This document shows positions 1 to 64,000 of a DNA stretch of 64,000 nucleotides, in pieces. The notes below the pieces were generated by a model. It ran no database searches, was not told the origin of the DNA, and was given only the letters and a program-made list of their open reading frames with translations. Numbering within the stretch: position 1 is the first letter of the stretch; each line of letters begins with the position of its first letter. A program made the position numbers and the translations under genes. The stretch comes from Octopus vulgaris (Eukaryota): positions 25,172,001 through 25,236,000 of the forward strand of contig OX597824.1 of NCBI GenBank assembly GCA_951406725.2. Reading direction: 5' to 3'.

Positions 1-1
1 T

Positions 2-574
2 GAAATATGCTACAGAGACAAAAGTGTTGATAATTTCTATGATATGTTTTATTCCCGATATCGATTACATAAAGCAGCTTACCAACACAAAACTGTTCTT
101 CTGTTTAATAAACTACTTGGCGAGGCCTTCAGATCTGCAGATAAACACCTGAAAATTTTCGAAAAGGTCGATGATACGAAGAAATTTACTTATTTTACAG
201 ATAGTATTTTGGAGGAGATATTAAATAATGAGAATAATGAAGGTCTCAAAGAAGCTCAGAGCAAATTGAAGAGTATGTTTTACCGGTGTTATAAATACAG
301 AGGTATAGACAAAGATAGAAGTTACCAAGGGGGAGACCAAGAGATAATATTCTGTGAAGCCAATTTGGATTATGGAGCTGGAGAGGAAAACCCATTAGAG
401 AAAATACCATTTTATAAAAAAGGTAAGAAGAAATCCTTCAAATATAATCAAGGGGAATTAGAAGACAGGCTTTTGCTGCCAAAAAAATTTCATTTGAAAA
501 TCCGTCATTGTTTTGAAAAGAAAATGAATAACAAAAATGAAGGAAGTAAGAAGAAAAAAGAAAGTGATTTTTAA
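2..574 (+). CDS. SAMHD1: SAMHD1-like HD-domain protein, C-terminal part (5' end outside window)
   Basis: Frame is open from position 2 (EICYRDKSVDNFYDMFYSRYRLHKAAYQHK...). Near-identical to the C-termini of the 413-aa ORFs at 17592 and 23082. HxxAYQHK and DYG.G..NP motifs are typical of SAMHD1. Confidence 0.85.
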   Translation, partial: EICYRDKSVDNFYDMFYSRYRLHKAAYQHKTVLLFNKLLGEAFRSADKHLKIFEKVDDTKKFTYFTDSILEEILNNENNEGLKEAQSKLKSMFYRCYKYRGIDKDRSYQGGDQEIIFCEANLDYGAGEENPLEKIPFYKKGKKKSFKYNQGELEDRLLLPKKFHLKIRHCFEKKMNNKNEGSKKKKESDF

Positions 575-1280
575 AAATGAACAATAAATAATGAAAAAAA
601 TAACAGATAAGAAAGAATCTTGAGAAAAAGCAATAACAAAACAATCAGATCGAATATGACGAAACAAAGAAGAAACGGATGTGTGAAATAAGAACTAAGA
701 CATTCTGAAAGATAAAAATAATAAAACTATATCCAAACTACTGAGCTATTCCAATGTTAGAAATAACCATATAGAAATTAACATTTTTGTTTTCACTAAA
801 AAATATTTTCTTTTTAACCAAATCTTTTCAAAGGTTTTAAATTTTCACTTTTTTTGTTTTAATTTGAAATATATGATTTTATAACGCAACGTTAGAAATG
901 TATACGAGGAAGTAAAGGAATTTTGCTTAAGATTTGGTAAAAGCTAGAAAATGATAAAAATGTATTGAAACTACTGAAAAATTCAAAGGACATTTCTAAA
1001 CGAACGATAATCTTTTTGTAAATTAAACGTATTTTTAATATAAAATATTTTCCTATAACTAAATGTCTTAGATTTATAAAAAAACATATAATTCTTTGCT
1101 TTTAAATTATACCTACTCATTAAGTCACGTTAGAAATATATGACAAACACCGTGATTTTTTGTTTAGGATTTTTGTAAAAGTTTAATATTCTAAAAATAT
1201 ATTGAAGTTTTTCAAGTATTCAAAGGTTAGAATGAATGAGAGAATAAAATTTTTTTTCAAAATCAATCATTGTTTTATAT

Positions 1281-1335
1281 TTGCTGGCAAAGTGATTCGC
1301 CATCTTAGGCAGCAAGATCCCGATCTGCAAATATC
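1281..1335 (+). pseudogene. 55-bp remnant of a SAMHD1-like pseudogene ([18 protein letters not shown])
   Basis: Inverted copy of 15104-15158, including the same downstream insertion junction. The 5' part has been lost by deletion. Confidence 0.8.
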
Positions 1336-1894
1336 ATTGAAGTGTATACGGGACAGATATTTATTCAAGTGAGTCTGAATATCGGTGTCGCTTTGCGTGC
1401 CAGAACGTGCAGTCAGTATTGCAGAGTGTGAAATGCCTTCAGGTTTTTTTTCAGAAGTGAAATGTGTCTGGCACTGTTGTCGTGGGTAATTTTTGAGGTT
1501 AGCATGAACGACAGTGTAGCATACTGGAGTGATGCGCGAGACAGGTCATTTTCTCTATTTATTACGTGACCAAACAGGGGTCTAACAGAGGGAAATTATG
1601 TCTAAACACTAGCGCCGAGAGCATGTGAACATCCAACGTAGATCGAGTCGGGAAAAGAGTTGAGCAGCCTAAGCTTAATCCGCGACCTCTTTCCAACTTT
1701 GCTCATTCATGACGTGTCGGGCGGGAAACCTTCACCACCATCGCTATCGCTTCATTCTTGCCGTTAATTCTTTCCTTATTGTGTTGTATCATGATTTCAT
1801 GAGTCGTTCGTGGAATTTCCACGTGAGTTGTTATTAAGATCCCATCTCTCCTTTCCTCTCTTTATTTGTATATACACGTGCACATGTATGTATA

Positions 1895-1939
<45 letters not shown>

Positions 1940-2029
1940 TGTGCTTTCATTGTGTCGCCTCCATAACCACAATGATTATCATTACCAACATCGCTCTACC
2001 TATAGCATTTAAAATTATCGATAATAATA

Positions 2030-2378
2030 TGAGTCCCGGTATGTTGAAGCAGATCTTCGTCAATATTTATCGATCTGTGAGATCATTGATGTAGCCATAC
2101 CAAATGACATGGATGTTGTGAGTAAAGAGGTTGAAAAATCACCAAGTACTCCGAATTGAAAGTGGAAATGGCAAGACTGAATGGAATACGAGAGGATAAT
2201 GTAAAAATGAAACTAGTGGCAACTGGAAATCCCATGCAAGATTGGTGTCTTGCAAAAAGCACCCTAAGTGGGGACAGCGCACATCTTAAGGAAAGTATTA
2301 TCAGTCTGGGATCTTTGTTGTGACTTGACAGATGACTAAAGACTCCGGTGCACGTTTACCTACACTGTGTTACGAAGG

Positions 2379-2422
<44 letters not shown>

Positions 2423-2510
2423 CAACAACAACAACAACAGCAATAATAATAATAATTTTTATTATTATTATAACAATAATAATAATGATAACAACAACAA
2501 CAACAACAAA

Positions 2511-2585
<75 letters not shown>

Positions 2586-2603
2586 TATTATTATTATTAT
2601 TAT

Positions 2604-2661
<58 letters not shown>

Positions 2662-2885
2662 CAATAATAATAATTATAAGAACGGCTCATGTACTGAGAA
2701 GAGCACTATCGCTGTGAAAATAACATCCATCCATGAATTTATCTATTTATTAATTTTTAAATACATATTTTATCTGTGAATTTGCGCGTGTAATCTTGGA
2801 ATATATACAATGCCCTTCTCTGCCCTAGGTGTATGGAAAACACTCGGCGAGAAACGGAAGAAATTTTGAAGAAAGAAGGAAAAAA
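2030..2885 (+). mobile_element. Degenerate R4/Dong-like non-LTR retrotransposon 3' end, split by a (TAA/CAA)n tract
   Basis: Translates to IIDVAIPND...KYSELKVEMARL and RTAHVLRRALSL*, like the RLE-domain C-terminus of the other R4-type copies. Mirror copy at ~13430-14090. Confidence 0.6.
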
Positions 2886-2886
2886 C

Positions 2887-2940
<54 letters not shown>

Positions 2941-2992
2941 GAGCTGCGCTCGGTAGCGAAGTGAAAGCACGCTATAAAAATAAAACTACTGA

Positions 2993-2993
<1 letters not shown>
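2941..2993 (+). mobile_element. 53-bp 3' stub of the R4/Dong-like LINE inside (TAA)n
   Basis: Matches the 3' terminus of the elements at 8714, 10234 and 11755. Same truncation point as the stubs at 10106 and 11625. Confidence 0.75.
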
Positions 2994-3083
<90 letters not shown>

Positions 3084-3930
3084 TAAAAATAATAATAATG
3101 ATAATGATAACAATATTTTAAAGGACTGGAGTAATGTCTCACAAAGGTAAATATACAATAGGATTAGCGTGATGTGATTACATTAGATATTTTATTGGTT
3201 AAACGATATTTTGACAGCTTGCCTGTCTTTACCGAGATCAAAATGAAAAGTGATTCATAGACATTCAAAATTATAGAAATTCAAATCTAAAATTTGAACG
3301 AAGGCAACCATGATTCCCACGTTGATGGAATGACATCATCAGTTTTCTTTTTTCATGTTCACAACTGGCAAAAAGAAAAAGAAAGGAAAAAAATGAGAAA
3401 AATGAAGAGAAAAAAGAAAAAAAGAAATGAAGAATATTTAATCAAACGGTTTTGTGTAAATATGAAGTTCTCCTGTCACTTTATTCATTCCTCCAGGGCA
3501 TGATGTTAATAACTCACAAACATATTTATCCTCATGCATTTTGAGAACTGAAAGTGTAGCAGATTCAGAATACTTTCCGAGAATATTCACTTTCAAGTCT
3601 TTTTTCAAAACTACAGCCGTTTGATGTAAAACGTTCGACAAGTTTTATCTATCTACTGATATTGTGTCTGACATCATATTTGTGCCCATTGAATCTTGTC
3701 GTTTAATTGTTCTGTTGTACAAATAGCATAAATCAAGTTGTGTTTGGTGCATTCTGCGGCGTATTCCAAATAGGAATTTCTACACGTCTGACCTTCGGTG
3801 TAAATCATAACATTTCTGTTATGATTCCGGATGGAATTGACTTGACTCAAGTTGTCACACAATAAACAGGACTTATCTCTCTTCCGGCTGTTTTTTTTTC
3901 AAGGTATTGTGTGAAGAAACTCCAATGTTA

Positions 3931-4346
3931 GGCGCAGGAGTGGCTGTGTGGTAAGTAGCTTGTTTACCAACCACATGGTTCCGGGTTCAGTCCCACTGCG
4001 TGGTACCTTGGGCAAGTGCCTTCTACTATAGCCTCGGGCCGATCAAAGCCTTGTGAGTAGATTTGGTAGACGGAAACTGAAAGAAGCCCGTCGTATATAT
4101 GTATATATATGCGTGTGTATGTTTGTGTGTCTGTGTTTGTCCTCCTAACATTGCTTGACAACCGATACTGGTGTGTTTATGTCCCCGTTACTTAGCGGTT
4201 CGGCAAAAGAGACCGATAGAATAAGTCTTGGGCTTACAAAAGAATAAGTCCCGGGGGTCGAGGTGCTTGATTAAAAGGCGGTGCTCCAGCATGGCCGCAG
4301 TCAAACGACTGAAACAAGTAAAAGAGTAAAAGAGAGAGTAAGAGAG
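3931..4346 (+). mobile_element. tRNA-derived SINE, family 1 (GGCGCAGGAGTGGCTGTGTGG head, CORE-like CCTTGGGCAAGT, (GAGTAAAA)n tail)
   Basis: A/B box-like head, TGTTAG target duplication, absent from the mirror arm. Further copies at 5005, 21270, 55998 and 62335. Confidence 0.85.
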
Positions 4347-4567
4347 TGTTAGTTTTCTTGGGGTCAGAAATAGTGGGTAATAATTCTCTTATATTTTCAT
4401 TCGGTCTAAAGGCTACAATAGGCGGCTGAGGAAATATCCGTTTGAAACTAGAATATTTTCCCCGCAACATACTAATAACTTTCATGTAACACTTTTGAAA
4501 TGACAGCGAAATTTCGGTGCCAGTGAATCAATAAAGGAACTCTGTCACATATTGTACTTTGTTTGCT

Positions 4568-4952
4568 GGTGGAGGCGCAATGGCCCAGTGGTTAGGGCAG
4601 CGGACTCGCGGTCATAGGATCGCGGTTTCGATTCCCAGACCGGGCGTTGTGAGTGTTTATTGAGCGAAAACACCTAAAAGCTCCACGAGGCTCCGGCAGG
4701 GATGGTGGTGATCCCTGCTGTACTCTTTCACCACAACTTTCTCTCACTCTTACTTCCTGTTTCTGTTGTACCTGTATTTCAAAGGGCCGGCCTTGTCACT
4801 CTCTGTGTCACGCTGAATATCCCCGAGAACTACGTTAAGGGTACACGTGTCTGTGGAGTGCTCAGCCACTTACACGTTAATTTCACGAGCAGGCTGTTCC
4901 GTTGATTCGGATCAACCGGAACCCTCATCGTCGTAACCGACGGAGTGCTTCC
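4568..4952 (+). mobile_element. tRNA(Arg)-like-headed SINE, family 2
   Basis: A box TGGCCCAGTGG and B box GTTTCGATTCC. Exact 13-bp TSD TACTTTGTTTGCT at 4555-4567 and 4953-4965. Confidence 0.85.
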
Positions 4953-5004
4953 TACTTTGTTTGCTAAAATTATGCGTGAAAGTTTAACTTTCTTTGCTAA
5001 TCTT

Positions 5005-5380
5005 AGCAGGAGTGGCTGTGTGGTAAGTAGCTTGCTAACCAGCCACATGGTTCCGGGTTCAGTCCCACTGCGTGGTACCTTGGGCAAGTGTCTTCTACTA
5101 TAGCCTCGGGCCGACCAAAGCCTTGTGAGTGGATTTGGTAGACGGAAACTGAAAAGAAGCCCGTCGTATATATGTATGTATATATATGTATATATATGCT
5201 TGACAACCGATGCGGGTGTGTTTATGTCCCCGTAACTTAGCGGTTCGGCAAAAGAGACCGATAGTATAAGTACTGGGCTTACAAAGAATAAGTTCCGGGG
5301 TCGAGTTGCTCGACTAAAGGTGGTGCTCCAGCATGGCCGCAGTCAAATGACTGAAACAAGTAAAAGAGTATAAAAGAGTA
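5005..5380 (+). mobile_element. SINE family 1 copy
   Basis: Highly similar to 3931-4346, with the same tail repeat. Confidence 0.85.
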
Positions 5381-7224
5381 TATCGTTTTTTAATTTCCTT
5401 TAATTGTGATTCACTGTAATCTCGTTTGACATAATAGTGTACAAAAGCATTTGCATGTTTCCAATAATCTCCTATGTCAATACAAATCCATTTTATCCTA
5501 AAAAAAATTAGGATTTCGGATTTGACCGAAATATATAATATGGATGATCTGAGCGGCGGTGGAGGTAAATGTGAGATGACCTGGGCTTGCAAAATAACTC
5601 TGTCACTACTATGCCACCAGAAAACTTAACTTTTGTGACCAAACATTCAACGCTAGGTTTTGAAAAACTAGACGTAAATTTTATGTTAGACTTGAAGCCA
5701 TAGTTTTTAGCATAGCAGTCACAGAAATGCAAGAAATCAATTAAACTATCCTGTGATCCTTCCCAGACAAGAAAGACGTCATCAATGAACCGTAACCAGA
5801 GTGTTTGTTCATGACCATATTGCGATTTGAATGTCTTCGGTGGCTGTGTCTCGAATTTCATCATGAAGAATTAACTGCTATGAGGGTACTCATGGCGCAA
5901 CCCCTCGTCTGGTCGTAAAATCTTTTGTCCAAACTTCATTGTTTTACTTAGTAGCACAAATCTCAATAGAGTACAGAGAAAATTAGATAGAATACTTTTG
6001 TTTGACAGTTTTTCGAAGACATTCATGCATGCTTCTACCCCTTCATCTTGGTCAATATTGGGATATAAGAAAGAAACATCCATGGTTACCAAAAACAGTC
6101 TTCAACATGGCTTCGGTGCTTCAAAATGTTGTTGATTTTAGACACAACATTACAAGTATTCTGAATACAGGAACTTGATCTGTTTGCGACAGGAAGTAAA
6201 AAGTCATCCAGCCACTCTGAAACATTAATATCCGCTGAAAATTGGGCGCATTGGAGGAAATCTTTCGAAACTTTTGTGTATTTTGAGGAGACCGTAAAAT
6301 ACAGGTGTTCTTTCTGGCCGTGAAATCCTGGATTTGGCCTCATTAATGAAATTATTTTCCACCATTTTCAGAATTATTTTGTCAAGTTCATCTCTGTACT
6401 TGGGGTTTGGATCGACAGGTAAATTTTCATATAAAGTTTTGTCACTTAAAACTTGATCACAAGCCGAGATATACTCACTTTTGTACATAATTACAATAGC
6501 GCTTTCTTTATTCGCCATTCTAATAACAATATAATCATTATTAGCTAGACAACGGAGTACGTAACGCTGGGCATTTGTGAGGTTATTCCAGGACTTCTTT
6601 CCACTTAATTTAAGGCTTTCCATAATGCCTGTCTGACGAAATTCAAAAAATTCCAGTAGTGCTTGAGAACGTCCATCTCGAACTGTATCTGAATACTAAT
6701 TGGGATTCTTTTCAATCCAATTATGCCAGATTCGATCATCATCATTTTAATTTCAGTAAGTATTGAGTTTTCTGACTCCGCGTTATCATTTTTTACCAAA
6801 AAATATATTCCTTCAGCTTGTGACAGCGGACAAACTGAAAAAGCCCTTGTACTTGTTTTTTCGTGTCTAAATTCTTACTGCTTGGGTAGAAACTCAGTTC
6901 CAAGAGAGAGACATCGTCTGGTGAAAGTTTTAGTTTAGATAAATTCAGGAGCGAATTATTCTCTAGACTGATCAAATAAAAACTTTTCTAGAGAGAATGG
7001 CCAGTTCACATGCGTACGCCTTCGCAAATCACAATCACATGCACCAACTTGGGAATTAGCAATAGGAACTTGTTGAATTGTAGGAATTATGTTTGTTTGT
7101 GGTGAGTACAGCATTATTATCTGTGCTGTTAGTTCCTGTGGTACTGGTAAATTCAATCTGTCATAAACATATTTTTTACTTTTAATCTGCATGTTTGTTA
7201 CAGTCACTCGCTGAGACACACCCA

Positions 7225-7640
7225 GTGTCCTGCGGTGAGTGAAGGATAAGAGATGTTACAGTATGACTGAAAGCTTGGGGAATTGAAGTAGCTAAATATC
7301 TTCATGTAATACAACGCAGATATTTAAATGGATAGGGTTTTTCTAAGGATGTGGGCAGTACTTGTCAGTGCAACTTTTGGGATTTCTCTGAGACATGGTT
7401 CTCTTGGGAACTTATCTAGATGTTTCTGGCATCCATTTTTAAAAATCATAACTTGGGGTATGATAACAGGAACAGTTCTCGTTTTAAGATGCAACATCTT
7501 TTGTATTTCAATTTCCAAGTCCTTATATGTACTTAGTTTGTCAAATACCTTGGCAGATATAATTTTACCAGTGGGAACACATACAACTATAAGTGTACAA
7601 GTATTTTCTGCCCTGAATTTAATAATTATATCTGGATTGT
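7225..7640 (-). mobile_element. R4/Dong-like LINE 3' fragment (distinct subfamily)
   Basis: RPDIII..., KYKDLEIEIQKM..VPVII..TAHILRKTLSI restriction-like endonuclease C-terminus. Confidence 0.7.
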
Positions 7641-7769
7641 AAACTGTGCTTAACGGTGCGGGCGAGGATACTGGAGGACTCCCTTGACCTGGAGAACATC
7701 CTTATCTCCAGAACGGAAGTCTTCAAACCGTGCTTGCATTTCAGGAAACTCCTATTGGACCATTGAGAA

Positions 7770-8300
7770 CTATTACCCACTATTTCTGACTCCAAGAAAA
7801 CTAACATTGGAGTTTCTTCACACAATACCTTGAAAAAAAAAACCAGCCGCAATAGAGGTAAGTCCTGTTTATTGTGTGACAACTTGAGTCAAGTCAATTC
7901 CATCCGGAATCATAACAGAAATGTTATGATTTACACCGAAGGTGAGACGTGTAGAAATTCCTATTTGGAATACGCCGCAGAATGCACCAAACACAACTTG
8001 ATTTATGCTATTTGTACAACAGAACAATTAAACGACAAGATTCAATGGGCACAAATATGATGTCAGGCACAATATAAGTAGATCGATAAAACTTGTCGAA
8101 CGTTTTACATCAAACGGCTGTAGTTTTGAAAAAAGACTTGAAAGTGAATATTCTCGGAAAGTATTCTGAATCTGCTACACTTTCAGTTCTCAAAATGCAT
8201 GAGGATAAATATGTTTGTGAGTTATTAACATCATGCCCTGGAGGAATGAATAAAGTGACAGGAGAACTTCATATTTACACAAAACAGTTTGATTAAATAA
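7770..8300 (+). mobile_element. Inverted copy of the Penelope-like GIY-YIG region
   Basis: ORFs 7830-8060 and 8093-8296 are nearly identical to 3674-3862 and 3438-3641 on the opposite strand. Confidence 0.85.
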
Positions 8301-8631
8301 TCTTCATTTCTTTTTTTTTCTCTTCATTTTTCTCTTTTTTCCTTTCTTTTTCTTTTTGCCAGTTGTGAACATGAAAAAAGAAAACTGATGATGTCATTCC
8401 ATCAACGTGGGAATCATGGTTGCCTTCGTTCAAATTTTAGATTTGAATTTCTACAATTTTGAATTTCTATCAATCACCTTCCATTTTGAATTCGGTAAAG
8501 ACAGGCAAGCTGTTAAAATATCGGTTAACCAATAAAATATCTAATGTAATCACATCACGCTAATCCTATTGTATATTTACCTTTGTGAGACATTACTCCA
8601 ATCCTTTAAAATATTGTTATCATTATTATTA

Positions 8632-8705
<74 letters not shown>

Positions 8706-8713
8706 TTTATTAT

Positions 8714-10036
8714 TCAGTAGTTTTATTTTTATAGCGTGCTTTCACTTCACTACCGAGCGCAGCTCTGTGTGCCTTGGGTATGTGCTGTGATTTGTTGTGA
8801 TGCTCTGATGGTTATTGTATGGAAAGTGTTCTGCGTAGGATGTGTGCAGTGCCTAGTAGTGCAATTTTCTGTATGTTATATGTGTTTGTAAGTCCTGGTG
8901 TTTTTGTTATGTATTTGTCTGAATATTTTTTTATCATGCCTAATGCACCTACTATGATAGGGATTGTTTCTGTTTTCAGATTCCACATTCTAGTTACCTC
9001 TATTTGCAGGTCTTTGTATTTTGAGAGTTTCTCCATTTCCTTTAGAGACACGTTGTCATCTGCCGGTATTGATACATCAATTAGAAAGCATTTTTTTCTT
9101 CATGATCTCTGACAACTATATCTGGTCTGTTGGCCTTAATTTCTCTATCTGTGTGTATCGGCATATCCCAGAGTATGGTTGCTTTCTCGTTTTCTGTGAC
9201 CTTTTCTGGTGTGTGCCTATACCATCTTTTTCTGTTGTTATTCCATAATGTTGACATAGCTTCCAATGTATGTAGGTTCCAACTCTGTCATGTCTGTGAA
9301 TATATTCCTTCTTAGCCAGGACTGGGCAGCTAGAGATAATATGATTTATTGTTTCTTGTCCATCTCCACATATTCTGCAGTTACTTGTAATATTTCTTTT
9401 CATTACATGTTTTTGGTAATTTCTGGTGGGGAGGCTTTGGTCTTGTGCTGCAATTAAAAATCCCTCTGTTTCTGCTTTGAGTCCTGAGCTTCTCAACCAT
9501 TGCTGGGATTTTTCTTTGTCTATTTCTTTTGCGTTTAGTTTAGTGCAGTATTTACAATGAAGGGGCTTTTCTTGCCATCGTTTTATCATGGTTCGTTGCT
9601 GTTCTATTTTTAGTTTGGATTTCATTTGTTTTATAGCTTTTGTTGTTTCTTCATCATCTTCTTCTTCTTCTTCTTCTTCGTGTTTATTAGGTGGTATGAT
9701 TTCTTGTTTGTATTTGTCAGCTTCCTTAAATACTGAGAACAGTTTTTTGTTTTGCTCGTGTTTTGCTGCTATCTGGATCAGTTTTCCTTCCTTCTGAAGT
9801 AGATATTTTTGCAGTCCTATGGTGGTTATTTTATAGTAGTTTTCCAGCTGTATAAGGCCTCTACCACCTTCTATAAGTTGTATATATAGTCTTTCTATGT
9901 CAGATTTTGGGTGATGCATCCTAGATTCTGTCAGTATTTTTCTTGTTTTCCTATCTATTTTGGACAGTTCATTTCGTGTCCAGTTAAGGATATTGTAGCT
10001 GTAACTTATAACTGGGACAGCTAAAGTGTTGATACC

Positions 10037-10037
<1 letters not shown>
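8714..10037 (-). mobile_element. 5'-truncated R4/Dong-like RLE non-LTR retrotransposon, copy A, in (TAA)n
   Basis: HPKSDIERLY..GGRGL, CCHC knuckle CRICGDGQETINHIISSC, RHD, RPDIVV..LIDVSIP endonuclease motifs. Frameshifted. Both ends abut TAA repeats. Confidence 0.9.
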
Positions 10038-10106
<69 letters not shown>

Positions 10107-10160
10107 ATTCAGTAGTTTTATTTTTATAGCGTGCTTTCACTTCACTACCGAGTGCAGCAC

Positions 10161-10233
<73 letters not shown>

Positions 10234-10239
<6 letters not shown>

Positions 10240-11558
10240 TAGTTTTATTTTTATAGTGTGCTTTCACTTCACTACCGAGCGCAGCTCTGTGTGCCTTAGG
10301 TATGTGCTGTGATTGGTTGTGATGCTCTGATGGTTATTGTATGGAAAGTGTTCTGCGTAGGATGTGTGCAGTGCCTAGTAGTGCAATTTTCTGTATGTTA
10401 TATGTGTTTGTAAGTCCTGGTGTTTTTGTTTGTATTTGTCTGAATTTTTTTTTATCATGCCTAATGCACCTACTATGATAGGAATTGTTTCTGTTTTTAG
10501 ATTCCACATTCTGGTTACTTCTATTTCCAGGTCTTTGTATTTTGAAAGTTTCTCCATTTCTTTTAGAGACATGTTGTCATCTGCCGGTATTGATACATCA
10601 ATTAGAAAGCATTTTTTTTCTTCATGATCTCTGACAACTATATCTGGTCTGTTGGCCTTAATTTCTCTATCTGTGTGTATCGGCATATCCCAGAGTATGG
10701 TTGCTTTCTCGTTTTCTGTGACATTTTCTGGTGTGTGCCTATACCATCTTTTTCTGTTGTTATTCCATAATGTTGACATAGCTTCCAATGTATGTAGGTT
10801 CCAACTCTGTCATGTCTGTGAATATATTCCTTCTTAGCCAGGACTGGGCAGCTAGAGATAATATGATTTATTGTTTCTTGTCCATCTCCACATATTCTGC
10901 AGTTACTTGTAATATTTCTTTTCATTACATGTTTTTGGTAATTTCTGGTGGGGAGGCTTTGGTCTTGTGCTGCAATTAAAAATCCCTCTGTTTCTGCTTT
11001 GAGTCCTGAGCTTCTCAACCATTGCTGGGATTTTTCTTTGTCTATTTCTTTTGCGTTTAGTTTAGTGCAGTATTTACAATGAAGGGGCTTTTCTTGCCAT
11101 CGTTTTATCATGGTTCGTTGCTGTTCTATTTTTAGTTTGGATTTCATTTGTTTTATAGCTTTTGTTGTTTCTTCATCATCTTCTTCTTCTTCTTCTTCTT
11201 CGTGTTTATTAGGTGGTATGATTTCTTGTTTGTATTTGTCAGCTTCCTTAAATACTGAGAACAGTTTTTTGTTTTGCTCGTGTTTTGCTGCTATCTGGAT
11301 CAGTTTTCCTTCCTTCTGAAGTAGATATTTTTGCAGTCCTATGGTGGTTATTTTATAGTAGTTTTCCATCTGTATAAGGCCTCTACCACCTTCTATAAGT
11401 TGTATATATAGTCTTTCTATGTCAGATTTTGGGTGATGCATCCTAGATTCTGTCAGTATTTTTCTTGTTTTCCTATCTATTTTGGACAGTTCATTTCGTG
11501 TCCAGTTAAGGATATTGTAGCTGTAACTTATAACTGGGACAGCTAAAGTGTTGATACC

Positions 11559-11559
<1 letters not shown>
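10234..11559 (-). mobile_element. R4/Dong-like LINE copy B
   Basis: Repeat of copy A at a 1522-bp offset (ORFs at 9116 and 10638). Confidence 0.9.
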
Positions 11560-11625
<66 letters not shown>

Positions 11626-11680
11626 ATTCAGTAGTTTTATTTTTTATAGCGTGCTTTCACTTCACTACCGAGTGCAGCAC

Positions 11681-11754
<74 letters not shown>

Positions 11755-11757
<3 letters not shown>

Positions 11758-13375
11758 CGTAGTTTTATTTTTATAGTGTGCTTTCACTTCACTACCGAGC
11801 GCAGCTCTGTGTGCCTTAGGTATGTGCTGTGATTGGTTGTGATGCTCTGATGGTTATTGTATGGAAAGTGTTCTGCGTAGGATGTGTGCAGTGCCTGGTA
11901 GTGCAATTTTCTGTATGTTATATGTGTTTGTAAGTCCTGGTGTTTTTGTTTGTATTTGTCTGAATTTTTTTTTATCATGCCTAATGCACCTACTATGATA
12001 GGAATTGTTTCTGTTTTTAGATTCCACATTCTGGTTACTTCTATTTCCAGGTCTTTGTATTTTGAAAGTTTCTCCATTTCTTTTAGAGACATGTTGTCAT
12101 CTGCCGGTATTGATACATCAATTAGAAAGCATTTTTTTCTTCATGATCTCTGACAACTATATCTGGTCTGTTGGCCTTAATTTCTCTATCTGTGTGTATC
12201 GGCATATCCCAGAGTATGGTTGCTTTCTCGTTTTCTGTGACATTTTCTGGTGTGTGCCTATACCATCTTTTTTCTGTTGTTATTCCATAATGTTGGCATA
12301 GCTTACAGTGTATGTAGGTTCCAACTCTGTCATGTCTGTGAATATATTCCTTCTTAGCCAGGACTGGGCAGCCAGAGATAATATGATTTATTGTTTCTTG
12401 TCCATCTCCACATATTCTGCAGTTATTTGTTATATTTCTTTTCATTACATGTTTTAGGTAATTTCTGGTGGGGAGGCTTTGGTCTTGTGCTGCAATTAAA
12501 AATCCCTCTGTCTCTGCTTTGAGTCCTGAGCTTCTCAACCATTGCTAGGATCTTTTTTGTCTATTTCTTTTGCGTTTAGTTTAGTTCAGTACTTACCATG
12601 AAGGGGCTTTTCTTGCCATCGTTTTATCATGGTTCGTTGCTGTTCTATTTTTAGTTTGGATTTCATTTGTTTTATAGCTTTTGTTGTTTCTTTATCTTCT
12701 TCTTCTTCTTCTTCTTCTTCTTCTTCTTCTTCTTCTTCTTCTTCTTCTTCTTCTTCTTCTTCTTCTTGGTGGTTATTTTATAGTAGTTTTCCATCTGTAT
12801 AAGGCCTCTACCACCTTCTATACGTTGTGTATATAGCCTTTCTATGTCAGATTTTGGGTGATGCATCCTAGATCCTGTCATTATTTTTCTTGTTTTCCTA
12901 TCTATTTTGGTCAGTTAATTTAGTGTCCAGTTAAGGATATTGTAGCTGTAACTTATAACTGGGACAGCTAAAGTGTTAATACATATTATCTTGTTTTTAG
13001 CATTGAGCTCTGTTTTTAGTATTGATCTAACTCGTCTATAATATTCTTTTTTTATTTTCTCTTTCATTTGTGTGTGTTGTGTCTTATCTAGTTCATGGAT
13101 TCCTAAGTATTTGTAAGTTTGGATTTGGTCTAATTCTTTCATTTCATTGGTTTTATCTAGTGTGATGTTGCTACTTTTAACTAGTTTTCCTCTTTTCAGG
13201 GTTACTTTGGCGCATTTTTCTAATCCAAATTTCATATCTATTTCTTTGGTAAATCTATGAACTATCTTTAATAGTGTTTCCAGTTGTTTGTCATTTGCAG
13301 CGTATAGTTTTAGGTCATCCATATATAAAAGGTGGCTGATCGTTTTGCCGTAACATTTATATCCGCATTCAGTTC

Positions 13376-13378
<3 letters not shown>
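11755..13378 (-). mobile_element. R4/Dong-like LINE copy C (longer; includes RT YMDD motif)
   Basis: ISHLLYMDDLKLY, FGLEKCA, YKYLGI, CCHC and RLE motifs. Internal deletion at an expanded (GAA)n tract. Confidence 0.9.
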
Positions 13379-13430
<52 letters not shown>

Positions 13431-13654
13431 GTTTTTTCCTTCTTTCTTCAAATTTTCTTCCGTTTCTCGCCGAGTGTTTTCCATACACCTAGGGCAGAGA
13501 AGGGCATTGTATATATTCCCAGATTACACGCACAAATTCACAGATAAAATATGTATTTAAAAATTAATAAATAAATAAATTCATCGATGGATGTTATTTT
13601 CACAGCGATAGTGCTCTTCTCAGTACATGAGCCGTTCTTATAATAATAATAATA

Positions 13655-13716
<62 letters not shown>

Positions 13717-14269
13717 CATTATTATTTTTATTACTATCATTCCTTCGTAACACAGTGTAGGTAAACGTGCACCGGAGTCTTTAGTCATCTGTCAAGTCGC
13801 AACAAAACCCCAGACTGATAATACTTTCCTTAAGATGTGCGCTGTGCCCAGTTAGGCTGCTTTTTGCAAGACACCAATCTTGCATGGGATTTCCAGTTGC
13901 CACTAGTATCATTTTTACATTATCCTCTCGTATTCCATTCAGTCTTGCCATTTCCACTTTCAATTCGCAGTACTTGGTGATTTTTAACCTCTTTACTCAC
14001 AACATCCATGTCATTTGGTGTGTCTACATCAATGATCTCACAGATTGATAAATATTGACGAAGATCTGCTTCAACATACCGGGACTCATATTATTATCGA
14101 TAATTTTAAATGCTATAGGTAGAGTGATATTGGTAATGATAATCATTGTGGTTATGGAGGCGACACAATGAAAGCACATTATTTATATATATATATATAT
14201 ATATACTTTGATAGGTTTCGGCCATTATTGGCCCAGGCCATGTCCAACTTAATACATGTCCAACTTAAT

Positions 14270-15103
14270 ACATGTGCACGTGTATATGCAAATAAAGAGA
14301 GGAAGGGAGAGATGGGATCTTAATAACAACTCACGTGGAAATTCCACGAACGACTCATGAAATCATGATACAACACAATAAGGAAAGAATTAACGGCAAG
14401 AATGAAGCGATAGCGATGGTGGTGAAGGTTTCCCGCCCGACACGTCCGAAACCACCCGCATCAGGGGCAGTGATCTGGCTTCGGACGGTCGTTATGTCGC
14501 AAAAGATCATATACACGGTGTGCGCAAAAACAGACATAAATCGACGAAGGAAGAGTACGATACACTTATTGAATGTCATGAAAGAGCAATGTTGGAAAGA
14601 GGTCGCGGAGTAGGCTTAGGCAGCTCAACTCTTTTCCCGACTCGATCTACTTTGGATGTTCACATGCTCTCGGCGCTAGTGTTGGGACATAATTTCCCTC
14701 TGTTAGACCCCTGTTTGGTCACGTAATAAATAGAGAAAATGACCTGTCTCGCGCATCACTCCAGCAAGCTACACTGTCGTTCGTGCTAACCACAAAAATT
14801 ACGCACGACAACAGCGCCAGACACATTTCACTTCTGAAAAAAACCTTCACGGCATTTCTCACTTTTCAATACTGCAGGGAATCTACGATATCATTGATAG
14901 AGAATATACTCACTCGTTCACCTGAGATTATATTACAGTGAATTTTGATATGCGCACCTGCACTCGGGTATAAACCCTCACGCGCACGCACGCGCTTACT
15001 CATTTTCTTTGCTACCCAGTCACTGACAGCACGTTTTGGCACGTAAAGCGACACCGATATTTAGACTAACTTGAATAAATATCCGTCCCGTATACACTTC
15101 AAT
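14270..15103. mobile_element. Unclassified, relatively GC-rich inserted sequence that truncates the SAMHD1-like pseudogene
   Basis: SAMHD1 homology ends abruptly at 15104 and base composition shifts. Mirror copy with internal deletions at ~1336-1890. No recognisable protein motif. Confidence 0.4.
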
Positions 15104-15363
15104 GATATTTGCAGATCGGGATCTTGCTGCCTAAGATGGCGAATCATTTTGCCAGCAAGATAACATGTCCCCAAACAATGCTCAAATCTGTTATGTGAAG
15201 CTGATGGATAAACGTAATAAACCAAACCTAATTGTTTGATATTACGTAATCTCTGGAATTGAACTGTATTGATAATATCTACACAGAGTGATGGGAGCTT
15301 CATAGCTCCATGAATAGCGTCCTGAATGACCTGATCCCAATATGTACTGCGTGAGTAGGACAT
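15104..15363 (-). pseudogene. SAMHD1: 3'-truncated SAMHD1-like gene (first ~87 codons)
   Basis: [46 protein letters not shown], then runs into foreign sequence and stops before the HD motif. Confidence 0.9.
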
Positions 15364-15864
15364 TATGAAATTATCAGGAGACTATCTAACTTACTTTCTA
15401 CTTGTTTTATATATTGCTGTTGTTGCTGTTGGTGGCCTCATTGTTGTTGTTGTACGTGTTGGTTATGAAATAAGGAGGGAAAATATGTATTATACAGACA
15501 TGTTCAGTACGATATTTCTAATATTTGATTCAAAAAGTTCTCGGTCGTAATGTGCCGATTACATCGAACCTAGTATTCAACTGCTACTTAATTGATCGAC
15601 CCCGAAAGGTTAAAAGGTAAAGTACATATTTTTGTTAGGGGGAAAAAAGGTAGAGTGGGAAGCCGGACTTACCCTTCACATCTTCCCGAAATCATTGGAC
15701 ACTTTTCTTTTATCGTTGAATAAATTACTGACCTTCTAATATTCCACGAAACACATTTTTTTTGTCCTGAAAACGGGGGTTTGATGTGTGGTGAAACACT
15801 CGGAAATTTCATCCTTCATCCCGTCTTCAAATCTTTTTTGCTGTTTCTTTCCATACCCATATTT

Positions 15865-16288
15865 CTTATTTCTTTATTTCCCAAAAGGGGCTAAACATAG
15901 AGGGGACAAACAAGGACAGACAAAGGGATTAAGTCGATTACATCTACAGGGATTAAGTCGATTACTGTTACAATGCGTAACTGGTACTTAATTTATCGAC
16001 CACGAAAGGATGAAAGGCAAAGTCGACCTTAGTGAAATTTGAACTCAGAACGTAGCGACAGACGAAATACCTATTTCTTTACTCCCCACAAGAGGCTAAG
16101 CACAGAAGGGACAAACAAGGACAGACAAACGGATTAAGTCGATTACATCGATCCCAGTGCGTAACTGGTACTTAATTTATCGACCCGGAAAGGATGAAAA
16201 ACGAAGTCGACCTCGGCAGAATTTGAACTCAGAACGCAACGGCTACACATTTCGCCCGGCGTGCTAACGCTTCAGCCAGCTCGCCGCC
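15865..16288 (-). mobile_element. SINE family 3 (GGCGGCGAGCTGG head, GGTCGATAAATTAAGTACCAG central domain), two tandem copies
   Basis: Two repeated bodies. Homologous to 60954-61190 and to degenerate copies at 20160-20565. Confidence 0.75.
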
Positions 16289-17591
16289 TTATCCATATTT
16301 CTAGATAACATTTTTGCAGAAATACATTTTCGAGAGTGCGGATTACATTAGATTGAAAATTCAAGCAAGTTTGAAAGAATAAGTGAGAAAGCCGAAGTTA
16401 CAGCAATTAGTGGTAACGAGCCTGGGCTGGAGAGATAACGAATGAAAGAAAATTCATGTAAAGAAACACTAGATATTGTGTGTGTGTATGTGTGTGTGTG
16501 AAACAATTAAAAGTATAATATTAAAACAAAATATCTTTTTTATATCTCTTAAAAATCACTGGATGTATTAATCCCAGATTGCAGAATAGATTTGAAAAAC
16601 AAATACACTTACCTCTTGCAATTGTTGGCGCCGAAACTCTAACGGGGTAAGTAATGCGTTTCATCTTTATGTGTGGGGAGAGAGTGAGTGAGAGAGACAG
16701 AGAAACAGACAGAGAGAGAGACAGTGTATAATGATATGATTACGGATTTTTGTAGCAAATCACCCTTGATTTTTCTGTGTGTATGTTTGTGTTGCAAAAA
16801 GAAGTCATATGATTTAAAAGTAAGGTAATATATGTTAAATTTTAAATAAATCGAAGACTTTTCGTAACCAGAATATATTTCGTGGGAAAACAAATAAATA
16901 TAAAACAATGATTGATTTTGAAAAAAAATTTTATTCTTTCATTCATTCTAACCTTTGAATACTTGAAAACTTTCAATATATTTTTAAAATACAAAAATCC
17001 TAAACAAAAAATCACGGTGTTTGTCATATATTTCTAACGTGACTTAATGAGTAGGTATAATTTAAAAGCAAAGAATTATATATTTTTTTATAAATCTAAG
17101 ACATTTAGTTATAGGAAAATATTTCCTATTAAAAATACGTTTAATTTACAAAAAGATTATCGTTCGTTTAGAAATGTCCTTTGAATTTTTCAGTAGTTTC
17201 AATATATTTCTTTCCTTTTCTAGCTTTTACCAAATCTTAAGCAAAATTCCTTTACTTCCTCGTATACATTTCTAACGTTGCATTATAAAATCATATATTT
17301 CAAATTAAAACAAAAAAAGTGAAAATTTAAAACCTTTGAAAAGATTTGGTTAAAAGAAAATATTTTTTAGTGAAAACAAAAATGTTAATTTCTATATGGT
17401 TATTTCTAACATTGGAATAGCTCAGTAGTTTGGATATAGTTTTATTATTTTTATCTTTCAGAATGTCTTAGTTCTTATTTCACACATCCGTTTCTTCTTT
17501 GTTTCGTCATATTCGATCTGATTGTTTTGTTATTGCTTTTTCTCAAGATTCTTTCTTATCTGTTATTTTTTTCATTATTTATTATTCATTT

Positions 17592-18833
17592 TTAAAAATC
17601 ACTTTCTTTTTTCTTCTTACTTCCTTCATTTTTGTTATTCACTTTCTTTTCAAAACAATGACGGATTTTCAAATGAAATGTATTTGGCAGCAAAAGCCTG
17701 TCTTCTAATTCTTCTTGATTATATTTGAAGGATTTCTTCTCACCTTTTTTATAAAATGGTATTTTCTCTAATGGGTTTTCCTCTCCAGCTCCATAATCCA
17801 AATTGGCTTCACAGAATATTTTCTCTTGGTCTCCGTCTCGGTTATTTCCATCTTTGTCTGTACCTCTGTATTTATAACACCGGTAAAACATACTCTCCAA
17901 TTTGCTCTGAGCTTCTTTGAGACCTTCATTATTCTCATTCTTTAATATCTCCTCCAAAATACTATCTGTAAAATAAGTAAATTTCTTCATATCGTCGACC
18001 TTTTCGAAAATTTTCATGTGTTTATCTGCGGATCTGAAGGCCTCGCCAAGTAGTTTATTAAACAGAAGAACAGTTTTGTGTTGGTAAGCTGCTTTATGTA
18101 ATCGATATCGGGAATAAAACATATCATAGAAATTATCAACAGTTTTGTCTCTGTAGCATATTTCACCATCTATTACTTTGGACATTTTCATCATTCTTCC
18201 GTGATCAAAGGATTTTCCAATGCCAAGAAAATGGGAATCCCTTGCCAGGTAATCCCATTGATTAACGTCGATTTTATAGCCTGTATTGTTGACAATTTGG
18301 TAAAAGAATTTTGGCTTCTGAGAATTTCTTGTTTCACCAATTATAATATCTTTTATGAAATCAATCTCATCAGACTTCAGTTCTTCGTTAATATGTGGGT
18401 TTTTTTCAAGAAGATGATCCAGCATTTTGCACGTTGCATTTTTATTTTCCCACTTTTCACCTCCATTTTCCTCTCGATGTTGGTTGATAATTTTTTGAAA
18501 GGTGTAAGAGAAGGGACCATGTCCTAAATTATGACACAAAGCAGCAATTTCAACACAAAGCATATCTCGATCAGATATTGGCAGATCGGGATCTTGCTGC
18601 TTAAGATGGCGAATCATTTTGCCAGCAAGATGACATGTCCCCAAACAATGCTCAAATCTGTTATGTGAAGCTGATGGATAAACGTAATAAACCAAACCTA
18701 ATTGTTTGATATTACGCAATCTCTGGAATTGTGTTGTATTCATAATATCTACACAGAGTGATGGGAGCTGCATAGCTCCATGAATAGCGTCCTGAAAAAC
18801 CTGATCCCAATATGTACTGCGTGAATAGGACAT
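17592..18833 (-). CDS. SAMHD1: Intronless SAMHD1-like HD-domain protein, 413 aa, no SAM domain, catalytic residues substituted
   Basis: [51 protein letters not shown] and HKAAYQHK align with the SAMHD1 HD domain. Uninterrupted ORF. Confidence 0.92.
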   Translation of the reverse strand: MSYSRSTYWDQVFQDAIHGAMQLPSLCVDIMNTTQFQRLRNIKQLGLVYYVYPSASHNRFEHCLGTCHLAGKMIRHLKQQDPDLPISDRDMLCVEIAALCHNLGHGPFSYTFQKIINQHREENGGEKWENKNATCKMLDHLLEKNPHINEELKSDEIDFIKDIIIGETRNSQKPKFFYQIVNNTGYKIDVNQWDYLARDSHFLGIGKSFDHGRMMKMSKVIDGEICYRDKTVDNFYDMFYSRYRLHKAAYQHKTVLLFNKLLGEAFRSADKHMKIFEKVDDMKKFTYFTDSILEEILKNENNEGLKEAQSKLESMFYRCYKYRGTDKDGNNRDGDQEKIFCEANLDYGAGEENPLEKIPFYKKGEKKSFKYNQEELEDRLLLPNTFHLKIRHCFEKKVNNKNEGSKKKKESDF

Positions 18834-19110
18834 TATGAAATTATCAGAAAAGTATCTAACTTACTTTTTAGTTGCTTTTTATATTGCAATTTCCTTGCTG
18901 CTGGCCTCGTTGTCGTTATGTGAGTTGGTTTTGAAATATGGAGAAAAAATAACAATTATACAGACGTGTTCAGTACGATATTTCTAACATTTGATTCGAA
19001 AAGATCTCAGTTCCATTGGCATTTAGACGTCTGATGTCAGAAATAATACAAGCGATCCAAAAGTGATCCGTGGTCGATAGCAACACAAGAAAATAAACAG
19101 TGTTGCTATC
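18834..19110 (-). promoter_or_regulatory. Conserved upstream block (putative promoter/5' UTR) with TATA-like ATATAAAA ~50 bp before ATG
   Basis: The same ~200-280 bp lies upstream of all four ATG-bearing copies (15364.., 18834.., 24324.., ..29020). AAAAGTAAGTTAGATA is invariant. Confidence 0.45.
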
Positions 19111-19389
19111 TCAAAAGTTGGCTCAATTATATACCCAACGCCCTAACACCAGCACCACATCTCTTTCCAAGAAAAGTACTGCTGCTGCTGCTGTTTCCAC
19201 TACTACTACTACCGCCACCACCACCACCACCACCACCACCTCCACCACCACCACCACCTCCACCACCACCACCACCACCACCACCACCACCACCACCACC
19301 ACCACTTGCTGCTCCTTTGAAACAACAGTAAGACTTGCGTGCTGTTTTTGAAATTGAAAGTGAAATTTGTACGCTGCTGCTGCTAGTAC

Positions 19390-20040
19390 TACTACTAATA
19401 TTTGCGCAGTTTATATCCCAAGTCAGAAACTGAAAATGCTATCAATAGCAATTCACGATCAATCTCTACTCATAAACAGTTAAGAAAGCTATCTGCACAA
19501 TGCGCTGAATCAAATTGTAGAGTATGTCATAATAACCTACAGTATTTAAGCTACCGACAACATTGTGGTTGTCCACTCTTACGACGTAATACCCGAGTAC
19601 AAAACTGAACATGACTAAATAGGTTCGTACCTACATTAAAAAAAAAAACTGTCGTCTTCATGACATTCTCCTGCCTAAAAACTGTTAAGAACACCACCCG
19701 AAACCAGTTACAGAACGTAACAGAGTTACTGTTGTGTTGGACTGATACTAGCTCACCTGACATTATTATCAAACATCACCGATAAAATGCTTGCCATCTA
19801 GTATTACCAGCTGATCAGTCAAAAAATTCGAGAAGTTTGCTAAATACAGTGACCTATAGAATTAACAGAATGTGGAAACCGAATAGATATTCTAACGGTA
19901 GTAGTAAGACACTAGGTATTGCAGAAAAATTAGGGTCTTTAGTCTGCATCTATAAAATATCTGAAAAATTAAATATACACAATGTCCTAAATATGGCACT
20001 AACCTCAAAACCTCAACAGCTCATCTCTTGAGAAAATTAC
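19390..20040 (+). mobile_element. Old, degenerate R4/Dong-like LINE fragment
   Basis: LYPKSETENAI..SNCRVCHNN..HCGCPLL resembles the LKAETE..CRIC..H..GCPVL region. Homologous inverted copy at ~28050-28430. Confidence 0.55.
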
Positions 20041-20159
20041 AATCGTTATAACATAGCTACTAGTCTTAGATCTCAGATAGAGAACAGGCTAATAGCTAAA
20101 AGCCTCGATATCAGGTTCAAATTATAGAATAAAATAATAAGGGTTTCAACTTTTGACAC

Positions 20160-20565
20160 ACCGCCAGCAATTAATTTGGAGAAGTGTAAGGTAATTACAT
20201 CCACTGGTGTGCTCGGCTGGTACTTTATCGATCCCGAAAAGATGAACTGCAAATTAACCTCGGTGTAATTTGAACTCATAACGTAAAATCACACGAAACG
20301 CCGCTAAGCATTTTGCACAGCGCGTTAACTATTCTCCAGGTTTGCCGGCTTAATGATATTCCGTTCTGCTATAGGCTCAAGGCCTAGAATTTCTTGGATA
20401 GTCGGTTACATCGATCCAGTACTAGACTGGTATTTAATTTATGAACCCCGAAATGATAAAGGGCAAAGATAACCACTGGGGAATTTGAACTGAAAACGTA
20501 AAGATGAATGAAATGCCGCTTAGCCTTTTACCCGGCGTGCTAACGATGATGCCAGCCACCGTCTT
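20160..20565 (-). mobile_element. Two degenerate SINE family 3 copies
   Basis: CTGGTACTTTATCGATCCCGAAAAGATGAA...ATTTGAACTC motif repeated twice. Confidence 0.6.
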
Positions 20566-20658
20566 AAGAATAATAATAATGATGATGATGATGACGATGA
20601 TAATAATAATAATAATAGCAATAACAATATTAATGATATTAAGGATAATAATAATAAC

Positions 20659-20701
<43 letters not shown>

Positions 20702-21269
20702 GTTATAGTAACAATAATAATAATAATAATTATTATTATTTATATATAATAAATATTATTATAAAAAAAAATTTTTTTTTAAATTAAAAAAACCCTTTTT
20801 TTTAGGCATTCATTAGTACAACCCCCCCCCAATATATGGCACACTAGGCATAACAACAACATGAACTTCCAACCCTGTTGTCTCTTGAGGTCTCTGGGTG
20901 AGACTTGGAGCCAACTTGTACAAATATAAAGCAAAAGTCAAACATAGAATAATAATAATAATAATAATAATAATTAATAATAATAATAATAATGGATTGA
21001 AATTTTTCCACTAGGTTAGCCATTTTTGGAGAGGGAATGTGTCGATTACAAGAAACCTCGTTTTCAACTGTTAGTTAATTGATCGCCCCCACACCTCGTA
21101 TCAACCCGGAATCATTGGAAATTTTAAATTTCTTTCGTTGAATAAATTACAGTGACCTTCAAAGATGCCACAATATATTTTTTTTTTGTCCGGAAAATGT
21201 GGGAGAAAGGTGGGGTGGGGTGGAGCACTCGCCCTCGCACCATCTTCAAATACTTTCGCTGTTTCTTTA

Positions 21270-21691
21270 CTTACTCTTTACTCTTTTACTTGTTTCAGTC
21301 ATTTGACTGCGACCATGCTGGAGCACCGCCTTTAGTCGAGCAACTCGACCTCGGGACTTATTCTTTGTAAGCCCAGTACTTTTTCTATCGGTCTCTTTTG
21401 CCGAACCGCTAAGTAACGGGGACGTAAACACACCAGCATCGTTTGTCAAGCAATGCTAGGGGGACAAACACAGACACACAAACACACACACACACACACT
21501 TATATATATATATATATATACATATATACGACAGGCTTCTTTCAGTTTCCGTCTACCAAATCCACTCACAAGGCATAGGTCGGCCCGGGGCTATAGCAGA
21601 AGACACTTGCCCAAGATGCCACGCAGTGGGACTGAACCCGCAACCATGTGGTTGGTTATCAAGCTACTTACCACACAGCCACTCCTGCGCC
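21270..21691 (-). mobile_element. SINE family 1 copy
   Basis: Reverse complement of 3931-4346. Confidence 0.85.
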
Positions 21692-22084
21692 TTACCCATA
21701 TTTTTATATAACATTTTGCAGAAATATATTTTTCAGAGTGCGGATTACATTAGACTGAAAATTCAAAGAAGTTTGAAAAGAATAAGTGGAAAAGCTGAAG
21801 TAATAGAAATTACTAGTAACGTAGCTTGGGCTGGAGAGATAAGGAATGACAGAAAATTCATGAAAAGAAACGCTAGTGTTTGTATTTGTGTGTGTGTGTG
21901 TATGTGTGTGTGAAACAATTAAAAGAATAATATTAAACTAAATATCCGTTTAATACCTCTTAAAATTTCTGGGCATATCAAACCCAGATTGCAAAATAGA
22001 TTTGAAAAACAAATACACTTTCCCCTTGAAACTTTTTGGCGCCGAAACTTGAACCGAGTAAGTAATGCGTTTCATTTTTCTGTG

Positions 22085-22120
<36 letters not shown>

Positions 22121-23081
22121 CAGATACAGAGACAGAGAGAGGGAGAAAAGGCGCCTTTTCTATGTATGTGTGTTTGTGTATGTTAATCTATGTGAATCTG
22201 TGAGAGTTTATGTGTATGTGTATGACAACCAAATCTGAAACAAAATTTCTCTACTTCTCAAATATGCATTTTCACATTAAACAATGAAGTTATTTGTTTT
22301 AAAAGTAAGGATATATATGTTAAAAATTTTTTAAAATCGAAGATGTTTGCTAAACAGAAGATATTTCTCGAGAAAGCAAATAAATAAAAATAAAACAATG
22401 ATTGATTTAGAAAAAAATTATTATTCTTTTATTCATTCTAACCTTTGAAAACTTGAAAAGTTTCAATATATTTTTAGAATATTAAACTTTTACAAAAATC
22501 CAAAACAAAAAATCACGGTATTTGTCATATATTTCTAACGTGACCCAATGAGTAGGTATAATTTAAAAGCAAAGAATTATATGTTTTTTTATAAATCTAA
22601 GACATTTAGTTATAGGAAAATATCTTATATTAAAAATACGTTTAATTTACAAAAAGATTATCGTTCGTTTAGAAATGTCCTTTGAATTTTTCAGTAGTTT
22701 CAATATATTTCTTTCCTTTTCTAGCTTTTACCAAATCTTGAACAAAATTCCTTTACTTCCTCATATACATTTCTAACGTTGCGTTATAAAATTACATGTT
22801 TCAAATTAAAACAAAAATTGGAAAATTGAAAAGATTTGGTTAAAAGAAAATATTTTCTAGTGAAAACAAAAATGTTAATTTCTATATGGTTATTTCTGAC
22901 CTTGGAACCTGTCAATAGTTTCGATATACTTGTATTATTTTTATCTTTCAGAATGTCTTAGTTCTTATTTCACACATCCGTTTCTTCTTTGTTTCGTCAT
23001 ATTCGATCTGATTGTTTTGTTATTGCTTTTTCTCAAGATTCTTTCTTATCTGTTATTTTTTTCATTATTTATTGTTCGTTT

Positions 23082-24323
23082 TTAAAAATCACTTTCTTTT
23101 TTCTTCTTACTTCCTTCATTTTTGTTATTCACTTTCTTTTCAAAACAATGACGGATTTTCAAATGAAATTTTTTTGGCAGCAAAAGCCTGTCTTCTAATC
23201 CCTTTTGATTATACTTGAAGGATTTCTTCTCACCTTTTTTATAAAATGGTATTTTCTCCAATGGGTTTTCCTCTCCAGCTCCATAATCCAAATTGGCTTC
23301 ACAGAATATTTTCTCTTGGTCTCCGTCTCGGTTATTTCCATCTTTGTCTGTACCTCTGTATTTATAACACCGGTAAAACATACTCTCCAATTTGCTCTGA
23401 GCTTCTTTGAGACCTTCATTATTCTCATTCTTTAATATCTCCTCCAAAATACTATCTGTAAAATAAGTAAATTTCTTCATATCATCGACCTTTTCGAAAA
23501 TTTTCAGGTGTTTATCTGCGGATCTGAAGGCCTCGCCAAGTAGTTTATTAAACAAGAGAACAGTTTTGTGTTGGTAAGCTGCTTTATGTAATCGATATAG
23601 GGAATAAAACATATCATAGAAATTAACAAGAGTTTTGTCTCTGTAGCATATTTCACCATCAATTACTTTGGACGTTTTCAATATCCTTCCGTGATCAAAG
23701 GATTTTCCAATGCCAAGAAAATGGGAATCCCTTGCCAGGTAATCCCATTGATTAACGTCGATTTTATAGCCTGTATTGTTGACAATTTGGTAAAAGAATT
23801 TTGGCTTCTGAGAATTTCTTGTTTCACCAATTATAATATCTTTTATGAAATCAATCTCATCAGACTTAAGTTCTTCGTTAATATGTGGGTTTTTTTCAAG
23901 AAGATGATCCAGCATTTTGCACGTTGCATTTTTATTTTCCCACTTTTCACCTCCATTTTCCTCTCGATGTTGGTTGATAATTTTTTGAAAGGCGTAAGAG
24001 AAGGGACCATGTCCTAAATTATGACACAAAGCAGCAATTTCAACACAAAGCATATCTCGATCAGATATTGGCAGATCGGGATCTTGCTGCTTAAGATGGC
24101 GGATCATTTTGCCAGCAAGATGACATGTCCCTAAACAATGCTCAAATCTGTTATGTGAAGCTGATGGATAAACGTAATAAACCAAACCTAATTGTTTGAT
24201 ATTACGCAATCTCTGGAATTGAGTTGTATTCATAATATCTACACAGAGTGATGGGAGCGTCATAGATCCATGAATAGCGTCCTGAAAAACCTGATCCCAA
24301 TATGTACTGCGTGAGTAGGACAT
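23082..24323 (-). CDS. SAMHD1: Intronless SAMHD1-like HD-domain protein, 413 aa, catalytic residues substituted
   Basis: Very close paralogue of 17592-18833 with the same HN, SY, WENK and VNQW substitutions plus an R-to-L change in YSRY. Intact ORF. Confidence 0.92.
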   Translation of the reverse strand: MSYSRSTYWDQVFQDAIHGSMTLPSLCVDIMNTTQFQRLRNIKQLGLVYYVYPSASHNRFEHCLGTCHLAGKMIRHLKQQDPDLPISDRDMLCVEIAALCHNLGHGPFSYAFQKIINQHREENGGEKWENKNATCKMLDHLLEKNPHINEELKSDEIDFIKDIIIGETRNSQKPKFFYQIVNNTGYKIDVNQWDYLARDSHFLGIGKSFDHGRILKTSKVIDGEICYRDKTLVNFYDMFYSLYRLHKAAYQHKTVLLFNKLLGEAFRSADKHLKIFEKVDDMKKFTYFTDSILEEILKNENNEGLKEAQSKLESMFYRCYKYRGTDKDGNNRDGDQEKIFCEANLDYGAGEENPLEKIPFYKKGEKKSFKYNQKGLEDRLLLPKKFHLKIRHCFEKKVNNKNEGSKKKKESDF

Positions 24324-24659
24324 TATGAAATTATCAGGAAAGTATCTAACTTACTTTTTAGTTGTTTTATATATTGTTGTTGCTGCTGCTTGTGGCCTCG
24401 TTGTCGTTGTGCGTGTTGGTTTTGAAATATGGAGAAAAAATAACAATTATACAGACGTGTTCAGTACGATATTTCTAACATTTGATTCGAAAAGATCTCA
24501 GTTCCATTGGCATTTAGACGTCTGATGTCTGAAATAACATAAGTCATCAAAAAGTGTCTCCGTGGTTGATAGCAATACAAGAAAATAAACGGTGTTGCTA
24601 TATCAAATGATGGCTCAAAAATAAACACAACCTCCTCACACCACCACCACTTCACCACC

Positions 24660-24670
24660 ATAAAAAACAG

Positions 24671-24718
<48 letters not shown>

Positions 24719-24743
24719 CGCTACTACTACTACCACCACCACC

Positions 24744-24808
<65 letters not shown>

Positions 24809-24821
24809 CACTACCACCACC

Positions 24822-24861
<40 letters not shown>

Positions 24862-24932
24862 TTATTGCTGCTGATACTATTCTATAGTAAACCTTGAGTG
24901 CGGATGTGAAATTCAAAGTGAAAGTTATATGA

Positions 24933-24971
<39 letters not shown>

Positions 24972-25038
24972 CACTACTACTACTACTACTACCACTACCA
25001 CCACCACCACCACCACCACCACCACCACCACCACCACC

Positions 25039-25101
<63 letters not shown>

Positions 25102-25130
25102 TCTTCTTCTTCTTCTTCTTCTACTGCTAC
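24660..25130. repeat. Compound (TAC/CAC/TTC)n trinucleotide microsatellite
   Basis: Directly visible. Related tracts at 19200-19305, 27955-28020 and 28435-28592. Confidence 0.95.
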
Positions 25131-25134
25131 TATT

Positions 25135-25745
25135 CGAGGAATTCAATTTGTGGATAACCTATGGTATTCCTATCTGCTGGTCTATCACATACCCTATCTA
25201 GATATGATATGGATCTCTCGACACAATTTCCCCATGTCCACACTGGAGTATTCGGGAAATCGAATCTGAACCTGTCCGCCAGCTTGAAACGACTGCGCAG
25301 GTTTGCGAAGCTTGCGCACCCTACATTCCCATCCACTATCCCCACCCAATCCAAATGTGCCTCCAATATAGCATTCCAATCGCCCACTAACACTAAAGAG
25401 CGAGTCGTTCTTACAAAGGTCTGAAGAACGCCGGCTGCCCGACTCCAGTCGGTGAGTACACTGCGACCAGTCTAAAAGGACTGCCTTCGTTATCGTTCAT
25501 ATCCCGGACCAGCGTCTTATCTTCAGGATCCAGAAAGATCGACCGTATCTCGAGATCCTGGCCTTTTCTGAACGACACTGCCCCCTACCATTTCCAGTCG
25601 ACTAAGAGATGCGAAAATCTCGAAGTCATCGAAAATGGGATCCAAGGCCTATGTGCCCGCGATCCTGGTCTCACTGACGGCTATTACATCCAGGTTTAAC
25701 CACCTGTATGTTGCACGAGCGTCCTTGCTTCTACGACAACACCAG
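25135..25745 (-). mobile_element. L1/Tx1-type LINE AP-endonuclease fragment
   Basis: LVGDWNAIL...WTWGN...SYLDRV motifs of the APE domain. Locally higher GC. Confidence 0.75.
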
Positions 25746-25819
25746 GCCACGTACATTTATACAACCTAATTTTAAACCCGACATACTGGCCAGGAAGCAA
25801 GGAAAGGAAACACAATTTC

Positions 25820-26880
25820 GGCAACATAATTTCACAATAAACTCGCACGCAGTCGCAGTAGTTCGTATCCTAAAGTGGACAGAAGAGGAGCTAAAGGAGA
25901 TGGACAGGAAGTCAAGAAAGCCTCTAACGTTGCATAGAGCCCATCATCTACGTGCAGTTACTGATCGCCTATACATGAAGAGAGCAAATGGAGGAAGGGG
26001 AGTGATAAGAGTGGAAGATTGCGTGCGTATTGAACTCGGGAACTTAAAGAAATACCTAGCCCAAAGTAAGGAAACCTTGCTAGTGACAGTTAGGAATGAG
26101 AGAGTATTGAGAGCAGAAAAAAAAATGAAAACAGAGGAAGAAGTACAGAAAGGACATGAAGAAGAATTACGTAAGAAGGAAATACACAATCAATTCTATG
26201 TAGCCACAACAGAAGTTGCTGGAAAAATAGGTGAGATTGGCTGATGAAAGGAACCCTAAAAAAAAAAAAGAGACCGAAAACACTATACTGGCAGTGCAAG
26301 ACCAAGCGTAGGTCACGAACTGGAGGGTCAACTTTAGGAATGAACAAGTGTTTCCGCTGTGTCACATCTGCAATAGAGTGGATGAAACCATTGCCCATAT
26401 TACGAACGAATGCCCTGCACTTGCCCCAAAACACTACAATTTGTAGCAAAACAACTAGGTAGCGAAAGTGCTACATTAAAAACTGTGCGAAAGGCAGAGG
26501 TTAGAAAGAGGCAAGGCGTTGTATGAGAACAAAGCACAGAGCGTGGCGGAGTCGGAGACTAGCAAAATCCTCTGGGATTTCCCAGTCCAAACAGATCAGG
26601 TGCTAGAGCATAACAGACCGGACCTAGTTGTGGTGGACAAGATGTACCACGTGTGCTATATAGTTGATGTTGGATGCCGCTTTGACCCACGAATAGTCAA
26701 AAAGCAAGATGAAAAGATAGCCAGATACAACCCTCTTAAGTAAGAAATAGCCCGGCTATGGAAAATGAAGATGAAGATAGTGCTAGTTATTGTTGGGTCC
26801 TTGGGGAACAGTATCAGAAGGCTTCAATAGGAATATAAGGGAAATTAGAACAGAGTGCCCAGTAGAACTTATAGAACGTG
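25820..26880 (+). mobile_element. Degenerate R4/NeSL-type LINE, C-terminal half
   Basis: WTEEELKEMDRKSRK..DRLYMKRANGGRG; KILWDFPVQTDQVLEHNRPDLVVVDK. Confidence 0.8.
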
Positions 26881-26989
26881 AAAGATTAGTTCCTGATGAT
26901 GATGTAAGTCGATAGTTCTAGGGTAAGAGATGGAGTAAGCAAGAACAACATAATACTCCATCTGAATGGGCTCTGCAGCCGAAAGCAAA

Positions 26990-27940
26990 CAACTTATCCT
27001 CAGCAAGAGGCTATCCACTTCACAGAAGAGTAAAAAGATAAGCCCAGGGCTTGATGTACTGGGATTTCGATGAATAAAAGATCAGTAGGTTCCATAAAGT
27101 GATCGCAGTGCAATTTAATGCATTGATCGATGGAGAAAAAATCTCGGGTTAGTTGACAAAAGGATGGATTGTGTTGTGCCTGGATGCATCAAATATAAAT
27201 GCTGCTGACAACCACAAGCCAATTTCCTTGCCTGCCATTAATGTGAAAGTTACTGTCAGGAGGAATTTGAGAAGAACTGTGCACATTTCTTGATGAGAAC
27301 AATATGTTACCAACGGAACAAAAAGGGTTGTAGAAGGAGTTGTAGAGGTACCAAAGACCAATCATTGATAGACAAAATGGTAATGCAAGATTGTAAAGGA
27401 AGGAGAACGAATTTGGGAATGGCCTGGATTGACGATAGCAAAGCTTATGACATGTTTCCACATTCATGGATTATGCTTGAATCTGTTTGGAACTGCGAGG
27501 AATGTAACATATTTTCTGAAGAGAAGTATGGTTGGGTGGAAAACTGAGTCGACAGCCTACGGAAAAAGCTTGGGTAGTCTGGGAATCAGAAGAGGAATTT
27601 TTTCAGGGAGATAGCTTATCTCTATTGCTTTTTGTTTTCTGCATGATTCCTCTGGCCCTGGTACTTAGGAAAATGAACCTTGGATATCAGCTAAATGGAA
27701 AATCTCAAACAATCAATCACTTCCTCTTCATGGACGATTTGAAGGTGTATAAAATGGATGAGGCAAAAGTCAGTTCCGTAGTAAACACAGTTCACTGTTT
27801 TAGCGCTGACATTAGAATGGAATTCAGATTCTAGAAGTGTACTATAAAGTACCTAGAAAGAAGCAAGGTACTATTCCTAGCAGGGACAGCATTACCTAAA
27901 AGAGAAATGATAAAACAAATTGAAATAGAAGGCTGAAAAT
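26990..27940 (+). mobile_element. Degenerate R4/NeSL-type LINE RT core
   Basis: [59 protein letters not shown] across frameshifts. Confidence 0.8.
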
Positions 27941-27951
27941 ACTACTACTAC

Positions 27952-28003
<52 letters not shown>

Positions 28004-28456
28004 TTTAGTAGTAGTAGTGTACAAGTTTAACTTACAGCTTCAAAACTATACCAAGTTCAATCGGCATCTATCTACCAGTACGGATGGTAAAGTCCAACAG
28101 AATAGTAGCTGATGATAGTATCTGTGATAGGTTTCGGGTGGTATTCATACCAGTATTTAGGCAGGGGAATGTAATAATGACGACAGATGTTCTAATGTAG
28201 TTACTGACTTATTCAGTCATGTCCAGTTTTGTATTCGTTTGTCGCGTGTTTCGAGCAGACAACCACAATGCTGTCGATGATTTCAGTACTGTAGGCTATT
28301 ATCACGTAATCTCCAGTTTGACTCAGCACATTGTGGTGAACATTTGCTTAACAGTTCATGAGTAGAGATTGATCCTGAGCTACCATTAACAGCACTTTCA
28401 GTTTCTGACTTAAGATATAAACTGCGCAAATAGAAGTAGTAGTAGTAGTAGTTGTG

Positions 28457-28592
<136 letters not shown>

Positions 28593-29020
28593 CGTACAAG
28601 TTTCATTTTTAGTTTCACAGTCACTGATTTTTACTGCTGTTTAGTATTAACAGTGGTGGTGATAGTGGTGGTGATGGTGGCAGTGGTGGTGTTGTTAGTG
28701 ACGGTTGTTGGGTTTACTTTTAAATAAACTTTTGACATAGCAACATTGTTTATTCCATTGTCTTGCTTCCAACCACGGAGACACATTTGGATCCGTTACA
28801 TTATTTGAGGCATTCCGACATCCAAATGCCAATATGACTGAGATCTTTCAAATCAGATATTAGAAATATCGTACTGAACATATCTGATTGATTTATATTT
28901 CTACTCCAGTTTTCAAAACCAACACACACTGCAACATCAACAGGACGACCACCAGCAAAACAAAAGCAACATAAACGGCAACCCAAAAAGTAAGTTAGAT
29001 ATTTTCCTGATAATTTAATA

Positions 29021-30245
29021 ATGGCCTACTCACGTGTTACAAAATGGGACCAGGTTTTTTCAGGACGCTATTCATGGATCTATGGAGCTTCCGCCACTCT
29101 GTGTTGATATTATGAATACAACACAATTTCAGAGATTACGTAATATAAAACAATTAAGTTTGGTTAATTACGTTTATCCATCGGCTTCACATAATAGATT
29201 TGAGCATTGTCTAGGAACGTGTTACCTAGCTGGAAAAATGGTTCGCCATCTTAAACAGCAAAATCCCGATCTGGAAATATCTGATCGAGATATGCTTTGT
29301 GTTGAAATTGCTGGTTTATGTCATGATTTAGGACATGCGCCTTTTTCTCATGTCTTTCAAGAAATTATCAACGAGTATCGCAAGGAAAATGGAGGTGAAG
29401 AGTGGGAACATGAAGATGCATCATGTGAAATGTTAGAGCATCTTTTTAAAGAGAACGAAGATATTAAAGTTGAGCGTAATGAAATTGATTTCATAAAAGA
29501 TCTCATTACTGGTAAATCAGAAAAATCTCAGAGACCAAAATTTCTTTACCAAATCATTAACAATAAATCCTATAACATCGACGTTGATAAATGGGATTAC
29601 CTAGCTAGAGATTCCCATTTTCTTGGTTTTGGAAAATCCTTTGATCACGAAAGAATGATGAAAATGTCCAAAGTAATAGGTGATCAAATATGCTACAGAG
29701 ACAAATGTCTTGATAATTTCTATGATATGTTTTATGCACGATATCGACAACATAAAACTGCTTGCAAACACAAAACTGCTCTTCTTTTTAATAAACTACT
29801 TGATAAAGTTTTCAACTCTGCCAATGAACAACTACAAATTTTCGAAAAGGTCGACGATATGAAGGAGTTTACTTATTTTACAGATAGTATTTTGGAGGAG
29901 ATATTAAAGAATGAGGATAATGAAAGTCTCAAAGAGGCCCGGAAGAAATTGAAGGATATAATCTATCGGTCTTATAAATACAAAGGCACAAATGAAGATG
30001 AAAATGACCAGGACGGAAAACATGAGAAAATATTCTGTAAAGCTGTTTTTGATTTTGGAGCTGGAAGCGAAAACCCATTAGAGAAGATACCATTTTATAG
30101 AAAAGATGAAACCGAATCATTCACGTATAGTCAAGAAGAATTAGACGAGAGGCTTTTGCTGCCAAGCAAATTTCAAATGGAAATCTGTCACTGTTTTGAA
30201 AAAAAGGTGAAAGTCCAAAAAGAAGGAAGCCTTAAGACCAATTAA
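29021..30245 (+). CDS. SAMHD1: SAMHD1-like HD-domain dNTPase with canonical HD...D motifs; +1 frameshift (T6 vs T5) at 29055-29060, so either a pseudogene or a sequencing error
   Basis: LCHDLGHAPFSH, WEHEDAS and IDVDKWDYLARD are canonical. The paralogue-equivalent ATG at 29021 (MAYSRVTKWDQVF) is out of frame with the long ORF by one extra T. Confidence 0.85.
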
Positions 30246-30555
30246 TGAAAACTAGGAAATAAAAAATCAAACAAAGACAAAAAAAAAAAGAACAATATGA
30301 AGAAACAAAGACAAAAAAAAAGAACAATATCAAGAAACAAATAAAAAAATAACGAATCAATAATAAAGCAGTGAAACATTGTAAGAATTGAAATGTAACT
30401 TCGTTAAAGTTAAAAATGATGAGAATGTTGAAACTACCGAAAGATTCAAAGGTTAACAATAGTAAAAACAATAATCCTAACATAAATTGAACGCTATTTT
30501 CTCAACTCGGAAATATTTGCATTTAATCTTGTAAAAGATTTCGTTTTAACATGTA

Positions 30556-30955
30556 CTAGCAGTAGAGCCCAGCGTTGCTCGGGTTTGTTTTCTTTTCGAC
30601 CCTTTAGAAGTGGAATTTTTGAAAAGTAAAAATTTTGCATTATGTAGCTTGTTATTCTCTTTAAGTGAACATTTTTCTGGTTGAAATACACCGAAAAATG
30701 GCAACACAGCAGTCAAAAAATCGTAAAAAAATATGGATTTTCATAGAAAAAAACCCACCTTTTTGATGTAAATAATTTTTGGTGTTAACATGGTCCGATT
30801 TGAATTTTTTCTTCTACGGAAGGAAGAGCAAGCCTTCTTCTATCATACTCTCAATTTTGGTCAACTTGCACCGCAGGGTCTCGGAGGAGATAGTGTTAGT
30901 TGAAGGCTGCCAAACCTGCCATATACAGACAATTTCAGTTTTATATATATATAGA
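30556..30955 (-). mobile_element. Non-autonomous Helitron (~400 bp)
   Basis: Minus strand begins TC and ends CTAG, preceded by the hairpin CCCGAGCAACGCTGGG. Inserted between host A and T with no TSD. Confidence 0.75.
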
Positions 30956-31264
30956 TTTTAATGCATTTTTCTACTTTTAAAACATATCATTTCATTGTGC
31001 CACTTTAGAAACACGAGAAGTAGAGAATGTTTGCTTTACACTTCCACACTCACTCACCTCCACATAGACACAGAGACACAAAAACACCAACTCTCACCCT
31101 CGCCCTCTCTCTCTCTCTATCTCACCCACTCATACACATACACACACACACACACTACTCATTCACATGTATACGTGTAATTGCATTTATTCAATCACAC
31201 ATACACACACAAACATATGTACACGCATATCTTTCTACGCAGTAGTTTAATACTGAAAGTGAAA

Positions 31265-31296
<32 letters not shown>

Positions 31297-31436
31297 ACTA
31301 CTACTACTACAACTACATTTTGTAACGGTTAGTCTTTTCGACTTTTTCAAGTAAGAGTAAAACAAATATATATAACAACGTATATATAAAAAAAATGAGA
31401 ATTTCAGTCGTTATCCTATATATATATATATATATA

Positions 31437-32555
31437 CAGTGATCCCTCGTTTATTGCGGTAGATTGGTTCCAATACCGGTCGCGATAACTGAATTTCCGC
31501 GAAGTAGGGACACCATATTTACAGTATTCATTTAACGTACATTTGAATTTTTGAAACCCTCCCTGTACTGTTAACAACACCCCCATTACAGTAGTGTATT
31601 AATAACAAGGACAACTGTTAAGCAATAACACTTTAGATTTAAAAAATAAAGATTTTTTACTGTACTCAACACGAAAGAAGTTGAAGTAAAATTTCAATGA
31701 TAATGGTGATGAATTTGCTGTGCAGTAGAAATGATGATGATGAAGCTGACGGCGGTGCCCTTTCCTGGGACACCCCTTCCAATTCTTCCGAAGGTACAAC
31801 CCTAGTAGTAGCAGCAGGAACTGGCTCTTGTTTGCGAGGCTACAAAAGCATTGTAATAGGAAGTTGCTGCCGCTGCTTCTTTTTCTGTTCAAAGAGCATC
31901 TTGTAGGGATTCATGACTTCGTCGACCTTGTTGCAAAATTGCACAGAACGAACCATATCGTTGTTCCCATTCCCGTGATCCCTCTTTCAATTCTTTAGCC
32001 AGGTTGCAGAGCTTGGCCAGCCGTTCCAAAGTCAAGCCACTTTGATCGACAACTTGCTGCGTTTCTTCTTCTTCTTCGCTGGCCGACTTCGTCAAGTCTT
32101 CGAGGTTTGCGTCGGTTAGCGGCTGAGAGTGGCAGTCTAATAATGCGCCGACGTCTCCCGTGGTCATGTCTGCAAATCCGTCACCTCCAATGATCGCAGC
32201 CAACTGCAAAGCTTTCTGTACTGCGGAGTGTTGGATTTCTGCAGGTGTAAATCTCTTGTCGTCGTAAATAACCTCGGAGCACAAATTTTTTCAGCTCGCG
32301 TTAATGGTGGGAGGCTTCATTTCTTGCAATGTTTTCTAGATATTTCGGAGGCACGTAGCAATTGTGTACTACCGCCAGTATACCTTCAAGTTAAAATTTT
32401 CGTCTTCTGGGGCGGCATCCACAGAAGCAACCGGGTTCGCCAGGACATATTTTAAAGGATTTAATGAAAAATTTTAGGTGTTCATATATACATATTCTAA
32501 AAACCCGCGAAGTCGTGAATCCGCGATAGTTGAACCGCGAAGTAGCGAGGGATCA

Positions 32556-32558
<3 letters not shown>
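31437..32558 (-). mobile_element. Internally deleted pogo/Tigger DNA transposon
   Basis: TIRs CAGTGATCCCTCG / CGAGGGATCACTG in TA flanks. Tigger-like transposase C-terminus (GGDGFADMTTGDVGALLDCHSQPLTDANLEDL). Confidence 0.85.
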
Positions 32559-32605
<47 letters not shown>

Positions 32606-32899
32606 TATATATATAAATAAATATATATAATTACATATGTAGTTTTTGTCAATTATATTCTTTTTATTTATTATTTTGTACTTTACTTAATTATTGGTAT
32701 ATGTTTTATTGTATATTTAATTTTTTTCTATATGGTATAATTTAATTATATCATCGTTATTTCATTGTTGAATTGATAATAGGTGGTTCTTCTCTAATTT
32801 ATATACATATATGATATATTGTGAAATTTGATTTAGTATTACTAACTTGAATTTTTCCTTGTAAGTTTGGAATAATATTCCCTAAATTATATATATATA

Positions 32900-33425
32900 T
32901 ATAAACCACTATGAGTCAAATCAAACAGTGAAAAACATATGCCAATACATAAAATTAATTTTAAAATATAAAAGTTAAAAATTAAAAAATTATTAAAATA
33001 ATTTAAACTTATAAATTTTAAATATATATATACAAATATATATATATATGTATATTTCTATATTTCTATATTATTTTGTTTATTAATTAATTAATTTATT
33101 ATTTATTTTTTTTTTTTTAATAAATATCAAAAGTATTAAAAGTTTAATAAAAGATAACTTTTAATACTTTTGATATTTATATAAAAAAAAAATAAATAAA
33201 AAAATAAATAATAAATAAATTCATTAATAAACAAAATAATATATAAATATAGAAATATACATACATCTATATATATATATATATATATTTGTATATATAT
33301 ATTTAAAATTTATAAGTTTAAATTATTTTAATAATTTTTTTATTTTTAACTTTTATATTTTTAGATTAATTTTATGTATTGGCATATGTTTTTCACTGTT
33401 TGATTTGCCTAATTGTGGTTTTATC
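32900..33425. repeat. AT-rich near-perfect palindrome (~250-bp arms)
   Basis: AACCAC..CAAATCAAACAGTGAAAAACATATGCCAATACATAAAA mirrored at 33370-33422. Centre at ~33150. Confidence 0.85.
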
Positions 33426-33643
33426 TCTAATTTAATATAATATACATATATATATATATATATATATAATAATAAATATTAGGGAATAAATCCAAATTTA
33501 CAGGAAAAAAATCAGATTTAGGATTAAATCCAATTTTATAGTAAAATATTATAAAATATTATTAGAGACAAAACCACTATTTTGTAAAACAAACAAGGAA
33601 AGACTTAATCAATACATAAAATTTTTAAATAGTCAAAAAACCG

Positions 33644-33686
33644 CCACTACAATCGTTTCTTGTCTTGATAGACAATCTTCAGGTGG
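33644..33686 (-). ncRNA. Type I hammerhead ribozyme (left arm of palindrome)
   Basis: Minus strand: CCAC-CUGAAGA-UUGUC uaucaa GACAA-GAAA-CGAUUG-UA-GUGG. Confidence 0.7.
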
Positions 33687-33706
33687 ACTTCCAATAATTC
33701 AGTTAT

Positions 33707-33749
33707 CCACCTGAAGATTGTCGATCAAGACAAGAAACGATTGTAGTGG
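33707..33749 (+). ncRNA. Type I hammerhead ribozyme (right arm of palindrome)
   Basis: CCAC-CUGAAGA-UUGUC gaucaa GACAA-GAAA-CGAUUG-UA-GUGG. Stems I and II pair; stem III is short and palindrome-like. Confidence 0.7.
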
Positions 33750-33836
33750 CGGTTTTTTTGACTATTTATTAAAATTTTATGTATTGATTAAGTCTTTCCT
33801 TGTTTGTTTTGCAAAATAGTGGTTTTGTCTCTAATA

Positions 33837-33878
<42 letters not shown>

Positions 33879-34034
33879 TATATATATAATTACATATGTA
33901 GTTTTTGCCAATTATATTCTTTTTATTTATTATTTTGTACTTTACTTAATTATTGGTATATATTTTATTGTATATTTAAGTTTTTTCTATATGGTATAAT
34001 TTAATTATATCATCGTTATTTCATTGTTGAATTG

Positions 34035-34090
<56 letters not shown>

Positions 34091-34564
34091 TGTATGTATG
34101 TATGTATGTATGTATGTTTATGTATATGCATTGTTACGATCAGGTAAATTCCTGGGTGTAAAAAGGAGTGAACGTCTGAGCGCAACAACAAAATTGTAAA
34201 ATCAGTGAATTAACGTTCAAGGATGAAATTATGTAACAAAAATGTATTTTATATAAGTCAATTAAAAGATATATTTGATAATTTAGCGATCCATTTGCAA
34301 ATAAATTAATATTCAAAGAATTTAATGTCCAGTATTTGATGGTACAAAGATATGTTGTAAACAGTCCGATCCGTATGCAGCTCATTTTAATGATTTTATC
34401 AAGTGGTCAGCATGAAAGAAAAAACCTTGTAGGTAACATTTTATACTAAATTTATAATTATACAAATCACTATGTTAAAGGGTGCGGATTGACCATCGCT
34501 ATTTCTAGCGTATTTGTGTGGTCAATTCGTACCCTTTAATATCGTTTAAATTTAGTATACATAC

Positions 34565-34700
<136 letters not shown>

Positions 34701-34724
34701 TGTATGTATGTATGTATGTATGTA

Positions 34725-36009
34725 TGGGGGTTGGACAAAATAATGGAAACACCATAACATTTCAAGCAAATTAATTTTAATATGGGGTAGGACCGCCTTT
34801 GGCAGTAATTACAGCTTGAACTCAATGAGGTATGGACTCGTACAAAGTTTGAATTGCTTCCAAAGGAATTTTTGTACATCCTTCAGCTAAAACAGTCTTC
34901 ACTTCATGTAGTGATGATTGTGGAGGATATGGACTTCTTACCTGTTATTCTAAAATGCACCATAAGTTTTTCAATAATATTGAAATCTGGAGACTGTTGT
35001 GCCCAGATAAGATGTTCAACTTCTCTATAATATTCCTCGTGCCATTCAGTAACAACTTTAATTGTGTGAAGTGGTACATTATCATCGTGAAAGATTGCGT
35101 TTCCCCCTGGAAACAGTTCCGCAAACATAGAATGAATTTGATCAGATAAAATGCTTAAATAGTCTTGACTATTAATTTTGCCATGAAGGGAATCCATTGG
35201 GCAGGCGGATTTCCAAGACGTAGCTCCCCCCCCCCCCCAGATTATCACAGATCATCCTCCATGTTTAACAGTTGGAAGAATACAATCTTGGTCAAATGCT
35301 TCTTTTTGCTGTCTTCACACATTTACTCGGCTGGTGGTCGGAAATATAGTAAAGAATGACTAGTCCGAGAAAATAACATTCTTCCACTGCTCTAGGGACC
35401 AATTCTGTAGGCTTTTACTACATTCTAAACACTTTGCAACGTTTGTTTTTGAAAGTTGTCGTTTTCTGTTTGCAGCACTCACGTGAAATCCAGTTTTGTG
35501 CAGCTCACGGCGAACAGATTTTGTGGAAACTGGGTTCTCAAGGTGCTCATTAAACTCTGCAGTAATTTTGGGAGCTGTACTTTTGTAATCCTTTCTAACA
35601 ATTCGTGTAAGAGGCCAACGGTCCCTATCTGAAAGTTTTGGCTTTCTTCCGGAGATTTGTTTCTATGAGGAGGTTTTTTTCCTCTTTCTCAAAGGCTGTC
35701 ATTACTTTTTAGACAGTACTTCTGGATACATCAAACATTTCGACTGTTTTCGTTACGCTAGCGCCTGTCATACGAGTACCAAGAATTTGACCTCCTTGAA
35801 ATTCCGATACATCTGTCATTTTAATGAATTTTAAGTAACTTTTTGCTGATGATATCTGAAAAGAAACAGCAATTTTAGCAAAACAGATTAAGCAACCCTA
35901 ATAATAAATCAAAAATCATAAAAATAAACAAGCTTTTGACGGTTTTATAGATATTTCAAAATTATGATGCTATGATTGTAGGTATTTCCATTATTTTGTC
36001 CAACACTTG
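34725..36009 (-). mobile_element. Degenerate Tc1-like DNA transposon
   Basis: TIRs GGGGTTGGACAAAATAATGGAAACACC. Transposase remnants IFHDDNVPLH and WAQQSPDFNIIE. Confidence 0.85.
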
Positions 36010-36389
36010 TATGTATGTATGTATGTATGTATGTATGTATATATATGCACACACACATATACATATATACATATATATATAGTTAATCCAAACATGAAAA
36101 CACAAAGAGAAAACACAACAACTACGTTAAGGGTACGCGTGTCTGTGCAGTGCTCAGCCACTTGCACATTAGTTTAACGAATCGGTTGTTCTGTTGATCG
36201 GACCAGAGTAAGCACACAAATGCGAAGCAACGTTGAAAAAATAGTACTCGAATAAATGCTTTATTAAAAAGCAGCAAAATTATCACAAAAACTGTTACTC
36301 AGAGTTTCACAGAGGGAGTGTTTGTCCAGGATAGGACTACACAGCCACAGCAGGAAATGTATCAGGATATGAAATGTAAAAGCCGGACT

Positions 36390-36690
36390 AGACTATTCTA
36401 TGCGCAACTCCATTGTCTTCCGAGAAAAAAAGGATGCCAACAACCATCCATACAAAATTTGAAAAAGATTGTTTTACTCGTATTGAGAAGAGCGTTGTCA
36501 CTGTGAGAACAATTCCAAGCCATGTATTTTTTTTTACTTCCCTTTCTCTTTCTTTATCCCTTTTCCACTTTTTCTTCCCTTTTTTACACAAACGTTGTAA
36601 ACGAACAGTCTGGCGTGTTTATTTTAATGCCCTATCAATGTATACAGTGAGTTTCTCTGCCCTAGGGCACTGGGCAAGTGATTAGAACAA
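36390..36690 (+). mobile_element. R4/Dong-like LINE 3' end followed by (TAA)(GAA)(GAT)(TAA) microsatellite (to ~36996)
   Basis: KIVLLVLRRALSL* and a TTCTCTGCCCTAGG 3' motif shared with 2680-2840. Confidence 0.55.
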
Positions 36691-36709
36691 AATTTTAAGA
36701 ACTGATTAC

Positions 36710-36741
<32 letters not shown>

Positions 36742-36791
36742 TAAGAAGAAGAAGAAGAAGAAAGAAAGAAGAAGAAGAAGACGAAGAAGAG

Positions 36792-36823
<32 letters not shown>

Positions 36824-36851
36824 AGAAGAAGAAGAAGAAGAAGAAGATGAA

Positions 36852-36929
<78 letters not shown>

Positions 36930-36942
36930 AATGATAATAATG

Positions 36943-36998
<56 letters not shown>

Positions 36999-38079
36999 CA
37001 AGAAGAACAACATCAAAAACAACAGCGTAATAAATTGACTTTGTATTAGTTTGCCACAGAGATAGAATATATAATTATTATTATGATTGTTGTAAAGTAA
37101 TTAATAAAATGATATACATAATTCATTATTATTGTTCTAGTTATTGTTTTATTAGGTTTTCTTTGATTAATGTGGTGAAAGAGTTTGCATGATGGACTCA
37201 TCTGAAAAGTTTGAGGAGACATTTTCTTCTCTGCCTTTCTCTCACTAATTTCTTCAAGTACGACTTGAATAGTCACGCGTGTGTAGAGTGGAGGTGTTGT
37301 TTTAAAAAAGTGTTTAACGATAGTTTTGTGAGAGTGGCGACTGGTTAAGTTGAATACACTCCACCGAATACCTAGAATCTGAGAGGATACTTCCGTTAAA
37401 TCGGAAATAACAACAAAAGATAAAGTATTTGAAAAATAACTAAATACGCGTTATTAATTCTTGTGTCAAATTTCATTTGACACAATTTCCGGGGAATTTT
37501 GGGGATTTTAGATAAAAACTGTAAGCAAGTTATTAGTACAAGGGCCTATCAAAGGACACCTCCTGGAAAAGACCGTAGACCACACACAGAACACATGCAA
37601 TCAGCTCCGTGTTTCACAACTATGAGGTTTACGTATCTTGTGGTCTGATGGATGTCGGCGGTAGAGTAGCAGTGCTTTTGGAAATAATTAGGTTTAGCGA
37701 TATAAACAATCTTCCTGGAGGAGTTAAGTCTGTGATTCTAAGTGTGAATTGAAGTAAGAGCAGTACATGTAGCATCATTTTAAATTGGTCGGCAACACAG
37801 ATCAAAAATCTGTGATCCACACGAATTAGATACAACACATAGACAGGGATCAAAATATTAAAAGTGGAACGCATCTTTCCCGGTGCCATGTGACTACAGA
37901 GACTGGATCAGCAAGTTAGTTAAGCAACATTTGAAAGGGGCAATAATTAGCAAAAGGTAGTCTGGAACTCTGGAGATGATTAAATACAATTTAATAACGT
38001 TTAGTAAAGAATTAGTGTTGGAGGGGAATGGATTTGCGTTAATTAACTGGAAGAGGCAATTAGAAAGGGCAACGCAACA

Positions 38080-38510
38080 AACATGCTAGAGGCCCAAATA
38101 TCTTTCGACATTACTTTTCGACACATAACAGGAAGGCTTCGTTGTTATATGCTAAAACAAAAACACGAAAACTGTTCGAAGGGCTCTGAAGGTGGATGCA
38201 CGACATGGAAAAAGAAGTCACAATTCAGGTTTGATGGATCAGGATGGGTGCGTGCTATCTGGTTCTCAGGATATGAATGCTGCGGTTTTGTAGCTCCACT
38301 GTTCAGGGTAAGGGATAGGTCATGGACTTTACTGCCAAACTTGACGGTCTGTCACAGCTCTCATTTGAAGGTCAATAACAGCGAGTGAGATGCCAGAAGT
38401 ATTGAGTGATTGCACAAGGAATAAACCGCCTGGGTTGGATGGTCTATCCTATGACCTTGAGGGTAGAATGTCAGATTTCTTTGCTAACCTCTTGGCAAAC
38501 GTATATCTTT
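38080..38510 (+). mobile_element. Degenerate L1/Tx1-type RT fragment
   Basis: TASEMPEVLSDCTRNKPPGLDGLSY resembles the K(S/A)PG.DG motif preceding LINE RT. Confidence 0.55.
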
Positions 38511-38635
38511 AATCATACCTGTATGTATATAGGTGTGTATATATGTATGTATGTATGTATGTATGCGTGTATGCATGTATGTATGTATGTATGCGTGTAT
38601 GCATGTATGTATAGATATATGTATATATATATAAT

Positions 38636-41600
38636 TATAAAATTAATTAAGGGTAGAAATTGATATTTATCAATTAAGACCAGTGGTCTAGCATATTAAA
38701 AGAGAATCCGAAGATTAAAATATTTATATATACCAATTAAGGACTGAACACGAAAAGTGGACAGTCAACATGCTAGATATAGACGTCAAATCGTCATTCA
38801 CCACAAAAGATTATGTTCTCAGATCAAACTCAACACAAAACCATAGCAATAAACAAGTGAAAAATATACGAAATAAAATAATTACCCATGTACTAACTTA
38901 GTTTCAGCTGTTATTTTCCGCAAGGAAAACTGCAGCCATCATCAGCATGGTCCGTTATAAATGTAATTTGCTGGACTAGATGCAAACACGATACCGAAAT
39001 ATCGCGTGCATGGAGTTCAGCCTATTACATTTGAATATATCTTTCAAATGCCTTTACTTTGGCGCGTTGAAACCCGAGAAAACTAGCCTGCAGCTAATAA
39101 TTAGCAGCAGTTAATTTATCGGTTAGAGAACATATTTATTTATATAAAATTAATTAAGGGTAGAAATTGATATTTATCAATTAAGACCAGTGGTCTAGCA
39201 TATTAAAAAAGAATCCGAAGATTAAAATATTTATATATACCAATTAAGGACTGAACACGAAAAGTGGACAGTCAACATGCTAGATATAGACGTCAAATCG
39301 TCATTCACCACAAAAGATTATGTTCTCAGATCAAACTCAACACAAAACCATAGCAATAAACAAGTGAAAAATATACGAAATAAAATAATTACCCATGTAC
39401 TAACTTAGTTTCAGCTGTTATTTTCCGCAAGGAAAACTGCAGCCATCATCAGCATGGTCCGTTATAAATGTAATTTGCTGGACTAGATGCAAACACGATA
39501 CCGAAATATCGCGTGCATGGAGTTCAGCCTATTACATTTGAATATATCTTTCAAATGCCTTTACTTTGGCGCGTTGAAACCCGAGAAAACTAGCCTGCAG
39601 CTAATAATTAGCAGCAGTTAATTTATCGGTTAGAGAACATATTTATTTATATAAAATTAATTAAGGGTAGAAATTGATATTTATCAATTAAGACCAGTGG
39701 TCTAGCATATTAAAAAAGAATCCGAAGATTAAAATATTTATATATACCAATTAAGGACTGAACACGAAAAGTGGACAGTCAACATGCTAGATATAGACGT
39801 CAAATCGTCATTCACCACAAAAGATTATGTTCTCAGATCAAACTCAACACAAAACCATAGCAATAAACAAGTGAAAAATATACGAAATAAAATAATTACC
39901 CATGTACTAACTTAGTTTCAGCTGTTATTTTCCGCAAGGAAAACTGCAGCCATCATCAGCATGGTCCGTTATAAATGTAATTTGCTGGACTAGATGCAAA
40001 CACGATACCGAAATATCGCGTGCATGGAGTTCAGCCTATTACATTTGAATATATCTTTCAAATGCCTTTACTTTGGCGCGTTGAAACCCGAGAAAACTAG
40101 CCTGCAGCTAATAATTAGCAGCAGTTAATTTATCGGTTAGAGAACATATTTATTTATATAAAATTAATTAAGGGTAGAAATTGATATTTATCAATTAAGA
40201 CCAGTGGTCTAGCATATTAAAAAAGAATCCGAAGATTAAAATATTTATATATACCAATTAAGGACTGAACACGAAAAGTGGACAGTCAACATGCTAGATA
40301 TAGACGTCAAATCGTCATTCACCACAAAAGATTATGTTCTCAGATCAAACTCAACACAAAACCATAGCAATAAACAAGTGAAAAATATACGAAATAAAAT
40401 AATTACCCATGTACTAACTTAGTTTCAGCTGTTATTTTCCGCAAGGAAAACTGCAGCCATCATCAGCATGGTCCGTTATAAATGTAATTTGCTGGACTAG
40501 ATGCAAACACGATACCGAAATATCGCGTGCATGGAGTTCAGCCTATTACATTTGAATATATCTTTCAAATGCCTTTACTTTGGCGCGTTGAAACCCGAGA
40601 AAACTAGCCTGCAGCTAATAATTAGCAGCAGTTAATTTATCGGTTAGAGAACATATTTATTTATATAAAATTAATTAAGGGTAGAAATTGATATTTATCA
40701 ATTAAGACCAGTGGTCTAGCATATTAAAAAAGAATCCGAAGATTAAAATATTTATATATACCAATTAAGGACTGAACACGAAAAGTGGACAGTCAACATG
40801 CTAGATATAGACGTCAAATCGTCATTCACCACAAAAGATTATGTTCTCAGATCAAACTCAACACAAAACCATAGCAATAAACAAGTGAAAAATATACGAA
40901 ATAAAATAATTACCCATGTACTAACTTAGTTTCAGCTGTTATTTTCCGCAAGGAAAACTGCAGCCATCATCAGCATGGTCCGTTATAAATGTAATTTGCT
41001 GGACTAGATGCAAACACGATACCGAAATATCGCGTGCATGGAGTTCAGCCTATTACATTTGAATATATCTTTCAAATGCCTTTACTTTGGCGCGTTGAAA
41101 CCCGAGAAAACTAGCCTGCAGCTAATAATTAGCAGCAGTTAATTTATCGGTTAGAGAACATATTTATTTATATAAAATTAATTAAGGGTAGAAATTGATA
41201 TTTATCAATTAAGACCAGTGGTCTAGCATATTAAAAAAGAATCCGAAGATTAAAATATTTATATATACCAATTAAGGACTGAACACGAAAAGTGGACAGT
41301 CAACATGCTAGATATAGACGTCAAATCGTCATTCACCACAAAAGATTATGTTCTCAGATCAAACTCAACACAAAACCATAGCAATAAACAAGTGAAAAAT
41401 ATACGAAATAAAATAATTACCCATGTACTAACTTAGTTTCAGCTGTTATTTTCCGCAAGGAAAACTGCAGCCATCATCAGCATGGTCCGTTATAAATGTA
41501 ATTTGCTGGACTAGATGCAAACACGATACCGAAATATCGCGTGCATGGAGTTCAGCCTATTACATTTGAATATATCTTTCAAATGCCTTTACTTTGGCGC

Positions 41601-44600
41601 GTTGAAACCCGAGAAAACTAGCCTGCAGCTAATAATTAGCAGCAGTTAATTTATCGGTTAGAGAACATATTTATTTATATAAAATTAATTAAGGGTAGAA
41701 ATTGATATTTATCAATTAAGACCAGTGGTCTAGCATATTAAAAAAGAATCCGAAGATTAAAATATTTATATATACCAATTAAGGACTGAACACGAAAAGT
41801 GGACAGTCAACATGCTAGATATAGACGTCAAATCGTCATTCACCACAAAAGATTATGTTCTCAGATCAAACTCAACACAAAACCATAGCAATAAACAAGT
41901 GAAAAATATACGAAATAAAATAATTACCCATGTACTAACTTAGTTTCAGCTGTTATTTTCCGCAAGGAAAACTGCAGCCATCATCAGCATGGTCCGTTAT
42001 AAATGTAATTTGCTGGACTAGATGCAAACACGATACCGAAATATCGCGTGCATGGAGTTCAGCCTATTACATTTGAATATATCTTTCAAATGCCTTTACT
42101 TTGGCGCGTTGAAACCCGAGAAAACTAGCCTGCAGCTAATAATTAGCAGCAGTTAATTTATCGGTTAGAGAACATATTTATTTATATAAAATTAATTAAG
42201 GGTAGAAATTGATATTTATCAATTAAGACCAGTGGTCTAGCATATTAAAAAAGAATCCGAAGATTAAAATATTTATATATACCAATTAAGGACTGAACAC
42301 GAAAAGTGGACAGTCAACATGCTAGATATAGACGTCAAATCGTCATTCACCACAAAAGATTATGTTCTCAGATCAAACTCAACACAAAACCATAGCAATA
42401 AACAAGTGAAAAATATACGAAATAAAATAATTACCCATGTACTAACTTAGTTTCAGCTGTTATTTTCCGCAAGGAAAACTGCAGCCATCATCAGCATGGT
42501 CCGTTATAAATGTAATTTGCTGGACTAGATGCAAACACGATACCGAAATATCGCGTGCATGGAGTTCAGCCTATTACATTTGAATATATCTTTCAAATGC
42601 CTTTACTTTGGCGCGTTGAAACCCGAGAAAACTAGCCTGCAGCTAATAATTAGCAGCAGTTAATTTATCGGTTAGAGAACATATTTATTTATATAAAATT
42701 AATTAAGGGTAGAAATTGATATTTATCAATTAAGACCAGTGGTCTAGCATATTAAAAAAGAATCCGAAGATTAAAATATTTATATATACCAATTAAGGAC
42801 TGAACACGAAAAGTGGACAGTCAACATGCTAGATATAGACGTCAAATCGTCATTCACCACAAAAGATTATGTTCTCAGATCAAACTCAACACAAAACCAT
42901 AGCAATAAACAAGTGAAAAATATACGAAATAAAATAATTACCCATGTACTAACTTAGTTTCAGCTGTTATTTTCCGCAAGGAAAACTGCAGCCATCATCA
43001 GCATGGTCCGTTATAAATGTAATTTGCTGGACTAGATGCAAACACGATACCGAAATATCGCGTGCATGGAGTTCAGCCTATTACATTTGAATATATCTTT
43101 CAAATGCCTTTACTTTGGCGCGTTGAAACCCGAGAAAACTAGCCTGCAGCTAATAATTAGCAGCAGTTAATTTATCGGTTAGAGAACATATTTATTTATA
43201 TAAAATTAATTAAGGGTAGAAATTGATATTTATCAATTAAGACCAGTGGTCTAGCATATTAAAAAAGAATCCGAAGATTAAAATATTTATATATACCAAT
43301 TAAGGACTGAACACGAAAAGTGGACAGTCAACATGCTAGATATAGACGTCAAATCGTCATTCACCACAAAAGATTATGTTCTCAGATCAAACTCAACACA
43401 AAACCATAGCAATAAACAAGTGAAAAATATACGAAATAAAATAATTACCCATGTACTAACTTAGTTTCAGCTGTTATTTTCCGCAAGGAAAACTGCAGCC
43501 ATCATCAGCATGGTCCGTTATAAATGTAATTTGCTGGACTAGATGCAAACACGATACCGAAATATCGCGTGCATGGAGTTCAGCCTATTACATTTGAATA
43601 TATCTTTCAAATGCCTTTACTTTGGCGCGTTGAAACCCGAGAAAACTAGCCTGCAGCTAATAATTAGCAGCAGTTAATTTATCGGTTAGAGAACATATTT
43701 ATTTATATAAAATTAATTAAGGGTAGAAATTGATATTTATCAATTAAGACCAGTGGTCTAGCATATTAAAAAAGAATCCGAAGATTAAAATATTTATATA
43801 TACCAATTAAGGACTGAACACGAAAAGTGGACAGTCAACATGCTAGATATAGACGTCAAATCGTCATTCACCACAAAAGATTATGTTCTCAGATCAAACT
43901 CAACACAAAACCATAGCAATAAACAAGTGAAAAATATACGAAATAAAATAATTACCCATGTACTAACTTAGTTTCAGCTGTTATTTTCCGCAAGGAAAAC
44001 TGCAGCCATCATCAGCATGGTCCGTTATAAATGTAATTTGCTGGACTAGATGCAAACACGATACCGAAATATCGCGTGCATGGAGTTCAGCCTATTACAT
44101 TTGAATATATCTTTCAAATGCCTTTACTTTGGCGCGTTGAAACCCGAGAAAACTAGCCTGCAGCTAATAATTAGCAGCAGTTAATTTATCGGTTAGAGAA
44201 CATATTTATTTATATAAAATTAATTAAGGGTAGAAATTGATATTTATCAATTAAGACCAGTGGTCTAGCATATTAAAAAAAGAATCCGAAGATTAAAATA
44301 TTTATATATACCAATTAAGGACTGAACACGAAAAGTGGACAGTCAACATGCTAGATATAGACGTCAAATCGTCATTCACCACAAAAGATTATGTTCTCAG
44401 ATCAAACTCAACACAAAACCATAGCAATAAACAAGTGAAAAATATACGAAATAAAATAATTACCCATGTACTAACTTAGTTTCAGCTGTTATTTTCCGCA
44501 AGGAAAACTGCAGCCATCATCAGCATGGTCCGTTATAAATGTAATTTGCTGGACTAGATGCAAACACGATACCGAAATATCGCGTGCATGGAGTTCAGCC

Positions 44601-47600
44601 TATTACATTTGAATATATCTTTCAAATGCCTTTACTTTGGCGCGTTGAAACCCGAGAAAACTAGCCTGCAGCTAATAATTAGCAGCAGTTAATTTATCGG
44701 TTAGAGAACATATTTATTTATATAAAATTAATTAAGGGTAGAAATTGATATTTATCAATTAAGACCAGTGGTCTAGCATATTAAAAAAGAATCCGAAGAT
44801 TAAAATATTTATATATACCAATTAAGGACTGAACACGAAAAGTGGACAGTCAACATGCTAGATATAGACGTCAAATCGTCATTCACCACAAAAGATTATG
44901 TTCTCAGATCAAACTCAACACAAAACCATAGCAATAAACAAGTGAAAAATATACGAAATAAAATAATTACCCATGTACTAACTTAGTTTCAGCTGTTATT
45001 TTCCGCAAGGAAAACTGCAGCCATCATCAGCATGGTCCGTTATAAATGTAATTTGCTGGACTAGATGCAAACACGATACCGAAATATCGCGTGCATGGAG
45101 TTCAGCCTATTACATTTGAATATATCTTTCAAATGCCTTTACTTTGGCGCGTTGAAACCCGAGAAAACTAGCCTGCAGCTAATAATTAGCAGCAGTTAAT
45201 TTATCGGTTAGAGAACATATTTATTTATATAAAATTAATTAAGGGTAGAAATTGATATTTATCAATTAAGACCAGTGGTCTAGCATATTAAAAAAGAATC
45301 CGAAGATTAAAATATTTATATATACCAATTAAGGACTGAACACGAAAAGTGGACAGTCAACATGCTAGATATAGACGTCAAATCGTCATTCACCACAAAA
45401 GATTATGTTCTCAGATCAAACTCAACACAAAACCATAGCAATAAACAAGTGAAAAATATACGAAATAAAATAATTACCCATGTACTAACTTAGTTTCAGC
45501 TGTTATTTTCCGCAAGGAAAACTGCAGCCATCATCAGCATGGTCCGTTATAAATGTAATTTGCTGGACTAGATGCAAACACGATACCGAAATATCGCGTG
45601 CATGGAGTTCAGCCTATTACATTTGAATATATCTTTCAAATGCCTTTACTTTGGCGCGTTGAAACCCGAGAAAACTAGCCTGCAGCTAATAATTAGCAGC
45701 AGTTAATTTATCGGTTAGAGAACATATTTATTTATATAAAATTAATTAAGGGTAGAAATTGATATTTATCAATTAAGACCAGTGGTCTAGCATATTAAAA
45801 AAGAATCCGAAGATTAAAATATTTATATATACCAATTAAGGACTGAACACGAAAAGTGGACAGTCAACATGCTAGATATAGACGTCAAATCGTCATTCAC
45901 CACAAAAGATTATGTTCTCAGATCAAACTCAACACAAAACCATAGCAATAAACAAGTGAAAAATATACGAAATAAAATAATTACCCATGTACTAACTTAG
46001 TTTCAGCTGTTATTTTCCGCAAGGAAAACTGCAGCCATCATCAGCATGGTCCGTTATAAATGTAATTTGCTGGACTAGATGCAAACACGATACCGAAATA
46101 TCGCGTGCATGGAGTTCAGCCTATTACATTTGAATATATCTTTCAAATGCCTTTACTTTGGCGCGTTGAAACCCGAGAAAACTAGCCTGCAGCTAATAAT
46201 TAGCAGCAGTTAATTTATCGGTTAGAGAACATATTTATTTATATAAAATTAATTAAGGGTAGAAATTGATATTTATCAATTAAGACCAGTGGTCTAGCAT
46301 ATTAAAAAAGAATCCGAAGATTAAAATATTTATATATACCAATTAAGGACTGAACACGAAAAGTGGACAGTCAACATGCTAGATATAGACGTCAAATCGT
46401 CATTCACCACAAAAGATTATGTTCTCAGATCAAACTCAACACAAAACCATAGCAATAAACAAGTGAAAAATATACGAAATAAAATAATTACCCATGTACT
46501 AACTTAGTTTCAGCTGTTATTTTCCGCAAGGAAAACTGCAGCCATCATCAGCATGGTCCGTTATAAATGTAATTTGCTGGACTAGATGCAAACACGATAC
46601 CGAAATATCGCGTGCATGGAGTTCAGCCTATTACATTTGAATATATCTTTCAAATGCCTTTACTTTGGCGCGTTGAAACCCGAGAAAACTAGCCTGCAGC
46701 TAATAATTAGCAGCAGTTAATTTATCGGTTAGAGAACATATTTATTTATATAAAATTAATTAAGGGTAGAAATTGATATTTATCAATTAAGACCAGTGGT
46801 CTAGCATATTAAAAAAGAATCCGAAGATTAAAATATTTATATATACCAATTAAGGACTGAACACGAAAAGTGGACAGTCAACATGCTAGATATAGACGTC
46901 AAATCGTCATTCACCACAAAAGATTATGTTCTCAGATCAAACTCAACACAAAACCATAGCAATAAACAAGTGAAAAATATACGAAATAAAATAATTACCC
47001 ATGTACTAACTTAGTTTCAGCTGTTATTTTCCGCAAGGAAAACTGCAGCCATCATCAGCATGGTCCGTTATAAATGTAATTTGCTGGACTAGATGCAAAC
47101 ACGATACCGAAATATCGCGTGCATGGAGTTCAGCCTATTACATTTGAATATATCTTTCAAATGCCTTTACTTTGGCGCGTTGAAACCCGAGAAAACTAGC
47201 CTGCAGCTAATAATTAGCAGCAGTTAATTTATCGGTTAGAGAACATATTTATTTATATAAAATTAATTAAGGGTAGAAATTGATATTTATCAATTAAGAC
47301 CAGTGGTCTAGCATATTAAAAAAGAATCCGAAGATTAAAATATTTATATATACCAATTAAGGACTGAACACGAAAAGTGGACAGTCAACATGCTAGATAT
47401 AGACGTCAAATCGTCATTCACCACAAAAGATTATGTTCTCAGATCAAACTCAACACAAAACCATAGCAATAAACAAGTGAAAAATATACGAAATAAAATA
47501 ATTACCCATGTACTAACTTAGTTTCAGCTGTTATTTTCCGCAAGGAAAACTGCAGCCATCATCAGCATGGTCCGTTATAAATGTAATTTGCTGGACTAGA

Positions 47601-50600
47601 TGCAAACACGATACCGAAATATCGCGTGCATGGAGTTCAGCCTATTACATTTGAATATATCTTTCAAATGCCTTTACTTTGGCGCGTTGAAACCCGAGAA
47701 AACTAGCCTGCAGCTAATAATTAGCAGCAGTTAATTTATCGGTTAGAGAACATATTTATTTATATAAAATTAATTAAGGGTAGAAATTGATATTTATCAA
47801 TTAAGACCAGTGGTCTAGCATATTAAAAAAGAATCCGAAGATTAAAATATTTATATATACCAATTAAGGACTGAACACGAAAAGTGGACAGTCAACATGC
47901 TAGATATAGACGTCAAATCGTCATTCACCACAAAAGATTATGTTCTCAGATCAAACTCAACACAAAACCATAGCAATAAACAAGTGAAAAATATACGAAA
48001 TAAAATAATTACCCATGTACTAACTTAGTTTCAGCTGTTATTTTCCGCAAGGAAAACTGCAGCCATCATCAGCATGGTCCGTTATAAATGTAATTTGCTG
48101 GACTAGATGCAAACACGATACCGAAATATCGCGTGCATGGAGTTCAGCCTATTACATTTGAATATATCTTTCAAATGCCTTTACTTTGGCGCGTTGAAAC
48201 CCGAGAAAACTAGCCTGCAGCTAATAATTAGCAGCAGTTAATTTATCGGTTAGAGAACATATTTATTTATATAAAATTAATTAAGGGTAGAAATTGATAT
48301 TTATCAATTAAGACCAGTGGTCTAGCATATTAAAAAAGAATCCGAAGATTAAAATATTTATATATACCAATTAAGGACTGAACACGAAAAGTGGACAGTC
48401 AACATGCTAGATATAGACGTCAAATCGTCATTCACCACAAAAGATTATGTTCTCAGATCAAACTCAACACAAAACCATAGCAATAAACAAGTGAAAAATA
48501 TACGAAATAAAATAATTACCCATGTACTAACTTAGTTTCAGCTGTTATTTTCCGCAAGGAAAACTGCAGCCATCATCAGCATGGTCCGTTATAAATGTAA
48601 TTTGCTGGACTAGATGCAAACACGATACCGAAATATCGCGTGCATGGAGTTCAGCCTATTACATTTGAATATATCTTTCAAATGCCTTTACTTTGGCGCG
48701 TTGAAACCCGAGAAAACTAGCCTGCAGCTAATAATTAGCAGCAGTTAATTTATCGGTTAGAGAACATATTTATTTATATAAAATTAATTAAGGGTAGAAA
48801 TTGATATTTATCAATTAAGACCAGTGGTCTAGCATATTAAAAAAGAATCCGAAGATTAAAATATTTATATATACCAATTAAGGACTGAACACGAAAAGTG
48901 GACAGTCAACATGCTAGATATAGACGTCAAATCGTCATTCACCACAAAAGATTATGTTCTCAGATCAAACTCAACACAAAACCATAGCAATAAACAAGTG
49001 AAAAATATACGAAATAAAATAATTACCCATGTACTAACTTAGTTTCAGCTGTTATTTTCCGCAAGGAAAACTGCAGCCATCATCAGCATGGTCCGTTATA
49101 AATGTAATTTGCTGGACTAGATGCAAACACGATACCGAAATATCGCGTGCATGGAGTTCAGCCTATTACATTTGAATATATCTTTCAAATGCCTTTACTT
49201 TGGCGCGTTGAAACCCGAGAAAACTAGCCTGCAGCTAATAATTAGCAGCAGTTAATTTATCGGTTAGAGAACATATTTATTTATATAAAATTAATTAAGG
49301 GTAGAAATTGATATTTATCAATTAAGACCAGTGGTCTAGCATATTAAAAAAGAATCCGAAGATTAAAATATTTATATATACCAATTAAGGACTGAACACG
49401 AAAAGTGGACAGTCAACATGCTAGATATAGACGTCAAATCGTCATTCACCACAAAAGATTATGTTCTCAGATCAAACTCAACACAAAACCATAGCAATAA
49501 ACAAGTGAAAAATATACGAAATAAAATAATTACCCATGTACTAACTTAGTTTCAGCTGTTATTTTCCGCAAGGAAAACTGCAGCCATCATCAGCATGGTC
49601 CGTTATAAATGTAATTTGCTGGACTAGATGCAAACACGATACCGAAATATCGCGTGCATGGAGTTCAGCCTATTACATTTGAATATATCTTTCAAATGCC
49701 TTTACTTTGGCGCGTTGAAACCCGAGAAAACTAGCCTGCAGCTAATAATTAGCAGCAGTTAATTTATCGGTTAGAGAACATATTTATTTATATAAAATTA
49801 ATTAAGGGTAGAAATTGATATTTATCAATTAAGACCAGTGGTCTAGCATATTAAAAAAGAATCCGAAGATTAAAATATTTATATATACCAATTAAGGACT
49901 GAACACGAAAAGTGGACAGTCAACATGCTAGATATAGACGTCAAATCGTCATTCACCACAAAAGATTATGTTCTCAGATCAAACTCAACACAAAACCATA
50001 GCAATAAACAAGTGAAAAATATACGAAATAAAATAATTACCCATGTACTAACTTAGTTTCAGCTGTTATTTTCCGCAAGGAAAACTGCAGCCATCATCAG
50101 CATGGTCCGTTATAAATGTAATTTGCTGGACTAGATGCAAACACGATACCGAAATATCGCGTGCATGGAGTTCAGCCTATTACATTTGAATATATCTTTC
50201 AAATGCCTTTACTTTGGCGCGTTGAAACCCGAGAAAACTAGCCTGCAGCTAATAATTAGCAGCAGTTAATTTATCGGTTAGAGAACATATTTATTTATAT
50301 AAAATTAATTAAGGGTAGAAATTGATATTTATCAATTAAGACCAGTGGTCTAGCATATTAAAAAAGAATCCGAAGATTAAAATATTTATATATACCAATT
50401 AAGGACTGAACACGAAAAGTGGACAGTCAACATGCTAGATATAGACGTCAAATCGTCATTCACCACAAAAGATTATGTTCTCAGATCAAACTCAACACAA
50501 AACCATAGCAATAAACAAGTGAAAAATATACGAAATAAAATAATTACCCATGTACTAACTTAGTTTCAGCTGTTATTTTCCGCAAGGAAAACTGCAGCCA

Positions 50601-53600
50601 TCATCAGCATGGTCCGTTATAAATGTAATTTGCTGGACTAGATGCAAACACGATACCGAAATATCGCGTGCATGGAGTTCAGCCTATTACATTTGAATAT
50701 ATCTTTCAAATGCCTTTACTTTGGCGCGTTGAAACCCGAGAAAACTAGCCTGCAGCTAATAATTAGCAGCAGTTAATTTATCGGTTAGAGAACATATTTA
50801 TTTATATAAAATTAATTAAGGGTAGAAATTGATATTTATCAATTAAGACCAGTGGTCTAGCATATTAAAAAAGAATCCGAAGATTAAAATATTTATATAT
50901 ACCAATTAAGGACTGAACACGAAAAGTGGACAGTCAACATGCTAGATATAGACGTCAAATCGTCATTCACCACAAAAGATTATGTTCTCAGATCAAACTC
51001 AACACAAAACCATAGCAATAAACAAGTGAAAAATATACGAAATAAAATAATTACCCATGTACTAACTTAGTTTCAGCTGTTATTTTCCGCAAGGAAAACT
51101 GCAGCCATCATCAGCATGGTCCGTTATAAATGTAATTTGCTGGACTAGATGCAAACACGATACCGAAATATCGCGTGCATGGAGTTCAGCCTATTACATT
51201 TGAATATATCTTTCAAATGCCTTTACTTTGGCGCGTTGAAACCCGAGAAAACTAGCCTGCAGCTAATAATTAGCAGCAGTTAATTTATCGGTTAGAGAAC
51301 ATATTTATTTATATAAAATTAATTAAGGGTAGAAATTGATATTTATCAATTAAGACCAGTGGTCTAGCATATTAAAAAAGAATCCGAAGATTAAAATATT
51401 TATATATACCAATTAAGGACTGAACACGAAAAGTGGACAGTCAACATGCTAGATATAGACGTCAAATCGTCATTCACCACAAAAGATTATGTTCTCAGAT
51501 CAAACTCAACACAAAACCATAGCAATAAACAAGTGAAAAATATACGAAATAAAATAATTACCCATGTACTAACTTAGTTTCAGCTGTTATTTTCCGCAAG
51601 GAAAACTGCAGCCATCATCAGCATGGTCCGTTATAAATGTAATTTGCTGGACTAGATGCAAACACGATACCGAAATATCGCGTGCATGGAGTTCAGCCTA
51701 TTACATTTGAATATATCTTTCAAATGCCTTTACTTTGGCGCGTTGAAACCCGAGAAAACTAGCCTGCAGCTAATAATTAGCAGCAGTTAATTTATCGGTT
51801 AGAGAACATATTTATTTATATAAAATTAATTAAGGGTAGAAATTGATATTTATCAATTAAGACCAGTGGTCTAGCATATTAAAAAAGAATCCGAAGATTA
51901 AAATATTTATATATACCAATTAAGGACTGAACACGAAAAGTGGACAGTCAACATGCTAGATATAGACGTCAAATCGTCATTCACCACAAAAGATTATGTT
52001 CTCAGATCAAACTCAACACAAAACCATAGCAATAAACAAGTGAAAAATATACGAAATAAAATAATTACCCATGTACTAACTTAGTTTCAGCTGTTATTTT
52101 CCGCAAGGAAAACTGCAGCCATCATCAGCATGGTCCGTTATAAATGTAATTTGCTGGACTAGATGCAAACACGATACCGAAATATCGCGTGCATGGAGTT
52201 CAGCCTATTACATTTGAATATATCTTTCAAATGCCTTTACTTTGGCGCGTTGAAACCCGAGAAAACTAGCCTGCAGCTAATAATTAGCAGCAGTTAATTT
52301 ATCGGTTAGAGAACATATTTATTTATATAAAATTAATTAAGGGTAGAAATTGATATTTATCAATTAAGACCAGTGGTCTAGCATATTAAAAAAGAATCCG
52401 AAGATTAAAATATTTATATATACCAATTAAGGACTGAACACGAAAAGTGGACAGTCAACATGCTAGATATAGACGTCAAATCGTCATTCACCACAAAAGA
52501 TTATGTTCTCAGATCAAACTCAACACAAAACCATAGCAATAAACAAGTGAAAAATATACGAAATAAAATAATTACCCATGTACTAACTTAGTTTCAGCTG
52601 TTATTTTCCGCAAGGAAAACTGCAGCCATCATCAGCATGGTCCGTTATAAATGTAATTTGCTGGACTAGATGCAAACACGATACCGAAATATCGCGTGCA
52701 TGGAGTTCAGCCTATTACATTTGAATATATCTTTCAAATGCCTTTACTTTGGCGCGTTGAAACCCGAGAAAACTAGCCTGCAGCTAATAATTAGCAGCAG
52801 TTAATTTATCGGTTAGAGAACATATTTATTTATATAAAATTAATTAAGGGTAGAAATTGATATTTATCAATTAAGACCAGTGGTCTAGCATATTAAAAAA
52901 GAATCCGAAGATTAAAATATTTATATATACCAATTAAGGACTGAACACGAAAAGTGGACAGTCAACATGCTAGATATAGACGTCAAATCGTCATTCACCA
53001 CAAAAGATTATGTTCTCAGATCAAACTCAACACAAAACCATAGCAATAAACAAGTGAAAAATATACGAAATAAAATAATTACCCATGTACTAACTTAGTT
53101 TCAGCTGTTATTTTCCGCAAGGAAAACTGCAGCCATCATCAGCATGGTCCGTTATAAATGTAATTTGCTGGACTAGATGCAAACACGATACCGAAATATC
53201 GCGTGCATGGAGTTCAGCCTATTACATTTGAATATATCTTTCAAATGCCTTTACTTTGGCGCGTTGAAACCCGAGAAAACTAGCCTGCAGCTAATAATTA
53301 GCAGCAGTTAATTTATCGGTTAGAGAACATATTTATTTATATAAAATTAATTAAGGGTAGAAATTGATATTTATCAATTAAGACCAGTGGTCTAGCATAT
53401 TAAAAAAGAATCCGAAGATTAAAATATTTATATATACCAATTAAGGACTGAACACGAAAAGTGGACAGTCAACATGCTAGATATAGACGTCAAATCGTCA
53501 TTCACCACAAAAGATTATGTTCTCAGATCAAACTCAACACAAAACCATAGCAATAAACAAGTGAAAAATATACGAAATAAAATAATTACCCATGTACTAA

Positions 53601-55457
53601 CTTAGTTTCAGCTGTTATTTTCCGCAAGGAAAACTGCAGCCATCATCAGCATGGTCCGTTATAAATGTAATTTGCTGGACTAGATGCAAACACGATACCG
53701 AAATATCGCGTGCATGGAGTTCAGCCTATTACATTTGAATATATCTTTCAAATGCCTTTACTTTGGCGCGTTGAAACCCGAGAAAACTAGCCTGCAGCTA
53801 ATAATTAGCAGCAGTTAATTTATCGGTTAGAGAACATATTTATTTATATAAAATTAATTAAGGGTAGAAATTGATATTTATCAATTAAGACCAGTGGTCT
53901 AGCATATTAAAAAAGAATCCGAAGATTAAAATATTTATATATACCAATTAAGGACTGAACACGAAAAGTGGACAGTCAACATGCTAGATATAGACGTCAA
54001 ATCGTCATTCACCACAAAAGATTATGTTCTCAGATCAAACTCAACACAAAACCATAGCAATAAACAAGTGAAAAATATACGAAATAAAATAATTACCCAT
54101 GTACTAACTTAGTTTCAGCTGTTATTTTCCGCAAGGAAAACTGCAGCCATCATCAGCATGGTCCGTTATAAATGTAATTTGCTGGACTAGATGCAAACAC
54201 GATACCGAAATATCGCGTGCATGGAGTTCAGCCTATTACATTTGAATATATCTTTCAAATGCCTTTACTTTGGCGCGTTGAAACCCGAGAAAACTAGCCT
54301 GCAGCTAATAATTAGCAGCAGTTAATTTATCGGTTAGAGAACATATTTATTTATATAAAATTAATTAAGGGTAGAAATTGATATTTATCAATTAAGACCA
54401 GTGGTCTAGCATATTAAAAAAGAATCCGAAGATTAAAATATTTATATATACCAATTAAGGACTGAACACGAAAAGTGGACAGTCAACATGCTAGATATAG
54501 ACGTCAAATCGTCATTCACCACAAAAGATTATGTTCTCAGATCAAACTCAACACAAAACCATAGCAATAAACAAGTGAAAAATATACGAAATAAAATAAT
54601 TACCCATGTACTAACTTAGTTTCAGCTGTTATTTTCCGCAAGGAAAACTGCAGCCATCATCAGCATGGTCCGTTATAAATGTAATTTGCTGGACTAGATG
54701 CAAACACGATACCGAAATATCGCGTGCATGGAGTTCAGCCTATTACATTTGAATATATCTTTCAAATGCCTTTACTTTGGCGCGTTGAAACCCGAGAAAA
54801 CTAGCCTGCAGCTAATAATTAGCAGCAGTTAATTTATCGGTTAGAGAACATATTTATTTATATAAAATTAATTAAGGGTAGAAATTGATATTTATCAATT
54901 AAGACCAGTGGTCTAGCATATTAAAAAAGAATCCGAAGATTAAAATATTTATATATACCAATTAAGGACTGAACACGAAAAGTGGACAGTCAACATGCTA
55001 GATATAGACGTCAAATCGTCATTCACCACAAAAGATTATGTTCTCAGATCAAACTCAACACAAAACCATAGCAATAAACAAGTGAAAAATATACGAAATA
55101 AAATAATTACCCATGTACTAACTTAGTTTCAGCTGTTATTTTCCGCAAGGAAAACTGCAGCCATCATCAGCATGGTCCGTTATAAATGTAATTTGCTGGA
55201 CTAGATGCAAACACGATACCGAAATATCGCGTGCATGGAGTTCAGCCTATTACATTTGAATATATCTTTCAAATGCCTTTACTTTGGCGCGTTGAAACCC
55301 GAGAAAACTAGCCTGCAGCTAATAATTAGCAGCAGTTAATTTATCGGTTAGAGAACATATTTATTTATATAAAATTAATTAAGGGTAGAAATTGATATTT
55401 ATCAATTAAGACCAGTGGTCTAGCATATTAAAAAAGAATCCGAAGATTAAAATATTT
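38636..55457 (-). repeat. Tandem array of 33 full plus 1 partial 507-bp units, each with a hammerhead ribozyme (retrozyme/PLE-type satellite)
   Basis: GGGTAGAAATTG recurs at 38651, 39158, 39665 ... 55383 (33 x 507 + 1). The only differences I saw are one substitution in unit 1 and one extra A near 44280. No ORF of 60 aa or more in the track. Confidence 0.95.
38886..38950 (-). ncRNA. Type I hammerhead ribozyme (first of 33 copies, repeated every 507 bp)
   Basis: Minus strand: CCAUG-CUGAUGA-u-GGCUG[cag UUUUCC uugc GGAAAA uaa]CAGCU-GAAA-CUA agu UAG-UA-CAUGG. Complete core, stems I-III pair, GUA cleavage triplet. Confidence 0.85.
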
Positions 55458-55930
<473 letters not shown>

Positions 55931-55997
55931 CACATACGTTAATAGATCTATATATACATAAATATAAAAACAGACATCCACGCGCGCATACACACAT

Positions 55998-56198
55998 AGC
56001 AGGAATGACGGTGTGGTAAGAAGCTTCCTTCCCAGCCACATGGTTCCGGGTTCAGTCCCACTGCGTGACACCTTGGACAAGTGGCTTCTACTATAACCTC
56101 GGGGCGACCAAAGCCTTGTGACTGGATTTGGTAGACGGAAATTGAAAGAAGACCGTCGTATGTATGTATGTATGTATGTATGTATGTATGTATGTATG

Positions 56199-56278
<80 letters not shown>

Positions 56279-56412
56279 TCCCCCACCATCGCTTGATGCC
56301 GATACTGGTGTCTTTGCGTCCCCGTAACTTAGCAGTTCGGCATAAGAGGTCGAGAGAATAAGTTCCAGGCTACAAAGAATAAGTCCAGGGGTCGATTTGT
56401 TCGACTAAAGGC
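55998..56412 (+). mobile_element. SINE family 1 copy (diverged, expanded internal microsatellite)
   Basis: Homology to 3931-4346. Confidence 0.8.
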
Positions 56413-56419
56413 GAAAGCA

Positions 56420-56959
56420 GTTTCAGCATAAACTTGGCTGACACGTGTCATACCCAAATCTTCAGTGATAATGGACTGAACTGAACTGAACTGAACCGTA
56501 ACTAATCTGCACATTCTCTGAAAACCCACAGATGGTGATTCGACGATTTCCCTTCACAGCTGCACGCATATCTGCCATATTTTTCTCAGTTCTACTGGTT
56601 GTGTGTACCCCAGAACGTTCGACAATATCGACATTTGATTAGTCCTTATTGGAATCGTCTGAGCCACTCATACACTTGTGTTTGGCTCATACACTCCTAT
56701 CCATACACTTTCTGCAACTTTGCGTAGGTCTCTGAGCAAGTGTCGCCATGATAACTTTCTCTATCATGGTCAATGCAACGATCACACGCTACACACCTTC
56801 CATCGAAGCACTGCTGTAAACAGCGGAAGTGCGCTAGAACGTTAAAACTTAGAGCACATGCATAACAGAGTTAAAGCTCAATCTTTGCTAAGCGGCCTTA
56901 CTCTGCGTATTTTAGCTTCGTTACTCTGACACCTGTCCGGATACTTATTGATAAGACGT

Positions 56960-56960
<1 letters not shown>
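56420..56960 (-). mobile_element. Mariner transposon 5' fragment
   Basis: SVQSIITEDLGMTRVS resembles the mariner pre-WVP linker. Terminal TCAATAAGTATCCGGA TIR-like sequence next to (TA)n. Confidence 0.6.
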
Positions 56961-57033
<73 letters not shown>

Positions 57034-57038
<5 letters not shown>

Positions 57039-57250
57039 TAATCCAAACATGAAAACAAAGAGAAAACACAACAACGCGAGGACGTGGAACAAATATAGTA
57101 TTATTGGACGCTCAGGAAGGAAGGGAAGAAGGAGGGTTTTTACATTTCGAGCGGAGCTCTTCGTCAGAAACATAGGAAAAGGAAAGATCCAGAGAAGGGA
57201 AGACGGAGGAAAAAAATCGCCAACGGTACACACGCGGTCACATTTTGAAA
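57034..57250 (-). repeat. Dispersed ~215-bp repeat with minimal hammerhead-like core (copies at 61468-61681 and partial at 36081-36120)
   Basis: Two near-full copies in (TA)n. Minus strand CTGACGAAGAGCTCCGCTCGAAA. Confidence 0.65.
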
Positions 57251-57295
57251 TGCTATGGTTTTTCCATTATTTTCTCCAACCCCTCTATATATACA

Positions 57296-58591
<1,296 letters not shown>

Positions 58592-59017
58592 TATGTCTTT
58601 CGCAAGCCGATTTTTCACATGCGTTCTAACTAATTTTTCCACCGTATAGGCCTAAAAAAGCCCTTCTTGTTGGTTCTCTGTCCAGTTATTCCTTATTTGT
58701 ACTATTTTTTCTACTGTCTTTTCTTCATTTGTATTGCCTTTACGTCCTGTTCTTGTCACTTGTTTTACCCCTCTGCAAAAGAATTTTATTTAATTCCTTT
58801 CGCAAGAAGGACTGCTTCGGCCTGGCCGTGTTCTGTCATTACCTTCGAAACACGCATTGAGCCGAACCAGGGGCAGCTGATGAAGGGGAATTTTCCTTGT
58901 ATTGTTTGTCCTGTACTCTGTTTTTTCGTTGTTAAAAAAAAGTCCGTTTCCTTGTTTGATTTTGTTTTCGTTTCTCGTTGTGGTCTGCGTTTATTTGTGG
59001 TGTCCTGTACTCATATA

Positions 59018-59056
<39 letters not shown>

Positions 59057-59602
59057 TTGTATATATACATGTAGATGTAATTATGTACATATATGTATGT
59101 ATATATGCATATATTTTATTTATTTATTATATTTTTTATTATATGACCGAACGCACGCGTCGTTTCTCTTCGTTTCTCTTCTCCAAGTAAGTTTGTATAT
59201 ATATATATATATACAGGTATTTTCATATGTAGGTATTGGGCGCTCAATTTCATCGTTCGACATTTACGTACGTAGACATGAACTCACATACACACGTGTG
59301 TGTGTGTGTGTAAGTATATGCATGTATGTTTGTATCTTTTTATGTGTTATGTGTGCGTACGCGCGCGTGTGTATGCATGTATATTTACGCATGCATCTCA
59401 GCAAGTTAACCTCACGGATTACATAAGTGCTTGTTCAACATTTTTATCTTATTAATTCACCTTCTCAGTGTTAAACAACAAATTCCAAATATGTTTTCTC
59501 TATTCTATTTATACGATTAAATGAGTCATGTTCCACGTAATAGCCTCTTCTGTGCTTTGATGCCCCTTGTTAATTGAAATGTGGGATCTTCTACTGAGCC
59601 TG

Positions 59603-59673
<71 letters not shown>

Positions 59674-60719
59674 GTCTGTGTGTCTGTCTGTCTGTCTGTC
59701 AGTTTGTCTGTCTGTCTGTCTATCTCTCTAACCCACTCTACAACCTAATCACCACTTCAGTTTGGGATTTGGCTCTTCACCCGGCACCAATGTCTGACAT
59801 TGCATAAATATTTGTAAACAAGTATATCTGTCGTACTAGCGGTATCGTTTGATTTCAATATTAGTCATGGAGAGTTGGCAGCATCGGGCCATAGAAATTC
59901 TGCCGCAATAAATTTCGTCCAACCCATGCCAGCATAGAAATGAAAATGATGAAAATGATGACAATGGCTCATTTTAGAATCAACAATGAAGCTATGAATT
60001 GTAAATTTGAACGAAGCGAAATTTGCACCGTGTGCTCTGTTTTTGGCGCAAAAGAAAATACTATTGGAACATACACACAAGGTGTAGGAAACTTATATGT
60101 ATACCATTCTGCTTACATAATGGAACTGCAGATAAAATATCCTTGAATATCTCACGTCTGTTTTCATTCATCCACTTCACTCTCTATTTCATATCTTCTC
60201 TAGAATAAGTATTGCTTAACTATTTTCTCGCACCGTCTCCAATGAAGGGATATATAAAATATCCCGAAACAACTGTAAGACCTTCTCTTTATAAATGCTC
60301 GGAAATCTTTCACAGCCTTGGATTTTTATCTCATTCGTTTTGGAAGTCACTTGACCCTGTTATCTCCCCTACTGTCCTTCTCGCGTCTGACCACTGTCCG
60401 AAGTCAGGACGCCATGATAGATCGTTAGCTCCTACACGCATTTTTTTCTCTCCTTGTTTCTCTCCTTGTTTTTTTCTGTGTATCTTTCTGTCGAAGAGCG
60501 TATGCTCGAAACGTAAAAGACTTGTTCTATTTCTATTCCTGAGCACTATACTAATACATTTGTTTGTTTGTACTCCACCTGCCTCCGTCTTTTGTTTATT
60601 TTCGTAAACCTTCCCGTTATATATATATATAATATTAATTAGAGACGAAACCACTATTATGCAAATCAAACAAAGAAAGACTTAATCCAATACATAAAAA
60701 TTTTTATATAAATTAAATA

Positions 60720-60764
<45 letters not shown>

Positions 60765-60953
60765 GATAACAAAATAAGTTTGAATTTGCTGATAACTTCC
60801 TTCATTCTCTTCATGTATACAGAAATATAAAATCTGGATTTTTCTACGGAAATGATAGAACAATGCTTGTCTTCTTTCATTTTTTGTCTTTTGCTGTACA
60901 GTCAATCTTTGTCACTGCTTTAGAACCGAGTAATTATATTCTTTTATACGTAA

Positions 60954-61190
60954 GGCGGCGAGCTGGCAGAAACGTTAGCACGCCGGGTGACATGTTTAGC
61001 GGCATTTCGTCTACCGTTGCGTTCTGAGTTCAAATTCCGCCAAGTTTGACTTTGTCTTTCATCCTTTCGGGATCGTTTAAATAAGCACCAGTTACGCATT
61101 GGGGTCGATGTAATCGACTTAAACCCTGTACCTGTCCTTGTTTGTCTCCTCTTCGTTTAGCCCCCTGTGGGTAATAAAGAAATATATATT
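60954..61190 (+). mobile_element. SINE family 3 copy
   Basis: GGCGGCGAGCTGGCAGAAACGTTAG head and B-box GAGTTCAAATTCC. Homologous to 15865-16288. Confidence 0.8.
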
Positions 61191-61421
61191 CTTTTATACA
61201 TGGTGGAACCAAAGTTTTAGGTTCAGAAATTTTTGAACAGTGATAAAGTAATATCCTTATCCTGGTGATCCCTGCTGTACTCTTTCACCACTCTTTCTCT
61301 CTTTCTTATGTTGGCCTGCTCGCTTAGCCAGCGGGGTGGCATCATTTGAAGGCTAAAACAGTGCGAACGCATTGTGACCAGCGATGTGTAAAACATCTGA
61401 TGGTCTGGTCGGTCACGTGAT

Positions 61422-61472
<51 letters not shown>

Positions 61473-62045
61473 TAATCCAAAGAAGAAAACAAAAAAAACA
61501 CAACAACTTGAGGACGTGGAACAAATATAGTATTATTGGACGCTCAAGAAAGAAGGGAAGAAGGAGGGTTTAACGTTTCGAGCGGAGCTCTTCGTCGGAA
61601 ACATAGGAGAAGGAAAGATCCAGAGAAGGGAAAACAGAGGAAAAAAATCGCCAACGGTACACACGAGGTCACATTTTGAAATATATATATATATATATAT
61701 ATATATACTCTATTTTTTCGTCGTTTAAGAAAAATGTCCATTTCCTTGGTTTTGTGTTTATGTTTTCGTTTCTCATTGTGTTCGACGTTTTTTTTTTGGT
61801 GTCCTGTACCCATATATGCATGTATATATGCATGTAGCAGTAGGTACGTACATATATGTATGTATATATGCATATGTTTTATTTTGTTTATAAATTTATT
61901 ATATGACAGAACGCACGCATCCATTTCTAAGTATGTGTGTGTGTTTAAGTGTGTGTGTGTCATAATCTCCTTTTCCCGACTCTTTCATTAATTCGATACC
62001 CTACCTATGTGTATATATCTGTGTGTATAGTGCACGCGTGTGTAC

Positions 62046-62118
<73 letters not shown>

Positions 62119-62149
62119 TGTTTGTGTGTTTGAGTGTGTGTGTGTAAGG

Positions 62150-62266
62150 CAATTTGACGTCTATCTTTAGCATATTAGGAATCCACTTTAGTGGTCATTC
62201 CTCTTATGAATTGTAATATAATTTTTAAATCTTCGGATATTTTTTTTTAATATGCTAGACCACTGT
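62150..62266 (+). repeat. Diverged solo fragment of the 507-bp unit family
   Basis: ATTTGACGTCTAT..TAGCAT..TCCACTTT..TTTTAAATCTTCGGAT..TAATATGCTAGACCACTG matches the reverse complement of the array unit. Confidence 0.7.
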
Positions 62267-62331
62267 GTGTGCGCGTGTATACTTTACGTATGTGAATGCG
62301 TGTTGGCATTTTATCATGCATGAAGATATAT

Positions 62332-62512
62332 ACTCTTTTTACTCTTTTACTTGTTTCAGTCATTTGATGCGGCCATGCTGGAGCACCGCCTTTAATCGAG
62401 CAACTTGGCTTTGTAAGCCCAGTACTTATTCTATTGGTCTGTTTTTTGACGAGGACATAAACACACCGGCATCGGTTGTCAAGCAATGCTAGGGGGACAA
62501 ACACAGACACAC

Positions 62513-62567
<55 letters not shown>

Positions 62568-62732
62568 TACGACAGGCTTCTTTCAGTTTCCGTCTACCAA
62601 ATCCACTCACAAGGCTTTGGTCGGCCCGAGGCTAGAGTAGAAGACACTTGCCCAAGGTGCCACGCACTGGGACTGAACTCGAAACCATGTGGTTGGTAAA
62701 CAAGCTACTTACCACACAGCCACTCCTGCGCC
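62332..62732 (-). mobile_element. SINE family 1 copy
   Basis: Reverse complement of 3931-4346. Confidence 0.85.
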
Positions 62733-63149
62733 TATTTGATAGAATTTAAAAGAAACCTTTCTTCAATACAACAATTCGATCCCGACATTCCATAAACCTC
62801 AAACTTTATTTGTAAACAAAGGATGACGAGCTGTCAGTGACTAACTACTTTTTCTTTATTGTCGTTAACCCATACCTTCGCTTTTTCTTGGAAACTTTCT
62901 TTCTTTTTCCTTTTTTTTTTGTTTATTTCACACCTCCGCATTTGCTCCAACTCTGCAGTACTAAAACCATTATATCCTTATATGTACATGTATATGTATA
63001 TGTATATGTAAAAAATTACAACTGGGACAAGAACGCAAAACATTTAGAAGACGATACAAAAAACACGGACGGGACATTCGAAGCCTTCAATCTTCAGTCA
63101 AGAACCGGATCATCCTCGCAATTTCGGCTGATTAATCTGTACATGTACA

Positions 63150-63467
63150 TATATATCTGATCTCTTTATGTGTGTGCATGCATGAATGCATGTAGGTGAA
63201 ACTATATGTCTGAGTGCTTGTGTGTGTGTGTGTGTGTCTGTAGCTATTTATGAGATACTCTTCAAATATTCCTTAGCCCAAAGTTCCAGTTCAAAACAAA
63301 CTACATTATCTGCTTAGAGCATATTAATTTCTTCTTTCTCTTTTTCCCTGAATTCATTTTGTCGCTATTTGTTGCTATTTGTACATATTTACATGCATGT
63401 TGTTTATGTGACTGCGAATGTGCGTGTATGGGGGAGTATATGTACGTATCTGTAAGCGTGTATGTAC

Positions 63468-63515
<48 letters not shown>

Positions 63516-63579
63516 TCAGGAAAGACAAGGAACTTATGTCAGCATCATGACGAACAAAAACTTTATATACATATACATA

Positions 63580-63658
<79 letters not shown>

Positions 63659-63904
63659 GTACATACACGCTTACAGATACGTACATATACTCCCCCATAC
63701 ACGCACATTCGCAGTCACATAAACAACATGCATGTAAATATGTACAAATAGCGACAAAATGAATTCAGAGAAAAAGGGAAAGAAGAAATTAATATGATCT
63801 AAGCAGATAATGTAGTTTGTTTTGAACTGGAACTTTGGGCTAAGGAATTTTTGAAGAGTATCTCATAAATAGCTACAGACACACCCACACGTACACACAC
63901 ACAT

Positions 63905-63935
<31 letters not shown>

Positions 63936-64000
63936 AGCACTCAGACATATAGTTTCACATACATGCATTCATGCATGCTCACACATAAAGAGATCAGATA
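63150..64000. repeat. Long inverted repeat (~360-bp arms, ~100-bp spacer), runs to window edge
   Basis: TATCTGATCTCTTTATGTG...GGGGAGTATATGTACGTATCTGTAAGCG mirrored at 63650-64000. Confidence 0.9.

Follow-up and report, generated by a model that had tools for sequence, protein, structure and literature searches.

Probable selected pseudoenzymes among the SAMHD1-like genes of Octopus vulgaris

In the analysed window, a stretch of 64,000 nucleotides (64 kb) of the Octopus vulgaris genome, two open SAMHD1-like ORFs, A and B, carry replacements at the residues that form the catalytic centre of mammalian SAMHD1. Both fall in an "HN" subclade of five ORFs within the octopod SAMHD1 cluster, and these ORFs are, with high probability, both maintained by selection and catalytically dead. 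The features of the window on which this reading is based are as follows (residue numbers are those of mammalian SAMHD1).

17592..18833, minus strand: ORF A (L005), HN-type SAMHD1-like, 413 aa, intronless, HD domain only
Changed codons of ORF A: D207N 18530-18528, H215Y 18506-18504, H233N 18446-18444, E234K 18443-18441, D311N 18263-18261, K312Q 18260-18258
23082..24323, minus strand: ORF B (L006), HN-type, 413 aa, with the six changes of ORF A plus R366L (this assembly)
1..574, plus strand: 3' part of a third HN-type ORF (L009), 413 aa, whose start precedes the window
15103..15363, minus strand: truncated, broken HN-type copy, a 5' fragment of 87 codons, 92% identical to ORF A
29021..30245, plus strand: metal-intact "CK" paralogue (L001), a candidate partner; H167, H206, D207, H215, H233 and D311 kept, Y374C and Q375K

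The catalytic site of the HN-type proteins

The membership of the HN ORFs in the SAMHD1 family is indicated by phmmer (E 4e-75), by a PF01966 match above the cut-off and by Foldseek (TM 0.86). The HD match begins at residue 11, and no Pfam match to the SAM domain was found in the HN ORF. The model of ORF A has a pLDDT of 92 and a TM of 0.86 to SAMHD1 with E about 1e-30; as modelled, the HN fold is intact. Human SAMHD1 (HD domain, residues about 113-560) shares with the HN proteins the fold, ~37% identity and the allosteric residues, whereas the HN ORFs have no SAM domain, are intronless, are 413 aa long and carry six changes in the catalytic site. In databases, HN proteins are annotated as ordinary SAMHD1-like enzymes. 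A search of the window against Rfam gave 0 matches.

ORFs A and B are 96.6% identical to each other. Both contain the motifs CHNLGHGPFSY, WENKN and IDVNQWDY, where the copy at 29021-30245 has CHDLGHAPFSH, WEHED and IDVDKWDY. The first-pass annotation had described both frames as open with these motif changes, had placed them at D207, H215, H233/E234 and D311/K312, and had listed RLR, KQL, NRFEH and YQHK as retained. Reading of both ORFs confirmed the open frames, the changes and the four retained motifs, and D207N, H215Y, H233N, E234K, D311N and K312Q are exact in the alignments to PDB SAMHD1 chains and Tupaia SAMHD1. Of 101 non-octopod homologues, all carry K312, 99 carry E234, and 100 carry any given one of D207, H215, H233 and D311. 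The Fe ligands H167, H206, D207 and D311 read H, H, N and N in A and B, the Mg ligand H233 is replaced by N and the general acid H215 by Y, so that neither ORF has the residue set of an active dNTPase. Of the quartet D207, H215, H233 and D311, three residues are gone in every HN copy and all four in A and B; N207, Y215 and N233 are fixed in four of the five HN proteins. L009 has D207N, H215Y, H233K, R164I and H210Y, with D311 and K312 still there.

The earlier suggestion that the changes are concentrated in the active site was upheld. When 68 invariant columns were compared across the five HN proteins, changes were found in 9/16 active-site columns, 0/9 allosteric columns and 1/43 others (p=0.008 and 8e-6); in other words, nine of the ten invariant columns altered in any HN protein belong to the active site (hypergeometric P=2e-6). 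Substrate-contact residues are eroded copy by copy (R164I and H210Y in L009, R366L in B, K312Q in A and B). ORF A retains Q149, L150, R164, H210, Y315, D319, R366, H370, Y374, Q375 and all the oligonucleotide-binding residues. The allosteric residues Q142, R145, V156, F165, D330, R333, R352, K354, N358, H376, K377, R451, K455 and K523 are kept. The changes in the allosteric sites are D137N, K116Q, N119Q and R372A, the first three being common to metal-intact octopod paralogues. Since every octopod copy of the cluster carries N for D137, a residue of allosteric site 1, GTP activation may differ here.

Engineered human proteins altered at the same positions lose hydrolysis and keep tetramerisation or ligand binding. 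According to the accessible part of PMC7311409, the metals of human SAMHD1 are ligated by D207, D311 and H233; H215A has no activity and tetramerises, H233A is ~300-fold less active, and H206R/D207N, whose metal site is empty, is inactive and serves, through D207N, as a laboratory substrate trap. The available text of PMC7854603 reports that D311A still tetramerises and binds oligonucleotides at the allosteric sites via Q142, R145, R451 and H376, all of which are present in the HN proteins. By analogy with these human mutants, the HN proteins are predicted not to hydrolyse dNTPs, and because the mutants behave in this way, oligomerisation and allosteric binding would be kept. In contrast to the engineered substitutions, the HN losses are natural, stacked, placed in a separate gene and fixed for tens of millions of years.

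Selection and persistence in Octopus

In a GY94 branch model (codons 13-321, 15 copies of the O. vulgaris assembly G000), the omega of the HN crown is 0.43 (p=1.3e-5 vs 1), against a background of 0.44 (p=0.91), a level equal to that of the metal-intact paralogues. In three segments, omega is 0.39, 0.52 and 0.24 (p=0.013, 0.037 and 0.0009; 12 copies). Neutral simulation over the length of the HN crown gave a mean of 10.6 stops, and 0/5000 runs were stop-free. Outside O. vulgaris, the O. bimaculoides orthologue XP_052834274, separated by a split of ~34 My, has N207, Y215, N233 and N311, i.e., the four core changes. Compared with ORF A, it differs in 2/74 invariant non-active columns vs 32/217 variable ones (p=0.003), a cross-species test of constraint made at the protein level and not as nucleotide dN/dS. 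Thus, on the evolutionary side, the proposal that these are selected genes and not young pseudogenes held, with a dN/dS of 0.43 and an orthologue in a second species.

Branch omegas in this family carry conversion noise because the family is mosaic: the distance between L007 and L001 is 0.05 in codons 283-322, and the O. sinensis sequences P0002 and P0384 are chimeric. When other cephalopods were searched for shorter HN fragments, the 21 candidates yielded a single match, an O. bimaculoides fragment of metal type and not an HN one. Two Argonauta relatives of the cluster are metal-intact.

HN-type contigs were found in 3/3 runs guessed as RNA; none of these runs is on record as RNA, and the gene is intronless. 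ORF B is the haplotype matched in the three runs. Single contigs span codons 207/215/233/234/311 in all three, the unlisted differences numbering no more than 1, 2 and 1, respectively. A contig from an RNA-guessed run ends at 16914, 16 nt beyond an AATAAA (16935-16930); its reading as a transcript end was dropped because cover is likewise missing below 16962 in the DNA run and the 5' ends are not the same from run to run. The accessible part of a mucus proteome paper names SAMHD1-like proteins (PMC11431876).

Metal-intact neighbours and parallel cases in other animals

ORF B lies head-to-head with the copy at 29021, and the same arrangement with an HN copy is seen for 3/3 CK copies; these three HN/CK pairs may share one founding event. 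A head-to-head partner is lacking for A and L009, two of the five HN ORFs. The copy at 29021 had been used in the first-pass annotation as the canonical paralogue, a role that does not suit it because of Y374C and Q375K; in addition, a surplus T in the run 29055-29060 places the ATG at 29021 out of frame, while the O. sinensis orthologue P0386 is intact. Human SAMHD1 Y374 mutants are dead in the part of PMC5207538 available, and for this reason the CK partner may itself not be a dNTPase.

Upstream of the three genes, the following elements were noted.

19350..19365, minus strand: ISRE/IRF-like element TTTCACTTTCAATTTC, ~520 nt upstream of ORF A
24908..24923, minus strand: ISRE-like element with one mismatch, upstream of ORF B
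28601..28616, plus strand: ISRE-like element with one mismatch, upstream of the 29021 copy

We take TTTCACTTTCAATTTC to be a putative ISRE/IRF-like site from its resemblance to the known motif. The exact 16-mer, a pattern picked after it had been seen, has 110 copies in 2.8 Gb, and eight of these lie upstream of an HN or a CK copy. ORF B, the copy matched in reads, has only the one-mismatch site. A single bidirectional promoter for ORF B and the 29021 copy found no support, as the 4.7 kb between them contain retroelement-like pieces and two distinct ISRE-like sites. Oyster IRFs switch on ISRE reporters in the available text of PMC5557890, and a zebrafish ISG preprint has SAMHD1 in the reference list only.

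A dimer model of HN with CK gives weak support to their association (0.60 vs 0.00 for the best control), with runs agreeing in at least 94% of contacts and a partner pLDDT of at least 87. The mark applied is reached by 51/78 solved and 2/108 mismatched pairs; at 0.60 or below, only 5/78 solved pairs pass and all four passing mismatches of 180 fall here. Given that solved SAMHD1 dimers exist, the support may reflect likeness only.

Dead SAMHD1-like domains have at least four origins forced by well-supported branches (octopus, cyprinids, gobies, snails), and a single clade of the octopus and cyprinid domains was rejected (p-AU 1e-67); these are quick trees, one computed without three near-copy carp rows and another with 34/367 domains. 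The dead domains of Cypriniformes (XP_051560078, XP_067260337), gobies and pulmonate snails (XP_059178802, CAL1543483) resemble those of octopus in the loss of 206/207, 215 and 311 and in mostly keeping H167, the allosteric arginines and H376; carp-family domains have N207 and often Y215. They differ in their independent origins and in the fish gene models, which often have a metal-intact domain ahead and a beta/gamma-crystallin domain behind. In the carp-family and goby models (P0124, P0270), the metal-intact domain is followed by the dead one, and such fusions may be mis-joined gene models; among the cyprinid and snail dead domains, several form gene models on their own. Y374 is replaced in the carp-family intact domain (Y374L in carps) and kept in that of gobies. 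In the 25 domains scored dead, H167 is kept in 25/25, R164 in 24/25, and D319 and Y374 in all. The replacement residues vary by lineage and copy (N, D, R, H, K or Y at 311; N or K at 233), and N207 with Y215 recurs in cyprinids.

Possible roles of the HN-type proteins

The reading that we favour, tentatively and at somewhat under even odds as a whole, is that the HN proteins are non-catalytic subunits with the SAMHD1 fold, kept by purifying selection. Their allosteric sites would bind nucleotides or short nucleic acids, and they would form mixed assemblies with metal-intact neighbours, for example the Y374C copy, with activation, damping or a changed substrate of the partner as the possible effect, in what is likely an IRF-induced antiviral programme. 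The roles of ligand binder and of regulator of hetero-oligomers, proposed earlier, are compatible with the retained allosteric residues. Pseudoenzyme partners of active paralogues are known, such as cFLIP with caspase-8 and iRhom with rhomboids; by analogy only, an HN protein would likewise be a dead paralogue kept by selection beside an active relative.

The next reading, to which we give about a one-in-four chance, is that the HN proteins act alone as dimers or tetramers, binding nucleic acids or holding dNTPs uncut. D207N is the laboratory trap substitution (PMC7311409, as excerpted), dead human D311A binds oligonucleotides (PMC7854603, as excerpted), ORF A keeps its substrate-pocket and oligonucleotide-binding residues, and A and L009 stand without a head-to-head partner. 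However, the eroded substrate contacts of single copies speak against a conserved dNTP-holding pocket, and the repeated adjacency to metal-intact copies is left unexplained.

An enzyme remodelled for another reaction, with one metal held by H167, H206, N207 and N311 and with Y215 replacing the histidine acid, is improbable. The conservation of H167, R164, D319 and Y374 in dead-scored domains and the fixation of N207, Y215 and N233, with N207 and Y215 found again in cyprinids, fit such an enzyme, but the replacements differ between lineages and copies, L009 also lacks R164 and H210, and the octopus changes are single-base steps in all but one codon. Slightly less probable still is the decoy for a viral antagonist of active SAMHD1 copies that the first-pass annotation had offered. 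The upstream ISRE-like elements and the expanded, fast-evolving family would suit it; however, the omega of 4.3 (p=1e-6) sits in one metal-intact cluster, the HN omega equals the background, and a pure decoy does not need allosteric ligand residues. We know of no cephalopod viral antagonist.

Young or relaxed pseudogenes, with frames open by chance or gene conversion, are largely refuted already and very unlikely: the birth-and-death cluster with its fragments (15103-15363 among them), frameshifted copies and mosaic sequences, and the omega of 0.5-1.0, not significant, for A vs L009 alone, are outweighed by an omega below 1 in every segment, the lack of stop-free neutral runs, the O. bimaculoides orthologue and the A/B distance of 0.023 in coding sequence against 0.068 and 0.111 in the flanks. 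Recoding is extensive in coleoids, and the changes at codons 207 and 311 (AAT) and 234 (AAA) are G-to-A at codon position 1, so that first-base A-to-I editing would give D, D and E; re-activation by this route is the least credible explanation, as H215 (TAC) and H233 (AAT) are not restorable and the contigs spanning these codons in three runs bear no sign of editing among the variants listed, although contigs lose minor variants and may miss low-level editing.

Returning to the non-catalytic subunit, a wider and doubtful extension is that animals have repeatedly built two-component SAMHD1 machines, in which a dead subunit with allosteric and nucleic-acid-binding surfaces would be co-induced by IRF with a metal-intact partner whose substrate pocket has been recut (Y374C in octopus, Y374L in carps), the pair serving as an antiviral effector on a substrate beyond plain dNTPs. 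No study of an expanded SAMHD1 family in octopus, or of naturally occurring SAMHD1 pseudoenzymes, came up in a literature search whose coverage excluded most subscription papers. The available portions of PMC12090746 and PMC7854603 treat it as an open question whether the restriction of viruses and retroelements by SAMHD1 works solely through dNTP depletion. Natural genes without the chemistry, with their allosteric surfaces under selection and with at least four origins in animals, are a ready experiment on the non-catalytic part, and the HN locus is a concrete candidate effector for cephalopod antiviral immunity.

SAMHD1-like ORFs and their active sites

The window contains two ORFs of the HN type, a subclade with altered catalytic residues, and one CK copy, in which the metal ligands are intact and Y374C and Q375K are found (mammalian SAMHD1 numbering is used throughout).

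17592-18833, minus strand: HN-type SAMHD1-like ORF A, 413 aa, open
23082-24323, minus strand: HN-type SAMHD1-like ORF B, 413 aa, open
29021-30245, plus strand: SAMHD1-like CK ORF (the 29021 copy)
1-574, plus strand: 3' half of a further SAMHD1-related ORF
15103-15363, minus strand: SAMHD1-related fragment

The HN ORFs are members of the SAMHD1-like family. ORF A matches the Pfam HD domain, its residues 11-326 match PDB SAMHD1 chains in a sequence search (E 4e-75), and its predicted structure (pLDDT 92, pTM 0.90) has a TM of ~0.86 to SAMHD1. The alignment to Tupaia SAMHD1 bears out the claim of the first-pass annotation that two open 413-aa ORFs carry active-site changes: A is altered at positions 207, 215, 233, 234, 311, and 312, and retains H167 and H206. 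Each of the six positions is conserved in 99 to 101 of 101 non-octopod homologues drawn from the best 120 of 1125 matches. Judged on active-site residues, the HN ORFs do not qualify as active dNTPases.

In human SAMHD1, Fe is held by H167, H206, D207, and D311, Mg by D207 and H233, and H215 is the acid; H215A tetramerises with nil activity, H233A is ~300-fold less active, and H206R/D207N has an empty metal site (PMC7311409). Human D311A keeps its tetramers and binds oligonucleotides at allosteric sites via Q142, R145, R451, and H376 (PMC7854603). These four residues are present in every HN copy; substrate contacts are eroded in individual copies. We infer that hydrolysis has been lost and that selection retains the allosteric and oligomer surfaces, so that the HN proteins would work like engineered dead human SAMHD1. 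They are very probably pseudoenzymes, as first read; a remodelled enzyme is improbable, and the decoy role also suggested is slightly more so. In the portions of the literature returned by our search, no paper dealt with the octopus SAMHD1 expansion or natural SAMHD1 pseudoenzymes.

The 29021 copy, earlier taken as the canonical comparator, does not suit that role. An extra T within the run 29055-29060 puts the ATG at 29021 out of frame; since the O. sinensis orthologue (P0386) is intact, the extra base reflects either an assembly error or a recent disruption of the frame. Both the copy and its O. bimaculoides orthologue have Y374C and Q375K; because human Y374F, Y374I, and Y374A mutants are dead (PMC5207538), the copy is not a canonical enzyme. 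All metal ligands are retained in the CK paralogues (29021-30245, L002, and L003), whose Y374C/Q375K pair is shared by O. bimaculoides and O. sinensis. Of 332 metal-intact domains, 26 likewise have another residue in place of Y374. A changed substrate is possible for the CK paralogues.

Age of the loss and selection

The octopus genome search gave 44 matches. Among the best 30, which were examined, 20 have a near-full frame: five HN copies (L005-L009, with A as L005 and B as L006), three CK copies, a further 11 metal-intact members of the cluster, and L025, a more canonical gene on C20. Thus, the genome retains many metal-intact copies. L007 and L008 encode an identical protein and may be one locus. 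In the tree, the octopus cluster groups with two Argonauta proteins, with L025 as sister, and the HN copies form a single clade (bootstrap 100). O. bimaculoides XP_052834274 (N207, Y215, N233, and N311) nests within it, closer to A, B, and L009 than to L007; therefore, the catalytic loss is older than the O. vulgaris–O. bimaculoides split, dated to ~34 My (bioRxiv 2023.05.16.540928). D137N at allosteric site 1 (A residue 32) occurs in every octopod cluster copy and is absent from L025; human D137N is activated by XTP, not GTP (PMC7311409).

In a GY94 branch model (codons 13-321, 15 copies), the HN crown branches had an omega of 0.43 (p=1.3e-5 vs 1), the stem 0.33, and the background 0.44. Young pseudogenes, for which dN/dS near 1 had been expected, are thereby very improbable. 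Since the family is mosaic, including chimeric O. sinensis proteins, omega was re-estimated in three segments of 12 copies, giving 0.39, 0.52, and 0.24 for HN, all below 1 at p<0.04. The chimeras, P0002 and P0384 (on the contig that carries P0016 in O. sinensis), combine the N-terminal part of one paralogue type with the C-terminal part of a second, through either cluster recombination or mis-assembly. Pairwise dN/dS for the youngest copies is weaker than the branch model (A/B 0.31-0.43; A/L009 0.54-0.98, not significant). Neutral simulation over the HN crown length gave a mean of 10.6 stops, with 0 of 5000 runs stop-free. Among 68 alignment columns that do not vary across the outgroup and 13 metal-intact paralogues, HN changes fall in 9/16 active-site, 0/9 allosteric, and 1/43 other columns; three of the four changes common to all five HN proteins are at metal and acid residues (P=0.0015).

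In the metal-intact SAMHD1-like cluster L013-L019 (G000:C11:25402418-25476403 and C15:48336617), a long insertion rich in Thr, Gly, and Ile lies close to the C-terminus. The branch-model dN/dS of this cluster is 4.3 (p=1e-6), and L018 and L019 differ by 86 nonsynonymous vs 7 synonymous changes, likely an arms-race signature, or else an effect of gene conversion.

Expression, genomic layout, and the dimer model

The stretch is present in 20 of 24 listed runs, none recorded as RNA; RNA status is a guess. Over 16800-19200, a DNA run was compared with three RNA-guessed runs, each from a different study. Contig totals are 19-61 million letters vs 1859 million in the DNA run, and these small totals suggest that the three runs are transcriptomes. 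In each, a single contig (762, 550, and 470 nt) spans the altered codons; the listed differences match copy B, with at most 1, 2, and 1 further differences, respectively. No A-type allele was seen among the variants listed for these runs. Copy B is likely expressed, and editing that rescues HN activity is hardly credible.

Each of the three CK copies is paired head-to-head with an HN copy (L003/L007, L002/L008, and the 29021 copy/B); A and L009 are unpaired. A triple-core 16-mer, TTTCACTTTCARTTTC, which we take to fit the ISRE consensus, occurs 110 times in 2.8 Gb (reversed control, 26). Upstream of HN/CK copies, eight were seen vs ~0.01 expected, the sites being homologous and the pattern picked after being seen; at B and the 29021 copy, the element has one mismatch. 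ISRE reporters respond to oyster IRFs (PMC5557890). Further TTTCACTTTCARTTTC clusters at G000:C8:8880030-9143805 and C19:50820828-50885897 are candidate antiviral gene loci.

The HN+CK dimer model lends weak support to pairing, scoring 0.60 vs 0.00 for the best control (contact agreement at least 94%, partner pLDDT 87); such scores are usually wrong unless pairing is probable in advance, and structures of SAMHD1 dimers have already been solved. A stand-alone binder is a less likely role for HN than a subunit.

Two repeat features can also be noted. A 507-bp unit without an Rfam match forms 33 tandem copies, ~99.9% identical, at 38623-55457. Retroelement-like fragments, presumably LINE-type and including a 1522-bp tandem triplication, occupy 8639-12720 and 25708-27940, within the SAMHD1 cluster and in the interval that separates B from the 29021 copy.

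Recurrence of dead domains and the proposed role

Among 367 domains from all stored matches, 25 are altered at two or more of the six chemistry residues and were scored as dead; 332 are altered at none. H167 is conserved in 25/25. Dead domains are found in Octopus, Cypriniformes, gobies, and pulmonate snails, besides a few isolated cases, and well-supported branches force at least four origins. A single octopus and cyprinid dead-domain clade was rejected in tree comparison. Intact and dead domains occur in one gene model in Myxocyprinus XP_051560078 and goby P0270, these fish fusions being known as gene models. Intact carp-family domains have L in place of Y374, and the putative octopus CK partner likewise departs from Y there, with C; the goby intact domain keeps Y374. 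In several carp-family fishes (Cypriniformes; P0124, P0126, P0137, P0271, and P0280), a beta/gamma-crystallin domain follows the dead SAMHD1-like domain.

We rank the readings of HN in the order mixed-oligomer subunit, stand-alone binder, remodelled enzyme, decoy, pseudogenes, and editing rescue. The first is tentative, at somewhat below even chances: metal-intact paralogues and a non-catalytic HN subunit would together form mixed oligomers within an IRF-linked programme.
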